Below are positions 1 through 64,000 of a stretch of 64,000 nucleotides of DNA, piece after piece. Source of the stretch: Chloroflexota bacterium (GTDB lineage: Bacteria; Chloroflexota; Limnocylindria; QHBO01). The DNA lies in assembly GCA_039933775.1 (NCBI GenBank), contig JBDTNK010000001.1:5938-69937 (forward strand), written 5' to 3'. The position numbers and the translations under genes were made by a program. The notes beneath the pieces are model-generated. The model ran no database searches, was not told the DNA's origin, and saw only the letters and a list, made by a program, of their open reading frames with translations. Every line of letters starts with the position of its first letter. Positions within the stretch are counted from its first letter, which is position 1.

Positions 1-1
1 G

Positions 2-241
2 GTGAACACCATGCCGATCGACACGATCAACGCCTTCCTGGACCACGGACGCGTGGCACGGACGCTCGACAGCGGTGTCGACGAGGCGCGTCGTGCGATT
101 CGCGCCGTCGAGGCGCAGGGCATCCCGCTGAAGACGGTGACCGGTGAGCTGATCGCGGAGGGCGTCGCGTCCTTCGCGAAGTCGTTCGAGGAGCTGCTCA
201 CCGCGATCGAGGAGGAGCGCAAGGCGGTGGCCACCGCATGA
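2..241 (+). CDS. tal: Transaldolase, C-terminal fragment (5' end lies outside the window)
   Basis: The 79-aa C-terminal segment (HGRVARTL...KSFEELL) resembles the C-terminus of long actinobacterial-type transaldolases. It overlaps the downstream pgi start as ATGA, and it lies directly upstream of pgi/zwf/opcA/pgl. Confidence 0.5.
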   Translation: MNTMPIDTINAFLDHGRVARTLDSGVDEARRAIRAVEAQGIPLKTVTGELIAEGVASFAKSFEELLTAIEEERKAVATA

Positions 242-1935
242 CCGCCGCGTCAGGCGGGGACAGGCCGGGCGACGCCGTCAGCGATCGCCTCACGCGCTGG
301 CGCGCGGAACGGGTCGCCGAGCGCCTCTGGGAGCGCGATGCGTCGCTCTGGTCGGACTCCGGGGCGGCCGCCGCGGATCTTCGAGACCGGCTCGGATGGC
401 TGGACCTGCCGCACACGATGCGCGAGCGCGTCGACGAGCTGCTGCGGCTCGCAGACGATGCCTGGGCCGACGGCTACCGCCAGGCGGCGGTGCTGGGCAT
501 GGGCGGCTCGAGCCTGGCGCCCGAGCTGTTCGGTGACCTCGCGCGTGCGGGCCTGGCCGTGCGTCAGACCGATGCGCGCCTGGACCTCCGCGTCCTCGAC
601 TCGACGCACCCCGATGCGGTCCGCGCCTTCGCCGAGTGGTCGCGCCGCGAACGGACGCTCTTCGTCGTCTCCTCCAAGTCGGGCACCACGACCGAGCCGC
701 TCGCCTACCACGCCGCGATGGCCGAGCACGCAGCGGGCAGCGACTTCATCGCGATCACCGATCCGGGCACGCCGCTCGCCGAGCTGGCACGCGAGCAGGG
801 CTTCCGGGCCGTGATCGACGCCCCGGCGGATGTCGGCGGGCGGTACTCGGCCCTCACGGTCTTTGGCCTCGTCCCGGCGGCGTTGGCGGGGATCGATGTC
901 GCCGCGCTGCTCGATCGCGCCGCGGCCATGGCCGAGCAATGCCATAGGGCCGCACCCGAGAACCCCGGACTCATCCTCGGAGCCACGATCGGCGAAGGGG
1001 CGCTCGCCGGCCGAGACAAGCTCACCTTCCTGCTCGACACCCGGCTCGCCGGGTTCGGCGACTGGGTCGAGCAGCTCATCGCCGAGAGCACCGGCAAGCA
1101 GGGCACCGGCATCGTGCCGGTCGTGCGCGAGCCGTTCGGCGAGCCGGCGGCCTACGCCTCGGATCGCTCGTTCGTTGCCATGACCCTGGCAGGCGGCGGC
1201 GGGGCGCAGGTCACGCAGCTCGCCACGGGCCTCGAGGGTCTGGGCCATCCCGTGGGCCACATCGCGCTGGCCGACGCCCTCGATATCGGCGCCGAGTTCA
1301 TGCGCTGGGAGGTCGCGACCGCCGCGGCCGGAATGGTTTTGGGCATCGACCCGTTCGACCAGCCCAACGTCCAGGAGAGCAAGGACGCGACGAAGACACT
1401 GCTGGCCACGTTCGCGCGCGAAGGGTCGCTGCCGCAGCAGATGCCGCTGGTCGCGGACGAGGGAATCGCCGCCTATGGCGACGCGAGCGTCCTCGGCGAC
1501 ACGCCACCCACCGTCGCCGCCGCACTGCGCCGCCTCTTCGAGATCAGCGAGGCCGGCGACTATTTCGCGATTTTGGCCTATGTACCGATGCAGCCGTCGA
1601 GCCTTGAGCGCCTGGAGCGTCTGCGGGCGCGCGTGCGCGACGGCCTGGGCCTGGCCACGACGCTCGGCTTCGGTCCGCGCTTCCTGCATTCGACGGGGCA
1701 GCTGCACAAGGGCGGCCCCGCGACGGGGCTCTACCTGCAGATCACCGCGGACCCGCGCGCCGACCTGCCGATCCCCGGCTGGCAGGAGACCTTCGCGACG
1801 CTCATCGCGGCGCAGGCGCAGGGCGATCTCGCTTCGCTGGCCAAGCGGGAGCGGCGCGCCCTGCGCGTGCACCTGGCCGACGTCGCGGCAGGCCTCGAGA
1901 CGCTCGAGGGGCTCGTGACCGACGCGCTCGGCTGA
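238..1935 (+). CDS. pgi: Glucose-6-phosphate isomerase
   Basis: 565 aa with PGI motifs GMGGSSLAPE and DVGGRYSALTVFGL. Codon bias is strongly GC3. The start overlaps the tal stop. Confidence 0.8.
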   Translation: MTAASGGDRPGDAVSDRLTRWRAERVAERLWERDASLWSDSGAAAADLRDRLGWLDLPHTMRERVDELLRLADDAWADGYRQAAVLGMGGSSLAPELFGDLARAGLAVRQTDARLDLRVLDSTHPDAVRAFAEWSRRERTLFVVSSKSGTTTEPLAYHAAMAEHAAGSDFIAITDPGTPLAELAREQGFRAVIDAPADVGGRYSALTVFGLVPAALAGIDVAALLDRAAAMAEQCHRAAPENPGLILGATIGEGALAGRDKLTFLLDTRLAGFGDWVEQLIAESTGKQGTGIVPVVREPFGEPAAYASDRSFVAMTLAGGGGAQVTQLATGLEGLGHPVGHIALADALDIGAEFMRWEVATAAAGMVLGIDPFDQPNVQESKDATKTLLATFAREGSLPQQMPLVADEGIAAYGDASVLGDTPPTVAAALRRLFEISEAGDYFAILAYVPMQPSSLERLERLRARVRDGLGLATTLGFGPRFLHSTGQLHKGGPATGLYLQITADPRADLPIPGWQETFATLIAAQAQGDLASLAKRERRALRVHLADVAAGLETLEGLVTDALG

Positions 1936-1974
1936 ACGCCGCGCGACCATGACATGAAGGAGTAGCAGCACACG

Positions 1975-2925
1975 ATGCAGATCGCGGTTTGCGGCCTTGG
2001 CCGCATGGGAGCCGGAATGGCGCGCCGCCTGGCGCGGGGCGGCCACGACGTGGTGGCCTGGAACCGGACCGAGCAGGTCGCCATCGATCTCGCCGCCGAG
2101 CCGGAGAACGAGGGCCGCATCTCCGTCGCCGAGCCCATCGAGCAGGTGCTCGAGCGGACGGCGGCGCCGAGGCACGTCATCATCAGCGTCCCCTCTGGGC
2201 AGGCGACCGATGACATGATCGACCTGTTGGCCGGCATGCTCGAGCCGGGCGACGTGATCATCGACGCCGGCAACAGTAACTTCCACGACTCCCAGCGCCG
2301 CGCCGCCAGGCTCGCGGAGAAGGGCCTCGAGTGGCTCGACATGGGCGTCTCGGGTGGCGTCTGGGGCCTGGAGGTCGGCTTCTGCGCCATGCTCGGTGGA
2401 AAGCGCGACGTCTTCGATCGCTTCGAATCAGCGGTCGCGACGCTCGCGCCGACCGATGGCTACCTGTACTGCGGCCCGGCCGGAGCTGGGCACTACGTGA
2501 AGATGGTCCACAACGGCATCGAGTACGGAATGATGCAGGCCTACGGCGAAGGGTTCGACATCCTGCATGCCGGTGATTTCGAGCTCGACCTCGAGGCGGT
2601 GGCCAAGATGTGGAACCACGGCAGCGTGATCCGCTCGTGGCTTCTGGAGCTTGCAGCGGCAGCCTTTGAGCTTGACGGCAACGATCTCGGCGACATCGCC
2701 GGCTACGTGGAGGATTCCGGCGAGGGTCGCTGGACCGTCCAGGAGGCGATCGACCACGACGTGCCGGCGCCGGTCATCACGTTCAGCCTGTTGCAGCGCT
2801 TCCGCAGCCGCCGGTCGCCGGACAGCTACGCGGACCGGGTGATCGCCGCGTTGCGGAAGCAGTTCGGCGGCCACGCTGTTCAGCCGGCGAAGACCGCCAC
2901 CGAGACGAGCCAGGGACCCGGATGA
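1975..2925 (+). CDS. gnd: 6-phosphogluconate dehydrogenase (decarboxylating), short form
   Basis: The N-terminus carries the Rossmann motif MQIAVCGLGRMGAGMARRL. It matches the roughly 300-aa GntZ/YqeC-type 6PGDH, and its stop overlaps the zwf start. Confidence 0.8.
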   Translation: MQIAVCGLGRMGAGMARRLARGGHDVVAWNRTEQVAIDLAAEPENEGRISVAEPIEQVLERTAAPRHVIISVPSGQATDDMIDLLAGMLEPGDVIIDAGNSNFHDSQRRAARLAEKGLEWLDMGVSGGVWGLEVGFCAMLGGKRDVFDRFESAVATLAPTDGYLYCGPAGAGHYVKMVHNGIEYGMMQAYGEGFDILHAGDFELDLEAVAKMWNHGSVIRSWLLELAAAAFELDGNDLGDIAGYVEDSGEGRWTVQEAIDHDVPAPVITFSLLQRFRSRRSPDSYADRVIAALRKQFGGHAVQPAKTATETSQGPG

Positions 2926-4565
2926 GCACGACGGCGGATCCGCCGGTGCCGCTCGATCCGCCGGTGCCAGCTGACCCTGCGGCCTCCCAGCATGCGGCCG
3001 GCGCCACGCCGCGGTCGGGCGACAATCCGCTACGTGAGGGGCTGCGTCTGGCGCGCATGCCGGCGCCGTGCACCATGGTCATCTTCGGCGCGACCGGCGA
3101 TCTCGCCGAGCGCAAGCTGGGGCCGGCGCTCTACAACCTGCTCCTCGGGGGCTTTCTGCCGCCGGAGTTCACCGTCGTCGGCTTCGCGCGGCGCCCGCTC
3201 AGCGACGAGGCGTTCCGCGAGCACCTCCGCAAGGGGGTCGACCAGTACAGTCGCAACCGGCCGGCGCAGGAGTCGATCTGGGACTCGTTTTCACGCAGCA
3301 TTCACTACCACGCCGGGGAGTTTCACGATCCCGCGGCCTATGCCGAGCTCGAGAAGCTGCTCGACCGGATCGATCGCGATCGAGGTACCGAGGGCAACCG
3401 GCTCTTCTACCTCGCGGTCCCGCCGTCGCTGTACCCCGAGATCGTGCGGCACCTTGGCGCGGCGGGGCTGGCAGCCAGCGGCAGCCAGCGGCGCAGCGCC
3501 GGCAAGCGTGGTTGGTCGCGGGTCATCGTGGAGAAGCCGTTCGGTTCCGACCTGGCGAGTGCCCGCAAGCTGAACCGGGAGCTGCGCGAGGAGTTCGACG
3601 AGCCGCAGATCTACCGCATCGACCACTACCTGGGCAAGGAGACGGTCCAGAATCTGGCCGTCTTCCGCTTCGGCAACGGCCTCTTCGAGCCGATCTGGAA
3701 CCGCCGCTACATCGACAGCGTGCAGATCACCGTGGCCGAGACGGTGGGCGTCGAGGGTCGTGGCGAATTCTACGACGCCACCGGCGCGCTGCGCGACATC
3801 GTCCAGAACCACGGTCTGCAGCTCATGGCGACCTTCGCCATGGAGCCACCGGTCGAGTTCAGCGCCGAGGACCTTCGTGACGAGAAGCTCAAGGTGCTGC
3901 GCGGGGTCAAACCGATGCGCCCCGAGGATATTGCCCAGGCATCGGTACGTGGCCAGTACGTCTCCGGCTGGGTCGAGGGCCAGAAGGTGGGCAGCTACCG
4001 CGACGAGCCGGAGGTGGCGCCCGATTCGCAGACCGAGACCTTCGCAGCGGTGAAGCTGGGCATCGACTCGTGGCGCTGGGCCGGCGTGCCGTTCTACATC
4101 CGCACCGGCAAGGCGCTGCCGACGCGCGTGACGGAGATCAGCGTTCAGTTCCGACGCGCGCCGCTGGCACTCTTCGCGCGCGCCGGAGCGCCGCAGATCG
4201 ACGCCAACATCCTCGCCATCCGCGTCCAGCCCGACGAGGGCATCCTGCTGCGCTTCGGCGCCAAGGTGCCTGGCCAGGGGCTGCAGATCCGCAACGTGAA
4301 CATGGATTTCCGCTACGGCTCGAGCTTCGCCGTCGACTCGCCCGATGCGTACGAGACCCTGCTGCTCGACTGCATGATCGGTGACGCCAGCCTCTTCACC
4401 CGTGACGACGAGGTGGAGCGCGCGTGGGCCATCCTGGACCCGGTGCTCGCGGCGTGGGGCAGCGGCCAGGGAGGCGCGCTGCATTTCTACGCGGCGGGGG
4501 AGTGGGGTCCGCCGGCCGCCGACGAGCTGCTCGAGCGTGACGGACGCGCCTGGCGCCATCTCTAG
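2922..4565 (+). CDS. zwf: Glucose-6-phosphate 1-dehydrogenase
   Basis: 547 aa with the conserved G6PD active-site peptide RIDHYLGKE, the NADP-binding motif GATGDLA and the C-terminal motif EAWxI-D. Confidence 0.9.
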   Translation: MSTTADPPVPLDPPVPADPAASQHAAGATPRSGDNPLREGLRLARMPAPCTMVIFGATGDLAERKLGPALYNLLLGGFLPPEFTVVGFARRPLSDEAFREHLRKGVDQYSRNRPAQESIWDSFSRSIHYHAGEFHDPAAYAELEKLLDRIDRDRGTEGNRLFYLAVPPSLYPEIVRHLGAAGLAASGSQRRSAGKRGWSRVIVEKPFGSDLASARKLNRELREEFDEPQIYRIDHYLGKETVQNLAVFRFGNGLFEPIWNRRYIDSVQITVAETVGVEGRGEFYDATGALRDIVQNHGLQLMATFAMEPPVEFSAEDLRDEKLKVLRGVKPMRPEDIAQASVRGQYVSGWVEGQKVGSYRDEPEVAPDSQTETFAAVKLGIDSWRWAGVPFYIRTGKALPTRVTEISVQFRRAPLALFARAGAPQIDANILAIRVQPDEGILLRFGAKVPGQGLQIRNVNMDFRYGSSFAVDSPDAYETLLLDCMIGDASLFTRDDEVERAWAILDPVLAAWGSGQGGALHFYAAGEWGPPAADELLERDGRAWRHL

Positions 4566-4576
4566 ATGAGCGCCCG

Positions 4577-5923
4577 ATGAGCACCCGAACCAGCGGCGTC
4601 CCCGACTCGGCGGACACGGCGAGGGCCGCGCGCGAGATCGCGGTTCACCGGCATCTCATGCGGTTCGGGGAGGCGGAGAGCCTGTCGACGCCGATGTGGG
4701 AGGAGCGAGGCACCTCGGTGCGCGCGATCGCCGACCACCTCGCCGAGATGTGGGAGCCGCTCATCGAGCCGAGCGAGCCCGGCTCGCATGAGCCGAAGAT
4801 CGTCGAGAAGGGCCAGTCGCATGCGCGCGCATCGGTCCTCAATCTGATCGTCACGGTGCCCGACGCCTCGGCCGCCGAGCGGGTCGTGCACGCGATGCTG
4901 GGCCTGGGTGTCCGCCATCCGTCGAGAGCCATCGTGCTCGTGGCGGACCCGCGCGGCGAGGGCAAGCCGATCGATGCTCGCGTCAGCACCCACTGCCACA
5001 CCGGCCCCGGCGCGAATGAGCAGATCTGCTACGAAGAGGTCGTCCTGACCGTTCGCGGCGAGGCCGCAAACCATCTCGCCGGCGTCGTCGCGCCGCTCCT
5101 GATCCACGACCTTCCCACGCATGTATGGTGGCCCGGCGACCCGCCGTTCTCCGACGGCGTCTTCGACCAGCTGGTCGAGATGGGGGACCGGCTGATCGTC
5201 GACTCCGCCGATTTCACCGACCTGCTCGTCGGCATGCGCCGCCTCGCAAGCCTGCGGCGCCAGTCGGGAGTCGCGGACCTCTCCTGGGAGCGCCTGGGCT
5301 GGTGGCAGGAGCTCGTGGCCCAGTTCTTCGATGCGCCGCGCTTCCGGCGCTATCTACCGAACCTGAACGCGCTCTCGATCCGCTATGCGGCCGCGTCCGG
5401 CGCTGCGGCACCTTCCGCCCCTGCGACAGCCTCCGGCGGGGCCGATGCCGATGAGACCGAGGTCATCCCCGGCGCCAGCTCGCCGATGGCCCAGGCGGCG
5501 CTCATGGCGGGCTGGCTCGCATCGCGCCTGGGCTGGAAGCGCTGGAAGACGGCCGAGCCGCTCGTCGACGGGCGCATGCGCCTGCGGCTGGAAGGCAGGT
5601 ACGAGATGATCGACCTGCGCATCGAGCCGGTCGCCACCGACGACGTGCCGCCCGGCGACCTGGTCAGCGTGCATCTGCGCGCACTGGGCGAGGCCGGCGC
5701 GGCGGAATTCATCATCGATCGCAGCGGTCGCGAGGCGACCGTCGCCACCAACGCCGACGGCATGACGGCGCTCCTGCGTCGCGTGACGATGGATCCGGTG
5801 ACCGAGGCGGAGCTGCTCAGCAAGCAGCTCGTACTCGATCGACACGACCCGGTGTACGAGGGCGCGCTGCGTGCGGCCGGCGTCTTCCTGGCCTCTGCGC
5901 GCGAGATCGGAGATCGCCCATGA
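4577..5923 (+). CDS. opcA: G6PD assembly protein OpcA
   Basis: 448-aa protein lying between zwf and pgl, the conserved position of opcA in Actinobacteria and Cyanobacteria. It ends ATGA-coupled to pgl. Confidence 0.65.
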   Translation: MSTRTSGVPDSADTARAAREIAVHRHLMRFGEAESLSTPMWEERGTSVRAIADHLAEMWEPLIEPSEPGSHEPKIVEKGQSHARASVLNLIVTVPDASAAERVVHAMLGLGVRHPSRAIVLVADPRGEGKPIDARVSTHCHTGPGANEQICYEEVVLTVRGEAANHLAGVVAPLLIHDLPTHVWWPGDPPFSDGVFDQLVEMGDRLIVDSADFTDLLVGMRRLASLRRQSGVADLSWERLGWWQELVAQFFDAPRFRRYLPNLNALSIRYAAASGAAAPSAPATASGGADADETEVIPGASSPMAQAALMAGWLASRLGWKRWKTAEPLVDGRMRLRLEGRYEMIDLRIEPVATDDVPPGDLVSVHLRALGEAGAAEFIIDRSGREATVATNADGMTALLRRVTMDPVTEAELLSKQLVLDRHDPVYEGALRAAGVFLASAREIGDRP

Positions 5924-6642
5924 CCTTCACCGTCCTGCCCGATGCCGAAGCGGTGTCCACCGCTGGTGCCGACATCTTCGTTGAGCGTGCCCGCGACGCC
6001 ATCACGCAGCGAGGCATCTTCCGCGTCGCCCTGTCGGGCGGCAGCACCCCGAAGCAGATTTACCCGCTGCTCGCCAGTGAGCCGCGCATCTCGGACGTCG
6101 ACTGGTCGCGCGTGGAATTCTGGTGGGGCGACGAACGTGCGGTGGCGCCCGATCATCCCGATTCGAACTTCGGCGTCGCCAACGACCTGCTCCTGCGCCA
6201 CCTGCCGAAGGTCGACGAGGACGACGTACATCGCATGCCGGCCGATGCCGAAGATCTCGTCGCGGCCGCGGCCGAGCACGAGGCGGACCTGCGTGGCGCG
6301 TTCGACATCGGGCCCGACGACCCGCCGCCGGCGCTCGACCTCATCTGGCTCGGCATGGGCCCCGATGGCCACTGCGCCTCGCTCTTTCCCGGCAGTGACG
6401 CCCTGGCTGAACGCGAGCGCCTCGTCGTGGCCAACTGGGCCCCCGGTCCGAAGGCGTGGCGCATGACCTTCACCTACCCGCTCATCAATGCCGCCCGCGA
6501 GGTCCTCTTCCTGGTGACCGGCGCCGACAAGGCCGACGCGCTCGCCGCCATCCGGCGCGGCGCCGATCTCCCCGCGGCGCAGGTCAAGGCGCCGCAGACG
6601 GACTGGGTGATCGACAGCGCCGCGGCCGGCCACGCTCGATGA
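5920..6642 (+). CDS. pgl: 6-phosphogluconolactonase
   Basis: 240 aa with the GGSTP motif and a glucosamine-6-P isomerase/6PGL fold signature. It is the last gene of the PPP operon. Confidence 0.85.
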   Translation: MTFTVLPDAEAVSTAGADIFVERARDAITQRGIFRVALSGGSTPKQIYPLLASEPRISDVDWSRVEFWWGDERAVAPDHPDSNFGVANDLLLRHLPKVDEDDVHRMPADAEDLVAAAAEHEADLRGAFDIGPDDPPPALDLIWLGMGPDGHCASLFPGSDALAERERLVVANWAPGPKAWRMTFTYPLINAAREVLFLVTGADKADALAAIRRGADLPAAQVKAPQTDWVIDSAAAGHAR

Positions 6643-6905
6643 GCTCGCTGCTGTGGCTCGGCGGGGCGCTCGCCGCCGGCGTCGCGGCCTACGTCATCGG
6701 CAGCCCTGCGCTCACGGCGACGCGCACACGGGGCGCACGCGACCTCAACGAAGAGCGCTACCTCGCATGGCGCGGGCGCGCCACGAAGCCGTCGGCGAAC
6801 GCGCCGCGCGGCATGACCCCGCCGGAGCGTCGTCGCCTGTGGATCGCGACCGGCATGGCCGCGCTCGCGGGCGTGTGCCTCGCCGCCTTCTTCGTCGCCT
6901 CCTGA
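6639..6905 (+). CDS. Small two-TM membrane protein of unknown function
   Basis: The ATGA overlap with the pgl stop gives an 88-aa product with two hydrophobic helices, LLWLGGALAAGVAAYVIG and WIATGMAALAGVCLAAFFVAS. The 6456 start in the ORF track overlaps pgl and is unlikely. Confidence 0.35.
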   Translation: MSSLLWLGGALAAGVAAYVIGSPALTATRTRGARDLNEERYLAWRGRATKPSANAPRGMTPPERRRLWIATGMAALAGVCLAAFFVAS

Positions 6906-6917
6906 GCACGGCGACCG

Positions 6918-7847
6918 ATGATCGCCTCGCTGCTGCGCGCGCTCTTCCTGTGGCTCGGGGAGCGGCGCTGGATGGCCCGCGTGGCGCTGGGCACGCCGCT
7001 CCTGCGGCGCATGCCGCTGCGCTTCGTGGCGGGCACCACGCTCGACGACGCGCTGGCCGCCGTGCGCGTCCTGAATGCGACCGGCATGTCGGCGACGCTC
7101 GATGTCCTCGGTGAGAGCGTCAGTGATCGAGCCGCGGCGGATCGCGCGGCCGGCGGCTACGTGGACACGATCGAGCGGATCGCCGCCGACGGGCTCGACG
7201 CCAACGTCAGCCTGAAGCTGTCCCAGATGGGACTCGGGCTCGGAACCGAGGCGTGCCTCGAGGTGCTGCGCCCGGTGATGGAGGCGGGTGCGCGACACGC
7301 CATCTTCATCCGCATCGACATGGAGGGTTCGGCCACGACCGAGGCGACCCTCGAGGTCGTCGACCGGCTGCGCGCCATCGGTCACGACGTCGGGCCGGTG
7401 ATCCAGGCCTACTTGCATCGATCCGCAGCCGATGCCGCGCGACTGGCCGGCGCGCGCGTGCGCACCAGGATCTGCAAGGGTGCCTACGCGGAGCCGCCGT
7501 CGATCGCGTTCGACGAGCGCGCCGACATCGATCGGTCGTTCGTTGCGCTCTCGACGGCGATGCTCGACGCGGATGCCTATCCGGGGATCGCGACCCACGA
7601 CCAACGGATGATCGGGGCCGTGACCCTGTACGTGGAAGATCACGGCATCGCGCATGATCGGTTCGAGTTCCAGATGCTGTACGGCGTGCGACGCGACCTG
7701 CAGCGGCAGCTGGTGGAGCGCGGCTACCGGATGCGGGTCTATACGCCGTACGGCACCGAGTGGTACCCCTATTTCATGCGCCGCCTGGCGGAGCGACCGG
7801 CGAATGTCCTGTTCGTGCTGCGCAGCCTTTTCGGCGAGCGGCGCTGA
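6918..7847 (+). CDS. Proline dehydrogenase (monofunctional PutA-like)
   Basis: 309 aa. The C-terminal motif FQMLYGVRRDLQRQL...YTPYG...WYPYFMRRLAERPANVL is typical of the proline dehydrogenase TIM barrel. Confidence 0.75.
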   Translation: MIASLLRALFLWLGERRWMARVALGTPLLRRMPLRFVAGTTLDDALAAVRVLNATGMSATLDVLGESVSDRAAADRAAGGYVDTIERIAADGLDANVSLKLSQMGLGLGTEACLEVLRPVMEAGARHAIFIRIDMEGSATTEATLEVVDRLRAIGHDVGPVIQAYLHRSAADAARLAGARVRTRICKGAYAEPPSIAFDERADIDRSFVALSTAMLDADAYPGIATHDQRMIGAVTLYVEDHGIAHDRFEFQMLYGVRRDLQRQLVERGYRMRVYTPYGTEWYPYFMRRLAERPANVLFVLRSLFGERR

Positions 7848-7940
7848 GGGCGGGAAGCGCGCTGATCAGCACGGATCGCCGTCGGCGCGGGCCGGTGGTC
7901 CCGATGCTCCCCGACGGGCGCCTCCCGGCGGCGATGGAAG

Positions 7941-8609
7941 ATGCCGGGTATCCTTGCCGGCGTACCCATGGCAGCCAGCAAACGGCCGAGCACCTCGAGC
8001 CTCCGCCGATTCATCACATCGCGGCCGTACGTCACCGTCGCCGAGCTGAGGCGCCGGTTCGCTCTCGATGATCCCGACGCCATGTCGTGTCTCGCGCACG
8101 AAGGCGGTCGGGTCTACGTCGGTCTGCCGGAGCGTGAGGCGGTGAAGCTCGAGGATCTCTTGAGACGTGGCGATATCGGCGTCCAGCTGAGCGTCGAGGT
8201 CCGCGCACCGGTCGCGGTCGGCGTCTACCCGATGCGCATCGCGCATTATGTCGTCGACGGCGCCGCGAACGGCAACGACGTCCATCCGGTCGAATCCTTT
8301 ATAGAGACCGATCCAGATGTCGACGGCGCGCAACCGCTCGACGCCGAGATCCCCGCCTTCGAGATCACCGGCCTCGCGGCCGATGTGCCCGATGCCCGGA
8401 CGGTTGACCATGGCGCCGAGCCTGACCATCTTCGCCTCAAGGACGCCATCGCGCCGATGAACGGCATCGGCGATCATCCGTTTCTGCCGCGACCGCGCGG
8501 TGCCAGGGCAACGCGCCACAACGGACGCCCCGTGCCGCACCGCCATCGCCGCATCAGGCACGATCGACCGCAGGATGGGCCAGCGCATTCGCCTTCGGGA
8601 CCGCAATGA
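7941..8609 (+). CDS. Hypothetical protein, translationally coupled to the next gene
   Basis: GC3-rich frame throughout. The stop overlaps the downstream start as ATGA at 8606-8609. No recognisable domain. Confidence 0.35.
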   Translation: MPGILAGVPMAASKRPSTSSLRRFITSRPYVTVAELRRRFALDDPDAMSCLAHEGGRVYVGLPEREAVKLEDLLRRGDIGVQLSVEVRAPVAVGVYPMRIAHYVVDGAANGNDVHPVESFIETDPDVDGAQPLDAEIPAFEITGLAADVPDARTVDHGAEPDHLRLKDAIAPMNGIGDHPFLPRPRGARATRHNGRPVPHRHRRIRHDRPQDGPAHSPSGPQ

Positions 8610-8944
8610 GGGTGGTCGCCATCGCGACCGATCTCATGATGGTGAGCCGCATCGCAGCGGCGGCCGATGTCGCTGCGGTTACGCTGACCCGCCTGAGATC
8701 GCCTCGTGAGCTCGGCCCAGTGGCTGACACCGATCTCGTGATCGTTGATTGGGCGGAGCGGGAGCCGTGGTGGGCCGAATCGCTGGTCGCGTGGCGAGCT
8801 GACGCACAGGTGCCGATCGTCCTCTTCGGGCAGCACACCGACCGCGAGGCGCATAGAGCAGCGCGTGAGGCCGGTCTCGGACCGATGTGGGCCCGATCGC
8901 GCCTCATGCGCGAGCTGCCACGCCTCGTCGCTCCCGCCCGATGA
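8606..8944 (+). CDS. Hypothetical small protein, ATGA-coupled on both sides
   Basis: 112 aa. It is coupled to the upstream hypothetical and to the downstream sulfotransferase, whose ATG at 8941 overlaps the TGA at 8942-8944. Confidence 0.4.
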   Translation: MRVVAIATDLMMVSRIAAAADVAAVTLTRLRSPRELGPVADTDLVIVDWAEREPWWAESLVAWRADAQVPIVLFGQHTDREAHRAAREAGLGPMWARSRLMRELPRLVAPAR

Positions 8945-9861
8945 GCGGCGAACGGCGCCGCCCGGATTTCTTCATTGTCGGCGCGCCGAAATCGGGGACG
9001 ACCGCGATGTACGAGTACCTCAGGGCGCATCCACAGCTCTTCCTGCCTGAGCGCAAGGAGCTTCGGTTTTTCGGCTCCGACCTCGAGGTCCGCGACCGCC
9101 CCCAGCCCAGCCTGGACGCATATCTCGCCTTCTTCGCCGATGGCGGCGAGGCACGGCGGATCGGAACCGCATACGTCTGGTACCTGTATTCGCAGCGCGC
9201 GGCGGCGGAGATCCGCGACTTCGCGCCCAACGCGGACATCATCGCGATGCTGCGCAATCCGATCGAGATGGTGTGGTCCCTCCATTCGGAGCACCTGTTC
9301 AACGGCAACGAGGACATCCGCGACTTCACGGCGGCGCTCGATGCCGAGGCTGACCGTCAGAATGGCCTCCGGATTCCCGCACACGCGCATCTGCCGCAGG
9401 GGCTGCACTACTCGCAGGTCCCGCGCTACGCCGAGCAGCTCGAGCGCTACTTCACCACGTTCGGCCGCGACCGCGTCCACGTCATCCTGTACGACGACTT
9501 CGCGGCCGACGTCCGATCGAGCTATCGGGCCGTCCTGTCATTCCTGGGCGTGGAGCCTGGCTCCTCGCCCCCCGCTTTCGAGGTCATCAACGCCAACAAG
9601 CGCACGCGGAGCGAATGGTTCCGTCACTTCCTGGCTCGTCCGCCCGAGCTGCCGCGCCGGATCATCCGAACCGTTGTTCCGGCCTCGCTGCGGCGCGCCG
9701 CCTACGAGCGCGGCAAGCGGATGAACGTCGCAGCGACGCGTCGCGAGCCTATGCCGTCGGCGACCCGGGAACGGCTCCGGCGCGTCTTCCAGCCCGAGGT
9801 CGAGCGCCTCTCGCTGCTCATCGGTCGTGACCTCAGCGACTGGGTACGGCCGCCTCGGTAG
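8941..9861 (+). CDS. PAPS-dependent sulfotransferase
   Basis: The N-terminal 5'-phosphosulfate-binding loop FFIVGAPKSGTTAM is canonical. There is a 3'-PB-like region MLRNPIEMVWS. Length is about 306 aa. Confidence 0.8.
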   Translation: MSGERRRPDFFIVGAPKSGTTAMYEYLRAHPQLFLPERKELRFFGSDLEVRDRPQPSLDAYLAFFADGGEARRIGTAYVWYLYSQRAAAEIRDFAPNADIIAMLRNPIEMVWSLHSEHLFNGNEDIRDFTAALDAEADRQNGLRIPAHAHLPQGLHYSQVPRYAEQLERYFTTFGRDRVHVILYDDFAADVRSSYRAVLSFLGVEPGSSPPAFEVINANKRTRSEWFRHFLARPPELPRRIIRTVVPASLRRAAYERGKRMNVAATRREPMPSATRERLRRVFQPEVERLSLLIGRDLSDWVRPPR

Positions 9862-10855
9862 CGCCGAGCACCGATTCACATACGTCGAGCAACTGCGCAG
9901 CCGCATCGGCGCCACACAGGCGGATCGTGCAGCCAGCACGCTGCCTGTGGCCGCCGCCGCCAAAGGCGCCTGCGATCTGCGTGGCGTCGACTTCGTCGGT
10001 GACGCGCAGGCTCACACGCGTTTCATCGGGCTTCAGCTCTCGGAGCAGGATCGTGATCTGCGCGCCTTGGGTGCCAGCCAGAAACTCGGCGAACCCGTCA
10101 GCATCGTGCTGCTCGGTTCCGGTCTCCGCCAGCATCTCGGGCAGGAGCACCGAGTACACGATTCGACCATCGGCAGACGCCGCCACGGAGTTGAGCAGCC
10201 GGCCCCAGAGTTGCATCGTCCGGTATGGCAGCTCGCCAAGAATGCGGCGGTGAATGAACGGGAGATCTGCCCCGGCGGCCGCCAGGTCGGCGGCAAGACG
10301 CAGGGTACGCGGCGAGGTCGAGCGGTCGCTGAAGCCGTGGCTGTCACGCACTATCCCCGTCATCAGTGCGGTGGCCAATGCGGGATCGAGGGTGACGCCG
10401 AGGTGGGGGACCAGGTCGGCGATCACCTGGCACGTGGCTGCGGCTGTGGGATCGACGACGTTGATCGACCCGAACCTCGTATTCGTCACGTGGTGGTCGA
10501 TATTGACGATGCGCGCGTCCGCGAACCACGCCGCCCGCTCAAGCGCAATGCTGCCGACCCGCTCGAGCGTGGCCGCGTCGCACACCACTGCCAGGTCGGG
10601 CGGGCCGGACGGCGATGCGACGACGGACCGCATCTCGGACATGTAGTCGTACATCGGGCCTGGGGCGTCGGTGCTCACCACCTCCGCCTGCTTACCGAGG
10701 CTTCGCGCGATGAGCGCCATGGCGACCGCTCCCCCGATCGTGTCGGCGTCGGGGTTCTCGTGGCATAGCGCCGTGACATGGGACGATGCATTGATCGCGG
10801 CGCGCAGCTCCGCGCCGGCAGTGATCGGGTCGAATTGGTTCGTGGGCACGGACAT
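9833..10855 (-). CDS. nrnA: DHH/DHHA1 phosphoesterase, NrnA-like (bifunctional oligoribonuclease / pAp phosphatase)
   Basis: Contains the DHH motif IVNIDHHVTN and the DHHA1 motif GGGHRQRAG. The start was chosen at MSVPTNQF; the track start at 10966 would invade the divergent promoter. Confidence 0.7.
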   Translation of the reverse strand: MSVPTNQFDPITAGAELRAAINASSHVTALCHENPDADTIGGAVAMALIARSLGKQAEVVSTDAPGPMYDYMSEMRSVVASPSGPPDLAVVCDAATLERVGSIALERAAWFADARIVNIDHHVTNTRFGSINVVDPTAAATCQVIADLVPHLGVTLDPALATALMTGIVRDSHGFSDRSTSPRTLRLAADLAAAGADLPFIHRRILGELPYRTMQLWGRLLNSVAASADGRIVYSVLLPEMLAETGTEQHDADGFAEFLAGTQGAQITILLRELKPDETRVSLRVTDEVDATQIAGAFGGGGHRQRAGCTIRLCGADAAAQLLDVCESVLGATEAAVPSR

Positions 10856-11067
10856 CAGGACTCCAACGGAGGGCTCCGCGGCCAGACGGGCGCGGGCCGA
10901 GATTGTAAGCAGACCGCACGCGGAGCGCCCGGACTTCGAACCAAACGCGTCGACTGCGCGCACCACCCGCCGAGCGGAGACGGGGTACTATTGCCGCCGC
11001 CCAACCGGTGAGCGTCCCCACATGCGCGGACGTCGCCCGATGCCATCATTCCACTGGAGATCTCTGC

Positions 11068-12249
11068 ATGTCGATCCCTGTGACCACGTCCGTCCCCCAC
11101 GGCGGCACGCTCATCAACCGCACACTCACCGGTGCGGAGCGCGACTCGGCTCTCAAGCGCGCGGCCGGCCTGCCGCGCGTGACCATCGGCAGCGTCGCCC
11201 TCTCCGACCTGGAACTGATCGGGAACGGCGCCTTCAGCCCGCTGACCGGATTCATGGGCGAGGCCGACTATCTCGGCGTGCGCGACGGCATGCGCCTCGT
11301 GACCGGGCTGCCGTGGTCTATCCCCATCACGCTCGCGGTGGACGGTGCGACCGCGGATACCCTCGAGAATGGCGCGGAAGTCGCGCTGGCGGACGGCGAC
11401 GGTCGCATCGTCGGGATCCTGGAGCTGTCGGAGAAGTATCGCTACGACAAGAGTCAAGAAGCAGCGCAGATCTTCCGCACGACGGAGGAGGCGCACCCCG
11501 CCGTCGCGCGCATCATGGCCGCCGGCGACACCTACCTCGGCGGCAATGTCTGGGTGCTGAACGGTCCGCAGGACCCGCCGTTCGCTGAGTTCCGTCGCAC
11601 CCCAGCCGAGACGCGTGCGATCTTCGCTGAGAACGGCTGGCGCCGTGTCGTTGGCTTCCAGACCCGTAACCCGATCCATCGGGCGCACGAATACCTCACC
11701 AAGGTGGCGCTCGAGACCGTTGACGGACTCATGATCCATCCGCTGGTGGGCGACACGAAGAGCGACGATATTCCGGCCGACGTGCGCATGCGCGCCTACC
11801 AGACCCTGCTGGCGGACTACTACCCGCAGGATCGGACGCTTCTCTCCGTCTATCCTGCGGCGATGCGATATGGCGGGCCGCGAGAAGCGATCTTTCATGC
11901 CATCGCGCGCAAGAACTACGGCTGTACGCACTTCATCGTAGGACGCGACCATGCGGGTGTCGGCAGCTACTACGGAACGTACGACGCGCAACAGATCTTC
12001 GATGAGTTCGACCCAGGCGAGCTCGGGATCACGCCGCTCTTCTTCGAACACACCTTCTGGTGCCACGCCTGCGAGGGGATGGCCAGCTACAAGACCTGTC
12101 CGCATGGCGACGACCAGCACTTGATCCTATCGGGCACGAAGGTGCGCGCGATGCTCTCGAACGGCGAGATGCCCCCGCCCGAGTTCAGCCGGCCACCCGT
12201 CGCGCAGATTCTTATCGAGTCCTACCGCGAGTCCGTCGGCGCCCGCTGA
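11068..12249 (+). CDS. sat: Sulfate adenylyltransferase (ATP sulfurylase)
   Basis: Carries the [11 protein letters not shown] motif, a GRDHAGVG loop and a PUA-like N-terminus. The start was chosen at [15 protein letters not shown] (ATG at 11068). Confidence 0.85.
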
Positions 12250-12282
12250 CGATCCACCACCGCACTGGAGCACAATCCTCTG

Positions 12283-12948
12283 ATGACCGACACCGATACC
12301 GCGCCGCGATCCGGTGGTCCCACCGTCTCGACGACGACCGCGACCACCGCATCGGGCGAAACTATTCACCTTGGCGGTGGCGCGGGCACGCGCCACGACC
12401 GCGAGACGACCGGATTCACGGTCTGGTTCACCGGTCTCTCCGGCTCCGGCAAGAGCACGATCACCCACCTCATCGAAGCGGAACTTCGCCGCCGTGGCCA
12501 CAAGGTCGAGGTGCTCGACGGGGACGTCGTGCGCACCCACCTTTCGAAGGGCCTCGGCTTCAGCAAGGAAGATCGCGACACCAACATCCTTCGCATCGGA
12601 TGGGTCTGCGAAGTCCTGAGCCGGAACGACGTCGTCGCGATCGCGGCGGCGATCAGTCCGTACCGCGACATCCGGGACCAGCTCCGTCGCGACATCGGCC
12701 GCTTCGTCGAGGTCTATGTCGAGGCACCACTCGAGGTGCTCGCCGACCGTGACGTGAAGGGCCTGTACCGCAAGGCGATGGCCGGCGAGATCAAGGGCTT
12801 TACCGGCGTGGACGACCCGTACGAGGCGCCACTCAATCCGGAGGTCGTCTGCCACTCGGACGGCCGCGAAACGCCGGAGGAGAGTGCCGCGAAGGTGATT
12901 GCAAAGCTGGAGGAGCTCGGCTACTCGCAGCCGAACGAGACCCGCTGA
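12283..12948 (+). CDS. cysC: Adenylylsulfate (APS) kinase
   Basis: The P-loop is [12 protein letters not shown], and the rest is an APS-kinase-like body. Its stop overlaps the next gene as TGATG. Confidence 0.85.
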
Positions 12949-14270
12949 TGCGTCCGCGGCGGCGCGTCATCGTCGTCGCTCTCGACGGGCTTGGAATCGA
13001 CCTCTTTCGCGGAGCTCTGGCGCGCGGACACATTCCACATCTCGCAGCGCTGGCCGGACCTGGGGGGCCACGGGCGATTGCGACGCGGCCCCCGGCGAGC
13101 CCCCAGGCCGCGTGGACCACGTTCACGACGGCCTCGAATCCGGGGCGACACGGGATCTTCGGTCTCACGCATCCCGGTCGGCAGCTGCGTATTCGCATCG
13201 CCAGCGCCGACCACGTTCGGATGCCGACATTGTGGGACCGAGCAGCGACCGACGGACTCCGGTCGGTCGTCGTTGGCCTTCCCGGCACGTACCCGGCGCG
13301 CCGAATGTCGGGCTCAATGGTCGCCGGTTACGTCGTTCCCAACCCAGAGCGCCTGTGCTACCCGCGTGCGCTGTCCGCACGCGTCGCTGAGGCAGGGTAT
13401 AGGTCCGATATCGATGTGCGTACGGCGGCGAGCGATCCTGAGCGGTTTGCCGCGGAGCTGCTCACATCTGTCGAGCGCCGAATCGAGGTGATGCGACAAC
13501 TGCTGAAGCACGACCGCTGGTCGCTGGCAGTCCTTGCGTTTACCGAGCTTGATCGATGGGGTCACGCCTGGCGGCGGCGTGTCGCCGCCGGTGATCATGA
13601 CGCCCTGGTGGTCGGCGACTCGATCTTGTCATCGATCGATCGCTTCTTCGGCTTCTTGCGCGAGGCGTATGGAGCCGCCAAATTCCAGGTCCTGTCCGCC
13701 AATGGCATTGCCCCCGTGGACCATCTGCTCAACCTTGATGGATGGCTCAGAGATGCCGGCTACCTTCACCGGGAGGACGGCCAGCTCGGCGGCAGGACTG
13801 TTGCGTTCTCGATGGAAGCCGGCCGAATCTACATCCACGCGACGCGCATGTTCGCCGACGGGAGGCTCGGTGGCGGCTCGGTGTTGCCGTTGATGGACGA
13901 GATCGCTGAAGGACTGACGGCGCTGCGCTCGCCCGACGGCGCCCTCCCGTTACAGGCCGTCGTCCGCCGGCGTGATCTATACGACGGACCTCACGCACGC
14001 GTCGGCCCGCATCTCGTGGCCGTGCCTGCACCGGGGTGGGCGGTTGTCAGCTCTCGGAAGCTTCCCCTGGTCAGCAAAGCTGCGGATTTCGAGGGTGGTC
14101 ACCGACATGACCTGGCGTTCGCCGTCGGCGACGCCGCGGACGATGGCTCACCGGTGACCCTGGAAGACCTCGGCGCGACCGTCCTCGCGGATCTGGCGGT
14201 GTATGACGATGACGTGGATGGCACGGCTCTTCGTGCTGGTGGGGCCAAGGCGCAACGCAACTCACGATGA
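12948..14270 (+). CDS. Alkaline-phosphatase-superfamily protein (type I phosphodiesterase / nucleotide pyrophosphatase-like)
   Basis: The N-terminus VIVVALDGLGIDLF is typical of PF01663-like AlkP-core enzymes. The gene is 440 aa and translationally coupled to cysC. Confidence 0.55.
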   Translation: MRPRRRVIVVALDGLGIDLFRGALARGHIPHLAALAGPGGPRAIATRPPASPQAAWTTFTTASNPGRHGIFGLTHPGRQLRIRIASADHVRMPTLWDRAATDGLRSVVVGLPGTYPARRMSGSMVAGYVVPNPERLCYPRALSARVAEAGYRSDIDVRTAASDPERFAAELLTSVERRIEVMRQLLKHDRWSLAVLAFTELDRWGHAWRRRVAAGDHDALVVGDSILSSIDRFFGFLREAYGAAKFQVLSANGIAPVDHLLNLDGWLRDAGYLHREDGQLGGRTVAFSMEAGRIYIHATRMFADGRLGGGSVLPLMDEIAEGLTALRSPDGALPLQAVVRRRDLYDGPHARVGPHLVAVPAPGWAVVSSRKLPLVSKAADFEGGHRHDLAFAVGDAADDGSPVTLEDLGATVLADLAVYDDDVDGTALRAGGAKAQRNSR

Positions 14271-14422
14271 CCTGAGGTCGCTCGGTGCTTGAGCGCACCA
14301 TCGTGCCGCCGCGCGCTATTGCGCTGGCCGTACCCTTGCCTCAGGATCGCGACTAGTACTTATTACTCACTTATCACCCACTTATCGGCTAGATTCAGCC
14401 GGGTGGGGGACGCACGGGGCGA
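14270..14422 (+). promoter_or_regulatory. AT-rich intergenic region upstream of the priming transferase operon (putative promoter)
   Basis: The only markedly AT-rich stretch in the window is gactagtacttattactcacttatcacccacttatcggctag. It contains reiterated TTAT(C/T)AC-like words and precedes a long co-directional gene run. Confidence 0.3.
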
Positions 14423-14455
14423 GTGCCTTCGCCCCGAGGGGAGGCCCAGCGTTAC

Positions 14456-15178
14456 ATGGTCACCATCCGACGGCGTACCGTCGCATCGCTCGAAGTGCCA
14501 CGAGCGGTGCAGCCCCGAGCGCAGGCGCGGCCTCCGGCCGCGTTGACGTCTCGTCGAAAGCGAGCTTTCGATCTGATCGCGAGCGTCGCCATATTCGTCA
14601 TCATCTCGCCACTCTGGTTCTTGATCGCGCTCGCGATCAAGCTGAGCTCGCCTGGCCCTGTGCTGTTCCGCCAGGAGCGGATCGGTGTCGGTGGCCAGCC
14701 GTTTACGCTCTACAAGTTCCGCACGATGCACAACGGGGTCAGCGATGAGGTGCATCGGCGTTTCGTTACCGGGATGATTCTCGGCAGCGTCGAATCGACG
14801 GCAATCTCAGCGTATGACGGAGCCTTCAAGCTCGCCCGTGATGCTCGAGTGACGGTGGTTGGGCGCTGGCTGCGGCGGACCTCGCTCGACGAGCTGCCGC
14901 AGCTCCTCAACGTGATCGCGGGGGACATGTCGCTCGTCGGTCCTCGGCCGCCCCTCGCGTACGAGGTTGATCGGTATGAACCATGGCAGCACGAGCGACT
15001 GAGTGTGCTGCCCGGGATCACCGGGCTGTGGCAGGTCTCGGGACGCAACCGCCTCAGCTATCTGGACATGATCCGGCTGGACATTGCCTACGCGAGAGAC
15101 TGGACGTTCCGCCGCGATCTGCTCATTGCGATCAAGACGCCGTGGACGATGTTCGTCGATCGCGGGGGTGCTGCGTGA
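14456..15178 (+). CDS. Undecaprenyl-phosphate sugar-1-phosphate transferase (bacterial sugar transferase family, priming glycosyltransferase)
   Basis: The single N-terminal TM is AFDLIASVAIFVIISPLWFLIALAI. It also has RIGVGGQPFTLYKFRTM and the catalytic motif LDELPQLLNVIAGDMSLVGPRP, typical of WbaP C-terminal/PssY-type enzymes. Confidence 0.85.
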   Translation: MVTIRRRTVASLEVPRAVQPRAQARPPAALTSRRKRAFDLIASVAIFVIISPLWFLIALAIKLSSPGPVLFRQERIGVGGQPFTLYKFRTMHNGVSDEVHRRFVTGMILGSVESTAISAYDGAFKLARDARVTVVGRWLRRTSLDELPQLLNVIAGDMSLVGPRPPLAYEVDRYEPWQHERLSVLPGITGLWQVSGRNRLSYLDMIRLDIAYARDWTFRRDLLIAIKTPWTMFVDRGGAA

Positions 15179-16293
15179 TGGAGAAGCTTGGAATCGGCGT
15201 CATTGGATGCGGGTACTGGGGGCCAAACCTGATCCGCAACTTCGCCCGTCACGACGACGCGCATGTCGTCGCAATCTGCGACATGCAGATCGATCGGGCA
15301 TCGCGCGTCGCAGGCTGGTACGGCGTCTCGGCGGTAACCGACGATCCCGCGATGCTCATCAACAACCCTGAGGTGTCGCTCGTGGTGGTCGCGACGCCTG
15401 CCGGATCGCATTTCGGCCTTGCCAAGGCCGCCCTTGAGGCTGGCAAGCACGTTCTGATCATGAAGCCGATGACGACGCGCACGGACCATGCCGAGGAGCT
15501 GATCGAGCTCGCTCGAGCCCAGGGCGTGTTGCTCGCCGTCGACCACACCTTCGTCTACACGGCCGCTGTTCGGAAGATGCGAGAAATCGTGGTGGCCGGC
15601 GATCTGGGAGACGTCTTCTATCTTGACAGTGTCCGGATCAATCTCGGCGTCTTCCAGTCGGACGTAAACGTCATCTGGGATCTGGGCCCGCACGACATCA
15701 GCATCATCGACTACGTGCTCGGTGGTCGCCTGCCGAGCGAGGTGTCGGCGGTCACCGCGGCGCACGCGGGGAGCCGTCACGAGAACATCGCCTACCTGAC
15801 GATGCGCTACGGACCGAGCGTCCTGGCACACGTGCACGTGAATTGGCTCGCGCCGGCCAAGATCCGCCGAACGATCGTCGGTGGTTCGAAGCAGATGCTG
15901 GTCTACGACGACATGCAACCTTCAGAGAAGCTGCTCGTGTACGACCGAGGTGTGACGATCTCCCCTTGGGAGGATCCCGAGGAAATCTACAACCAGCTGG
16001 TGTCATATCGAACCGGCGATGTCACGGCTCCGCGCCTCGACGACCGTGAGGCGCTCGCGACCGAAGTCGACGAGGTGGTACGCGCGATCCGCGGAGGGCC
16101 GGCGCCTCTGAGCGACGCGGCGCTCGGGCTGCGGACGGTGCAGATCCTCGAAGCTGCTGAGCGGTCGGCACGCGATGGCTCCCGTCCCGTCACATTCGAC
16201 GGCGGTCGCACCCCACCGCTGGCGGCGACGACCGCGTTCGCTGTCGGAGGCGCACCGGTTCACTCACTGCGCGCCCCAGCGACCGGCGACTAG
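15178..16293 (+). CDS. Gfo/Idh/MocA-family NAD(P)-dependent sugar oxidoreductase
   Basis: The N-terminus has the Rossmann motif KLGIGVIGCGYWGPNLIRNF. The start overlaps the upstream stop as ATGA. The gene sits in a glycan locus, like WbpB/WlbA-type nucleotide-sugar dehydrogenases. Confidence 0.75.
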   Translation: MEKLGIGVIGCGYWGPNLIRNFARHDDAHVVAICDMQIDRASRVAGWYGVSAVTDDPAMLINNPEVSLVVVATPAGSHFGLAKAALEAGKHVLIMKPMTTRTDHAEELIELARAQGVLLAVDHTFVYTAAVRKMREIVVAGDLGDVFYLDSVRINLGVFQSDVNVIWDLGPHDISIIDYVLGGRLPSEVSAVTAAHAGSRHENIAYLTMRYGPSVLAHVHVNWLAPAKIRRTIVGGSKQMLVYDDMQPSEKLLVYDRGVTISPWEDPEEIYNQLVSYRTGDVTAPRLDDREALATEVDEVVRAIRGGPAPLSDAALGLRTVQILEAAERSARDGSRPVTFDGGRTPPLAATTAFAVGGAPVHSLRAPATGD

Positions 16294-16418
16294 CGGCCGT
16301 TGCGCCCGACGGCGCACGATGGGTCGGGCCTGAATGAGCAAGGCTCGGCCGATGGGTGCTGCGCCGGGCGGTTTCGACAGCGGTCGACTAGGATACGCCA
16401 ACAAACCTGAGGTATGCG

Positions 16419-17558
16419 ATGGAGCTGCGGTCTCTGCTGCGCCTGATCCTCCGCCATTGGTGGGTCATCATCCCGATTTTCATCATCACCGTCGGCTCGA
16501 CGGTCGTGCTGACGTTGAGCCAGCGCCCGATCTACCAGAGCACGACAACGCTGCTCGTCACACCGTCAACCGATTTGAGCGCCACGCAGCAGGAGATCAT
16601 CAACTCACTTCAGCTCCTGAGCCGCCAGAGTGAGATCGCAGCCACCTATGCGCTCGTGGCCTCGAGCGCCACTATTCGCCAAGCGGTCACCGACGAGCTC
16701 GGCATCACGCCGATTGACCGCCGCAACCAGCAGCTCGACCTGGACGCGCGGCTCCTTCCCGGGAGCACGGTCATCACGATCGATGTGCGGTCCACCGATG
16801 CGCAGCTCGCGACGGCCTACGCCTCTGCGGTCGGAGACGAGCTCAAAGACTTCGTCAGCAACCTAACCGAGACGTTCGATCTGTTGACCCTCGATCCGGC
16901 GAGTGTTCCCGGCGCTTCGATCGCGCCGAATGTGCCGCTCAATATCGCGCTCGGCGTCGCAGGCGGACTGGCGCTTGCCGTTGGGGCCGCGGTCGTACTA
17001 CACCTGCTCTCGCCCGCCCCGCGGCTTCGCCCTCGAATGGACATCATCGATCCGGAGACCTGGGCGTACAACTTCCCATTCTTTCTGTTCCGCCTTCGTC
17101 AGGAAATGAGCCGGACACGGCGTGTCGGAACGGCGACGTCGCTGGCGATCATCGACGTGAACCACCGGGAGTCGCTCGACTCCGCCTCGCCACATGGCCG
17201 GGCTGATGCCCTCGTGCGGGTCTCCATCCTGTTCGACACCCACCTGCGGCTCGAAGACACTGCAGCACGGCTCGATGACATGACATTCGCGCTGCTCCTG
17301 CCGGACACCACCGAACCAGATGCGGTCCGGATGGTCGAGGCGCTTCGAGCGCGGATCGCGAGCGCGGTGCTCAGCATCAGCGAGCACAAGGAGCCGATGC
17401 GTGCGAATCCTGCGGCGGGGGTTGTCTCGTATGCGGGCGACGCGATGAGCGAGCAGGAGCTGCTCGATCGTGCCCGCAAGGCGCTGCAGCGCGCCGAAAC
17501 GTCTCCCAGCGGCCGAACCGAGACGTTCACCACCGCGAATGCCGGACGCCCGGCCTGA
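16419..17558 (+). CDS. Wzz-like polysaccharide co-polymerase (chain-length determinant) with a C-terminal degenerate GGDEF-like domain
   Basis: The N-terminal TM WWVIIPIFIITVGSTVVLTL is followed by a Wzz-like periplasmic region and a second TM GVAGGLALAVGAAVVLHLL. The cytoplasmic tail carries GGDEF-fold landmarks: DDMTFALLLPDT in place of GGDEFAVLLP, a possible I-site RLED four residues upstream, and a terminal ELLDRARKALQRAE. Confidence 0.6.
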   Translation: MELRSLLRLILRHWWVIIPIFIITVGSTVVLTLSQRPIYQSTTTLLVTPSTDLSATQQEIINSLQLLSRQSEIAATYALVASSATIRQAVTDELGITPIDRRNQQLDLDARLLPGSTVITIDVRSTDAQLATAYASAVGDELKDFVSNLTETFDLLTLDPASVPGASIAPNVPLNIALGVAGGLALAVGAAVVLHLLSPAPRLRPRMDIIDPETWAYNFPFFLFRLRQEMSRTRRVGTATSLAIIDVNHRESLDSASPHGRADALVRVSILFDTHLRLEDTAARLDDMTFALLLPDTTEPDAVRMVEALRARIASAVLSISEHKEPMRANPAAGVVSYAGDAMSEQELLDRARKALQRAETSPSGRTETFTTANAGRPA

Positions 17559-19122
17559 CGCAGGGGCCGACGAGGGGATTCTCGACGCCGCGAAAGGCGG
17601 AGGGATCGCCTTCGCCGGACGCGTCTTCACCTGGACCGCACGGCTCGGCCTCGCCGTGCTGCTCGCCCGGCTGCTTGGAGCGGACGAGTATGGCCTCTAC
17701 AACCTGGCACTGACAGTGGCCACCGTCATGGCGAGCTTCCCGTCGCTCGGGCTCGACTCCGCGCTTGTGCGCTTCATGGCGGTGTACTCCTCTCGAGGGG
17801 ATTTAGGCCGGCTCCGCGGAAGCCTTCAGATCGGCATCGGGATCCCGCTCATACTGAGCGTGCTCGTGGGCATCGTCCTCTTCTTCGCAGCCGAGCTGAT
17901 TGCGACCGGGATCATGCATGACCCGCGGTTGACTCCACTGCTCCAGATCGCCAGCGTCCTGGTACCCGCCACCGTCCTCAACCGGCAGCTCGCGGCCGCA
18001 CTCCAGGGCCTCCGCAGGCTTGGGGACGCGGTGCGTGCCGAGCAGTTCGCCCAGCCGGCCTCGCGAGTGATCATGCTGCTTGCGATCGCGGCATTTGGCC
18101 TCACGGCGGCGTGGGCCGTCGCAGCGTCGGCGCTCGCGGCGCTCGTCGCAACCCTGCTGATGATCCTGTTGCTGAGCCGCGCCGCCGGAGCAATCCGCGG
18201 CGTGCTGGCCAGTAGGGAGACTCGCGCACTGACGAGCCATGCTGTGCCCGTCTTCTTCTCGAATGTCGTGAACACCTTTGGCGGGAACCTCCAGACGTTG
18301 TTCCTCGGCGCGATGAGCAGCGCCGCATCCGTCGGTGTCTTTGCCATCGCCAATCAGATCACGCTCGTCGGCTCGATGTTTCACCAGTCGGTGGCCGCAT
18401 CCTCGATGCCGGTCTTCGCCGAGTACGCCGATCGCGGCGATCGCTCAGGCAGCGAGCGGCTGTATCGGATCACCTCAAAGTGGACCTTCACGCTCAACCT
18501 GCCACTCTTCTGCCTGGTGCTTGTCTTTCCGGATGCGTTCCTCGCACTCTTTGGGCGCGAGTTCGAGGCCGGCTCAACCGCGCTGATCATCCTTGCCTGG
18601 GGCGCGCTCGCGAACGCGGCCACGGGGACGTCGGGCGCGATCCTCGATATGGCCGGTCATACGCGTGTCAAGTTCCTGAACTCCACACTGTCGCTCGGCC
18701 TGGCGATCGGCCTCAGCCTGATGCTCATTCCGCCGCTCGGCATCGTGGGAGCGGCGATCGCGGCGGTGGGCTCGGTGGCCCTGGTGAACCTGCTTCGGGT
18801 GCTCGAGGTCGCTCTACTGGTGCGGATCACGCCGTACGACGTGGGCTGGTTGAAGCCGATCCTGGCCGGCGCACTCGGCCTCGGCGCCGGGCTGCTGGCG
18901 GCGACGCTCGTCGGAGGGAGCGACACGGTTGCCGGCTTCGCCGCCGGCGCAATTGCACTGCTTGCCGTCTATGCCGCAGTGGTGTTCGCTCTCGGCATCA
19001 GCGACGACGACCGGATGGTCCTGGGCCGAGCCGGACGGAAGATCACACGCATCGGGCGCAAGCGCGGACGCCGGACAGGATCGGCCAAGCCGGTGCTCGA
19101 GTCGGACCGGCACGAGCGATGA
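17539..19122 (+). CDS. Polysaccharide flippase (Wzx / MOP-superfamily polysaccharide biosynthesis protein)
   Basis: Roughly 12 predicted TM helices. The N-terminal region has the typical LLGADEYGLYNLALTV motif. Confidence 0.75.
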   Translation: MPDARPDAGADEGILDAAKGGGIAFAGRVFTWTARLGLAVLLARLLGADEYGLYNLALTVATVMASFPSLGLDSALVRFMAVYSSRGDLGRLRGSLQIGIGIPLILSVLVGIVLFFAAELIATGIMHDPRLTPLLQIASVLVPATVLNRQLAAALQGLRRLGDAVRAEQFAQPASRVIMLLAIAAFGLTAAWAVAASALAALVATLLMILLLSRAAGAIRGVLASRETRALTSHAVPVFFSNVVNTFGGNLQTLFLGAMSSAASVGVFAIANQITLVGSMFHQSVAASSMPVFAEYADRGDRSGSERLYRITSKWTFTLNLPLFCLVLVFPDAFLALFGREFEAGSTALIILAWGALANAATGTSGAILDMAGHTRVKFLNSTLSLGLAIGLSLMLIPPLGIVGAAIAAVGSVALVNLLRVLEVALLVRITPYDVGWLKPILAGALGLGAGLLAATLVGGSDTVAGFAAGAIALLAVYAAVVFALGISDDDRMVLGRAGRKITRIGRKRGRRTGSAKPVLESDRHER

Positions 19123-20633
19123 GCTCCACGTCCGTCGGCGCCGAGGCGCCGCTCGCCACGACGCTGGCACTCTTTGCGCGCCTCGAGGAGCTGGGCGTTC
19201 GTTACTGCCATTGGAAGAGCACGCCGTCGCTGGGGACCGCCCTGGCCGGACGGACTGACCTCGACCTGCTCGTCGAGCGGGAAGATGCCGATCGCTTCGC
19301 GGAGGCGGCTCGCGGCCTCGGCTTCAAGCCGTTCATCTCACATGCGAGCCGACGCTTTCCGGCAGTCGAGGACCTTCTCGGCTACGACGAGGAGACCGGG
19401 CGCCTCATCCACCTGCACGTGTATTACCAGCTCATCCTGGGTGAGCACTACATCAAGAACCACCGCCTGCCATTCGAGCGGGCGCTCATCGGAAGCAGTG
19501 TGCTGCGCGATCGCGTTCGGGTGCCGCCACCCGAACTCGAAGTGGCAATCCTGGCGTATCGCACGCTGCTGAAGTATCGGGATACCGATGCACTGAAGGA
19601 TCAGCTGGGCCTCGGGCGCCGTGGCGGGATTCCCCGCGAGGCGCTCGCCGAGCTGCGAGCGCTGATCGCAAGCACCACGCCGGATGCTGTCGGTCGGGCC
19701 ATCGAGGCCGAGCTCCCCGGCCTTGCGCCTGGTCCGGTCGTCGGTCTGATCGAGCTCGTGGGAGACAACGCGCGCGACGCCGTGGCGCTCCTTCACCTGC
19801 GCCGCGAAGCACGCACCGCGCTGCGCGCGTATGAACGAGTGCCGGCAGGTACGGCCTGGTGGCGGTACGTGCGCGCTCGAGCATCGGGCGTGTGGCCCTT
19901 CCGCATCGTCACGCGCAGTGCCGGTCGGCGTGCCGTAAAGCGCAAGTCGCCGCGCGCAGGTGGCCTCGTCGTCGCGGTCATCGGGTCCGATGGGGCCGGT
20001 AAGTCGACCGCGATAGAGCACATCGTCGACTGGCTTGGCTGGCGCCTGAACGTATCGGTGCAGTACCTGGGCTCTTCGCAGCCATCGCGGACGACGGCCA
20101 GCGTGAAGCGGGTCGCCAAGCTCGGCCGCGCGCTTGCCCGGCGCCTCCCAGGCGGTGCCGATGAAGCGCCGTCGGGCGGCGTGGTCGGGGTGCTCCTAGC
20201 GCTGCGGCACCTCGCCGACGCCCGCGACCGAGAGCGCCGCGCCCGGGTTGCCCACAGGCTCGCATCGCAGGGCGTTCTCGTCCTGCTGGATCGGTACCCT
20301 CTGCCGGGCGTGCTCGTTGCTGGTCGGCCGCTGGACGGTCCGCGAATCCGGCTCACGCTCGCTGCCGGCTCCAGACTCCTGCGCATGCTGGCCGAACGGG
20401 AGGAGCGCATCTACCGACGGCTGCCGCGGCCGGATCATCTGCTCGTGCTGCGGGTCTCACCTGAAGTCGCGCGCGTACGACGGCCTGACCATGTGGCCAA
20501 AGACCTCGCGGCACGGACGGCAGCGCTCGATCGCCTCGAGGGAATCACGATCCCGATGACGATGATCGACGCCGATCAGCCGCTGGAGCGGGTCCAGGCC
20601 GACGTGCGGGCGGCGCTCTGGCGCCTCCTGTGA
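19119..20633 (+). CDS. Two-domain protein: N-terminal minimal nucleotidyltransferase-like region plus C-terminal thymidylate-kinase-like P-loop domain
   Basis: The N-terminus has GTALAGRTDLDLLVERED, an hG[GS]...D-h-D-hhV NTase-like motif. The C-terminus has the P-loop VIGSDGAGKST and a downstream LLDRYP (DRY/H) motif, as in dTMP kinases. The start is ATGA-coupled to the flippase. Confidence 0.45.
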   Translation: MSSTSVGAEAPLATTLALFARLEELGVRYCHWKSTPSLGTALAGRTDLDLLVEREDADRFAEAARGLGFKPFISHASRRFPAVEDLLGYDEETGRLIHLHVYYQLILGEHYIKNHRLPFERALIGSSVLRDRVRVPPPELEVAILAYRTLLKYRDTDALKDQLGLGRRGGIPREALAELRALIASTTPDAVGRAIEAELPGLAPGPVVGLIELVGDNARDAVALLHLRREARTALRAYERVPAGTAWWRYVRARASGVWPFRIVTRSAGRRAVKRKSPRAGGLVVAVIGSDGAGKSTAIEHIVDWLGWRLNVSVQYLGSSQPSRTTASVKRVAKLGRALARRLPGGADEAPSGGVVGVLLALRHLADARDRERRARVAHRLASQGVLVLLDRYPLPGVLVAGRPLDGPRIRLTLAAGSRLLRMLAEREERIYRRLPRPDHLLVLRVSPEVARVRRPDHVAKDLAARTAALDRLEGITIPMTMIDADQPLERVQADVRAALWRLL

Positions 20634-22405
20634 GGACGATCGAGTTCGCTGGCGCCGTCGGCAGCGGCAAGAGCACACTTGCGCCGGAGCTTGTCCGGCT
20701 GCTGCGGGAGGCGGGAATTGACGCGGTCGGGCAAACGGACGCGCTCGCCGGACTCGTGAGCCGCCGGGTCGGGCTCGCCGTCGATGCGCCCCACGGTGCT
20801 GCTTTCGCCGCAACCCATCCTCGTCTCATGCTCCTCGTCGCCCGGGTGTTGGCGCGCGCCGCGACCGATCGATCACATCGCCGCCGCATCGCGGGTCTCG
20901 TACTGCGGCTTGGTGCGCGGCGGCAGTTCCTGGAGTCCACGCTCGCGCCCGACAGGACCGTCGTGATCGACGAGGGTTTCGTGCAGCGCGCCGTCAACGT
21001 CTTCGCCTGGGCCCCTGGACCGCTGCCGGTGCGCGACCTAGCGCGCTACTTCAGACTGGCCCCCATCGGGGACGTGGTCGTGATGGTCCAGGTTGATGGC
21101 CGTGTCGCCCGAGGGCGCGCGCGAGCTCGAGGGCTGCCGCAACGGGTCGCAGCGAAGCCAGTTGAAGAGGCCGAGCGATTCTTGGCAAGAGCGGAGCAGG
21201 TGGTTGATGCGGCCGGCCGAGTGCTCCAGTCGCTCGGCGTGCCGACGATCGTGGTGAACAATGACGGTACGCGCGAGGGGGCGGTCGACGCGCTGCGCGG
21301 ACACCTGCCGCAGCTGGCGGGCGCAGCGCAGCCGCCGCGCATGAAGTTTGGCCCGCTCGCATTGTCCCGCCCGCGCCGGCGGGGCCGGGCGGCCGTCACT
21401 CCAACGGGACTCGAGGCCGCGATGGACGCGCTCGGGATTGGTACCTGGCGGCTGCTGCGTCCGCTTGGCCGGGCCACCGGCCGCAGCGGGTCTGCGCTCG
21501 TCGAGACGCCCGCCGGGCCGCTCGTGCTCAAGCGCTATAAGGCCAGCGTGCCGATCGATCAGGTACGCGTCGAGCACGAGATTCTCCGCGAGCTCGAGGC
21601 GCTTCAGTTTCCGGCACCCCGGCTCCGAGCGAGCTCGGACGGCACAACGATCATCGATGCCAGCGGGGCGATGTTCGCCGCGTTCGGCTACCTCGACGGC
21701 TATCGACGCTCAGACGACGTGCTCCGGCCGGGGTGGTTGCAGCCGGCCACGGCGCGACTCCACGGTTCGGCGCTTGGCGCGCTGCACGCTGCGCTCGCGG
21801 GCTTCGTCCCCGAAACAACGAGCCCGCACGGCTTGGACCGCAACGCGCCGGGCCGCCGAGCTCGCGATCTGCAGTGGCACGAGGACCTCCTCGATGAGGT
21901 CGAGCGCAGTCCACGCGCACCTCGCCTTCGGGAGGAGCTCGCCGAGCTGCGCCACGTCCTCCCCGAGAGCGACGCGCGGGTGTCGGCCGCGGAGCTGTCG
22001 GCAGGAGTGGTGCATGGCGACTTCGGGCCATACAACGTTCTTATCCGGGATGGCGCGCCGCTCTTCATCGTCGACTACGAGCTTGCGCGACTGGACTGGC
22101 GCGTCGTGGATCTGGCAGCGGCACTCCCGCGATACCTCGGACGCCGGCGCGGCCGCGACGCGGAGCGACGCCTGAGTCGATTCCTGGATGGGTATCGGTC
22201 CAAGGTGGGCCTTTTGCCGCAGGAGCTGCGAGCGCTGCCGGCGGTGTTGGCCTTCCTTAGCCTGCGCCGGGCTGCGGTTCTGCTGGGCCGCTGGATCGAT
22301 CAGCCTGGAGACGCAGCGCCCTGGGAGGTCATCGAAAAACTGATGCTCGCGCGCACCATCGCTGCAGGTGATCACGTAATCGCACGCGTGGCGCGCACAT
22401 TCTGA
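20630..22405 (+). CDS. Two-domain protein: N-terminal P-loop NTPase plus C-terminal aminoglycoside/choline-kinase-like (APH) phosphotransferase
   Basis: The N-terminus has the P-loop FAGAVGSGKSTLA. The C-terminus has the Brenner/APH catalytic motif VVHGDFGPYNVLI followed by FIVDYE. A GTG start at 20630 overlaps the upstream stop as GTGA. Confidence 0.5.
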   Translation: MRTIEFAGAVGSGKSTLAPELVRLLREAGIDAVGQTDALAGLVSRRVGLAVDAPHGAAFAATHPRLMLLVARVLARAATDRSHRRRIAGLVLRLGARRQFLESTLAPDRTVVIDEGFVQRAVNVFAWAPGPLPVRDLARYFRLAPIGDVVVMVQVDGRVARGRARARGLPQRVAAKPVEEAERFLARAEQVVDAAGRVLQSLGVPTIVVNNDGTREGAVDALRGHLPQLAGAAQPPRMKFGPLALSRPRRRGRAAVTPTGLEAAMDALGIGTWRLLRPLGRATGRSGSALVETPAGPLVLKRYKASVPIDQVRVEHEILRELEALQFPAPRLRASSDGTTIIDASGAMFAAFGYLDGYRRSDDVLRPGWLQPATARLHGSALGALHAALAGFVPETTSPHGLDRNAPGRRARDLQWHEDLLDEVERSPRAPRLREELAELRHVLPESDARVSAAELSAGVVHGDFGPYNVLIRDGAPLFIVDYELARLDWRVVDLAAALPRYLGRRRGRDAERRLSRFLDGYRSKVGLLPQELRALPAVLAFLSLRRAAVLLGRWIDQPGDAAPWEVIEKLMLARTIAAGDHVIARVARTF

Positions 22406-22483
22406 GGAATCCGACTCTGGACGGGTCACACAGGAGGGGGCACAATGGGCCATCCGCAATCATCCAACAGTACTTGAGGGGGC

Positions 22484-24739
22484 GTGCCCGCCGTGCCGAA
22501 AATCTTGAAGGTCGTCGCTGTTCTGGCGGTGACGTTCGCGCTCATTGCCCCGGGCCTCGTGGTGGCCAAGAACGACAAGGCGACCGCGCCGCAGCAGGCG
22601 TTTGTCCGATTGTTGCGTCACATCGAGGTGGCTGAGTTCGGGATCGCGCATCCTGCCGGGCTGGCGTATGTCCCGGCCACGCGCGCGCTGCTCGTCATCG
22701 ACGCGTCCGGCGCGGCGAGCCATCTGGTTGGCGTCAGCGAGGACGACCTTGGGCCCGTTGCGCTGCCTGCCGTGCCAGATTCGGCCGCGGCGGTGACGTT
22801 CGACGCGGCCACGAGCGCCCTCGTCGTCATCGACGGCAGCGCCGTCGTGAACGAGGTCGCGGCACCAAACGGCCGCCCATCTGGTCCTCCGACGCAGGGC
22901 CGCGCCGTCGCTCCCCAGACCGTGACCGGCACGGCAATAAGTGGAGGTGAGCTGCTCGTGGGCGACGGCAGCGGCTTCGTCGCGCTTGCGCCGGACGCTT
23001 CGCGCGGGTCGAGGCGTGTCGACATGAGCCGCCTGGGAGAGCCGCTTGTTGGCATCGCCGTCGATCCGGAGAGCGGACATCTCTACACCTTGGGCAGCAG
23101 GTCGCGGACGCTCTTCGAGCTCGACACGACCGGAACCGTGCTGTCCACGCGCGATCTCTCGACGCTCGGGCTGAGCGAGCCCCAGGCCATTGTGGCCGCG
23201 CCCAGCGCCGACACGACGGACGATGCGACGGCGATCAGCCTATTCGTCGCCGATGCCGGCCCAAGCGGCGGCACGGGGACGGTTGTCGAGCTGGGTCTAC
23301 AGGCACCGCAGATTTCCCCACAGCTGGCCCTCGCGGCGGCGAGCAACGCGACCCTCGTCCGCACGATCGACACATCCGGATGGCCAAGCCCGGATCCTTC
23401 GGGCATCGCCTACAACACGGCGAGTAATCGGCTCATGGTCGTCGACGGTGAGATCGACGAGATGCAGATCTATTCCGGGTTCAATGGCTACGAGTCGACG
23501 CTCACCGGTACGCTCCTGCGGACGTTCGACACGCTCGGCTGGCGGTCCACCGGACCGTGTGGTGGCCAATCAGGTCTCCAGACCTGCCTGAACAAGGAAC
23601 CGGTCGGCGTCGCGATCAACCCGACGAATGGCCACGTCTTCGTTTCGAACGACTCGAAGAAGACGGTCTGGGAGGTCACTCCCGGTGGTGACGGCGTCGT
23701 AGGCGGCAGCGATGACGTGCTGCGCTCGTTCCGGCTCGATACTCTCGGCGTCGGCGATCCCGAAGGCCTCGGGATCGGCGGCGGACGGCTCTGGGTCGCC
23801 GACGGCACGAACCGCGAGATCTGGTCGCTCGCCCCGGGTAACGACGGGCTCTTCGGGACGCCCGACGACCCCATCGCCCACTTCGACACTGATTCGCTCG
23901 GTGAGCCGGATCCGGAGGGCGTCGACTACGATTCCGCGACCGGACACCTGTGGGTCGTGAGTAACGACACCCAGCAGACACTGCTCGAGGTCACGACTTC
24001 GGGTTCGCCGGTGCAGGTCGTGGACATCTCGGCGTCTCAGGCACGCTCGCCAGGCGGCGTGGCGGTTGGACCAGCGAGCGGCGGTTCGGGTCGCAGCGTC
24101 TACGTCGCGGATCGCGGTGTCGACAACAATGACAATCCGAACGAAAATGACGGACGCATCTACGAGCTGGCGATCGGCTCCGCGCCAGATCCTACGCCGA
24201 CACCGGTGCCCACCCCAACGCCCGTCCCCACCGCCACGCCGATTCCGACGGCGACGCCGAGCGCGACACCATCGGCGACACCGGTTCCGCCGGGCACCAA
24301 CCTGGTGGTCAACGGCGACTTCGAGGCCGACGTCAATGGGGACGGCCCGGACAACTGGTCGACGCACGAGCATTTCACTCGGTCGACCACGGCCGCTCAC
24401 GCAGGGACGTACGGTGGCTTGCACAGCGCGACAGATGGGAGCCGATACAACATCCAGCAGGATGTGCCGGTCGTGGGTGGCAACGCATACGACTTCAGCG
24501 GCTGGGTCAACATCCCGAACGCCAATGGCACGACGCGGTTTATCCTGAAGGTCCAATGGCGTAGCAATCGGAATCTTGGCGTGACTGAGATCGCGAAGTT
24601 CACGACCGCGACCAGCGGGTGGGTCCAGGTCAATGATTCGGTAACGGCGCCTGCGGGTGCCACGGCAGCTCGACTGATCATGACGCTGCGGAACTTCAAC
24701 GGGACCGTCTGGGTCGACGATTTTCGCCTGCAGCGCTGA
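22484..24739 (+). CDS. Secreted protein with a beta-propeller-like repeat region, a Pro/Thr linker and a C-terminal CBM4/9-like carbohydrate-binding module
   Basis: A signal-peptide-like N-terminus (KILKVVAVLAVTFALIAPGLVVA) leads into repeated DPSG/DPEG...Y/W blades. A PT-rich linker PDPTPTPVPTPTPVPTATPIPTATPSATP follows. The C-terminal domain begins NGDFEADVNG...W, as in CBM_4_9 modules. Confidence 0.55.
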   Translation: MPAVPKILKVVAVLAVTFALIAPGLVVAKNDKATAPQQAFVRLLRHIEVAEFGIAHPAGLAYVPATRALLVIDASGAASHLVGVSEDDLGPVALPAVPDSAAAVTFDAATSALVVIDGSAVVNEVAAPNGRPSGPPTQGRAVAPQTVTGTAISGGELLVGDGSGFVALAPDASRGSRRVDMSRLGEPLVGIAVDPESGHLYTLGSRSRTLFELDTTGTVLSTRDLSTLGLSEPQAIVAAPSADTTDDATAISLFVADAGPSGGTGTVVELGLQAPQISPQLALAAASNATLVRTIDTSGWPSPDPSGIAYNTASNRLMVVDGEIDEMQIYSGFNGYESTLTGTLLRTFDTLGWRSTGPCGGQSGLQTCLNKEPVGVAINPTNGHVFVSNDSKKTVWEVTPGGDGVVGGSDDVLRSFRLDTLGVGDPEGLGIGGGRLWVADGTNREIWSLAPGNDGLFGTPDDPIAHFDTDSLGEPDPEGVDYDSATGHLWVVSNDTQQTLLEVTTSGSPVQVVDISASQARSPGGVAVGPASGGSGRSVYVADRGVDNNDNPNENDGRIYELAIGSAPDPTPTPVPTPTPVPTATPIPTATPSATPSATPVPPGTNLVVNGDFEADVNGDGPDNWSTHEHFTRSTTAAHAGTYGGLHSATDGSRYNIQQDVPVVGGNAYDFSGWVNIPNANGTTRFILKVQWRSNRNLGVTEIAKFTTATSGWVQVNDSVTAPAGATAARLIMTLRNFNGTVWVDDFRLQR

Positions 24740-24760
24740 ACCCGGAAATCGCACCCGTCC

Positions 24761-26221
24761 ATGACCTCGCGGGCTGAACCGGTCAACCGGCCGCCGATCG
24801 CTGCCCTTGCACTGGGCCGGCCGTTCGACGCGCGCTGGAGCGGTGTCGCGACCGTGGTCGTTGGCATCCTGGCTGGACTGGCGATCGCCTATTTGATCGC
24901 AACCGGCAATGGCCAGATGGCCATCGGAGCCGCCCTCGCGGTGCCCATCGCCGCGCTGGTGGTCGGCGATCCATTCATCGGGGTGATCCTCTGGGTCCTC
25001 ACCGTCCCGTATTTCAGCGGCCTTTCCGCCGAGACCGGGCCGGTGATCTGGGCCGTCCATCGGTTCGGCATCCCTGCGGTGATCGTGCTGACCGCGGTTC
25101 ACAGCCGCCTGGGATGGCGTCGCTGGGGCCTCCGCGTCGGGTGGGTCGATCTGTTTCTTGCGGCATTCATCGCGATCGGGCTAGTGAACATCGTGTTCCT
25201 GGCACCAAACACACAGCGCATGATCGCGTCGTTCTACGACAAGATGATTGTCCCGATCGCGCTCTTCTGGCTGATCCGAGCGATGGCACCTCGCCGCCGG
25301 GAGCTGCGCATGCTGGTCGGGGCGGGGCTGATTACGCTGGTGACCCAGTCGACCATCGGCTTGCTGTCCTGGGTGGCCCCGAGCGTGCTTCCCTCAGCTT
25401 GGCTCGGGCGCGCCGGAGAGCGCACGACCGGCACGCTCGGCGGCCCTGCTCCGTTCACGATCACGCTCGTCCTTTTCGGGATCATCGCGGTCCACGCAGC
25501 GGCCCAGTCGCCCTCGGTGCGGCATCGGGCGGTCATGATCGGTGCCACCCTGCTCGCGGCGGTTGCGATCTTCCTGTCGCTCTCTCGTGGGAGCTGGTTA
25601 GGCGCGGGCATCGCCTTCACCGGGGTCGCATTGATCCACCGCCGTCTCGTGGGGCTCATGGCAGTCATCGCAGTCTTGACGATCGTAGCGCTGAGCGCCG
25701 GACCGCTCGCCGAGCAGGTGGCCTTCGCCCAGGAGCGGATAGGTGACGACGACACGGTGGAGTCGCGAATTGTCACGAACGATGCATCGCTGCGCATGAT
25801 CGAGGCACAGCCGATCATCGGGTTTGGCTTCGGAAACTTCGAGCGATACGACGAGTCGTTCAAACGGCGCGTGGGCGACATCCCGCTGAAGTTGGGTGGG
25901 AGTTCCCACAATACCTACCTGGCAATGCTCGCGGAGCAGGGCATTCCCGCCACCACGCTCTACCTCGCCGTGCCGGTCGTCCTCCTCGCGACGACGTTCC
26001 TTCGCTGGCGGGACCTGCCGCCTTCTGGCCTGGGCAGCCGCGTGTTCGTGGCAGCCCTGTGGCTCGCGATCATCGACATGTTCGTGGTCCAGAATTTCCT
26101 CGAGATGATCCACTCATCGTACTGGGCGACTTCCCTCTGGTGGCTGACGCTCGGCCTCATCGCATCGGTTCTCGACCGCGCCGACGAGCGACGGCGGTTC
26201 GATACCGCGGTGGACCGATGA
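24761..26221 (+). CDS. O-antigen ligase/polymerase-family membrane protein (Wzy-like)
   Basis: About 10-12 TM helices. It carries the Wzy_C signature region FLSLSRGSWLGAGIAFTGV with a large loop. The stop overlaps the next gene as ATGA. Confidence 0.7.
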   Translation: MTSRAEPVNRPPIAALALGRPFDARWSGVATVVVGILAGLAIAYLIATGNGQMAIGAALAVPIAALVVGDPFIGVILWVLTVPYFSGLSAETGPVIWAVHRFGIPAVIVLTAVHSRLGWRRWGLRVGWVDLFLAAFIAIGLVNIVFLAPNTQRMIASFYDKMIVPIALFWLIRAMAPRRRELRMLVGAGLITLVTQSTIGLLSWVAPSVLPSAWLGRAGERTTGTLGGPAPFTITLVLFGIIAVHAAAQSPSVRHRAVMIGATLLAAVAIFLSLSRGSWLGAGIAFTGVALIHRRLVGLMAVIAVLTIVALSAGPLAEQVAFAQERIGDDDTVESRIVTNDASLRMIEAQPIIGFGFGNFERYDESFKRRVGDIPLKLGGSSHNTYLAMLAEQGIPATTLYLAVPVVLLATTFLRWRDLPPSGLGSRVFVAALWLAIIDMFVVQNFLEMIHSSYWATSLWWLTLGLIASVLDRADERRRFDTAVDR

Positions 26222-27183
26222 TCACCCCCACCGCTGAACCGCTGCCGGTGCCGCCACCAGAGCGGATCGACTCGATCTTCGTCGTCGGTCTCAGCCGGAG
26301 CGGCACGACGCTGCTGCGCAACATCCTGAACCGCCACGACGCCATCGCCATCGCGCCCGAGAACCACTTTCTTGGGCATCTCATCGCCAGTGAGGGCGTG
26401 CGGCACAAGCTCCGCCGCTTCGGCGACTTATCCGACGACGCACGGCTTCGCAGCATGGTCGACTTTTTTTACGACGGCGGTCTGAGCCGCGCCAGCCGGC
26501 TGCGTGACCCGAGCCGCTTCTGGGCGTGGCTCGCCAAGCGCGTCCCTCGCGAAGAGCTCTTCGCGCGGCTGGTAGCGACAGATCGCAGCGAGCGAGCGAT
26601 CTTCGGGGCCGTGCTGGATGCCTATGCGGTGCGGAAGGGTAAGCGGATTCGCGGCGAGAAGACGCCGGCCCATCTGCGCTACGTGCCGACGCTGCTTGAC
26701 TGGTATCCCGGAGCCCGCGTGATTCACATGATGCGCGACCCCCGTGCGATCTTCGTGTCGGAGCTGCGGCGGCGACGAGCGACCGGCGGCGGCAAACCCT
26801 ATCGGTTCCTGGCGGCTGTACCGCCGCTGCTTGCCGCCTTCGTGCTGATCGAGACGACCGTCATCTGGGTCGAGGGGGCGTGGCGCGCGGGGCGCTACGG
26901 GCGCACGTTCCGTGGTCGGTATCGGATGCTTCGGTTCGAGGATCTCGTCCGCCGTCCCGAGGTCGAGCTGCGCCAAGTCTGCGCATGGCTCGGCCTCGAC
27001 TTCCAGGAAGAGATGCTCGAACAGCACGTGGTCAGCGTCGGTGCGCGGCTTGGCGAGCAGGGCATCGACAGCGAGGCGGCGACGCGCTGGCAGAGCAACA
27101 TCCCCGCGTGGGCCGATTGGTGGTTCCGCACCGCCCTCCGTGGCCGCCTGCGAACTTTCGGATACGAGACGGCAGACCGATGA
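26218..27183 (+). CDS. Sulfotransferase (paralog 1 of tandem array)
   Basis: The 5'-PSB loop is IFVVGLSRSGTTLL and the 3'-PB region is IHMMRDPRAIFVS. ATGA-coupled on both sides. Confidence 0.75.
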   Translation: MITPTAEPLPVPPPERIDSIFVVGLSRSGTTLLRNILNRHDAIAIAPENHFLGHLIASEGVRHKLRRFGDLSDDARLRSMVDFFYDGGLSRASRLRDPSRFWAWLAKRVPREELFARLVATDRSERAIFGAVLDAYAVRKGKRIRGEKTPAHLRYVPTLLDWYPGARVIHMMRDPRAIFVSELRRRRATGGGKPYRFLAAVPPLLAAFVLIETTVIWVEGAWRAGRYGRTFRGRYRMLRFEDLVRRPEVELRQVCAWLGLDFQEEMLEQHVVSVGARLGEQGIDSEAATRWQSNIPAWADWWFRTALRGRLRTFGYETADR

Positions 27184-28169
27184 CGGCTGAGCCGGCCGGT
27201 CCCATCTTCATTGGCGGACCTGATCGCTGCGGCAAGACGCTCGTCGCGGCGCTGCTCGGCTCGCACTCGCGGATCGCGATCCCGGTGGTGGGCTCCAACG
27301 TATGGACGCTCTTCTACGGCCGCTTCGGCGATCTCGAGGTTGACGCCAACTTCGACCGTTGTCTCGCGGCGCTGATGGCATACAAACACATCCGGTTTCT
27401 GGATCCGGACGAGGCGCGGCTGCGTCAGGCCCTGCGCCGTGGGGGACGGACCTACGCCAGGCTCTTTGCTGCCATCCAGGCGCAGCACGCCGAGCGACTC
27501 GCCAAGCCGCGATGGGGGGACCAGACTGGCCTCGTGGAGGCCTACGCCGACGAGATCTTCGCCGCGTACCGGGGTGTGAGGATGATCCACATGGTTCGAG
27601 ACCCGCGCGACCGCTACGACGCATCACTCAGTCTCTGGCCCGAGGGGAAGCTCCGAGCCGGCGGTGCAACCGCGCGCTGGCTCTACTCCGTGCGTCTGGC
27701 CGAGCAGAACGCCGCGCGCTACGGTGACTCCTACCGGATTCAGCACTATGAAGCGCTCGTCCACGATCCCGAGGCGACGATTCGGGAGCTATGTGCCTTC
27801 GTGGGCGAGGCGTTTGAGCCCGCCATGATGGAAATGGGTGACATGCCGACCTACCGGGCGAAGCTGGAGGCAGGCAGATCCCGGTCGAGCGCCGGGCCGC
27901 TGATCAGCGACGCGTTCGTCGGAATCTTCCGCGGCCGTCTGGCCCCGGCTGAGCTCGCCTTCATGCAGTCGCGAGCCGGCTCGACGATGAGACGTCACGG
28001 ATACGCCCTCGAGCAGGTGCAGATGGGAAACGTTGCGCGGCTCCGCTACCTGGCGCTCGACTGGCCGCTCGACGCATTGCGTCTCGCTGCATGGCGAGCA
28101 CGGACCATCGTTTCGCGGATCGCCCCGCGGTTCGCCGGCCGGCAGCCGCCGCGACGTCATCTGGCATGA
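27180..28169 (+). CDS. Sulfotransferase (paralog 2 of tandem array)
   Basis: The N-terminus is MTAEPAGPIFIGGPDRCGKT. The shared block WTLFYGRFGDL and the 3'-PB region IHMVRDPRDRY are present. ATGA-coupled. Confidence 0.75.
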   Translation: MTAEPAGPIFIGGPDRCGKTLVAALLGSHSRIAIPVVGSNVWTLFYGRFGDLEVDANFDRCLAALMAYKHIRFLDPDEARLRQALRRGGRTYARLFAAIQAQHAERLAKPRWGDQTGLVEAYADEIFAAYRGVRMIHMVRDPRDRYDASLSLWPEGKLRAGGATARWLYSVRLAEQNAARYGDSYRIQHYEALVHDPEATIRELCAFVGEAFEPAMMEMGDMPTYRAKLEAGRSRSSAGPLISDAFVGIFRGRLAPAELAFMQSRAGSTMRRHGYALEQVQMGNVARLRYLALDWPLDALRLAAWRARTIVSRIAPRFAGRQPPRRHLA

Positions 28170-29092
28170 CCGTGCCGACCGCTGGGCCGGTTTTCATCAC
28201 CGGACTCGATCACGGTGGCAAGACGCCGCTGAGGGTCGTGCTCGACAGGATTCCCACCCTGGCGCTCTTGCGGCGAGCGTATCTGTGGACCTGGTTCGAC
28301 GGCCGCTTTGGGCCACTCGCCGAACCAGCGAATTTGCGGCGCTGTGTCGCGGCGCTGAAGGCTCACCGCGCGCTTGCGAGCCTGGACCTCGACGTGGGCA
28401 AGATCAGCCGTCAATTCGCGGAGGGACCTGCGAGCTACGATCATCTCTTTATGCTCATCGGCCAGGCTTACGCCGAGTCCCGCGGCGCCTCGCGCTGGGG
28501 CATGCAGGAGTCGAACCTCGAGCGTCATGCCGCGCGATTGCTGTCGAGCGATCCGTCGACGCGCATCGTCCATCTCGTGCGGGACCCCCGGTCGTGGTAC
28601 GCGGCGGTTTCCGCGGATGCGGCGCGCCGAGGTGGCATCGGGGTCGCCGCCGCAGTCTGGGGCCGTTCGAGCCGGCTCGCGCTGCGGCTCGCCGCCCACC
28701 ACCCCGGACGCTATGGGCTCGTGCGTTACGAGGACTTCGCCGCTGACCCGGCTGCAACCGTTGAAGGCGTGTGCCGGTTCATCGGCGAGCCAGCGGAACC
28801 GGCGGTGCTGGCCGCCGCGGCCGGACTACGGTTGTCCACCAGTGGCCACGAGCTGCCGGCCAGATGCAGCGTCTATTTCGAGACGGAGCTCGCCGACGTC
28901 ATGACCCGGCTCGGCTACCATGGCGCGTCCGAGCTGCGATGGAGAGACGCAGCGCGATTTCGGCTCCTGACCCGACCCGTGGCGCGCCTTATGGCGACGG
29001 GGTGGTCGGCGACCGAGCGCTGGCCGACCGCCGGAGAGTTGATTCGCGGTCGAGCAACAGCTCGCAAAGTGAGACTGGATGATGCACGCTGA
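28166..29092 (+). CDS. Sulfotransferase (paralog 3 of tandem array)
   Basis: The N-terminus is MTVPTAGPVFITGLDHGGKT. WTWFDGRFGPL and VHLVRDPRSWY are present. ATGA-coupled. Confidence 0.75.
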   Translation: MTVPTAGPVFITGLDHGGKTPLRVVLDRIPTLALLRRAYLWTWFDGRFGPLAEPANLRRCVAALKAHRALASLDLDVGKISRQFAEGPASYDHLFMLIGQAYAESRGASRWGMQESNLERHAARLLSSDPSTRIVHLVRDPRSWYAAVSADAARRGGIGVAAAVWGRSSRLALRLAAHHPGRYGLVRYEDFAADPAATVEGVCRFIGEPAEPAVLAAAAGLRLSTSGHELPARCSVYFETELADVMTRLGYHGASELRWRDAARFRLLTRPVARLMATGWSATERWPTAGELIRGRATARKVRLDDAR

Positions 29093-29096
29093 ACCG

Positions 29097-30113
29097 ATGA
29101 CCGATGCACCGGCGGGGCCTGTCTTCGTCGGCGGCCTGGACCGAACGGGCACGAGCCTCATCTACGCGCTGCTCGCTTCTCATCCGAGCCTGGCAATGTC
29201 GCGCCGCACGAACTGGTGGACATATTTCTACGGGCGCTTCGGCGACCTCGGTGACGATCGCAATGTGGATCGATGCCTCTCGGTCATGCAGCGGTATCGG
29301 CGGCACCGAAAGCTCGATCCAGACTGGGACCGCCTGCGGGCGGACTTCGTCGCTGGGGAGAGGTCGTACGGCCGGCTGTTCGCGCTGCTGGAGGCGCAGC
29401 ATGCTGCTCGCCTCCATCGTCCGCGCTGGGGCGACAAGTCACTTCACACCGAGCGCTACGCGTCGCTCGTTTTCGAGCATTTTCCGGACGCCCGCATCAT
29501 CCACATGATCCGCGACCCCCGCGACCGCTATGCATCGGTGCTCAAGCGGTGGAAGCGGGTTCGTGGCGGCGCCGGTGCGTCGACCGCCGCCTGGATCGCT
29601 TCGATTCGACTGGGCGAGCGGAATCGGGAGCACTATCCGGATCGCTACCGGCTGCTGCGCTACGAGGACCTGGCGGCGGAGCCCGAAGCGACGATGCGCT
29701 CCATCTGCAACTTCATTGGTGAGCCGTTCGAACCGCGCATGATGGGGATGGAGGGAGCTGCCGACTTCCGCGACGCTGGCGGCAACAGCTCGTACGAGCG
29801 ATTTGCGGAGGGAACGATCTCCACCGCCTCCATCGGTCGTTATCGGTCGGTCCTGGATCCAGCCGACCTGGGGTTCATCACGAGCAGCGCCGCAGCCGAG
29901 ATGCGACGGCACGGCTATGAGGTGGGGAGCGAGAAGGCGCCCGCCAGTGGTCGGCTCCGGTATCGGCTCGTCGCCTGGCCGATGAACGCGGTTCGGATGG
30001 CGGGATGGCGAGCACGCGAGTGGCTCTACGACCGGCTGGGACGCGCGCCGGGCTCGGAGACGATGAGCGAGCTCAGCCCGGCGTCGAATACCGCGGGCGA
30101 TCAGGGCACGTAG
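29097..30113 (+). CDS. Sulfotransferase (paralog 4 of tandem array)
   Basis: The N-terminus is MTDAPAGPVFVGGLDRTGTS. WTYFYGRFGDL and IHMIRDPRDRY are present. An alternative upstream ATG lies at 29079. Confidence 0.75.
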   Translation: MTDAPAGPVFVGGLDRTGTSLIYALLASHPSLAMSRRTNWWTYFYGRFGDLGDDRNVDRCLSVMQRYRRHRKLDPDWDRLRADFVAGERSYGRLFALLEAQHAARLHRPRWGDKSLHTERYASLVFEHFPDARIIHMIRDPRDRYASVLKRWKRVRGGAGASTAAWIASIRLGERNREHYPDRYRLLRYEDLAAEPEATMRSICNFIGEPFEPRMMGMEGAADFRDAGGNSSYERFAEGTISTASIGRYRSVLDPADLGFITSSAAAEMRRHGYEVGSEKAPASGRLRYRLVAWPMNAVRMAGWRAREWLYDRLGRAPGSETMSELSPASNTAGDQGT

Positions 30114-31057
30114 CCGTGACGCTCCATGTCAGCGCCGAGGGCCCCTGAGAGGAATCGTGACGCTAGCGGGTGGATGTGGTCGCGCCATCGCTCCGCCGCC
30201 TTCGAGTCGAACCCGTCGCCGGCGTGGCGGCCCGCCGTGTAGCTCGACCCCGTTCGGCGCGCCTCCAGCAGCGATGTCGAGAACGCGATCCCGAGGAATT
30301 CGCATACCCGGCGCAGGGATGCTTCCGGATCCCCAATAAGGTCTTCGAACCGGACGAGGAGATAGCGATCGCCAAGCTCCCGTCGATAGCGACTGTCGAG
30401 CCGCGCGGCTGCACGCCAGGTGATCGCGGTGTGGCCGAGCTCGATCGGCATGAGCGCCGGGTCGCCCACCGCATCCGGCAGCCATGGTAGCCGCCGCTTC
30501 AGCCCCCAACGCCCGTCCTGGCGGCGTCGCAGCTCCGATGTGAAGATCGCCCGCGGATCCCGAAAGGTGTGGATGAACCGTGCGTCCGGGAACCAAGCGT
30601 GCAGCTGCGGGACATCGGCCAGGTGCTCGGGTGTCTTCTCACCGAGCACGAGGGGAGCCTGCTCGCTGCAACGATCCTCGGCGTACAGGGTCATCCCGAG
30701 CACGAAGAGGCTCCGGAGCGTGCGATCGGTCGCTGCCAGTCGCTCGGTGAAGGCCTCGACCGGCACGTTCTTGCGGAGCCAGTTCCAGAGCCCCTTGCCA
30801 CTGAACGAGTCAGGCGTGTACATCTCCACGGCGAGCGCTCTCAATGCCGTGGGATCGCCCGTTCCCTTGAGGCGCTCGGCCAGGCGAAGATGCTTCGCTC
30901 GTCGGAAGAAATGCGTCTCGGGTGCCAGACACACCTGCGACGAACGATTCAAAACGTGCTGGAGCAGGGTCGAGCCGGTGCGGGGGCGGCCCACGATGAA
31001 CAGGTGCGTCGCCTGATGCACCTCAGGCGTCAAAGCTGTACCCGGCGAGCCCCGCAT
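30101..31057 (-). CDS. Sulfotransferase (minus-strand paralog)
   Basis: Contains LFIVGRPRTGSTLL and IHTFRDPRAIFTS. It is convergent with the plus-strand array, overlapping it by 13 nt. The start was chosen at MRGSPG; the track start at 31219 is unlikely. Confidence 0.65.
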   Translation of the reverse strand: MRGSPGTALTPEVHQATHLFIVGRPRTGSTLLQHVLNRSSQVCLAPETHFFRRAKHLRLAERLKGTGDPTALRALAVEMYTPDSFSGKGLWNWLRKNVPVEAFTERLAATDRTLRSLFVLGMTLYAEDRCSEQAPLVLGEKTPEHLADVPQLHAWFPDARFIHTFRDPRAIFTSELRRRQDGRWGLKRRLPWLPDAVGDPALMPIELGHTAITWRAAARLDSRYRRELGDRYLLVRFEDLIGDPEASLRRVCEFLGIAFSTSLLEARRTGSSYTAGRHAGDGFDSKAAERWRDHIHPLASRFLSGALGADMERHGYVP

Positions 31058-31916
31058 GCCTGGCGATACCCGCCTCGATCGCCGTCCGCTGCTCAGCGCT
31101 CCAGTCGACCTGATCACGGGTCCGGGAGGGGCCGCGGAAGAGGATGCCGGCGGCCGCTTGGAGGTAGTCCTCGGGTGCCGGCAGGCCAAGGAGCGTGCAT
31201 AGCACCGCGAGCTCCTCACGCGGGCGCGTCACCAGATCCTCGTGCCGGAGTGTGTGAATCGCATCGGGCTCCAGGCGCTCCCGAAGCCGCTCAATCTTCT
31301 CCCAGTTTCCGAAGTAGCGTTCCAGCCCGCTCTCGAACGTCCGGCCGCTGCGCAGCATCATCGTGCCGATGTTGTCGTACGGATTGCGCACGACGTGGAT
31401 GAAGCGCAGGTCGAGCCCAGCCATCGTTCGCCGCAGTCGATCGAGGAACGCTGGATCGGCGTCGAGGCGCTGCACCGACCGTCCGGCGTCACTGTCGCCC
31501 ACGACGCGCAGCTCCCGATGCCGGCCCTGCCACTGCCCGGGGACCGCATAGCTGTAGACGCTCCCGCCGCGGCCGCGCTTGCGGCGCTCACGCCGATGCT
31601 GGTCACGTGCCACCTTCAGGCAGAGCGCCAGGACCCGGTCGCGGTCGAAGCCGGCAGCGACGTACTTCAGGGCGTCGAGCTCGTCGGAGAGCACGATCTG
31701 CGGATGTGCGTCGAGGAGCGCTCCCACGATGCTGTGCCCCGAGCGCGCATGACCCAGGAACGTGACGAAGGTGCCAACACTGCGAAGCTCGTCGCGATGG
31801 CGGCGTGCGTCACGTGTCGAGATGGCATAGCGCCAGCCCGTGTGCAGCGGCGTGCCCCGGACGAGGTGACGGACGCGCCCGGCGAATGACTCCTCGCCGA
31901 GAGGCAGCTCACTCAT
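31023..31916 (-). CDS. Sulfotransferase-like protein
   Basis: Has the P-loop-like motif FLGHARSGHSIV and the 3'-PB-like motif RFIHVVRNPYDNIG. It overlaps the downstream paralog and the upstream family-2 sulfotransferase. Confidence 0.55.
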   Translation of the reverse strand: MSELPLGEESFAGRVRHLVRGTPLHTGWRYAISTRDARRHRDELRSVGTFVTFLGHARSGHSIVGALLDAHPQIVLSDELDALKYVAAGFDRDRVLALCLKVARDQHRRERRKRGRGGSVYSYAVPGQWQGRHRELRVVGDSDAGRSVQRLDADPAFLDRLRRTMAGLDLRFIHVVRNPYDNIGTMMLRSGRTFESGLERYFGNWEKIERLRERLEPDAIHTLRHEDLVTRPREELAVLCTLLGLPAPEDYLQAAAGILFRGPSRTRDQVDWSAEQRTAIEAGIARHAGLAGYSFDA

Positions 31917-32712
31917 CGTCGCTCGTCACGGCCGGCTCGGCGCTGCGGTGCCGAGCGCGATTCCTGCCGACGATACGAGGCCGCAGGTGGCGCCAGTAGA
32001 GCCCGCCGACGGCGCTCACTGTCGCGTACTGGGCCTCGTGCCAGCGGCTCGGTGGGGCCAGCTCCCAGGACGGCGGCAACTCGTATCCCCAGCGGCGCAT
32101 GTAAGGCCCGAACACGCGGCGAGCGTGGCGCTGCGCCCCCTCGTCGTAATACGTGCTGAAGTCCCGATCGCGCTGTCCGGTCTGGTTGGCGACCGGGAGC
32201 GGTCGGACCGGCTCGACCCCGATCAGGCGCAGCGCCTCAGCGAAGTCATCGGTCAATCGTTCGAAGCGCATCACAAGGTCGAAGCGATCGTGAGAGAGGC
32301 TGGCCCAGGTGTCGAAGGGGAGGGGATAGAAGCGACGGAGGAAGCCGCCGAAATCGCTGCGCCCACGGCGCACGAAGCGGAACGCACTCTCGTCGAGCAC
32401 ACGGTTCACGAAGGGCTTGTGCTTGGGCTGCCGGGCTGGGTCAGTGTACCGGCCCTTGTGATCAGTGCGGAACTTGAAGTAGCGGCTGACCGCGTCATCG
32501 AGCGGGTTGCGGATCGAGGAGAAAACGAAGTAGCGCCGCTCGTCCTCCGTCGCGATTGCGGCGAACTCCTCGTAGGTCGCGTGCTTGTGGAGGATGGGCT
32601 CGCCGTCGTACAGCTCGCGCAGCTCGCGTCGAACGGCGGTCGAGCCGGTACGGGGAAGCTCCACGAAGAGATATCGGTGTTTATGACTGATGATCATTGA
32701 CGCTCGTGGCAC
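31909..32712 (-). CDS. Sulfotransferase family-2-like protein
   Basis: Has the 5'-PSB motif FVELPRTGSTAV and the 3'-PB motif SSIRNPLDDAVSRY. It resembles carbohydrate and Nod-factor type sulfotransferases. Confidence 0.6.
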   Translation of the reverse strand: MPRASMIISHKHRYLFVELPRTGSTAVRRELRELYDGEPILHKHATYEEFAAIATEDERRYFVFSSIRNPLDDAVSRYFKFRTDHKGRYTDPARQPKHKPFVNRVLDESAFRFVRRGRSDFGGFLRRFYPLPFDTWASLSHDRFDLVMRFERLTDDFAEALRLIGVEPVRPLPVANQTGQRDRDFSTYYDEGAQRHARRVFGPYMRRWGYELPPSWELAPPSRWHEAQYATVSAVGGLYWRHLRPRIVGRNRARHRSAEPAVTSDDE

Positions 32713-32832
32713 AGCGAGTCGAAGGGGAAGCGGAAGATAGCACGCTCACCGCGGTCTCACCCGGGATGGTATCGTCCGGCTCCGCGCCCGGCCAGGGCGC
32801 GCTCGGCATGTTCAACGAGACGCGAGGGAGGG
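32713..32832. promoter_or_regulatory. Divergent intergenic region between the minus-strand sulfotransferase operon and the plus-strand glycosyltransferase operon
   Basis: A 120-bp gap lies between divergently oriented operon starts. No motif was identified. Confidence 0.25.
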
Positions 32833-34047
32833 ATGGGGACTGATCCGGAGACCACGGTGCTGCAGGTCGTGGCGAACCTCGACATCGGTGGTGCCCAAGA
32901 GGTGGTCCGCACGTTGTCGCGCTTTCTGCCCGAGTTCGGATGCCGCCCGGTCGTGGTGACGCTGCGCGATGGGCCCCTGCGCGGCGAGATCGAGCGTACG
33001 GGTGTCGCGGTCGAGGTTCTGCCCGGGCGCCGTCACTCGCTCGTTCGCTCCGTCTGCGCGATTCCGGAGCTCGTCCGCCTCAATGCTGATCTCGGCCGCC
33101 TGGCGCGTCGCTACCGCGCCTCCGTCGTGCAGACGCACCTGCTGCGAACCTTGGATTTCGTGGTCCTGCCGCTTCGCGCGCGCGGCGGCGTCCGCGATGT
33201 GTTCTGGACCGTCCACAACGCCCGGCTTGATCTCCGATCCGATCAGCTTCCCGGCGGCGGCCGCCTCTTGGCACCCAAGGTCCGAGCGCACCGCATCCTG
33301 TATCGGGTCGGCATCCGTGGGGCCAGCGGATTCATCGCCGTGTCAGAGGACGCTGCGCGCGCCGTCCGCGACCAGCTCCATCCACCGCCGGAGAAGCTCT
33401 TCACGATTCCGAACGGGATCGACACGGACCGATACGGGGCATCGGTTGACGTCACGGACGTGCGACGCCGAATCGGCGTGCCCGTCGAAGGACCGATGCT
33501 CACGGTGGTCGCCAAGCTGATGGAGCAGAAGGGCCACCGCATCCTGCTCGAGGCGCTGCCGAGTGTGCTGGAGCGCCACCCCGACCTGCAGATCGTCTTC
33601 GCCGGCGAGGGACCGCTCCGCGACGAGATCCTGGCGCTGGTCGAGGCCATCGGGATCGCGAGCCACGTGCATCTCGTCGGCAACCGGCCCGACGTCGCGG
33701 ACCTCCTCGCGGCGAGCGACCTGTTCGTCCTGCCGTCGCTGTGGGAGGGCCTGCCGATGGCGTTGCTGGAGGCCATGGCTGCGCGGCTTCCGGTCGTCGC
33801 CACGTCGGTGTCGGGCAGCCGCGACGTCATCGTCGACGGGGAGAGCGGCCGGCTGGTGCCACCAGGCGACCCCGCTCGGCTGGTGGCCGCGATCATCGAG
33901 ATCCTCGGGGATCCCGCCCGCGCTCAGCGGCTGGGAACGGCGGCCCGGAAGCGGGTCGAGGCCGAGTTCAGCGGCCGGACCCAGGCGCGCCGCCATGCGG
34001 CGCTCTTCCGACGCGACGCACGCGAACCGGTCGGGGAGGTCGCATGA
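32833..34047 (+). CDS. Glycosyltransferase family 4
   Basis: The C-terminus has the Glycos_transf_1 signature LFVLPSLWEGLPMALLEAMAARLPVVAT...GRLVPPGDP (EX7E). Confidence 0.8.
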   Translation: MGTDPETTVLQVVANLDIGGAQEVVRTLSRFLPEFGCRPVVVTLRDGPLRGEIERTGVAVEVLPGRRHSLVRSVCAIPELVRLNADLGRLARRYRASVVQTHLLRTLDFVVLPLRARGGVRDVFWTVHNARLDLRSDQLPGGGRLLAPKVRAHRILYRVGIRGASGFIAVSEDAARAVRDQLHPPPEKLFTIPNGIDTDRYGASVDVTDVRRRIGVPVEGPMLTVVAKLMEQKGHRILLEALPSVLERHPDLQIVFAGEGPLRDEILALVEAIGIASHVHLVGNRPDVADLLAASDLFVLPSLWEGLPMALLEAMAARLPVVATSVSGSRDVIVDGESGRLVPPGDPARLVAAIIEILGDPARAQRLGTAARKRVEAEFSGRTQARRHAALFRRDAREPVGEVA

Positions 34048-35330
34048 ACAGCGATGGAAGTGGCTCGAGCGACGCGGACCGGAGTACGCTGACGGACGGG
34101 CCGTTGCGGCTGACGTACCTGATGGGCCGCTACCCCGTCCTCACCGAGACCTTCATTGACCGCGAGATCCTGCGGCTCATCGATCGAGGCGTGGATCTTC
34201 GGATCATCTCGATCCGGCAGCCTGACCACAATCTCTCGCCGCGCCAGCATGACCTCCGCAAGCGTGTTTCGTACCTCCTCCCCGTGTCTTTCGGGTCGCT
34301 GGTGGCGGCGCATGCCACGGCGATGGTCACGCGGCCACGGACCTACTTCGGGACGCTCGGCTGGCTGCTGACACGGCGTCATCCGCGCCGCACGCGGCTT
34401 CGGACGTTGCTGCATTTCGGGACCGGCGTCTATGCCGCGTGGAAGCTGCGCGATCGCAAGGGCGTCCACGTTCATGCCCATTTCGCTGACCGTGCGGCGA
34501 CCGTGGCACTCGTGGCGAGCCGGCTCATCGACGCCCGCTACAGCGTCACGGCCCACGCGCGCGAGATTTACGTCGCTCCGGTGCTGCTTCCCGAGCGGAT
34601 TAGCCAGGCGGCCTTCACCGCGACCTGCACCGAGTACAACCGGCGGCACCTCGCGACGCTCGTCGACGCCAGCACTGCGCAGCGCATCCTGCGCCTCTAC
34701 CACGGCCTCGACCTGAGTACGTTCGATGGGGCGCCGGGTCGCTCCGAGGATCGAGAGCGCCCGCTGCTGCTCTCGGTCGCGCAGCTCTGGGAACGCAAGG
34801 GCCTCGAGGACCTCGTGCGCGCCTGCGGCCTGCTGCGTGATCGCGGAGCCATCTTCGCGTGCGACATCGTCGGCGAGGGTCCGCTCCATGGGCGGCTCGA
34901 GGGGCTCATCCGGCAGCTTCAGCTCGACGGGATCGTCACGCTCACCGGTCCGCTGCGCCATCCCGCAGTGATTTCGCGGCTCGCCGCGGCTCGCGCCTTC
35001 GTGCTGCCCTGCGTCGTGGCGCCCGATGGTGACCGCGACGGCATCCCGAACGTGATCCTGGAGGCGATGGCATCGGGCCTGCCGGTCGTCTCGACCCCAG
35101 TCTCCGGTATCCCTGAGGTCGTTCGGGATGGCGAGACCGGCTTCCTCGTTCCCGAGCACGATCCGCCCGCGGTGGCCGATGCCTTGGAGCGCCTGCTGGC
35201 CGATCCGGAGCTCGCTGGCCAGCTCGGCGAGGCAGGCCGCGCCTTCGTCCGTCGGGAGTTCGATCTCCATCGCAACGTCGATCGTCTGATCGACCAGTTC
35301 GTCGCGTCGAGCATGTCGGCAGCACCTTGA
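34044..35330 (+). CDS. Glycosyltransferase family 4
   Basis: Has the signature FVLPCVVAPDGDRDGIPNVILEAMASGLPVVSTPVSG...GFLVPEHDP. The start is ATGA-coupled. Confidence 0.8.
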   Translation: MNSDGSGSSDADRSTLTDGPLRLTYLMGRYPVLTETFIDREILRLIDRGVDLRIISIRQPDHNLSPRQHDLRKRVSYLLPVSFGSLVAAHATAMVTRPRTYFGTLGWLLTRRHPRRTRLRTLLHFGTGVYAAWKLRDRKGVHVHAHFADRAATVALVASRLIDARYSVTAHAREIYVAPVLLPERISQAAFTATCTEYNRRHLATLVDASTAQRILRLYHGLDLSTFDGAPGRSEDRERPLLLSVAQLWERKGLEDLVRACGLLRDRGAIFACDIVGEGPLHGRLEGLIRQLQLDGIVTLTGPLRHPAVISRLAAARAFVLPCVVAPDGDRDGIPNVILEAMASGLPVVSTPVSGIPEVVRDGETGFLVPEHDPPAVADALERLLADPELAGQLGEAGRAFVRREFDLHRNVDRLIDQFVASSMSAAP

Positions 35331-36376
35331 CCGACACCACGAAGCTGCCGCGCGATACGACGTTCGTCGTATGGGCGGCTCGTCATCGCGGCACCCGGAG
35401 CGCGTGGCTCGCCGCCGAGCTCGGCATCGAGGACCTGCACTACCTCGCGCCGAGCTCCGGGCGTGGGCTTCGGGCGGCGCCGATGAAGTATCCGAGCCAG
35501 CTCGTTCGGACGCTGCGCCTGCTCACGGCGCGCCGTCCGCGCGCCGTCTTCGTCCAGAGCCCGCCGAGCTTCGCGGGCTGGACGGCAGCCGCGTACGCGG
35601 CTGCCTCGGGCGCTGCGGTGGTGGTCGACGCGCACAGCGACGCCTTCGAGCGGGCAATCTGGACGCGCCCCGCGTGGGTCAACCGCCAGATGGCGCAGCG
35701 GATCGCTGCCGTCCTCGTGACTGACGAGCACTGGGCCAGGATCGTTCGTTCGTGGGGTGGGACGCCGATCCTGGTCCCGAACGTTCCGGCACCGCTCGTC
35801 CCCGGCTCCGCTCCGCCACTCGATCCAGAACGCCCCAACGTCGCCGTGGTCAACACCTGGGCGCCTGACGAGCCGCTCGACGCGGTGCTGGCCGCGGCCG
35901 AGCTCATGCCCGGTGTCGCCTTCCACGTCACTGGCCGCAGCGATCGGGTCGGCACGCTCGGTCGACCCATTCCAGCTCACGTCACCTTCACCGGATTCCT
36001 GGACGAAGCGACGTACCTCGGCCTCTTGGCCACCGCCGACGCGGTGGTGTGTCTCACCTCTCGCGACCACACGATGCAGAACGGTGCCGCCGAGGCGCTC
36101 ACCCTCGGCACGCCGGTGGTGACGTCGGACTGGGCCATCCTGCGCAGCTATTTTTCGCGCGGCACCGTCCACACCGACAACAGCGCATCGTCGATCGAAG
36201 CCGGACTGCGGCGGCTCCTTGCGGAGCGCGACGCCTACCGGGCCGAGATCGTTGCGCTGCGCGACGAGCGCCGTCGCAGCTGGGAGGAGACGCGCGCAGA
36301 AGTCATCGAGGCGGTCTGGCGCCGGTTGGCGCCCTCGCCCACGAAACACGACACGAAAGGACTCATTCCGCGATGA
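35327..36376 (+). CDS. Glycosyltransferase (GT4-like C-terminal domain)
   Basis: The C-terminal block is MQNGAAEALTLGTPVVTSD. Coupled on both sides. Confidence 0.5.
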   Translation: MTDTTKLPRDTTFVVWAARHRGTRSAWLAAELGIEDLHYLAPSSGRGLRAAPMKYPSQLVRTLRLLTARRPRAVFVQSPPSFAGWTAAAYAAASGAAVVVDAHSDAFERAIWTRPAWVNRQMAQRIAAVLVTDEHWARIVRSWGGTPILVPNVPAPLVPGSAPPLDPERPNVAVVNTWAPDEPLDAVLAAAELMPGVAFHVTGRSDRVGTLGRPIPAHVTFTGFLDEATYLGLLATADAVVCLTSRDHTMQNGAAEALTLGTPVVTSDWAILRSYFSRGTVHTDNSASSIEAGLRRLLAERDAYRAEIVALRDERRRSWEETRAEVIEAVWRRLAPSPTKHDTKGLIPR

Positions 36377-37689
36377 CGCGAATCAGCATCTTCGGCCTCG
36401 GCTACGTGGGCGCCGTCTCGGCAGCCTGCCTGGCGGATCGCGGCGTCACCGTGGTTGGCGTTGACGTCAGCGGCCTAAAGGTCGAGATGATCAATGAAGG
36501 ACGCAGCCCGATCGTGGAGGAGGGATTGCCGGAGCTGATCGCGGAAGCGGTCACGGCTGGACGGCTGAGCGCCACCTCCGATGTCGCTGCGGCGATCGAG
36601 GCAACCGACCTGTCGCTCATCTGTGTCGGCACGCCGAGCCGCGGCAACGGCGGGCTCGACCTGACTGCCGTCCAGCGCGTGGCCGAGAGCATCGGTCTTG
36701 CGCTTCGCGACAAGACCGCGCCTTACGTCGTGATTGTGCGCAGCACCATGCTGCCCGGGAGCACCGAGACGGTCGTCATCGAGGCGTTGGAGCGCACGTC
36801 GGGCCGATCCATCGGTCCAGACCTCGCTGTCTGCTACCACCCCGAGTTCCTGCGCGAGGGGAGCTCGATCCGCGACTTCCAACATCCGCCCTTCACGATC
36901 ATCGGCGGCGACGACGAGGCGGCCATGGCGAAGGTGGCACAGCTGTACGACGGGATCGAGGCTCCCGTGATCACAACAGGCTACCGAGTCGCCGAGATGT
37001 TGAAGTACGCCTGCAACGGCTTCCACGCCCTGAAGATCACCTTCGCGAACGAGATCGGCCGGGTCTGCAAGGAGCAGGGGATCGACAGCCACGAGGTGAT
37101 GGAGATCTTCAGCCGCGACACGAAGCTCAACATCTCCACGGCCTACCTGCGCCCCGGCTACGCCTTCGGAGGGTCGTGCCTGCCGAAGGATCTGCGCGCA
37201 CTCCTGCAGCACGCCCGTCGCAGCGATGTGGAGGTACCGCTCCTGGCATCGCTGCTGGTGAGCAACGATCGACAGGTCGAGGCGGCGTACGACCTCGTGA
37301 CGTCGGGCGGGGAGCGTCGGGTCGGCGTCGTCGGACTCAGCTTCAAGCCGGGAACCGATGACCTACGCGAGAGCCCGCTGGTGACGCTTGTCGAGCGACT
37401 CATCGGGCGCGGGCGGCAGGTGAAGGTGCACGATCCGAACGTGGCCATGGGACAGGTGCATGGAGCGAACCGCGCCTACATCGCCCAAGAGCTGCCGCAC
37501 GTGGTCTCGATCCTCACCGATTCGCTGGACGAGCTCCTCGACACGAGCGAGGTGATCGTCCTCGGCAACGCGTCGCCAGAGGCGGTCGAAGCCGCGCGGC
37601 GTGCCCGCCCCGAGCAACGAATCGTCGATCTGGCGCGCGCCGTCGAAGCGGTACCCGACGGCGTGGCGTACGAGGGCATTGCCTGGTAG
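36373..37689 (+). CDS. Nucleotide-sugar 6-dehydrogenase (UDP-glucose/GDP-mannose dehydrogenase family)
   Basis: The N-terminus is MTRISIFGLGYVGAVSAACL, the catalytic region is GGSCLPKD, and the C-terminal domain has VGLSFKPGTDDLRESP. Confidence 0.8.
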   Translation: MTRISIFGLGYVGAVSAACLADRGVTVVGVDVSGLKVEMINEGRSPIVEEGLPELIAEAVTAGRLSATSDVAAAIEATDLSLICVGTPSRGNGGLDLTAVQRVAESIGLALRDKTAPYVVIVRSTMLPGSTETVVIEALERTSGRSIGPDLAVCYHPEFLREGSSIRDFQHPPFTIIGGDDEAAMAKVAQLYDGIEAPVITTGYRVAEMLKYACNGFHALKITFANEIGRVCKEQGIDSHEVMEIFSRDTKLNISTAYLRPGYAFGGSCLPKDLRALLQHARRSDVEVPLLASLLVSNDRQVEAAYDLVTSGGERRVGVVGLSFKPGTDDLRESPLVTLVERLIGRGRQVKVHDPNVAMGQVHGANRAYIAQELPHVVSILTDSLDELLDTSEVIVLGNASPEAVEAARRARPEQRIVDLARAVEAVPDGVAYEGIAW

Positions 37690-37818
37690 GGATTACCCGC
37701 GTGGTACTAGCGGCGCGCCGAGACCATTGCTCGGCGCCGGTAGCCCCATTGACCGATACCCGTCGCGCTGGCGCGGACGTAGGCTCCCTGGAGTACCTCA
37801 CCGAGCGGGGAGTCCCTA

Positions 37819-40074
37819 TTGCTGCACGATCGCCGACGTTCGGCTCGCCTCACATCACTGGTCGCCGCCCTGGCGATTGTCATCGTCGTTGGCAGCCTGC
37901 CGTGGGGCAGCGGCCACGTCTCGGGTGTCGAGCCTGACATCCATCGGCTCGGTGGCGCCGATCGATACGCGACCGCGGCCTCGATCTCGAACTACCTCTT
38001 CCCATCCGGCGCTCGCGTCGCCTACGTTGCATCGGGCGAGGCCTTCCCCGATGCGCTCTCGGCCGCCTCAGCCGCCGGCCGCACGGCCCCGGTGCTCCTG
38101 ACCCGCAGTGGTGGGCTGCCCGCGCCGACTGTCACCGAGCTCCAGCGACTCCAGCCGCAGCTGATCGTGGTCGTCGGCGGTGGGGACGCCATCAGCGACG
38201 GGGTCGCGAAACAGCTGCGCACCCTGGCTCCGACAGGACGTGTCCTGCGGTACGCCGGCAAGGATCGGTTCGCGACCGCGGCTGCGGTCAGTGCGATTCT
38301 CTTTCCGGACGGCGCTCGGACCGTTTTCCTGGCGAATGGCAGTGCGTACCCGGATGCCGTCTCTGGCGCACCTGCCGCCGCGACGGACGCCGGAGCGCTC
38401 CTGCTCGTCACGCGTGACGGCATCCCGAGCGTGACGGCGACCGAGCTCGCCCGTCTGCATCCCAGCCGAATCGTGCTGCTCGGGGGTACCGGCGTCATCG
38501 GCGAAGGCGTGGCGAGGGCAGCCTCGGAGTACGCCGAGACCGTCCGCCAGTGGGGCGGGGCCGACCGCTTCGGAACCTCTGCCCTCATCGCCGCGCGGAG
38601 TGCGGAACGGGGGGGCATCGCGGTTGTCGCCAACGGCAGAAGCTTTTCCGACGGCGTGACAGGTGCCGCCGCCGCGGCTTACCTCGAGGCGCCGCTCCTC
38701 CTCACCGACTCGTTCGCTCTGCCCGCCGCGGTGGGAGACGAGCTCGAGCGCCTGCGCCCGGACCGCGTGATCATTATTGGCGGGACGGGGAGCGTCTCAG
38801 ACCAGGTACGCGACCAGATCGCCCAGAAGCTGCGTGATGCGGCGGCGAGCGCGCCGGCAAGCCCGAGCGAGGCGGCGTCGAGCGCGCCACCGACGGCGAT
38901 CGAGAGCCCGACTCCGACTTCCACGCCGGGCACGACATCAACGCCCGCGGCGACGGCAGTGGCCACCCCGGCACCGACCAAGCCTGCTACCCCGGCGCCG
39001 ACCGTCGCGCCGACGCCGCCACTGGCGCCCCCGCCACCGGCAGGCCCGATCCTGGGCTACGGCGCCGGCACGGTGGGCGGGGCCGGTGGGCGCGTGATCG
39101 AGGTTCGCTCGATCGGCGAGCTCCAGAATGCCCTTGCCGCCGACGGGCCGCGCCAGGTGCGCCTCGTGGGCTCGGGCACCTGGGACGCGAACGGCGCGGA
39201 GCTTTCCGTGACAAGGCCCTATGTCACCGTCGATGGGGCGGGCTCGAGCGTGGTGATCGTCGACGGCTGGATCGCGGTGCGCAGCAGCGAGGTGATCCTG
39301 CGGAACCTTCGTGTGCGCACCGGAGATGACAGCGTCAATGCATCGGACGCCGATGCGATCAGCATCAACGGCGGGACCGGAGGCATCTCGAACATCGTCG
39401 TCGACCACGTCGAGGCCATCCAGGCGCCCGATGTCGGGGGGATCACGATCCTCAACAGCGTAAGCAACGTGACCGTCCAGAACTCGATCGTAGGCGAGGG
39501 GCTCTACCGCAGCGCCCACCCGGAGTCCGGCGACGAGGACGGCCACAGCTACGCGATGAATATCTCCGGGCAGCTCGGTGGCGCCTGGCCACGCGCGGTC
39601 ACCATCGTGAACAACCTCATCACGACATCGGAATCTCGCAACCCCCGCGTGTGCGGCGCCGAGCAGGTCGACGTCGTCAACAACGTCATCTACAACTACC
39701 GAATCGGGCCCGCCTGCAATCCGCGGAGCCTGAACCTCGTCAACAACCTGCTCCGTAGCGGACCCGCCGCCGGTGCCGCAGGCCTGACGCCGAAGACCGA
39801 TATCTTCACGCCGCAGACCAGCAGTGACTATCCGACCCTCTTCTCAGGGACGGTCTACGTGTCGGGCAACGTCACCGACGGCCTGGTCGGGACCCTCTCG
39901 TCTTCGCCGCTCTTCGCCGGCTCGCTGCGCGGCGCGTTGTCGGTTGGGCCCGCGCCCGCGAGCACCCTGCTCGACGCCGTGCTGGCGAACGTCGGACCAC
40001 GCCCGATTGATGCGACGACACAACGAATCCTCGATAACGTCCGTAATCGGACCGGCACCTACGTCAACGGGTGA
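37819..40074 (+). CDS. Cell-wall-anchored polysaccharide lyase-fold protein (3x CWB2 repeats + PT linker + pectate-lyase-like right-handed beta-helix)
   Basis: The N-terminal signal/TM is followed by three GxDRYxTAAxxS...LxxGxxFPDALS repeats, which fit putative cell wall binding repeat 2. A P/T/A-rich linker follows. The C-terminal domain has VDHVE (WIDH-like) and NLITTSESRNPRV...VVNNV (RxPxxR + NN), as in PL1 pectate lyases. Confidence 0.6.
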   Translation: MLHDRRRSARLTSLVAALAIVIVVGSLPWGSGHVSGVEPDIHRLGGADRYATAASISNYLFPSGARVAYVASGEAFPDALSAASAAGRTAPVLLTRSGGLPAPTVTELQRLQPQLIVVVGGGDAISDGVAKQLRTLAPTGRVLRYAGKDRFATAAAVSAILFPDGARTVFLANGSAYPDAVSGAPAAATDAGALLLVTRDGIPSVTATELARLHPSRIVLLGGTGVIGEGVARAASEYAETVRQWGGADRFGTSALIAARSAERGGIAVVANGRSFSDGVTGAAAAAYLEAPLLLTDSFALPAAVGDELERLRPDRVIIIGGTGSVSDQVRDQIAQKLRDAAASAPASPSEAASSAPPTAIESPTPTSTPGTTSTPAATAVATPAPTKPATPAPTVAPTPPLAPPPPAGPILGYGAGTVGGAGGRVIEVRSIGELQNALAADGPRQVRLVGSGTWDANGAELSVTRPYVTVDGAGSSVVIVDGWIAVRSSEVILRNLRVRTGDDSVNASDADAISINGGTGGISNIVVDHVEAIQAPDVGGITILNSVSNVTVQNSIVGEGLYRSAHPESGDEDGHSYAMNISGQLGGAWPRAVTIVNNLITTSESRNPRVCGAEQVDVVNNVIYNYRIGPACNPRSLNLVNNLLRSGPAAGAAGLTPKTDIFTPQTSSDYPTLFSGTVYVSGNVTDGLVGTLSSSPLFAGSLRGALSVGPAPASTLLDAVLANVGPRPIDATTQRILDNVRNRTGTYVNG

Positions 40075-41005
40075 GCGCGCGCTCCTGCGGATATAGCTCC
40101 CGCTGGACCGATGAGCCAAGGCCGAGGATCCGTGCCTGCTGCCCGGGTGACAGCTCGGATCGCCAGCGCTCGTCGAGAGTGATCTCACTCCATGCACTCA
40201 GGCGACGCCTGTTGCCGATGAGGTGCTGCTCCGCGTCTGCCAAGAGCGGATCGGCGGCACGCGATCGATCGACGCCACAGAACGCGTACAGGTTGGACAT
40301 CGTGGCCTCGGTCTCGCTGCATAGCTGCTCGTACCACACCGTCATGTGATCCTCGGGCGGCAGGTCGTCTAGGTGACGCAGGATCGTGCGATTCGTCGCG
40401 GCCCAGTTCCTGGCGGCCGCGTCCGCGCCGCCCGCAGCCGAGCTGCCGTGGTGGAGCGCCGACGTCGCCACGCCGCGCACGTCGCGGACGAGATGAATGA
40501 CCTTCAGTGGCATCGGCAGAAAGCGGCGCAGGTGCCTGATGCGCATCCGCTCTTTCGACGCGTCCACGTACACCGATCCGCCGCTGACCGCCATCACCAC
40601 CGCGGCAAAGTCGGCGTTGCGGCGGCCCACCGCAGCCATCGTCGCACCGCGCTCGGTAAGCCGGTCGAGAATCAGGTCCCGCGCCGTCTCGAGCCGGTTC
40701 CAGCGCAGCGAGCCGGTGCGCATTCGCTCCCGGCGAGAGCCGGGCGCTTGGTCGAATCCAAGGCGGAAATGACCGAGCTCAAAGTCGGCGTGGCCACGTG
40801 CGACCATGCGCTCCCGCACCTCCATCCAGAACGGGCACTCGTTCAGGAGGCGGCCGCAGGAGCATCTGTACTCGTCGATCCGCGACTGGCGCCGCCCGCC
40901 AGACGCGGCGCTCACCGTCGCGATGTCGGGATGCGCGCCGAGCAGGTAGGAGAGGAGTGTCGAGCCGGAATAGGCGCTCGAGGCGAGGAAGATGTATGTC
41001 GACAT
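40064..41005 (-). CDS. Sulfotransferase-like protein
   Basis: Has the 5'-PSB-like motif IFLASSAYSGSTLLSYLLGAHP and the 3'-PB-like motif VIHLVRDVRGVATS. It lies between the two lyase-fold paralogs. Confidence 0.55.
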   Translation of the reverse strand: MSTYIFLASSAYSGSTLLSYLLGAHPDIATVSAASGGRRQSRIDEYRCSCGRLLNECPFWMEVRERMVARGHADFELGHFRLGFDQAPGSRRERMRTGSLRWNRLETARDLILDRLTERGATMAAVGRRNADFAAVVMAVSGGSVYVDASKERMRIRHLRRFLPMPLKVIHLVRDVRGVATSALHHGSSAAGGADAAARNWAATNRTILRHLDDLPPEDHMTVWYEQLCSETEATMSNLYAFCGVDRSRAADPLLADAEQHLIGNRRRLSAWSEITLDERWRSELSPGQQARILGLGSSVQRELYPQERALTR

Positions 41006-41142
41006 GGGATGGTGCATTCGGGGCCGCGACTATACCCGACCCCCGATTGGCGCTTCCCGCCGCCCGGGGTATCATGCGCCGGTGGCCCAGCCCGAGCGGG
41101 CAACTGAGGCCGCCGGAGTGTGTCCCCTCCAAAGCAAGGTCC

Positions 41143-42588
41143 TCGATCTCAATGCGTCTTCGCCCCGTCTCCAGCCCCCGTCGTTTCTCGCGCGTTACCT
41201 CGAGCCTCGCCGGGCCCCCACGCCTCGTCGTGCTCTCCGTCGCGCTGCTTGTCATCATCGGGGCAGTCGCTATCGGCTGGCCCAGGACGCCCGAGCCTCC
41301 CCGGCTTGCCGGTGCCGCAGCGGCGTCGCTCACATCGAGTCCGACGCCCCGGCCCTCGATACCTGGGACGCCCAGCCCGTCGGAGCGCGTCGTCGCACTG
41401 GCATCCAAGGATGTCGACCAGATCGAGCCCGGCATCGATGCCACGCAGACGCCAGCTCCGACCGCGGTGCCAGTGGCTCGCGCGACCGTGCCGTCGACTG
41501 CGGCACCCGCGGCCGTCGCGGTCCTCGGCTCAGGAGCGATCGTCGGGTACGGCGGAGCAACCGTCGGCGGCGATGGGGGTCGAGTCGTTGACGTCGGCTC
41601 CATCGACGAGCTCCGCGCGGCGATGTCGGACTCCGGACCGCGCATCGTCCGACTCGTGGGCTCCGGGGTCTGGGATGCAGGCGGCGCCGAACTCACCATT
41701 TCGAAGCCGAATATCACGATCGACGGAGCGGCCTGCTCCTGCCAGATCCGCAACGGCTGGATCAAGGTGGCGGCATCCCAGGTGATCCTCCGCAACCTTC
41801 GCGTCCGTACCGGCGATGAATCCGTTCAGGCGGCGGATGCCGATGCCATCAGCATCAACGGCGGAACCGAAGGCATTTCAAACATCGTGCTCGACCACGT
41901 CGAGGCAATCTGGGCACCGGACATCGGTGGGGTGGCGATTCTGAACCGGGTGACCGACGTCACGGTCCAGAACTCGATCATTGGCGAGGGCCTGTATCTG
42001 TCGCGCCACCCGGAGGGAATCGCCGCCGAGGATGGGCATTCCTACGGCTTCAACATCACGACGCTCGACGGCCGCAGCTTTGCCGAGCGGTTGACAGTTC
42101 ACCACAACCTGATCACGACCTCGAGTCAGCGCAATCCACAGATCATCGCGGCCGCGGCAGTCGACTTCGTGAACAACGTCATCTACGACGCAGGGCTCGA
42201 CTGGGCCTATGGAAATCCGCGCTCTGCGAACATCGTGAACAACATTTATCGCGCCGGGCCGCAGACGCAGACCAGCGACGAATGGCGCAGTCGCACGAAC
42301 GGGGACGTGACTGGCTTCTTCGCAGGCTCCGTGTACCTCTCCGGGAATGTCGCGGACGGCTTCACATTCACGCGCGACGTTGCGGATGGTGTGCTCACCG
42401 ACAGTGCGCCGGTGCCGCTCAGCATCGGACCGGAGTCCACGAAGGGGCTCCTCGAGCGTGTCCTCTCCGGAGTCGGGCCACGTCCCGCAGATGCGACCAC
42501 GCAACGCATCCTGAGCGACGTCTGGAACCTCGCGGGCGCGTTCAGGAACGGCGTTGGACAGCCCGGCCCGAATCCTGTGTGGCCGTGA
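41143..42588 (+). CDS. Membrane-anchored pectate-lyase-fold protein (paralog of 37819-40074 C-terminal domain)
   Basis: The N-terminal TM is LVVLSVALLVIIGAVAIGW, followed by a P/S/T-rich linker. The catalytic region is co-linear with the upstream paralog: ISINGGTEGISNIVLDHVEA, LITTSSQRNPQ and FVNNVIYD. Confidence 0.55.
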   Translation, partial: SISMRLRPVSSPRRFSRVTSSLAGPPRLVVLSVALLVIIGAVAIGWPRTPEPPRLAGAAAASLTSSPTPRPSIPGTPSPSERVVALASKDVDQIEPGIDATQTPAPTAVPVARATVPSTAAPAAVAVLGSGAIVGYGGATVGGDGGRVVDVGSIDELRAAMSDSGPRIVRLVGSGVWDAGGAELTISKPNITIDGAACSCQIRNGWIKVAASQVILRNLRVRTGDESVQAADADAISINGGTEGISNIVLDHVEAIWAPDIGGVAILNRVTDVTVQNSIIGEGLYLSRHPEGIAAEDGHSYGFNITTLDGRSFAERLTVHHNLITTSSQRNPQIIAAAAVDFVNNVIYDAGLDWAYGNPRSANIVNNIYRAGPQTQTSDEWRSRTNGDVTGFFAGSVYLSGNVADGFTFTRDVADGVLTDSAPVPLSIGPESTKGLLERVLSGVGPRPADATTQRILSDVWNLAGAFRNGVGQPGPNPVWP

Positions 42589-43582
42589 CGGCCATCCGGT
42601 GACATCCCAAGCCAGGCGCGCGCTCGTCACGGGTGGCGCGGGGTTCATCGGCAGCACACTCGTTGACCGGCTTCTCACAGACGCGTGGCAGGTCACCGCG
42701 GTCGACTCGTTCGACCCGTATTACGAACGCAGGCGCAAAGAGCTGAATCTCGGCGACGCCGTCACTTCGCCACGGTTTCGGCTCATCGAGGCAGATACCC
42801 GCGACGCCGACGCGTTGGCCGCCGCCTTCGACGAGGCGCGTCCCGAGGTCGTCTTCGACCTCGCGGCCAGAGCCGGCGTTCGCCCCTCGATCGCGGACCC
42901 GGGTGCGTACGTGGCGACGAACGTCGTTGGGCTGCAGCGCACCCTCGACAACGTCGCTCGCCATGCGGCGCGGCTCGTCTTCGCGTCGTCGAGCTCGATC
43001 TACGGCGTGGACGAGCGACGGCCGTTCCGCGAGGACCAGGCACGTGGACGGCCGATCTCGCCGTACGGCGCGACGAAGGTGGCAGGGGAGGCGCTATGCC
43101 ATGCCCACCACGCCATCACCGGGCTTCCCGTCGGTGTTGCCCGCCTCTTCACCGTCTACGGGCCCAGGCAGCGGCCCGATCTTGCCATTCACTCCTTCGC
43201 TTGGCGAATGCTGAAGGGAGAGCCGATCGAGCTCTTCGACGAGGGGCGTCCGTTGCGCGACTACACCTACGTCGACGACCTCGTGGACGCGCTCGTGCGA
43301 CTCGCTGGGATCGACGACCCCTGGCTCGTCGTGAACCTCGGCAGCGACCGTCCCATCGCCGTGACGGAGATGGTCGGCGAAATCGAGCGCGCGCTCGGCG
43401 CGATCGCCGAACGGCGCCTGGTGCCACCCCAACCCGGCGATGTGCCGGGGACGCACGCCGACATCACACGCGCAGCGGAGCGCCTCGGCTGGCGGCCCAC
43501 GACGCCGTTTCCGGTTGGGATCGACCGATTCTGTGCCTGGTTGCGGCTCGAGATGGACGAGCTCGCCCTCAGTCGGACCTGA
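42554..43582 (+). CDS. NAD-dependent epimerase/dehydratase (extended SDR; UDP-glucuronate 4-epimerase/decarboxylase-like)
   Basis: The Rossmann motif is ALVTGGAGFIGSTLV and the catalytic motif is YGATK. A GTG at 42599 is a likely alternative start, just after the upstream stop. Confidence 0.75.
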   Translation: MDSPARILCGRDGHPVTSQARRALVTGGAGFIGSTLVDRLLTDAWQVTAVDSFDPYYERRRKELNLGDAVTSPRFRLIEADTRDADALAAAFDEARPEVVFDLAARAGVRPSIADPGAYVATNVVGLQRTLDNVARHAARLVFASSSSIYGVDERRPFREDQARGRPISPYGATKVAGEALCHAHHAITGLPVGVARLFTVYGPRQRPDLAIHSFAWRMLKGEPIELFDEGRPLRDYTYVDDLVDALVRLAGIDDPWLVVNLGSDRPIAVTEMVGEIERALGAIAERRLVPPQPGDVPGTHADITRAAERLGWRPTTPFPVGIDRFCAWLRLEMDELALSRT

Positions 43583-44918
43583 TCGCCTCCACGCGTCGCT
43601 GCCCATCGCGGCGCCCGATCGACAGCATCGTCAGCCCAGCCGCCTCCACGCGATCCGCGTCGAGCGCATCCCGCGCATCCAGCAGAACGCGGCCGCGCAT
43701 CACGTCCGCGATCGGTCCCAGGTCCGCGGTGACATACTCGGCCCAGTCGGTGGCCAATACCACGGCATCCGCGCCGGTCGCGGTGCGGATCGGGTTGTCC
43801 GCGATTTCGATCCAGGGCTCGCGGCTCGCGACGATCGATGCCGCCTGCGGATCGCACGCCACGACCGTCGCCCCGCGCTCGCGCAACACCTCGGCCAGGA
43901 GCAGCGCGGGAGAATCACGGATATCGTCGGTTCCCGCCTTGAACGCCAGGCCAAGCAGCCCGACCCGCGCGCCCTGGAGGCCGTCGGGGATGGCTCGATC
44001 GAGGCGGTGCGCGACGCGGATCGGCTGCGTCGCGTTCACTGCGTCAACCGCGCGCGCGAGCGTCATCTCGACGCCGCGTGCTTTACCCATCGCGATCATC
44101 GAACGAACGTCCTTGGGCAGGCAGGATCCGCCGTAGCCGATCCCGGGCTTGAAGTAGTCCGAACCGATGCGAGGATCGGCGGCGACCGCATCGAGGACCG
44201 AGTCGATCGCCGCACCGGTCGCTTCGCAGAGCGCGGCGAGCTCGTTGACGAAGCTGATCCGCGCCGCGAGGTAGGTGTTCGAGGCGTTCTTGACCAGCTC
44301 GGCACTCTCGGCGTCGAGCACGAAGATGGGTGCGCCGAGGGGCCGATACAGCGTCTCCAGCGTATCGACGTCGGCATCGGTGGCCGTCTCCGTGCGCCCG
44401 AGCACCACGCGGCTCGGGTGCAGGAAGTCGTCGAGCGCGCGACCGGTGCGCAGGAACTCGGGGTTGGCAACGACCGCGACACCCTGGGGACCGCCGCGCT
44501 CACGAAGGAGGCCGTTCAGCATGGCCTCCACGCGCCGCGTCGTGCCCACCGGCACCGTGCTGCGCAGCGCGACCACTGTCCGCGAGCCGAGATGGCGAGC
44601 GAGCGACTCGATGACGCTCTCGACCGCGGTCAGGTCAGCCTCGCCGGTGGCGCTCGATGGCGTCCCCACGCAGACGAGCACGACGTCGGGCTCGCGCAGC
44701 GCGTCCGCCGGATCCGACGTGAAGCGCAGCCCGCCGTTGCCCTGCAGCGCGGTGAGCTCCCCCTGGAGATGGGGTTCGTAGTACGGCGCCTCCCCGCGTT
44801 CGAGCGAGGCGACCTTGTCCACGTCGGACTCGAGGCCGGAGACGCGCTGCCCAAGCCGGGCCAGGCAAGTGGCGGTTACGAGCCCGACGTAGCCCAGGCC
44901 GACCACGGTGATGTGCAC
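43569..44918 (-). CDS. ugd: UDP-glucose 6-dehydrogenase
   Basis: The N-terminus is (V)HITVVGLGYVGLVTATCL, the catalytic region is GYGGSCLPKD, and the C-terminal region has GLAFKAGTDDIRDSP. The start is a GTG. Confidence 0.85.
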   Translation of the reverse strand: MHITVVGLGYVGLVTATCLARLGQRVSGLESDVDKVASLERGEAPYYEPHLQGELTALQGNGGLRFTSDPADALREPDVVLVCVGTPSSATGEADLTAVESVIESLARHLGSRTVVALRSTVPVGTTRRVEAMLNGLLRERGGPQGVAVVANPEFLRTGRALDDFLHPSRVVLGRTETATDADVDTLETLYRPLGAPIFVLDAESAELVKNASNTYLAARISFVNELAALCEATGAAIDSVLDAVAADPRIGSDYFKPGIGYGGSCLPKDVRSMIAMGKARGVEMTLARAVDAVNATQPIRVAHRLDRAIPDGLQGARVGLLGLAFKAGTDDIRDSPALLLAEVLRERGATVVACDPQAASIVASREPWIEIADNPIRTATGADAVVLATDWAEYVTADLGPIADVMRGRVLLDARDALDADRVEAAGLTMLSIGRRDGQRRVEAIRSD

Positions 44919-44923
44919 GAAAA

Positions 44924-46300
44924 TTGATCCTCTCTGAGGCGGCCGATGTTCTCTCTACCCCCGGGAGCGACGGGCACCCGCTTCGGCCGGCAATCTGGCT
45001 TGGGATCATAACCGGCGGAGTATCATCACCGCTCGCGACTGGCCGATCCGCGTCGCACGATTGGCTCGCATCTGCCACGAGGTCCGAGATCAGCCGCCTC
45101 CCCGAACCCGACGACCTTCGAACCAGCGACGCCGACGACCTTGAAGAGATCGGGATCCGTGGAGATCTCGATCCTGAGCCGTTCGCGCGGATTGCCGCGC
45201 GCCGCCGCCAGGCGGTTGCCGGTGCGGAGCCACGCGGCACGACGCGGTGGCAGATCGTCCGACGCGTCGTCATCGGCCTGCTGGCCCTCTGGGTCTTCCT
45301 GGTGGCGCTCGCGCTCATGCGTGACGGCGCTCGTGGATTGGCGCCGGCGCTCGGCGCGGCCGTGTCGTCGATCCCCAACGCCGTTGGCTTCGGCTGGCTC
45401 GGCGCCCTCCTCGTCCTCTCTGGGTCACCAGTCGCGGCGACCTCGCTCGCGCTGCTTGACGCGGGGGCGGTGTCCGTCGACGAGAGCTACGGGATGATCG
45501 TGGGCTCGCGGCTTGGCGCGGCGTTCGTCGTGCTCGTCATCGGCGCCCTCTACGCACTTCGGGGTCGGTCCGTCGGGCGCCGCGCGCCTATCTCCATAGG
45601 CGTCCTCGCATTGACGATGACCGCGGTGGTCTACATCCCGGGCGGGTTCATCGGGCTTGCCCTGCTGCGATCGGGGTGGCTCTCAGGGCTGACGCTGACG
45701 CCACCCCCGATCTTCTACGACGGCACGCGCGCCCTCACCGAGCCGCCCGTCGCCCTACTCGAGCGGGTGCTCGATCCAACGCAGATGCTCCCCGCCGCGT
45801 TCCTCTTCGTCATCGGCGTCGGACTCCTGCTGCTCGCCTTCCGCCTCGTCGACGAGCTCCTCCCGTCGCTCGAGCGGGCCGGGGTGAGCGAACGAGCGCG
45901 CTGGTACGTCGGGCCGTGGACGATGTTCGCCATCGGGCTGGTGGCGGCGTTGGCGACGCTATCGGTGGCCGTCGCCCTGAGCATTCTTGTGCCGGCGGTG
46001 GCGAAAGGCTACCTGCGCCGCGAGCAGACGCTGCCGTACATCATCGGCGCGAACATCACGACATTGGTGGACACGCTCCTCGTCGGCGTGCTGACTGGGA
46101 ACGACGATGCGCCGCGCGTGGTGCTTGCGGTCGGCATCGGAGTGACGCTGGTGAGCGTGGTGCTGCTGGCGGTGGCGTATCGCCCGCTGCGTCGCGCGAC
46201 GTTCGCCCTCCAATCGGCGGTGCTCACGAGCCCGGCACGCCTGGGGGCCTTCGTCGCGTTGCTCTTCCTGTTGCCGATCGCGCTGCTCGTTGTCCGCTGA
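44924..46300 (+). CDS. Polytopic membrane protein, Na+/phosphate-cotransporter-family-like (start uncertain)
   Basis: There are multiple TM helices and a IIGANITTLVDTLLVG motif like the GANIGTT motif of Na/Pi cotransporter-family proteins. The first 60 or so codons of the track ORF have poor GC3 and abut the ugd start, so the true start is probably near 45150-45310. Confidence 0.4.
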   Translation: MILSEAADVLSTPGSDGHPLRPAIWLGIITGGVSSPLATGRSASHDWLASATRSEISRLPEPDDLRTSDADDLEEIGIRGDLDPEPFARIAARRRQAVAGAEPRGTTRWQIVRRVVIGLLALWVFLVALALMRDGARGLAPALGAAVSSIPNAVGFGWLGALLVLSGSPVAATSLALLDAGAVSVDESYGMIVGSRLGAAFVVLVIGALYALRGRSVGRRAPISIGVLALTMTAVVYIPGGFIGLALLRSGWLSGLTLTPPPIFYDGTRALTEPPVALLERVLDPTQMLPAAFLFVIGVGLLLLAFRLVDELLPSLERAGVSERARWYVGPWTMFAIGLVAALATLSVAVALSILVPAVAKGYLRREQTLPYIIGANITTLVDTLLVGVLTGNDDAPRVVLAVGIGVTLVSVVLLAVAYRPLRRATFALQSAVLTSPARLGAFVALLFLLPIALLVVR

Positions 46301-46322
46301 GCCGGTGCTGGCGGCCGGCCCT

Positions 46323-47246
46323 CTAGCTCAGTCGGGCGCCGGGCTGCAGCCTCGGGTCATCGGTCAGCGGACTCCCTGCCAATCGCAGCTCGCGCAGCAC
46401 GATCCGGCCGCCGGGTGCGGCGACAACCGGGCTGCCGGCCTCGATCCCGATGATCTCGCCGGGCCGGCCACGGTGCGGGAGTCGGTCCCAGGCCACGGCG
46501 GCCACCTCGATGCGACGGCCCTCGGACGCGATCTCAGGGTACTGGAAGGGCGGGAAGATGAAGGCGCGCATGCGATCCGCGATGCGCCTGCAATCGTCGT
46601 CCCAGCGGACGAGACGCTCTGAGAAGTCCAGCGCCCAGCGGTTGTAGTACAGCGCCGCCGTGTCGTCCTGGGGCGTTCCCGGCACGGTCTCCAGGAGCCG
46701 AATCTCGGGCCAGGCGGCAGCAAAGAGCGTGATCCCGGTTTCAACGCAGCGGTCGTAGACGACCCGTCCGGTGTCGTCCGGGCCGATCGTCACCGACGAG
46801 GAACGCACCAGCGGTCCGCTGTCGACTCCCGGATCGATATGGTGGAGTGTGACGCCGGTTGCCGTCTCGCCGTTCATGATCGCCCAGGCGATGGGCGCCA
46901 CGCCACGGTAGCGGGGCAGCGGTCCGTAGTGCAGGTTGAGGGCTGCGACGCTCGCCGTGGCAATGAGCGGTGCACGAAGAATTGGACCCGCCTGGAAGGA
47001 AAGCAGGAATTCGGGCCGCAGCGCCGCGACGTCGGCCACGGCGGACGGATCATTGACATTCACCGGATCGAGCACCCGGTGCCCGCCGCGCCGGGCTGCG
47101 GCGCGAAGCGACGGCTGCCAACCATCTGCTCCGTCGTCGTGCGCGTCGACGATGACGCCGACGATCTCATCGCCGGCCTTCATCACGATCTCGAGTGCGG
47201 CGACGGCGAGGCCGGTGCGTCCGATGATCACGACCCGGCGCTTCAT
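46323..47246 (-). CDS. N10-formyl-THF-dependent formyltransferase (Fmt/ArnA-N/sugar N-formyltransferase family)
   Basis: The catalytic-core motif is ALNLHYGPLPRYRGVAPIAWAIMNGETATGVTLHHID (HxSLLPxxRG...G.T.H). The N-terminus has a Rossmann-like motif RVVIIGRTG. Confidence 0.75.
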   Translation of the reverse strand: MKRRVVIIGRTGLAVAALEIVMKAGDEIVGVIVDAHDDGADGWQPSLRAAARRGGHRVLDPVNVNDPSAVADVAALRPEFLLSFQAGPILRAPLIATASVAALNLHYGPLPRYRGVAPIAWAIMNGETATGVTLHHIDPGVDSGPLVRSSSVTIGPDDTGRVVYDRCVETGITLFAAAWPEIRLLETVPGTPQDDTAALYYNRWALDFSERLVRWDDDCRRIADRMRAFIFPPFQYPEIASEGRRIEVAAVAWDRLPHRGRPGEIIGIEAGSPVVAAPGGRIVLRELRLAGSPLTDDPRLQPGARLS

Positions 47247-47803
47247 CGCCGCACCTCGTCGGGCAGGCGTCGATCGGTCCCCTCCGCGCGCCGCCGCCGC
47301 GGCGGCACGAACCCCTCGCTGAGGATCACTTCACCGGCTTCCGGGCGCTGATCACCGAGCGTGTGGCTCGCTGCCAGCTTCATTCGTTCGAGTCGGACGT
47401 TGCGGATCCGCCGCGCGAACCACGACCGCCCGAGCCGCGACCACGCGATCGCGCCCGCCAGACCGCTCACCGAATCGATGACGACGTCCATCAGCATCGG
47501 AGTCCTCCCTGGAACGAATGACTGGTGCAGCTCGTCGACGATCGCATAGAGCGCGACGAAGACGACCGCCCACCAGGTCCGCCGACTCAGCCGGGAGCGG
47601 TCCATGGCGTGCGCCGTGAGCACGCCCAGGATCGAGAACACGACGACGTGTCCCACCTTCGCCAACCCGAAGCGCCAGCGTCCCAGGCCCTCACCAAGGT
47701 CCGGCTGGCTCGACAGGATGAAGATGACGGTCATCCAGGCAACGACCGCCGTCCACGCAACGATGGGAGAGACGCCGGGGCGACGGCGTGCAAGCTGGGG
47801 CAT
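47243..47803 (-). CDS. VanZ-like family membrane protein
   Basis: TM helices plus the VanZ motif IVDELHQSFVPGRTP. It overlaps the formyltransferase start by 4 nt. The start was chosen at MPQLARR. Confidence 0.5.
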   Translation of the reverse strand: MPQLARRRPGVSPIVAWTAVVAWMTVIFILSSQPDLGEGLGRWRFGLAKVGHVVVFSILGVLTAHAMDRSRLSRRTWWAVVFVALYAIVDELHQSFVPGRTPMLMDVVIDSVSGLAGAIAWSRLGRSWFARRIRNVRLERMKLAASHTLGDQRPEAGEVILSEGFVPPRRRRAEGTDRRLPDEVRR

Positions 47804-47894
47804 CTGCGAAGAGAATAGCGGTACGACGCGCGCTCGGCCGAAGGCAGCCGAGCGTAGCGACTGTCGCAAGCAGCGTCGCCGCTCGGGAGGAACG

Positions 47895-49088
47895 ATGAAT
47901 CGGACGACGCCACCCCGTCACTGCATGGTGGTCGACAATTACTACCCGGACATCCGGGTCGAGCGGGAGGCACGCGCGCTCGCGCACCGAGGTCACGAGG
48001 TCGACATCATCTGCCTTCGAAACGAGGGCGAGCCGGCGCTCGAGCGGGCGGACGGCATCACCGTGCATCGGCTACCCGTTCGGCGCAAGCGAGGCGAGAG
48101 CCTTGGAGTGCAGCTCCTCGAATACGTGTCGTTCTGCGTCCGCGCCGGCGTTCTCCTGACCCGCCGCCACCTCCAGCGGCGCTATGACGTGGTCCAGGTC
48201 CACAACGTCCCGAACTTCCTCGTCTTCAGTGCGATCGCGGCGAAGCTTTCCGGGACGCCAATCATCCTCGACATGCACGACCTGATGCCCGAGTTCTTTG
48301 CCAGCCGTTTCGGTGGGCGCCCAGACTCGCTGCGCATGCGCCTGGTGCGCCTCGAGGAGCGGTTGAGCGCGGCATTTGCCGACCAGCTCCTGACGGTGAC
48401 CGATCTCTGGGCCGGGGCGCTCATCGAGCGAGGGCAACGTCCCGAGCGAGTGGGCGTGGTGATGAACCTGCCGGACGAGGAACTGTTCGCGCCGGTCCCT
48501 CCTCAGATCCGTGAGGCGCCCGACCCGCTCACCCTCGTCTACCACGGGACCATCACGTTCCGATATGGGATCGATATCCTGCTGCGCGCCCTGGCCACTG
48601 TCCGCGCCCGTCGCTCGGTGAAGCTCGTCCTCCACGGCCGCGGCGAGTACCTGCCCGAGGTCGAGCGCCTGATCGACGAGCTCGGCCTGCACGACGCAGT
48701 CGAGGTCAGTACCGCGCTCCTGCCGACCGGCGAGCTGCAAGCCATCATCGGCAAGGCGGACATCGGCATCGTGCCGAACCGGCGCGACGTGTTCACCGAC
48801 GGAATTCTTCCGACCAAGCTCATGGAATACGCGGCGCTTGGGATCCCGGCCATCGTCTCTCGGACAAGCGCCACCGAGGCCTATTTCAGCGACGAGATGG
48901 TTCGCTTTGTCCCGGCTGGCGATCCGGTGGCGCTAGCCGACGCGATCCTGGAGCTTGGCGCCGAACCGCGGACACGCGAGGCGCTCGCGCGCCAGGCGCA
49001 GACGTTCACCGAGCAGCACCGGTGGTCCGATGAGGCTTGGCGCTATGTCGAGCTCGTCGAGCGCCTCGGCGGCCACGGGCTGGGGTGA
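47895..49088 (+). CDS. Glycosyltransferase family 4
   Basis: The start was chosen at MNRTTPPRHCMVVDNYYP. The C-terminal motif is GIVPNRRDVFTDGILPTKLMEYAALGIPAIVSRTS. Confidence 0.8.
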   Translation: MNRTTPPRHCMVVDNYYPDIRVEREARALAHRGHEVDIICLRNEGEPALERADGITVHRLPVRRKRGESLGVQLLEYVSFCVRAGVLLTRRHLQRRYDVVQVHNVPNFLVFSAIAAKLSGTPIILDMHDLMPEFFASRFGGRPDSLRMRLVRLEERLSAAFADQLLTVTDLWAGALIERGQRPERVGVVMNLPDEELFAPVPPQIREAPDPLTLVYHGTITFRYGIDILLRALATVRARRSVKLVLHGRGEYLPEVERLIDELGLHDAVEVSTALLPTGELQAIIGKADIGIVPNRRDVFTDGILPTKLMEYAALGIPAIVSRTSATEAYFSDEMVRFVPAGDPVALADAILELGAEPRTREALARQAQTFTEQHRWSDEAWRYVELVERLGGHGLG

Positions 49089-49230
49089 GGCCCGTTGCGT
49101 TCACGCCACGCTGTCTGCTGCCAGCACCTCCCCCGCAGGTGACCTGCTTCAGCGGAGTCGCTACCCTGTGGCGCGCGACGTCGTCAAGCGCGCTGCCCTA
49201 TTCGAACGACGAAGTGGAGACAGACCAAGG

Positions 49231-50328
49231 ATGATCCCGATTGCCCGCCCGCAGATGGGCACCGAAGAACGTGACTCGGTCTGGAGCGCCCTCAGCTCCG
49301 GCCAGCTGGCCCAGGGAGCGAAGGTCAAGGAATTCGAGGAGCGCTTTGCGACGTTCGTCGGCGCGCCGTATGCGGTGGCTACCAGCTCGGGCACCACGGC
49401 GCTGCATCTCGCACTGCTCGGCCTGGGCGTCGGTCCCGGTGACGAGGTGATCACCGTATCGTTCACGTTCACCGCCACCGTCAGTCCGATCCTGCACGTC
49501 GGGGCGCGACCAGTCTTCGTGGACGTCGACGCCGCGACATTTACCATGGATCCGGCTGGAGTTGAAGCCGCGATCACGCCGAGGACCCGGGCCATCATTC
49601 CGGTCAGCCTGTATGGGCACCCCGCGCCGATGCCGGAAATCACCGCGATCGCCGAGAGGCACGGGATCCCGGTCATCGAAGACGCCTGCCAGGCCCACGG
49701 CGCAACGCTGGACGGTCGGTCCAGCGGCGGATGGGGGATCGGCGTCTTCAGCTTCTACCCCACCAAGAACATGACCACCGGCGAGGGTGGAATCATCACG
49801 ACCAACGACGAGGGCTTAGCCGAGCGAACGCGGCTGCTTCGCGAGCACGGCATGCGGGAGCGCTACCGACCGGACATCCTCGGCTACAACTTTCGGATGA
49901 CCGATGTCCACGCCAGCATCGGGCTGCCGCAGCTTGACAAGCTGCCGGCCGCCAACGCGCGGCGCCAGGCGATCGCGCAGCGGTACACGAGCGAGCTGCA
50001 CGGTGTCATCACGCCGACCGTCCGTCGTGGCGCGACGCACGTGTATCACCAGTACACGCTGCGCGTCGGTCAGCGTGATGCGTTCGCCGAGTCTCTCGCG
50101 GGACAGGGCGTCGGCTCGAACGTCTATTACCCTGTTCCTGTCGATCGTCAGCGGCCACTCATCGAGCTTGGGTTCAGCGGCGGTGTGCTGCCCGTGACCG
50201 AGCGACTCACCGACGAGATCCTCTCGATTCCGGTGCACCCCGCCCTGAGCGACGAGGAGGTCGCGACCGTCGTCCGCGCCGTGAACGCCACCGCCGCGGA
50301 GCTCGGGCCGCCGTCGACGGGGGACTGA
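49231..50328 (+). CDS. DegT/DnrJ/EryC1/StrS-family PLP-dependent nucleotide-sugar aminotransferase
   Basis: The start was chosen at MIPIARPQMGTEE. It has a PLP-lysine region FSFYPTKNMTTGEGG. Length is about 365 aa. Confidence 0.85.
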   Translation: MIPIARPQMGTEERDSVWSALSSGQLAQGAKVKEFEERFATFVGAPYAVATSSGTTALHLALLGLGVGPGDEVITVSFTFTATVSPILHVGARPVFVDVDAATFTMDPAGVEAAITPRTRAIIPVSLYGHPAPMPEITAIAERHGIPVIEDACQAHGATLDGRSSGGWGIGVFSFYPTKNMTTGEGGIITTNDEGLAERTRLLREHGMRERYRPDILGYNFRMTDVHASIGLPQLDKLPAANARRQAIAQRYTSELHGVITPTVRRGATHVYHQYTLRVGQRDAFAESLAGQGVGSNVYYPVPVDRQRPLIELGFSGGVLPVTERLTDEILSIPVHPALSDEEVATVVRAVNATAAELGPPSTGD

Positions 50329-50426
50329 CGGCAGCGTCGCTTCCCCGTGCTCGGGGGGATGTGGTGCGTACTGGCGACAGTGACCGCAGCACGGCGGGCG
50401 GATCGCTTGTGACGGCAGTACGCTAG

Positions 50427-51134
50427 GTGGAGATCAGCGAGGTGTGGCTGCCGGCCTCTCGAGGTTGGCGCGCAGGGATCGGGACCTCCGCTGACCTGCG
50501 AGTGAAGCTCGGTCATGAGGAGCGCATCGTGGGCCGGAGAGCTGTCGTCCTTTGCGAGGGCTGTTGGCGTGAGACGGATCGCGTCAGTTATTGCGTGGGC
50601 TGCAAGCTGACACTGTGTACCGCGTGCCGCGGCGACCACATCATCACGTGTGAAGGCTGCACCGGGTCGATGCTTCGGGGCGGTCGTCACGTTGTTGCCC
50701 TGGCGCGATGTGCAACGGAGGTCCTGGCCGACGCTGGCCGAGAGGCCGAGACGCTGGCACAGCGCGCGAACGAGCAGGCGCAATGGTCGCGGCCGGCGTC
50801 GTCGCAGGAGTACGCTGCCGTGCTGATCGAGACCTTGCAACGCGACCTCGTGATCGTGCTCGCGAAAGGTGAGGCAGCAGAGGTCGCCGGTGCCTTCGCC
50901 GCCTCGTCGTTGCCGTCACGCAGCCGTCGCCGCGCCGATGAGCTTCGTGACGCGGAGGTCCGGTATCGGGATGCGTCTGCCGCGGCTCGGCGGGCCATCG
51001 ATTCGGTCGCAGCTGCGACCGCACAAACGACCGCCGCGGCACGACGACGAGTCGTATGGCGCCGCGCGATGGCGCTCGCCGTCCTGGTCATCGCCGCAAT
51101 CGGGGCGGTGCCGGTTCTCGAGCGGCTCTTCTAG
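50427..51134 (+). CDS. Hypothetical Cys-rich protein with a C-terminal TM anchor
   Basis: Four CxxC pairs (CEGC, CVGC, CTAC, CEGC) suggest zinc ribbons. A coiled-coil-like Ala/Arg-rich middle is followed by a C-terminal hydrophobic tail AMALAVLVIAAIGAVPVL. Confidence 0.35.
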   Translation: MEISEVWLPASRGWRAGIGTSADLRVKLGHEERIVGRRAVVLCEGCWRETDRVSYCVGCKLTLCTACRGDHIITCEGCTGSMLRGGRHVVALARCATEVLADAGREAETLAQRANEQAQWSRPASSQEYAAVLIETLQRDLVIVLAKGEAAEVAGAFAASSLPSRSRRRADELRDAEVRYRDASAAARRAIDSVAAATAQTTAAARRRVVWRRAMALAVLVIAAIGAVPVLERLF

Positions 51135-51150
51135 CGCGTGGCTGAACGGG

Positions 51151-52563
51151 TCAGCCGCGATGCGTCGCAGTCTGGCCGTCGGGCGTGTCGCGGACCTCGA
51201 CACCGAGCGCTGCGAGCTCCTCGCGCAGCGAGTCCGAGGCCTCGTAGTCACGAGCGGCGCGCGCGGCTGCTCGACGCTCGAGCAGCTCAGCGGCGCCGGC
51301 CGGCAACTCGCCATCCTCATCGGGCGCGCGCGCGATGTCGACGCCGAGGATGCGGTCGAAGTCCACCAGCAGCGCGCGCTTCTGCGCGGGATCGAGTTCC
51401 GCGGAAGACGCCACCTCGTGCGCGACTGCCACCGCGCGCGGTGTCGACAGGTCGTCGGAGATGGCATCGGTGAAGCGTGTGCGGTAGATGGCGGCGGGAG
51501 CCGCCAAGAGGTCCACCGCGGCGGCATCGGTCTGTGAGGCAGCCGTGGCGGCGCGACGCAGGCGAGCCAGTCCGGTAGCGGCGGCCTGCATGGCGGCCTC
51601 GGTGAAATCGAGCTTGGACCGATAGTGCGCCTGGAGGGCGAGGTAGCGGAAGACGAGCGGATCGAAGCCCTTCGACGGCAGGTCGGTGGTACGGATGATG
51701 TTGCCGGCCGACTTCGCCATCTTTGCGTCGTTGAGCGTCAGGAATTCGCCATGCATCCAGGTTCGCACCACCTCGTGACCCAGCGCGCCCTCGCTCTGGG
51801 CGATCTCGTCCTCGTGATGTGGGAACTTGTTGTCGATTCCGCCGGTGTGGATGTCGACGTGCTCGCCGAGATGAGCGAGGCTCATGGCCGAGCACTCGAT
51901 GTGCCATCCCGGAAAGCCTTCGCCCCACGGTGACGGCCAGCGCATGAGGCGGTTGCGCCCGGCCGCCTTCCAGAGCGCAAAGTCCTCCTGGGCGTGCTTG
52001 TCGGCCTCGATCTCGACTCGGTGGCCGGCCTGCATGGCATCGATCCGCTGGCCCGAGAGCTTGCCGTAGCCGGGAAACGCGCTGACATCGAAGTAGACGT
52101 TGCCATTCGTCTCGTAGGCGAGCCCACGATCGAGCAGCGTCTGCGTCATCTCGATCATCTGGCCGATGTGCTCGGTCGCGCGCGGGTAGACGTGCACCGG
52201 CAGGATGTTGATGGCGGCCTCGTCCGCCAGCCACGCTTCGGTGTAGTACGCGGCGATCTCGAATGGCGACTTGCCCTCGGTCTCGGCGGCGAGCTCCATG
52301 CGGTCCTCGTCGGTGTCGTCGCGCATGTGACCGACATCGGTGACGTTCTTGACGTGGCGCACCTCGTAGCCCAGGTATTCGAGCGAGCGACGCAGGATGT
52401 CCGCGAAGAGGAAGCTGCGCAGGTTGCCGATGTGCGCGTAGTGGTACACCGTCGGGCCGCAGGTGTAGATCCGGACCCTGCCCGGTTCGATGGGCTCGAG
52501 CGGCTCGACCCTGCGGGTCAGCGAGTTGTACAGCTGAACGGGATGTGGCGTGTCGTGGGGCAT
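51151..52563 (-). CDS. cysS: Cysteinyl-tRNA synthetase
   Basis: Class I aaRS motifs CGPTVYHYAHIGN (HIGH) and KMAKSAGN (KMSKS). Length is 470 aa. Confidence 0.9.
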   Translation of the reverse strand: MPHDTPHPVQLYNSLTRRVEPLEPIEPGRVRIYTCGPTVYHYAHIGNLRSFLFADILRRSLEYLGYEVRHVKNVTDVGHMRDDTDEDRMELAAETEGKSPFEIAAYYTEAWLADEAAINILPVHVYPRATEHIGQMIEMTQTLLDRGLAYETNGNVYFDVSAFPGYGKLSGQRIDAMQAGHRVEIEADKHAQEDFALWKAAGRNRLMRWPSPWGEGFPGWHIECSAMSLAHLGEHVDIHTGGIDNKFPHHEDEIAQSEGALGHEVVRTWMHGEFLTLNDAKMAKSAGNIIRTTDLPSKGFDPLVFRYLALQAHYRSKLDFTEAAMQAAATGLARLRRAATAASQTDAAAVDLLAAPAAIYRTRFTDAISDDLSTPRAVAVAHEVASSAELDPAQKRALLVDFDRILGVDIARAPDEDGELPAGAAELLERRAAARAARDYEASDSLREELAALGVEVRDTPDGQTATHRG

Positions 52564-52606
52564 CGCGCAAGATTGTACCGACGTGCCGCGCCTATGCTTG
52601 GCCTCG

Positions 52607-53197
52607 ATGCCCCGCCCCGATGCGTCTCACCAGCTGCCGATGACCCTTGGCGAGGAGCCCGCCTTCTGCCCCGCATGCGGCAAGCCGCTGACCGAACGCG
52701 TACTCGGGGCCGATCATCGAGCGCGTCTCGTGTGTCCCGAAGGACATGTCACGTGGCAGAACCCGCGCGTGGTCGTCGGCACGCTGCCCACTGCCGGCGG
52801 CAGGGTGCACCTCGCGCGGCGCACGATCGAACCGGGCGCCGGCCGCTGGACGTATCCGGGCGGCTTCCTGGAGCTTGGCGAGTCGGCCGCGGAGGGTGCG
52901 CGTCGCGAGACCGAAGAGGAGACGCAGCTGCTGGTCGAGATCGGGCGCCTCGTGGGCGTCTACTCGCGCCCGCAGGTCGGGATCGTGACGATCGTGTATG
53001 AGGCCACGGTGATCGGTGGTGAGGCGCTCGCGGGCGACGAGACGAGCGAGGTGCGCGCCTTCGATCCCGACCACCTCCCGTGGGAGGAGCTGGCATTCAC
53101 GACGGTCGAATCCGCCTTGCGTGACTGGATCGCCTCGCTGCCCGGCCGCGGCCAACGGCGCGAGCCGGAGCTCTACGTGACCGGCGATCCGCCGTGA
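52607..53197 (+). CDS. NUDIX hydrolase with N-terminal zinc ribbon (NudC-like)
   Basis: The zinc ribbon is CPACGKPL...CPEGH and the Nudix box is GGFLELGESAAEGARRETEEETQL. An alternative start lies at 52640. Confidence 0.6.
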   Translation: MPRPDASHQLPMTLGEEPAFCPACGKPLTERVLGADHRARLVCPEGHVTWQNPRVVVGTLPTAGGRVHLARRTIEPGAGRWTYPGGFLELGESAAEGARRETEEETQLLVEIGRLVGVYSRPQVGIVTIVYEATVIGGEALAGDETSEVRAFDPDHLPWEELAFTTVESALRDWIASLPGRGQRREPELYVTGDPP

Positions 53198-53661
53198 GTC
53201 GCGCCCTCGGCACGCAGGACGTCACCGCGCAAAGGTAGCCCGATCCCGAGTACCAGTCCGTAGAAGATCGTCGCGACGAGCGGTGCCATCTCGAGCCCGG
53301 CGTCGGTGCGGGTCAGCGTCGCGAGGCCCGTGGCGAGGAGCGCCCATGCCAGGAGCGCAAACAGGGGCGCGGCCGCGGCGAGCGTCATGCGCACCGTGAA
53401 GAAGCGTCCGAAGAAGTACGCGAAGCACATGCCCACCAGCGCGCCACCGAGCTGGACGAGCGCGAAGCCAATCACGAAGGCCAGCTCGGGGATCGTTCCC
53501 GCGCCATCCACCAGCGCGGTGGCCAGCGGCCGCAGCGGGCCCAGCGCGTCGCCGGCCACCAACGCGGCGACGATCATCGCCAACGCCAGCCACACGTATG
53601 CCGCCGCGAGCCCGGTCACGAAGCCGCGGTACGCGAGTCGAAGCCCAAGCACCTCGGTCAT
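53173..53661 (-). CDS. Small membrane protein, unknown function
   Basis: Four hydrophobic helices follow the MTEVLGL start. The upstream 70 codons of the track ORF are Arg/Ser-rich and non-protein-like. Confidence 0.3.
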   Translation of the reverse strand: MTEVLGLRLAYRGFVTGLAAAYVWLALAMIVAALVAGDALGPLRPLATALVDGAGTIPELAFVIGFALVQLGGALVGMCFAYFFGRFFTVRMTLAAAAPLFALLAWALLATGLATLTRTDAGLEMAPLVATIFYGLVLGIGLPLRGDVLRAEGATHGGSPVT

Positions 53662-53758
53662 TGCAGCTGAGTGTGGCCCGATGCGCGGCCCGAGGACACC
53701 GGACCGAAGGTCCCGTGCCTGCCCGTACCCACGATAGGGTTTGGCTGGGGATCGACGC

Positions 53759-55024
53759 TCAGGAGAGGCGGCGGAAGACCGCGACGGCGTTCTGGCCGCC
53801 GAACCCGAAGCCATTGATGATCGCCGTCTCCACGGCGAGCGCGCGCGCCACGTTGGGCGTGTAGTCGAGGTCACATGCGGGGTCTGGCGTCTCGTAATTG
53901 ATCGTGGGGCTCACCACACCGTCGCGGATGGCCAGGATCGCGTTCAGCGCGCTCATGACCCCCGCTGCGCCCAGGGTGTGGCCGAGCATGCTCTTGTTGC
54001 TCGTGACTGCCAGGCGTGCCGCATGCTCCCCGAACGCGGATTTGATCGCCTTCGTCTCCGTCGCGTCGTTGAGCGACGTGCTCGTGCCGTGGGCCACGAT
54101 CAGGTCGACCTCGTCCGGCGCCACCCCAGCGTCGCGGAGCGCGCGCACCATGGCCCGCGCAGCTCCATCGCCGGACGGGTCGGGGGCCGAGATGTGGAAC
54201 GCGTCGCCGGTGAGGGCGCCGCCTGCAAGCTCGGCGATCGGCGTCGCCCCACGTGCCTCGGCGTGCGCGGCCGATTCGACGACCGCGATGCCGGCAGCTT
54301 CGCCGAAGACGAACCCGTCGCGATCCGCGTCGAACGGTCGAGACGCGCCCCGTGGATCGTCGTTGCGGCGCGAGAGGGCACCCATGTTGTTGAGCGCGGC
54401 GAAGGCGACCGGGAGCACGGCACTCTCGGTGCCGCCGGTGATGACGACCTCCGCGTCTCCATGCTCGATCAGGCGCTGTGCCTCCACGAAGGCCTGCACC
54501 GATGAGGCGCACGCGGCGACGCTCGTGATGATCGGGCCGCGGATGCCGTTCTGGATGCTGATCTGGCATGCCGCCATGGAGGGCGAGAGCATCGGCACCA
54601 TGAAGGGGCTGACGCGCTTCGGCCCGCTCTCGTGGTAGGTCATCTGGCCGGCCGCGACGTCGCCCACGCCGCCGGCGCCGGTGTTGACGGCAACCGCCAC
54701 CTCGTCACGGTTGGCATCGTCGATCGTGAGGCCCGCGGCCTCGATGGCCTGCGCGGCGGCAGCGACTGCCAGCTGCGCGAAGCGGCTCATGCGTCGCGCG
54801 GCCTTGAATTCGATCCAGGTCCGCGGGTCAAAATCCTTGACCTCCGCCGCGATCTGGACTTCCTCGTTGGCGGGATCGTAGGCGGTGATCCGCGCGGCGC
54901 CGCTCACCCCGTCGCGCAGGTTGCGCCAGAAGGTCTCGACGTCGTTGCCGAGCGGGGTGATGGCGCCGAGCCCGGTGACGACGGCGCGACGCGATGGATC
55001 CCTGCTCGGCGGTGCCTGCCTCAT
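53759..55024 (-). CDS. fabF: 3-oxoacyl-ACP synthase II (KAS II)
   Basis: The N-terminus is RRAVVTGLGAITPLGN. It has a thiolase-fold Cys region and a C-terminal NGFGFGGQNAVAVF. Confidence 0.8.
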   Translation of the reverse strand: MRQAPPSRDPSRRAVVTGLGAITPLGNDVETFWRNLRDGVSGAARITAYDPANEEVQIAAEVKDFDPRTWIEFKAARRMSRFAQLAVAAAAQAIEAAGLTIDDANRDEVAVAVNTGAGGVGDVAAGQMTYHESGPKRVSPFMVPMLSPSMAACQISIQNGIRGPIITSVAACASSVQAFVEAQRLIEHGDAEVVITGGTESAVLPVAFAALNNMGALSRRNDDPRGASRPFDADRDGFVFGEAAGIAVVESAAHAEARGATPIAELAGGALTGDAFHISAPDPSGDGAARAMVRALRDAGVAPDEVDLIVAHGTSTSLNDATETKAIKSAFGEHAARLAVTSNKSMLGHTLGAAGVMSALNAILAIRDGVVSPTINYETPDPACDLDYTPNVARALAVETAIINGFGFGGQNAVAVFRRLS

Positions 55025-56295
55025 TCGCCCTCCCAACGGCGGAGGATGATCGTGCTGTTGTGCCCGCCGAGGCCCATCGAGTTGCTCAGCGCAACGCGGA
55101 CATCGGCCTGTCGAGCCTCGTTCGGGACGTAGTCGAGCGTCAGCTCGGGGTCCGGCTCGCGGTAGTTGATCGTGGGCGGGATGCAGCCGGTCTCCAGCAC
55201 GCGGGCGCAGACCCAGCCCTCGAAGGCGCCCGCCGCGCCCATCATGTGTCCGGTCATCGACTTCGTCGAGCTGATCGCGACGCGCCTCGCATGCTCTCCG
55301 AAGACCGATTCAATCGCGGCTGACTCGTATCGGTCGTTGAGCGGCGTGCTGGTGCCGTGCGCGTTGATGTAGTCGACCTGTTCAGGACCGATGCGGGCGC
55401 GCGCCAGGGCGGCGCGCATGGAGCGCTGGCTGCCCTCGCCTTGCTCGGCCGGCGCCGCCATGTGGAAGGCGTCGGCCGACGAGCCGTAGCCGATCACCTC
55501 GGCGCGGATGTGCGCGCCTCGCTTGCGGGCGTGCTCGAGCTCCTCGAGGACCAGCACCGCCGATCCCTCCGCGATCACGAAGCCGTTGCGCGTCGCGTCG
55601 AAGGGCCGGCTGGCCGTGGTCGGATCGTCGTCGATGGGCGTGCCGAGCGCGCGCATCTGGCTGAACCCGGCGTAGGCGAGGGGGACGAGCGGCGCCTCGG
55701 TCCCGGCGCCAAGCATGACATCGGCCTGGCCGCGCACGATCGCCTCCATCGCCTCGCCGATGGCGTGGCCGCCGGTGGCGCACGCGCTCACGATCGCCAT
55801 GTTCGGTCCGCGGATGCCGAACTGGATCGCGACCATGCCAGATGCGGCGTCGGGGATCATGTGCTGGATCATGAACGGCGAGACGCGCGCCGGGCCGCGC
55901 TCGAGGAGGGTCTGCACGCCCTCCGAGATCATCCCGATGCCGCCGATGGCGGTGCCGAAGACGATCCCGAAGCGGTCGCGATCGGCGCGCGCCGGATCGA
56001 CCTTGCGATCCTCGCCCAGCAGCCCGGCGTCGATCAGCGCCTCGCCCGTCGCGCCGACCGCGAAGTGCGTGTTGCGGTCGTGGCGCCGTACTTCGCGCGC
56101 GTCCATGAACCGCGAAGGGTCGAAGTCGGTCACCTCGCCGCCGATCCCCGCCTTGCCGTAGCCCGATGCGTCGAAGCGCGTGACCGGCTTGATGCCGGAC
56201 CGCCCCGAGGTGAGCGCCTGCCACGCGACATCGTTGCCGGTCCCGACCGGCGCGACGACGCCCAGGCCGGTGACGACGGCCCGGCGCTGGGTCAC
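55021..56295 (-). CDS. 3-oxoacyl-ACP synthase (second FabF/KasA-like paralog)
   Basis: A GTG start gives (V)TQRRAVVTGLGVVAPVG. The C-terminus is SNSMGLGGHNSTIIL. The start overlaps the fabD stop as GTGA. Confidence 0.8.
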   Translation of the reverse strand: MTQRRAVVTGLGVVAPVGTGNDVAWQALTSGRSGIKPVTRFDASGYGKAGIGGEVTDFDPSRFMDAREVRRHDRNTHFAVGATGEALIDAGLLGEDRKVDPARADRDRFGIVFGTAIGGIGMISEGVQTLLERGPARVSPFMIQHMIPDAASGMVAIQFGIRGPNMAIVSACATGGHAIGEAMEAIVRGQADVMLGAGTEAPLVPLAYAGFSQMRALGTPIDDDPTTASRPFDATRNGFVIAEGSAVLVLEELEHARKRGAHIRAEVIGYGSSADAFHMAAPAEQGEGSQRSMRAALARARIGPEQVDYINAHGTSTPLNDRYESAAIESVFGEHARRVAISSTKSMTGHMMGAAGAFEGWVCARVLETGCIPPTINYREPDPELTLDYVPNEARQADVRVALSNSMGLGGHNSTIILRRWEGE

Positions 56296-57299
56296 GCGTC
56301 CGGGCTGGCGTCCGGCGTCGAGCCGGGAAGCCAGATGCCGCCTGAGCCCGGCACGTCGACCGCGAAGGCCTCCGCCTGCGGGTTGATGCGACGGATGAGC
56401 CCGGTCAGCACGCGACCCGGCCCGATCTCCACGAACTCGGTCACGCCCTCGGCGGCCATGCGGCGGATCGTTCCGGTCCACTGCACGCCATGCACGAGAT
56501 GCTCGGTGAGCTCGTCGCGCAGGCCATCCGCGGTCCGAATGACCGAGGCGTGCACGTTGCCCAACATCGGAATGTTCGGCTCGCGGAACGGCACGCGGGA
56601 GAGAACGCTGCGGAACTCGTCGCGTGCACGACGCATGAGCGGCGAGTGCGACGCAACGCTCACGGTGAGCCGCACCGCCTTGCGCGCGCCGACGGTCTTG
56701 CTCATCTCGAGCGCGAAGACAAGCGCCGGGATGACGCCCGAAAGCACGACCTGTCCGGGAGCATTCTGGTTCGCGACGGAGATCTCGCCGTGCTCGCGCG
56801 CCTCTTCGATGATGTCGTGGACCTGCTCGTCGGAGAGGCCGACGACCGCTCCCATGCCACCGGCGATGCCGCTCTCCTGCATGATCCGGCCGCGCTCGCG
56901 CACGAGGCGCAGGGCATCACCGAAGTCGATCGCGTCCGCCGCGACCGCCGCCGCGTACTGCCCGGCGGAGTGGCCGGCGACGAGACGCGGGCGAATCGTG
57001 ATGCCAGCCGCGGCGGCGTCGGCGCGCAGCGCTTCGAGATAGGCGACGCTCGTGGCAAGAATGGCCGGCTGTGCGTTCACCGTCTCATTGAGTTCCGCGG
57101 CAGGTCCATCGGCGATGAGGCGCGAGATGGGGAAGCCGAGCGCCTCGTCGGCGCGATCCATCACCGCGCGCGCCGCATCGGAGCGCGCGAGCACCTCGGC
57201 GCCCATGCCGACGTACTGGGATCCCTGGCCAGGGAAGACGAACGCGTGCGTTGCGATCGGACCATCCGACAACGCGATTGGGGTGCTGTGCTTGCTCAT
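56292..57299 (-). CDS. fabD: Malonyl-CoA:ACP transacylase
   Basis: The motif is HAFVFPGQGSQYVGMG and the active-site serine context is GHSAGQYAA. Confidence 0.85.
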   Translation of the reverse strand: MSKHSTPIALSDGPIATHAFVFPGQGSQYVGMGAEVLARSDAARAVMDRADEALGFPISRLIADGPAAELNETVNAQPAILATSVAYLEALRADAAAAGITIRPRLVAGHSAGQYAAAVAADAIDFGDALRLVRERGRIMQESGIAGGMGAVVGLSDEQVHDIIEEAREHGEISVANQNAPGQVVLSGVIPALVFALEMSKTVGARKAVRLTVSVASHSPLMRRARDEFRSVLSRVPFREPNIPMLGNVHASVIRTADGLRDELTEHLVHGVQWTGTIRRMAAEGVTEFVEIGPGRVLTGLIRRINPQAEAFAVDVPGSGGIWLPGSTPDASPDA

Positions 57300-57362
57300 G
57301 GGCTGCCCGCGAGTATAGCCGAGCGCATGCCCCGCACCCAACGGCACAATCGTGTTCGCGCC

Positions 57363-58751
57363 TCAGTCGCGCAGCACGAAGCGAGTCACGACCTCGTGCA
57401 GCACCGGCAGCCCGAAGCGCAGCGCGCTCACCGCGACGCGCTCGTCGTGGCCGTGGAAGAGCGACAGGAAGGGTACGTCGGCCTCGAGGCGCAGCGGAGC
57501 GAAGCCATACGTCGGGATGCCGAGCTCGGCGAGCGCCTTCGCGTCGGTGCCCGGTGTGATCATCATCGGCAACGGCGTTGCCTCGGGATCGGCGCGCCGC
57601 AGCGCGTCGCCCATGAGCACGAGCAGCTCGTGCTCGGCGGGGGAGACAACCGGCGGCAGCGCGGCCAGCGTTTCGACCTCGACATGCGAGCCGGCGATGG
57701 CGCGCAGGTGCTCGAGCAATGCGTCCTGGTCCGTGCCGGGGAGGGTGCGGACATCGACCTCGGCCGTGGCGCGACCCGGGATGACGTTCACCTTGTTCCC
57801 GGCGCGCAGGATGGTGGGCGTGACCGTGTCGCGCAGCATCGCGTCGAACGAACGCCGCAGCACCGGGTCGTCGACAGCGTCCATGAGTGCCGCATGTGCA
57901 CCCGACGGATCCACCTCCGCCAGTCGGGCCACCTCGCCCAGGCCAAGTGCGCCGAAGAAAGCCGCCACGACCGGATGCACACGTGCCGGGCGAGGGTCGG
58001 CGGCGAGGCGGGCTACCGCTTCGGCCAGGTGGACCGCGGCGTTGTCGTCGTGCGGCATGGAGCCGTGGCCCGGCGTGCCGGTGGCGCGCAGGCGGGACCA
58101 CATGATCCCCTTCTCGGCGACCTGGATGGTGTAATAGCGCCGGCCGCGGAGCGTCATCGAGTAGCCTCCGACCTCGTTGATCGCGGCCGCAGCAACCCCG
58201 GCATCAGACCCGAAGAGCCGGGGATGCGTTCGAACCAGCGCCTGCGCTCCCGCGGCGCCGCCCGCCTCTTCGTCAGCGACCGCCGCGAAGATGACATCGC
58301 GTCGCAGCGGCGCAGCGGACCGATGCAGCGCCAGCATCACGCCGAGCTCCATCGCCACCATGTCCTTCATGTCGACCGCGCCACGCCCCCAGACGACGCC
58401 GTCGACCAGCTCGCCGCCGAATGGGTCGCGGCTCCAGGCGTCCTCCTGCACCGGCACGACGTCGATGTGGCTGAGCAGCACGAGCGGGGGCTCGGGATTC
58501 GGCCCGCTGGCGCGGAGGCGGGCGACGCATGAGCCGCGTCCAGGCTCGACCTCCACGATCTCGGCGGGGATCCCGGCGCCCTCGAGCACCTCGGCGCAGT
58601 AGCGCGCCGCAGCCGTCTCGGCACCGAGCGTGTCGCGCCCTGCCGAGCCGTCCTCGACCCCCGGTGGGTTGACGCTCGGGATGCGGATCAGCGCCTGGAG
58701 GTGCTCGACCACCTCGTCGGTGGCGGCCTCCCAGTCGATCGACGTGCTCAC
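57363..58751 (-). CDS. M20-family metallopeptidase / deacylase
   Basis: Metal-binding motifs are LLSHIDVV, ...GAVDMKD and ...AVADEEAGG. The start was chosen at a GTG (VSTSIDWE) that overlaps the stop of the upstream membrane-protein gene. Confidence 0.65.
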   Translation of the reverse strand: MSTSIDWEAATDEVVEHLQALIRIPSVNPPGVEDGSAGRDTLGAETAAARYCAEVLEGAGIPAEIVEVEPGRGSCVARLRASGPNPEPPLVLLSHIDVVPVQEDAWSRDPFGGELVDGVVWGRGAVDMKDMVAMELGVMLALHRSAAPLRRDVIFAAVADEEAGGAAGAQALVRTHPRLFGSDAGVAAAAINEVGGYSMTLRGRRYYTIQVAEKGIMWSRLRATGTPGHGSMPHDDNAAVHLAEAVARLAADPRPARVHPVVAAFFGALGLGEVARLAEVDPSGAHAALMDAVDDPVLRRSFDAMLRDTVTPTILRAGNKVNVIPGRATAEVDVRTLPGTDQDALLEHLRAIAGSHVEVETLAALPPVVSPAEHELLVLMGDALRRADPEATPLPMMITPGTDAKALAELGIPTYGFAPLRLEADVPFLSLFHGHDERVAVSALRFGLPVLHEVVTRFVLRD

Positions 58752-59670
58752 GCGCCCACGGTAGCGGCAGCCGCCTGCCGGTGCGCGCGCGCGCGACGAG
58801 CGTTCACCAGCCAGCCGAGCGGGAGCTCGAGCGCGAGCATGGCGAGCGCGACGACGAGGAGCATCGGTGCCGTGGTCGCCAGGCCCAGCCAGAGGAGGGC
58901 GACCAGAAAGACGAGGTGGATCGTGATCCTCGTGGCGAAGGCGAGCCGCAGGTCGAGCATGCCGGTGCGCTGTCCATCGGGCTCGATGCGGTCGGGGCCG
59001 ACGACCGCATAGCCGGCGACGCCCACGAAGATCGCCAGCGTGATCCCGAAGAGCCACAGGCCGCCGCCCGGCGAGCTGTCGACGAGCGGCTTGAGCACGC
59101 TGAAGGGCACGAGCCCGGCGAGCAAGATCGCGAAGGCGGGGATCGGGACGAGGAGCTGCAGCCATTCGAGGCGTGGGGAGCTCCGCGACGCGTCGCGGAG
59201 CCATCGGGCCAGAAAGCTGAAGGCAAGCGTCACGAAGAGCCAGGCATAGAAGTTGCCGGCCGGCACCCCGAACCAGCCGTCGGTCGGCGAGATGTCGCGC
59301 CAGGTCCAGAGGCCCAGCCGGATCGCGACCGCGTCGAAGGCCAGGTCGAGGCTGATGGCCAGCACGCTGTCGACGACCGGCGCGTAGCGACGTCGGACTC
59401 CCAGCGCGTCGGTGATGCGCATCGCGCCGGCGATGATGAGCGCCCAGGTCAGGCCGATGAGCAGCGGAGCGCGGTCGATGGCCAGCACGAAGTCGGGCGA
59501 GTACTGGTAGGTCTCGAAGATGAGCTGGTCGCCCTCCTCGAGCAGGAGCCCGAATGACGCGGCGCTGATGAGCTCCAGGAACGGCAGGCGCCCCCGACGC
59601 AGCGCGGACCAGGCTGCGGCGACGAAGAAGGCGGCCACGCCGAGTTCGAGGGCGAGGTAGAGCGGATTCA
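58748..59670 (-). CDS. Polytopic integral membrane protein, unknown function
   Basis: About eight hydrophobic helices in a frame distinct from the 796-aa track ORF. The start was chosen at a GTG (VNPLYLALELGVAAFF). Confidence 0.4.
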
Positions 59671-59706
59671 CGCGGCAATGGTACGGAAGATCGAACGGAT
59701 CGAGGC

Positions 59707-60978
59707 TCAGGCAGCTTCTCGCCGCCACCGCAACACCAGCAACCGACCGACAAGGCCGACCGCGAAGACCGCCACGCCGGCGAGGATCGAGCCCAGGGGC
59801 AGGGTCACGACCAGGATCGCGCATCCGACCAGACCGATGACGTTGAAGATCCTCGGCCAGCGGCGCTCCTCACCGGTCTGCGTGAAGGCCGATGCGTTCG
59901 CGATCGCGTAGTAGGTCAGCACCCCGAACGAGCTGAAGCCGATGGCGCCGCGCAGGTCGGTCGTGAGCACGAGCAGCGCGACCACGCCCGCGACCGCGAT
60001 CTCGGCGTGATGCGGAACGAGGTGGCGCGGATCGACGGCCGCCAGCCAGCGCGGCAGGTCACCGTTGCGCGCCATGGCGAGCGCGGTGCGACCGATGCCG
60101 GCGATGAGCGCCAACAGGGATCCGAGGCTGGCGACCGCGGCACCGATGCGCACGATCGGCGACGCCCAAGCCGCGCCCACCGCCTCGACCGCCGTGGCGA
60201 GCGGCGTCGCGCTGGCCGCGAGCCCCTCCGCGCCTGCCGCAAGCAGGGTCGCGACGCCGACGACGAGGTAGATGGCCACGGTGATCGCCAGCGCGAGCGG
60301 GATCGCCCGGGGGATGGTGCGCGCCGGGTCGCGCACCTCTTCGCCCAGCGTTGCGATGCGCGCGTAGCCCGCGAAGGCGAAGAAGAGCAGCCCCGCGGCC
60401 TGCAGCACGCCGTACGCGCCGGCCGGCCAGTTCCCGCCGGCCAGGTGCATCGGGTCGGCGTTGCCGCTCGCGAGGATGGCGACCACCACGCTCGCGAGCG
60501 CCGCGATCGAGCCGGCAACGAGCAGCCGCGCCAGCCCCACGGTCTTAGTGATGCCGCGCAGGTTGACCGTGGTGAGGACGAGCAGCGCCAACAGGGCGAC
60601 GGCGCGCTGCGCCCAGGCTGGCTCCGGGATGGCGTACGCGGCAAACGTCAGCGCCATCGCGGCGCAGGAGGCGGTCTTGCCGATGACGAAGCCCCAGCCG
60701 GCGACGAAGCCCCACCACGCGCCGAGCCGCTCGCGGCCGTAGACGTAGGTGCCGCCGGAGGTCGGGTACTGTGCCGCGAGCTGCGCCGAGGCCACCGCGT
60801 TGCAGTACGCGACCGCGGCCGCGATGAGCAGGCCGACGAGCAGGCCGCTGCCGGCTGCCGCGGCCGCCGGCGCGAAGGCCGCGAAGATGCCGGCGCCGAT
60901 CATCGAGCCGAGCCCGATGATCACCGCGTCGCCGGTCCCGAGCCGCCGCGCCAGGCGCGGCGCTGATGCCACGCTCAC
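59707..60978 (-). CDS. Amino-acid/polyamine/organocation (APC)-family permease
   Basis: 12-TM architecture. The N-terminal motif is LGTGDAVIIGLGSMIGAGIF. Confidence 0.75.
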   Translation of the reverse strand: MSVASAPRLARRLGTGDAVIIGLGSMIGAGIFAAFAPAAAAAGSGLLVGLLIAAAVAYCNAVASAQLAAQYPTSGGTYVYGRERLGAWWGFVAGWGFVIGKTASCAAMALTFAAYAIPEPAWAQRAVALLALLVLTTVNLRGITKTVGLARLLVAGSIAALASVVVAILASGNADPMHLAGGNWPAGAYGVLQAAGLLFFAFAGYARIATLGEEVRDPARTIPRAIPLALAITVAIYLVVGVATLLAAGAEGLAASATPLATAVEAVGAAWASPIVRIGAAVASLGSLLALIAGIGRTALAMARNGDLPRWLAAVDPRHLVPHHAEIAVAGVVALLVLTTDLRGAIGFSSFGVLTYYAIANASAFTQTGEERRWPRIFNVIGLVGCAILVVTLPLGSILAGVAVFAVGLVGRLLVLRWRREAA

Positions 60979-61466
60979 ATCGCCGCGGCGACGCGCTCGG
61001 CCGCTGCCCGCAGCTCGTCATCGGTCACGTTGGGCAGGACGTCCTCCCAGAGCGGCAGCATGAAGTTCTTTGCCTCGAGCATGCCGAGCGGGCGGGGCAT
61101 GAACCAGACGTGGAAATGCGCGCCGCCGTCGCCCCAGCGATAGACGTGCACGCGTCCGACGTCGCCGAGTGCCAGGATCGCTCGCTCGATCCGGGCCGCG
61201 ACGCGGCCGAAGTCTGCCGCGGCGTCATCGGGCAGATCCGAGAAGGAATCGACGTGCTCGCGGCTGGCGAGCCAGACCGTGCCGGGCAGGCCGCCGCCGA
61301 CCGGCGGATGGAGGCTCCAGGTGTCATCGGACCAGACCGCCTCGGTCGCGCCGCCGGCACAGAGGCCGCACGGCTCGCCGCCGGGCTCGCCGCGACGCGG
61401 CGGCTCGGGGATGACACGCTCGCCAGGCTGGCGAATGGAGAGTGGGTCGGCATAGGGGAGGACCAT
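60975..61466 (-). CDS. HIT-like domain protein
   Basis: The C-terminal motif GAHFHVWFMPRP resembles a histidine-triad H-x-H-x-[HW]. An upstream CGLC pair is present. The stop overlaps the APC permease start. Confidence 0.4.
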   Translation of the reverse strand: MVLPYADPLSIRQPGERVIPEPPRRGEPGGEPCGLCAGGATEAVWSDDTWSLHPPVGGGLPGTVWLASREHVDSFSDLPDDAAADFGRVAARIERAILALGDVGRVHVYRWGDGGAHFHVWFMPRPLGMLEAKNFMLPLWEDVLPNVTDDELRAAAERVAAAM

Positions 61467-61494
61467 GGTTCTAAGCTCCTTGCTTCTTTGCTGG

Positions 61495-62331
61495 TTACAG
61501 CTGCGGGGGTCCCTGGCGAATGCGTTGGAGGAGCGACGCCGGGGTGTTGTCGCTCTCCCAACGGCTCTCGATCCACCAGGTCGCGCCCGCCGCGGCGAGC
61601 GGCTCGAGGCGAACGCGGTCCGCGGCGGGATCGGTCCCCGAGGTCACGCCCTCGACGACGATGTCGAAGGGATCGGACGAGCCGCGGTGGTCGTTCATCC
61701 ACGAGCCGATGCCGGCGACGACCGACGGCGAGATCTCCTCATCAGCGCCCTCGTTCGACGCGTCGGAGGTGATCACGCCGTCCCAGCGCGCGGCACGCCG
61801 CAACGAGCGCGGGTGCGGCCACGCGCCCACTGGCCAGATCGGGATCCGTGGCCGCTGGACCGGACGCGGGTCGAACCGCAGGTCGTGCATCTGGTAGTGC
61901 CTCCCCTCGTAGCTCACCGTCTCGCCGGTCCACGCCAGCTCCAGGATGTCGAGGCACTCGTCGAGCTTTTCCGCTCGTACCCGAATCGCCGGATCCTCGG
62001 TGTTGACGCTCGAATAGCCGCCGTCCCACGTCCCACCCAGCCCCACCGGGAGCACCAGGCGGCCGTTCGACAGGTTGTCGAGGGTGATCGTCTCGCGCGC
62101 CACCTTCCAGGGACGCCGCCGGGCGAGCGAGAAGACCATGGCACCCAGCGTGATGCGCTCGGTGACGGCGGCCATGGCGCCCAGCGCCACCCACGGGTCG
62201 AAGACGTCGCCGCGCTCGACCGAGATGTCGTCCCAGGCAAAGACGCCGTCCCACCCGTGCGACTCGGCCTCGCGGGCCATCTGGACGTAGTCGTGGATCG
62301 TCCCGAAGGACGTGATGAATCCGAATTTCAT
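61495..62331 (-). CDS. Luciferase-like monooxygenase-family (LLM) oxidoreductase, possibly F420-dependent
   Basis: The start was chosen at MKFGFITSFG. The TIM-barrel LLM signature region is GRLVLPVGLGG. ATGA-coupled to the downstream regulator. Confidence 0.55.
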   Translation of the reverse strand: MKFGFITSFGTIHDYVQMAREAESHGWDGVFAWDDISVERGDVFDPWVALGAMAAVTERITLGAMVFSLARRRPWKVARETITLDNLSNGRLVLPVGLGGTWDGGYSSVNTEDPAIRVRAEKLDECLDILELAWTGETVSYEGRHYQMHDLRFDPRPVQRPRIPIWPVGAWPHPRSLRRAARWDGVITSDASNEGADEEISPSVVAGIGSWMNDHRGSSDPFDIVVEGVTSGTDPAADRVRLEPLAAAGATWWIESRWESDNTPASLLQRIRQGPPQL

Positions 62332-63179
62332 GCGGGTCTCCTTTCGATTCTGCGGGGATTCGGCTCGGTCAGTGCAGGCATGCGCCCAGCCGCGCGGCGG
62401 GCGATCTCGATGAAGGGCCGGAGGCGAACCGCCAGCTCGGCGCGGGTGGCGCGGAAGGCGTCGAGCCGTCGCTCCTCGTCGCCCTCCACGGCGGCGGGAT
62501 CGTCGAGGTGCCAGTGCAGCGAACTGTGTGGGCCGGGGAGGCTCGGGCACTCCTCGCGCGCGCTGTCCGAGAGCGTGATGACGTAGTCGAACGGGATGTC
62601 GAGAAGCTCCGACACGGCCTTGGCCTGCGCCGCGCCCCAGTCGATCCCGATCTCGGCGAGGATCCGCACCGTGAGCGGATGGACCGATTTCGGGCGCGTG
62701 CCGCCCGAAATCGCCTCGAAGTCCGCGCCGCCGAAGCGGCCGAGGAGCGCCTCGCCGATCTGGCTGCGCGCCGAGTTGCCATTGCAGACGAAGAGGACGC
62801 GGATCGGGTCCCTGCCCCTCGCGGCGCGGGCAGGGGCAGCGGCGTCGAGCGTCCGTTCGAGGTCGACGAGCTCCAGCTCCAGGCGCTCGAGCTCCTCGCG
62901 CCGCGCGGAGATGCGCTCGCGCTGGCGCTCGAGGGTCGCGAGCAGGGTCGGATCAGCGGCGCCGGCGACGCAGCGCTCGGCCAGCCGTCCGGCGTCGATC
63001 GGTGGCATCCCGAGCCGTCGCAGCGTCAGGATCAGCGTCAGGCGCGCCAGGTCGGCCTCGTCGTATTCGCGGTACCCGTTCCGGCGTCGCGCCGGGGCAG
63101 GGACGATGCCGGCGGCCTCGTACCAGCGCACGCCCGAGGGAGAGAGCCCGGCTCGCCGGGCGAAGGTCGAGATGTTCAC
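62328..63179 (-). CDS. MerR-family HTH regulator fused to an ArsC/LMW-PTP-like (low-molecular-weight phosphatase fold) domain
   Basis: The N-terminus is MNISTFARRAGLSPSGVRWYEAAGIV (MerR HTH) followed by a coiled-coil. The C-terminus has VLFVCNGNSARSQ (CX5R P-loop of LMW-PTP/ArsC) and DYVITLSD. Confidence 0.6.
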   Translation of the reverse strand: MNISTFARRAGLSPSGVRWYEAAGIVPAPARRRNGYREYDEADLARLTLILTLRRLGMPPIDAGRLAERCVAGAADPTLLATLERQRERISARREELERLELELVDLERTLDAAAPARAARGRDPIRVLFVCNGNSARSQIGEALLGRFGGADFEAISGGTRPKSVHPLTVRILAEIGIDWGAAQAKAVSELLDIPFDYVITLSDSAREECPSLPGPHSSLHWHLDDPAAVEGDEERRLDAFRATRAELAVRLRPFIEIARRAAGRMPALTEPNPRRIERRPA

Positions 63180-63237
63180 GCTGGCAGGCTAAACCCTGCA
63201 GTCACTACAAGGTCAAGCCCTTTTCGCGCCGAGCGCG

Positions 63238-64000
63238 TCAGCCGGCGGTTGGCTCCGCCGCCGATTGTCGGCCGATGACGAGCGCGATCGCCGGCAGGAC
63301 CAGACAAGCGGTCGCGATGAAGCCGAGCGTCGAGTAGCCGACGAGCTCGAGGAGCGCACCCGAGCCGATGCTCGCGAGTGCGGCGGAGGTCCAGATGATC
63401 GCGTCGGTCGTCCCCTGCAGCGTCATCCGCTCCGGACCTTCCGCGCCCCGGGCGAGCAGGGAGCTGCCGGCCACGAAGCCAAAACTCCAGCCCAGACCGA
63501 GCAGGAAGAGGCCGAGCGCGAGCACCGGCACCGCGTCGTTCGGGGCGAGGGCAGCCACGATCCCCGCCAGTCCGAGCACCGCGAAGCTCACGAGCATGAC
63601 CCGCAAGGCGCCGAGCCGCGTGACGAGAGCAGCCGAGAGGGGAGAGAGCGCGAACATCCCCAGCGTATGCGCGCTGATGACGATCCCGACCGCGCCGATG
63701 CCGTGGCCCATCTCCTGGACGTGGAGCGGGGTCATGGTCATGACGAGGACCATGACGACCTGGCTCGCCAGCATTCCCACGAGCGCGAGGCGCACGTGCG
63801 GCTGGGCGAGCAGGTCGCGGCGCGACGCCTTCTGAGCTCCCACGGCCTCGGCCGGCGCGTCTCCACGGGGCAGCGTCGAGGCGATGGCGAGCGCAACGAG
63901 CATCCCCGCAACGACGAATGCGAATGCTCCCGTGAGCGGACCGAGGCCGACCGTGGCGCCAAGGCCGGCGGCGGGGGCGAGCAGGTTCGGTCCGAAGACG
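63238..64000 (-). CDS. MFS transporter (C-terminal half; N-terminus beyond window end)
   Basis: Six hydrophobic helices with MFS-like loop motifs. The ORF continues open to the window edge. Confidence 0.5.
   Translation of the reverse strand, partial: VFGPNLLAPAAGLGATVGLGPLTGAFAFVVAGMLVALAIASTLPRGDAPAEAVGAQKASRRDLLAQPHVRLALVGMLASQVVMVLVMTMTPLHVQEMGHGIGAVGIVISAHTLGMFALSPLSAALVTRLGALRVMLVSFAVLGLAGIVAALAPNDAVPVLALGLFLLGLGWSFGFVAGSSLLARGAEGPERMTLQGTTDAIIWTSAALASIGSGALLELVGYSTLGFIATACLVLPAIALVIGRQSAAEPTAG

What the first reader, a model, noticed from the sequence alone, without database searches (positions are those of the whole stretch)
42554..50328. Module for an N-formylated amino (uronic/pentose) sugar: ugd, SDR, formyltransferase, DegT aminotransferase, GT4 and VanZ-like protein
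A UDP-glucose 6-dehydrogenase and an extended-SDR (UDP-GlcA epimerase/decarboxylase-like) gene converge. Downstream lie a stand-alone formyl-THF-dependent formyltransferase (HxSLLPxxRG core), a VanZ-like membrane protein overlapping it by 4 nt, a GT4 and a DegT-family aminotransferase. Together with the Gfo/Idh/MocA oxidoreductase at 15178, this is the enzyme set for Ara4FN-like or 2,3-diamino-uronic-acid-like sugars carrying an N-formyl group instead of N-acetyl. That arrangement resembles an ArnA split into separate genes, or a WbpB/WbpE-like route with a formyl donor. N-formylated sugars are uncommon, and one combined with sulfation would be unusual.
Basis: inference. Interest (0 to 1): 0.55.

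Follow-up and report, generated by a model that had tools for sequence, protein, structure and literature searches.

The report
Formamido-sugar genes in sulfated polysaccharide cluster

Summary
All six listed genes exist, with Pfam E-values from 2e-14 to 5e-124. A seventh ORF, a membrane protein at 44924-46300, was missed. The GT4 and DegT ORFs were drawn too long.

The split-ArnA / Ara4FN reading fails. The SDR has the UDP-glucuronate 4-epimerase signature (FASSSSIYG, FTVYGPRQRPD). It lacks the equivalents of ArnA Glu434 and Arg619. The window has no ArnC, ArnD or ArnT homologue.

The formyltransferase (FT) is not Fmt. It scores below the fmt model cut-off, lacks Fmt's basic loop-1 insertion, and has no def or rsmB neighbour. 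It belongs to a small clade (90/100 bootstrap) that excludes E. coli Fmt and ArnA-N.

Outside the closest relatives, members of this clade sit next to a Gfo/Idh/MocA dehydrogenase in 22 of 26 loci, against 0 of 34 true fmt loci. Most also sit next to a DegT aminotransferase. In a sister Limnocylindria genome, orthologues of the window's Gfo, phosphoglycosyl transferase, FT, GT4 and DegT are contiguous.

Best model: the Gfo at 15178, DegT and FT make a UDP-3-formamido sugar, probably UDP-GlcNAc3NFo. This is a WbpB/WbpE-type route with formyl in place of acetyl. Ugd and the SDR supply UDP-GalA. VanZ is coupled to the FT and in some relatives fused to it; its role is unexplained. I rate this a new variant of a known kind, of moderate interest.

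The parts
46323..47246 (-). Two-domain formyltransferase (FT, 307 aa). Predicted N10-formyl-THF-dependent sugar N-formyltransferase of a Gfo/DegT-associated clade.
   Evidence: Pfam Formyl_trans_N and Formyl_trans_C. The N104/H106/D142 triad is invariant. Scores are below the fmt and ArnA model cut-offs. The clade has 90/100 bootstrap support and excludes E. coli Fmt and ArnA-N. AF2 model pLDDT 86.6, TM about 0.82 to both Fmt and ArnA-N.
47243..47869 (-). VanZ-family membrane protein. Its stop overlaps the FT start by 4 nt. The true start may be ATG 47803.
   Evidence: Pfam VanZ 54.7 bits against a cut-off of 30.1. NCBIfam vanZ_1 72 bits. It lies directly upstream of the FT in the window and in all 14 Limnocylindria-type loci with a hit. 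It is fused to the FT in P0032 and P0045.
49231..50328 (+). DegT/DnrJ/EryC1-family PLP sugar aminotransferase, about 365 aa. The mechanical ORF starts at 48955.
   Evidence: Pfam 5.3e-124. PDB bit scores: 7b0d 309, WbpE 260, QdtB 252, ArnB 240. 37-44% identical homologues sit beside Gfo and FT genes in other phyla.
47895..49088 (+). GT4 glycosyltransferase, transcribed divergently from VanZ-FT and upstream of DegT. The mechanical ORF starts at 47604.
   Evidence: Pfam Glyco_trans_4_4 and Glycos_transf_1. A GGGAGG sequence precedes ATG 47895. It is conserved between FT and DegT in relatives, including L023.
43569..44918 (-). UDP-glucose 6-dehydrogenase-type nucleotide-sugar dehydrogenase (Ugd).
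   Evidence: Three UDPG_MGDP_dh domains. NCBIfam TuaD 346 bits and AglM 327 bits, both below cut-off. Best PDB matches are the BceC and UgdG UDP-Glc dehydrogenases at 287 and 281 bits. It lies downstream of the FT in 11 of 13 syntenic relatives and downstream of DegT in L087.
42554..43582 (+). Extended SDR, predicted UDP-glucuronate (hexuronate) 4-epimerase. An alternative start is GTG 42599.
   Evidence: FASSSSIYG, YGATK and FTVYGPRQRPD motifs. PDB bit scores: 5u4q 213, BcUGAepi 163, MoeE5 147, UXS 134. 24% identical to ArnA-C, without Glu434 or Arg619 equivalents.
44924..46300 (+). Multi-pass membrane protein with a weak Na/Pi-cotransporter-like match. It lies between Ugd and the FT and is an accessory gene, not part of the conserved module.
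   Evidence: Pfam Na_Pi_cotrans 2e-08. Hydrophobic segments from residue 109 onward. Present in only 5 of the related loci, 4 of them in the 13-locus syntenic group: L003-L005, L010, L014.
15178..16293 (+). Gfo/Idh/MocA oxidoreductase, predicted UDP-sugar 3-dehydrogenase that supplies the keto substrate for DegT.
   Evidence: Pfam GFO_IDH_MocA. Best NCBIfam match is the archaeal UDP-GlcNAc 3-dehydrogenase model, 143.7 bits against a cut-off of 450. 69-72% identical orthologues lie within about 2.5 kb of the FT in L022 and L023. A homologue lies within 5 kb of the FT in 22 of 26 distant clade loci.
14393..15178 (+). Small Bac_transf phosphoglycosyl transferase (initiating enzyme). Its stop overlaps the Gfo start by 1 nt.
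   Evidence: Pfam Bac_transf 9.8e-62. NCBIfam EPS_sugtrans 267 bits. 62-65% identical orthologues lie next to Gfo and FT in L022 and L023. A homologue lies next to Gfo and FT in the Bacteroidota locus L016.

Best explanation
The interval holds parts of two nucleotide-sugar supply lines. Both belong to a roughly 41-kb Wzx/Wzy-type cluster for a sulfated polysaccharide (about 8.9-50.3 kb) in a Limnocylindria-related Chloroflexota MAG.

**Line 1, mostly inferred from family chemistry and conserved context.**
- The Gfo/Idh/MocA dehydrogenase at 15178-16293 oxidises a UDP-hexose at C3. The substrate is most likely UDP-GlcNAc.
- The DegT aminotransferase (49231-50328) converts the 3-keto sugar to the 3-amino sugar.
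- The FT (46323-47246) transfers formyl from N10-formyl-tetrahydrofolate to that amine.
- The product would be UDP-2-acetamido-3-formamido-2,3-dideoxy-hexose (UDP-GlcNAc3NFo).
- This is the WbpB/WbpE/WbpD (or archaeal/GnnA-GnnB) logic, with a formyltransferase in place of the acetyltransferase.
- The small phosphoglycosyl transferase (14393-15178) and the GT4 (47895-49088) are the likely users of the product.

**Line 2.**
- Ugd oxidises UDP-Glc to UDP-GlcA.
- The convergent SDR epimerises UDP-GlcA at C4 to UDP-GalA. It does not decarboxylate it.

**VanZ.** It is translationally coupled to the FT and fused to it in some relatives. I infer, speculatively, that it tethers the FT to the membrane near the lipid-carrier enzymes.

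**What is shown:** domain identities, motifs, phylogenetic separation from Fmt and ArnA, and conserved neighbourhoods.
**What is inferred:** substrate identity, regiochemistry, and the role of VanZ.
For: 1. Gene identities rest on Pfam, NCBIfam and PDB searches.
2. The FT is not Fmt.
   - It scores 101.9 bits on TIGR00460, against a cut-off of 201.5.
   - All 34 loci whose FT homologue has a def neighbour, 15 of them also with rsmB, carry a homologue only 24-35% identical to the window FT. None of the clade loci has a def neighbour.
   - The FT has an acidic loop, DDGxDGWQPS, 3 residues shorter than Fmt's basic loop 1.
3. Phylogeny: in an NJ tree with 100 bootstraps, the window FT groups with the Gfo/DegT-linked FTs at 90/100. 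E. coli Fmt and ArnA-N fall outside.
4. Context:
   - Gfo lies within 5 kb of the FT in 22 of 26 clade loci from Thermoanaerobaculia, Bacteroidota, DPANN archaea, Saccharibacteria, Entotheonella and anammox bacteria.
   - It does so in 0 of 34 def-linked fmt loci (Fisher p = 1e-12).
   - DegT lies within 5 kb in 21 of those 26 loci.
   - The genes form tight operons, for example Gfo-FT-DegT with overlapping or abutting ORFs in L020.
5. In L023 and L022, orthologues of the window's own proteins cluster around the FT: Gfo 69-72% and phosphoglycosyl transferase 62-65% in both, DegT 64-66% in both. The GT4 orthologue (51%) was found in L023 only.
6. The Gfo's best curated match is UDP-GlcNAc 3-dehydrogenase.
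7. No other keto-sugar-forming enzyme and no hexapeptide acetyltransferase was found among the window ORFs scanned.
8. The SDR carries epimerase motifs and its best solved relatives are UDP-GlcA 4-epimerases. Two pectate-lyase-fold proteins lie directly upstream of it, which fits a galacturonate-containing polymer.
9. Ugd-like genes lie within 5 kb of the FT in 11 of 13 close relatives but in only 1 of 26 distant clade loci. In that one locus (L016) the following SDR is a UXS-type decarboxylase, which suggests an independent supply line.
Against: - There are no biochemical data, and no characterised member of this FT clade was found.
- DegT similarity does not settle C3 against C4 chemistry: 41.9% identity to WbpE, 39.5% to ArnB, 39.3% to QdtB.
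- The Gfo scores far below the curated cut-off (143.7 against 450). It could act on UDP-Glc or UDP-GlcNAcA instead of UDP-GlcNAc.
- In the window, Gfo lies 30 kb from the FT. In the 13 closest syntenic relatives it is not within 10 kb.
- In that lineage the FT and DegT are instead tightly linked to Ugd: VanZ-FT-Ugd operons, and a DegT-Ugd operon in L087. This may mean Ugd acts in the same pathway.
- The tree is NJ only and lacks the characterised sugar N-formyltransferases (WlaRD, FdtF, VioF).
- Joining the Thermoanaerobaculia FTs to the core clade has only 59/100 support.
Confidence: 0.55

Rival explanations
1. A true Wbp-like uronic route. The Ugd-type dehydrogenase belongs to the same pathway. 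It acts either first, as a WbpA-like UDP-GlcNAc 6-dehydrogenase feeding a WbpB-like Gfo, or last, on UDP-GlcNAc3NFo. The product would be UDP-GlcNAc3NFoA. The SDR might then epimerise it at C4 to the galacto form.
For: - Ugd lies immediately downstream of the FT in 11 of 13 syntenic relatives, and immediately downstream of DegT in L087. The link survives rearrangement.
- In P. gingivalis, Ugd-annotated dehydrogenases are treated as WbpA homologues (PMC4031482). The window Ugd scores 279 bits against the P. gingivalis structure 3gg2.
- The five enzymes map one-to-one onto WbpA/B/E/D plus an epimerase.
- Bordetella wbm loci, which by my recollection make 2,3-diamino-uronic O-antigens, carry predicted formyltransferases (PMC12243275).
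Against: - Ugd's best matches are bona fide UDP-glucose dehydrogenases (BceC, UgdG, TuaD model).
- The SDR is much closer to UDP-GlcA 4-epimerases (213 and 163 bits) than to the UDP-GlcNAc(A) epimerases WbpP (95 bits) and TviC (77 bits).
- Outside this lineage, the Gfo-DegT-FT triad occurs without a dehydrogenase in 25 of 26 loci.
- The Gfo is nearer to UDP-GlcNAc 3-dehydrogenase and GnnA than to WlbA.
Confidence: 0.22
2. A split ArnA pathway. Ugd makes UDP-GlcA. The SDR oxidatively decarboxylates it to UDP-4-keto-arabinose. DegT acts like ArnB and the FT like ArnA-N. The product is UDP-Ara4FN.
For: - The FT's top solved sequence match is ArnA-N (96 bits), and DegT is 37% identical to E. coli ArnB.
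- The FT, Ugd and SDR genes are clustered.
Against: - The SDR has FASSSSIYG where ArnA has STSEVYG, so there is no Glu434 equivalent. It has no Arg619 equivalent either.
- It is 24% identical to ArnA-C and carries the UDP-GlcA 4-epimerase motif FTVYGPRQRPD.
- The FT is only 26% identical to ArnA-N, about the same as its 27% to Fmt, and falls outside the ArnA branch.
- No ArnC, ArnD or ArnT homologue is in the window.
- The FT clade's universal partner is a Gfo dehydrogenase, not a decarboxylase.
Confidence: 0.04
3. DegT and the FT act at C4, or at another position, on a keto sugar not made by the Gfo. One candidate is a UDP-4-keto-hexuronate leaking from the SDR epimerase. Another is a keto sugar made by an enzyme encoded outside the window. 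The product would be a 4-formamido sugar.
For: - DegT similarity cannot distinguish 3- from 4-aminotransferases.
- In the closest relatives, DegT and the FT are near Ugd and the SDR, not near Gfo.
- SDR epimerases pass through a 4-keto intermediate (established enzymology).
Against: - No 4,6-dehydratase was found in the window.
- Epimerases normally do not release the keto intermediate.
- The cross-phylum Gfo-DegT-FT operons and the L022/L023 arrangement point to the Gfo as the partner.
Confidence: 0.08
4. The FT is a housekeeping or paralogous methionyl-tRNA formyltransferase that happens to sit in the cluster.
For: - JGI pipelines name many homologues 'methionyl-tRNA formyltransferase'.
- The fold is as similar to Fmt as to ArnA-N, with TM about 0.82.
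Against: - It scores below the fmt equivalog cut-off.
- It has no def or rsmB neighbour, whereas 34 lower-identity homologues do have def.
- It lacks the basic loop-1 insertion.
- It forms a separate clade.
- It is fused to a VanZ membrane domain in relatives.
- It is embedded in glycan operons in several phyla.
Confidence: 0.02

Closest known systems
WbpB/WbpE/WbpD (P. aeruginosa) and WlbA/WlbC/WlbB (Bordetella) pathway to UDP-GlcNAc3NAcA. Also the archaeal and GnnA/GnnB UDP-GlcNAc 3-dehydrogenase + aminotransferase routes.
   Same: A Gfo/Idh/MocA C3-dehydrogenase and a DegT-family aminotransferase are followed by N-acylation of the new 3-amino group. The genes are embedded in a Wzx/Wzy glycan cluster.
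   Different: - The N-acyl transferase is a folate-dependent formyltransferase of the Fmt/ArnA fold, not a left-handed beta-helix acetyltransferase.
- No 2-epimerase was found.
- The Gfo is only distantly related to WlbA (61 bits) and is nearer the UDP-GlcNAc 3-dehydrogenase model.
- Whether the substrate is a uronic acid is unknown.
ArnA N-terminal domain (UDP-Ara4N N-formyltransferase)
   Same: - Two-domain architecture, Formyl_trans_N plus an OB-like C-terminal domain.
- Asn-His-Asp triad.
- Short loop 1.
- Best solved sequence match, 96 bits. TM 0.82.
   Different: - 26% identity.
- Falls outside the ArnA branch.
- No fused or neighbouring decarboxylase.
- No ArnC, ArnD or ArnT.
- The partner is a C3 dehydrogenase.
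Characterised sugar N-formyltransferases: WlaRD, FdtF, QdtF, the H. canadensis enzyme HCAN_0200 (dTDP-3-amino sugars), VioF/WbtJ/Rv3404c (dTDP-Qui4N), WbkC (GDP-perosamine) and PseJ
   Same: They formylate an amino nucleotide-sugar made by a neighbouring DegT-type aminotransferase, and share the catalytic core.
   Different: - Weaker similarity: 25-79 bits, and TM 0.68-0.73 for the three seen in the fold search (FdtF, HCAN_0200, WlaRD).
- From my own knowledge, those enzymes work on 6-deoxy dTDP/GDP sugars made through 4,6-dehydratases, and have different C-terminal parts.
- Here there is no 4,6-dehydratase, and the keto sugar comes from a Gfo-type dehydrogenase.
UDP-glucuronate 4-epimerases: B. 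cereus UGAepi (6zl6), MoeE5, and the K. pneumoniae 5u4q protein
   Same: The window SDR shares the SSSS(I/V)YG, YGxTK and FTVYGPxxRPD motifs. It gives 147-213 bits against them.
   Different: Activity is untested. I identify 5u4q as a Gla/Uge-type epimerase from memory only; its PDB title reads 'dTDP-glucose 4,6-dehydratase'.
Predicted formyltransferases in Bordetella wbm O-antigen loci
   Same: These are formyltransferase genes next to aminotransferase genes (PMC12243275). By my recollection, these loci make 2,3-diamino-uronic-acid polymers.
   Different: They are known only as annotations. I did not test their relatedness to the window FT.

Membership tests
ArnA / Arn (Ara4FN) pathway | Formyltransferase domain with the Asn-His-Asp triad and a folate-binding core | tested here: met
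   N104, H106 and D142 are invariant in 14 family members. They align with the ArnA motif NLHGSLLPKYRG...D.
ArnA / Arn (Ara4FN) pathway | UDP-GlcA oxidative decarboxylase (ArnA-C) with Ser433/Glu434/Arg619 | tested here: not met
   The SDR has Ser at the Glu434 position (FASSSSIYG against STSEVYG) and Thr at the Arg619 position. It is 24% identical to ArnA-C. Its best PDB hits are UDP-GlcA 4-epimerases.
ArnA / Arn (Ara4FN) pathway | ArnC, ArnD and ArnT partners | tested here: not met
   tblastn of E. coli ArnC, ArnD and ArnT against the window gave no hit at E <= 1e-3.
ArnA / Arn (Ara4FN) pathway | Score above the curated NCBIfam ArnA model cut-off (NF005998) | tested here: not met
   127.7 bits against a cut-off of 777. 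This is expected for a single domain, and the SDR adds only 31.7 bits.
Methionyl-tRNA formyltransferase (Fmt) | Score above the TIGR00460 equivalog cut-off | tested here: not met
   101.9 bits against 201.5.
Methionyl-tRNA formyltransferase (Fmt) | Basic loop-1 insertion used for tRNA recognition (E. coli residues about 34-49). The role is recalled from the literature. | tested here: not met
   The FT has the acidic sequence DAHDDGADGWQ---PS, 3 residues shorter. E. coli Fmt and def-linked homologues have QPDRPAGRGKKLMPSP-type loops.
Methionyl-tRNA formyltransferase (Fmt) | def-fmt(-rsmB) neighbourhood, and grouping with Fmt in a tree | tested here: not met
   def lies next to 34 lower-identity homologues but to none of loci L003-L041. 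The window FT clade has 90/100 bootstrap support and excludes E. coli Fmt.
Wbp/Wlb-type 2,3-diamino-sugar pathway | Gfo/Idh/MocA sugar C3-dehydrogenase functionally linked to the aminotransferase | tested here: met
   A Gfo lies in the same cluster at 15178-16293. Orthologues 69-72% identical lie within about 2.5 kb of the FT in L022 and L023. It is a neighbour of the FT in 22 of 26 distant loci. C3 regiochemistry is inferred, not shown.
Wbp/Wlb-type 2,3-diamino-sugar pathway | DegT-family aminotransferase (WbpE/WlbC) | tested here: met
   DegT at 5e-124. WbpE gives 260 bits and 41.9% identity. Specificity is not resolved.
Wbp/Wlb-type 2,3-diamino-sugar pathway | Hexapeptide-repeat N-acetyltransferase (WbpD/WlbB) | tested here: not met
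   No Hexapep-type protein was found among about 55 window ORFs scanned against Pfam. The FT is the only acyl-transfer candidate.
Wbp/Wlb-type 2,3-diamino-sugar pathway | UDP-GlcNAc 6-dehydrogenase (WbpA), making the uronic acid | tested here: inconclusive
   Two UDPG_MGDP_dh proteins are present. Both look most like UDP-Glc dehydrogenases. No WbpA reference was available.
Wbp/Wlb-type 2,3-diamino-sugar pathway | UDP-sugar 2-epimerase (WbpI/WlbD) | tested here: not met
   No Epimerase_2 hit was found among the scanned window ORFs.
Sugar N-formyltransferases (functional class) | Transfers formyl from N10-formyl-THF to an amino nucleotide-sugar | not testable with these tools
   Only the conserved operon context with a dehydrogenase and an aminotransferase, and the catalytic triad, support this.
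UDP-glucuronate 4-epimerase (EC 5.1.3.6) | Extended SDR with Ser/Thr-Tyr-Lys, no decarboxylase Glu, and the FTVYGPxxRPD carboxylate-site motif. The residue roles are recalled from the BcUGAepi literature. | tested here: met
   GGAGFIGS, FASSSSIYG, YGATK and FTVYGPRQRPDLA are present.
VanZ family (PF04892) | Pfam and NCBIfam model scores above cut-off | tested here: met
   PF04892 54.7 bits against 30.1. NF037970 72 bits against 20.

The most novel reading that the evidence does not exclude
The FT is the founding example of an uncharacterised, cross-phylum family of UDP-3-amino-sugar N-formyltransferases. Only about 70 representative clusters reach E <= 1e-30 among 1.84 billion proteins. The family has replaced the WbpD-type acetyltransferase in Gfo/DegT routes. 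Its predicted product is a 2-acetamido-3-formamido-2,3-dideoxy-hexose, or its uronic acid. I found no mention of that sugar in the open literature searched. In Limnocylindria the enzyme is physically coupled to a VanZ membrane protein, and sometimes fused to it. That would give a VanZ-family protein its first concrete role in lipid-linked glycan assembly, here for a heavily sulfated, formylated cell-surface polymer.
Probability: 0.3. Interest if true: 0.65.

Novelty: new variant of a known kind. Interest (0 to 1): 0.45.

Why it matters
N-formylated sugars are rare antigenic determinants. All characterised sugar N-formyltransferases that I know of act on 6-deoxy dTDP/GDP sugars, UDP-Ara4N or pseudaminic-acid precursors.

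A formyltransferase that partners a Gfo-type C3 dehydrogenase would add a new substrate class. It would also explain a set of genes annotated as 'methionyl-tRNA formyltransferase' in glycan loci of Chloroflexota, Acidobacteriota, Bacteroidota, CPR bacteria and DPANN archaea.

The VanZ-FT coupling offers a testable handle on the poorly understood VanZ family. The host cluster has eight sulfotransferases, PAPS synthesis, and wall-binding pectate-lyase-like proteins. It is a candidate for a sulfated, galacturonate- and formamido-sugar-containing envelope polymer in an abundant uncultured soil and freshwater lineage.

Tried and rejected
- **Split-ArnA / Ara4FN:** rejected on the SDR active-site motifs and the absence of ArnC, ArnD and ArnT.
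- **Fmt paralogue:** rejected on model cut-off, loop 1, context and tree.
- **Assigning DegT to C3 or C4 chemistry by similarity or an NJ tree:** uninformative. Identity to WbpE, ArnB, QdtB and 7b0d is 39-44% in every case. Four DegT sequences in that tree were probably mis-extracted and sit on long branches.
- **Fold search of the FT model:** it could not separate Fmt from ArnA-N, both at TM about 0.82.
- **Deciding whether Ugd is a UDP-Glc or a UDP-GlcNAc dehydrogenase:** inconclusive, with no WbpA reference available.
- **The idea that the dehydrogenase + SDR pair after the FT is a conserved part of the pathway:** weakened. The Bacteroidota counterpart (L016) is a UXS-type decarboxylase, not an epimerase. 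Dehydrogenases are absent from 25 of 26 distant loci.
- **Literature searches:** searches for formyltransferase + VanZ, for GlcNAc3NFo-type names, and for PDB codes 5U4Q and 7B0D gave nothing useful.
- **Promoter and terminator scan of 42.3-50.6 kb:** nothing above expectation.
- **VanZ near the FT outside the Limnocylindria subgroup:** an HMM search found none.

Full report
**Setting.** The window has about 69% G+C, so I picked genes by third-codon-position GC (GC3) frame bias. The formyltransferase (FT) is 100% identical to a protein of a Chloroflexota MAG on a 118-kb contig. Its nearest relatives come from Candidatus Limnocylindria.

Pfam and NCBIfam scans of about 55 ORFs show that the finding lies at one end of a roughly 41-kb glycan cluster, about 8.9-50.3 kb. 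The cluster is bounded by zwf/opcA/pgl on one side and by cysS, a NUDIX gene and fab genes on the other. It holds:
- eight sulfotransferase ORFs;
- ATP sulfurylase, APS kinase and an NrnA-like PAP phosphatase;
- a small Bac_transf phosphoglycosyl transferase (PGT, 14393-15178), whose stop overlaps the start of a Gfo/Idh/MocA oxidoreductase (15178-16293);
- a Wzz-GGDEF fusion, Wzx and Wzy;
- several GT4 genes and a second nucleotide-sugar dehydrogenase;
- two pectate-lyase-fold proteins, one of them carrying CWB2 wall-binding repeats.

**Observation.** The geometry is as described. The SDR and Ugd converge with a 14-nt overlap. The VanZ stop overlaps the FT start by 4 nt.

Three corrections apply:
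- A 458-aa multi-pass membrane ORF (44924-46300, weak Na_Pi_cotrans match) lies between Ugd and the FT.
- The GT4 and DegT ORFs are over-extended. The likely starts are 47895 and 49231.
- The FT motif is NLHYGPLPRYRG, not a literal HxSLLPxxRG.

**Is the FT a sugar enzyme or Fmt?**
- By sequence it is about equidistant from E. coli ArnA-N (26%) and Fmt (27%). It falls below both curated model cut-offs.
- An AlphaFold model (pLDDT 86.6) matches Fmt and ArnA-N equally, at TM about 0.82. FdtF, WlaRD and the H. canadensis enzyme match at 0.68-0.73.
- Context and phylogeny are what decide the question.
- A scan of GTDB species genomes returned 80 loci.
- In 34 loci, all carrying a homologue only 24-35% identical to the window FT, the gene sits next to def. 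In 15 of these it also sits next to rsmB. These are true fmt genes.
- None of loci L003-L041 has a def neighbour.
- In an NJ tree, the window FT groups with FTs from Limnocylindria, DPANN archaea, Bacteroidota, Saccharibacteria, Entotheonella and anammox bacteria at 90/100 bootstrap. E. coli Fmt and ArnA-N fall outside.
- The clade has an acidic, short loop 1 (DDGxDGWQPS) where Fmt has its basic insertion. It also has its own motifs, LYYNR..DFS and IFPPFQYP.
- The clade is small. Only 70 representative clusters reach E <= 1e-30 among 1.84 billion proteins.

**What does the FT work with?** I ran tblastn of the window's proteins against all loci.
- Outside the closest relatives, a Gfo/Idh/MocA homologue lies within 5 kb of the FT in 22 of 26 clade loci. 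Three of the four exceptions are contigs of 3 kb or less.
- The figure for def-linked fmt loci is 0 of 34 (Fisher p = 1e-12).
- A DegT homologue lies within 5 kb in 21 of the 26.
- The genes are tightly packed. Thermoanaerobaculia have Gfo->DegT->FT. Saccharibacteria locus L020 has Gfo->FT->DegT with abutting ORFs. Bacteroidota locus L016 has DegT, PGT, Gfo, FT.
- Most telling is the sister Limnocylindria locus L023, at the same cysS-LysM chromosomal site. There DegT<-GT4<- ->FT is followed directly by the Wzz-GGDEF, Gfo and PGT orthologues. These are 69% (Gfo) and 62% (PGT) identical to the window's own proteins.
- The window cluster therefore looks like L023 with about 30 kb of variable genes inserted between its two conserved ends.

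The window Gfo's best curated match is the archaeal UDP-GlcNAc 3-dehydrogenase model, at 143.7 bits, which is below its cut-off. Its PDB hits include 7bvj (I recall this as GnnA; 67.6 bits) and 3q2k (I recall this as WlbA; 60.6 bits). No 4,6-dehydratase, no other keto-sugar-forming enzyme and no hexapeptide acetyltransferase turned up in the window.

The simplest reading has three steps. Gfo oxidises a UDP-hexose at C3, most likely UDP-GlcNAc. DegT aminates the product. The FT formylates the new amine.

**Why not a split ArnA?**
- The SDR reads FASSSSIYG...YGATK...FTVYGPRQRPDLA.
- Against E. coli ArnA-C it is 24% identical. It has Ser at the Glu434 position and Thr at the Arg619 position. By established enzymology both residues are needed for decarboxylation.
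- Its best solved relatives are 5u4q (213 bits), the B. cereus UDP-GlcA 4-epimerase (163 bits) and MoeE5 (147 bits). It shares the FTVYGPxxRPD segment with them. UXS scores 134 bits, and ArnA-C is not among the top hits.
- The window has no ArnC, ArnD or ArnT homologue.
- Ugd most resembles genuine UDP-glucose dehydrogenases.

Ugd plus the SDR therefore most likely supply UDP-GalA. The pectate-lyase-fold proteins immediately upstream fit that.

**Unresolved: does Ugd join the amino-sugar line?**
- In 11 of 13 syntenic relatives, Ugd follows the FT in the same direction (VanZ->FT->Ugd).
- In L087, an orthologue 68% identical to the window Ugd follows DegT, while a VanZ-FT fusion is transcribed divergently.
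- This persistent linkage keeps a Wbp-like uronic variant alive (rival A, 0.22).
- Against it, dehydrogenases are absent from 25 of 26 distant triad loci. The one exception, L016, pairs its dehydrogenase with a UXS-type decarboxylase (LASTSEVYG, YDEAK). That suggests these dehydrogenase + SDR pairs are independent sugar-supply cassettes.

**VanZ.**
- An HMM built from the window protein finds VanZ directly upstream of the FT in the window and in all 14 Limnocylindria-type loci that carry it. It finds none elsewhere.
- Two proteins about 58% identical to the window FT are VanZ-FT fusions of 455 aa.
- This is Rosetta-stone evidence for a physical or functional link. Membrane tethering of the FT near the lipid-carrier enzymes is my inference and nothing more.
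- I found no literature linking VanZ to formyltransferases.

**Comparison and novelty.** The logic is that of the WbpB/WbpE/WbpD, WlbA/C/B and GnnA/GnnB routes, with a folate-dependent formyltransferase as the acylating enzyme. As far as I know, characterised sugar N-formyltransferases use amino sugars made through 4,6-dehydratases or ArnA. I found no characterised member of this clade, and no mention of a 2-acetamido-3-formamido sugar in the open library. That library is incomplete. Bordetella wbm loci do carry predicted formyltransferases next to aminotransferases (PMC12243275).

I rate the finding a new variant of a known kind, with interest 0.45. The gene set is real and the FT clade is a worthwhile biochemical target. 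The chemistry is an incremental variation on known chemistry, and everything about the substrate is inferred.

Noticed in passing
window 8869-12948, 26700-32745, 40064-41017: A very large sulfation toolkit. Eight sulfotransferase-domain ORFs: 8869-9861, 26700-28169, 27953-29092, 29073-30113, 30101-31228(-), 31023-31925(-), 31909-32745(-) and 40064-41017(-). Also ATP sulfurylase (10909-12249), APS kinase (12250-12948) and an NrnA-like DHH/DHHA1 protein (9833-10987, -) that could remove PAP. This points to a heavily sulfated polysaccharide, unusual for a non-marine, non-cyanobacterial lineage.
   Followed up: partly
window 37819-40074 and 40798-42588: Two pectate-lyase-fold (PelZ-like) proteins lie directly upstream of the SDR. 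The first carries three CWB2 cell-wall-binding repeats, a domain typical of Clostridia S-layer proteins. They may be polymer-trimming or wall-anchored enzymes for a galacturonate-containing polymer. Relatives carry SLH-domain proteins at the equivalent position (L001, L002).
   Followed up: partly
window 44924-46300 (+): A 458-aa multi-pass membrane ORF with a weak Na/Pi-cotransporter match lies between Ugd and the FT. It is present in only 5 of the related loci, 4 of them in the 13-locus syntenic group (L003-L005, L010, L014). Its only early start codon (TTG 44924) is 5 nt from the divergent Ugd start. It could be an anion (sulfate or phosphate) transporter serving the sulfation genes.
   Followed up: partly
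window 16392-17558 (+): A Wzz chain-length-determinant domain is fused to a GGDEF diguanylate cyclase domain. This suggests c-di-GMP-linked control of polymer length or export. The fusion is conserved next to Gfo in L023.
   Followed up: no
L087:2864-4231 and L088:1138-2505 (proteins P0032, P0045): Natural VanZ-formyltransferase fusion proteins of 455 aa. The VanZ membrane domain is N-terminal and the FT is C-terminal. In L087 the fusion is divergent from a DegT->Ugd operon, beside cysS.
   Followed up: yes
L017, L019, L024 (DPANN archaea); L020 (Saccharibacteria): Gfo-DegT-FT triads with FTs 31-38% identical to the window protein occur in the very small genomes of DPANN archaea and CPR bacteria. 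This hints at lateral spread of the cassette. L020 also carries a GDP-mannose 4,6-dehydratase plus a second DegT directly downstream.
   Followed up: partly
L016:11021-13280: In a Bacteroidota MAG, the FT is followed by a UDP-sugar dehydrogenase and a UXS-type decarboxylase (LASTSEVYG, YDEAK). This mirrors the window's FT-Ugd-SDR layout but with different SDR chemistry.
   Followed up: partly
window 12948-14270 (+) and 20489-22405 (+): Inside the cluster lie a type I phosphodiesterase/nucleotide pyrophosphatase (alkaline-phosphatase superfamily) and an APH-family phosphotransferase. Their roles are unknown; polymer phosphorylation or phosphodiester chemistry is possible. The GC3 filter missed the first ORF.
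   Followed up: no
window 35869-37689 (+): A second UDP-Glc/GDP-Man-family dehydrogenase lies after three GT4 genes. It is 36% identical to L087's Ugd orthologue, and its best model is AglM (326 bits). Its orthologues are 60-83% identical in relatives. Its substrate is unknown, and it could be the uronic-acid step of either sugar line.
   Followed up: partly
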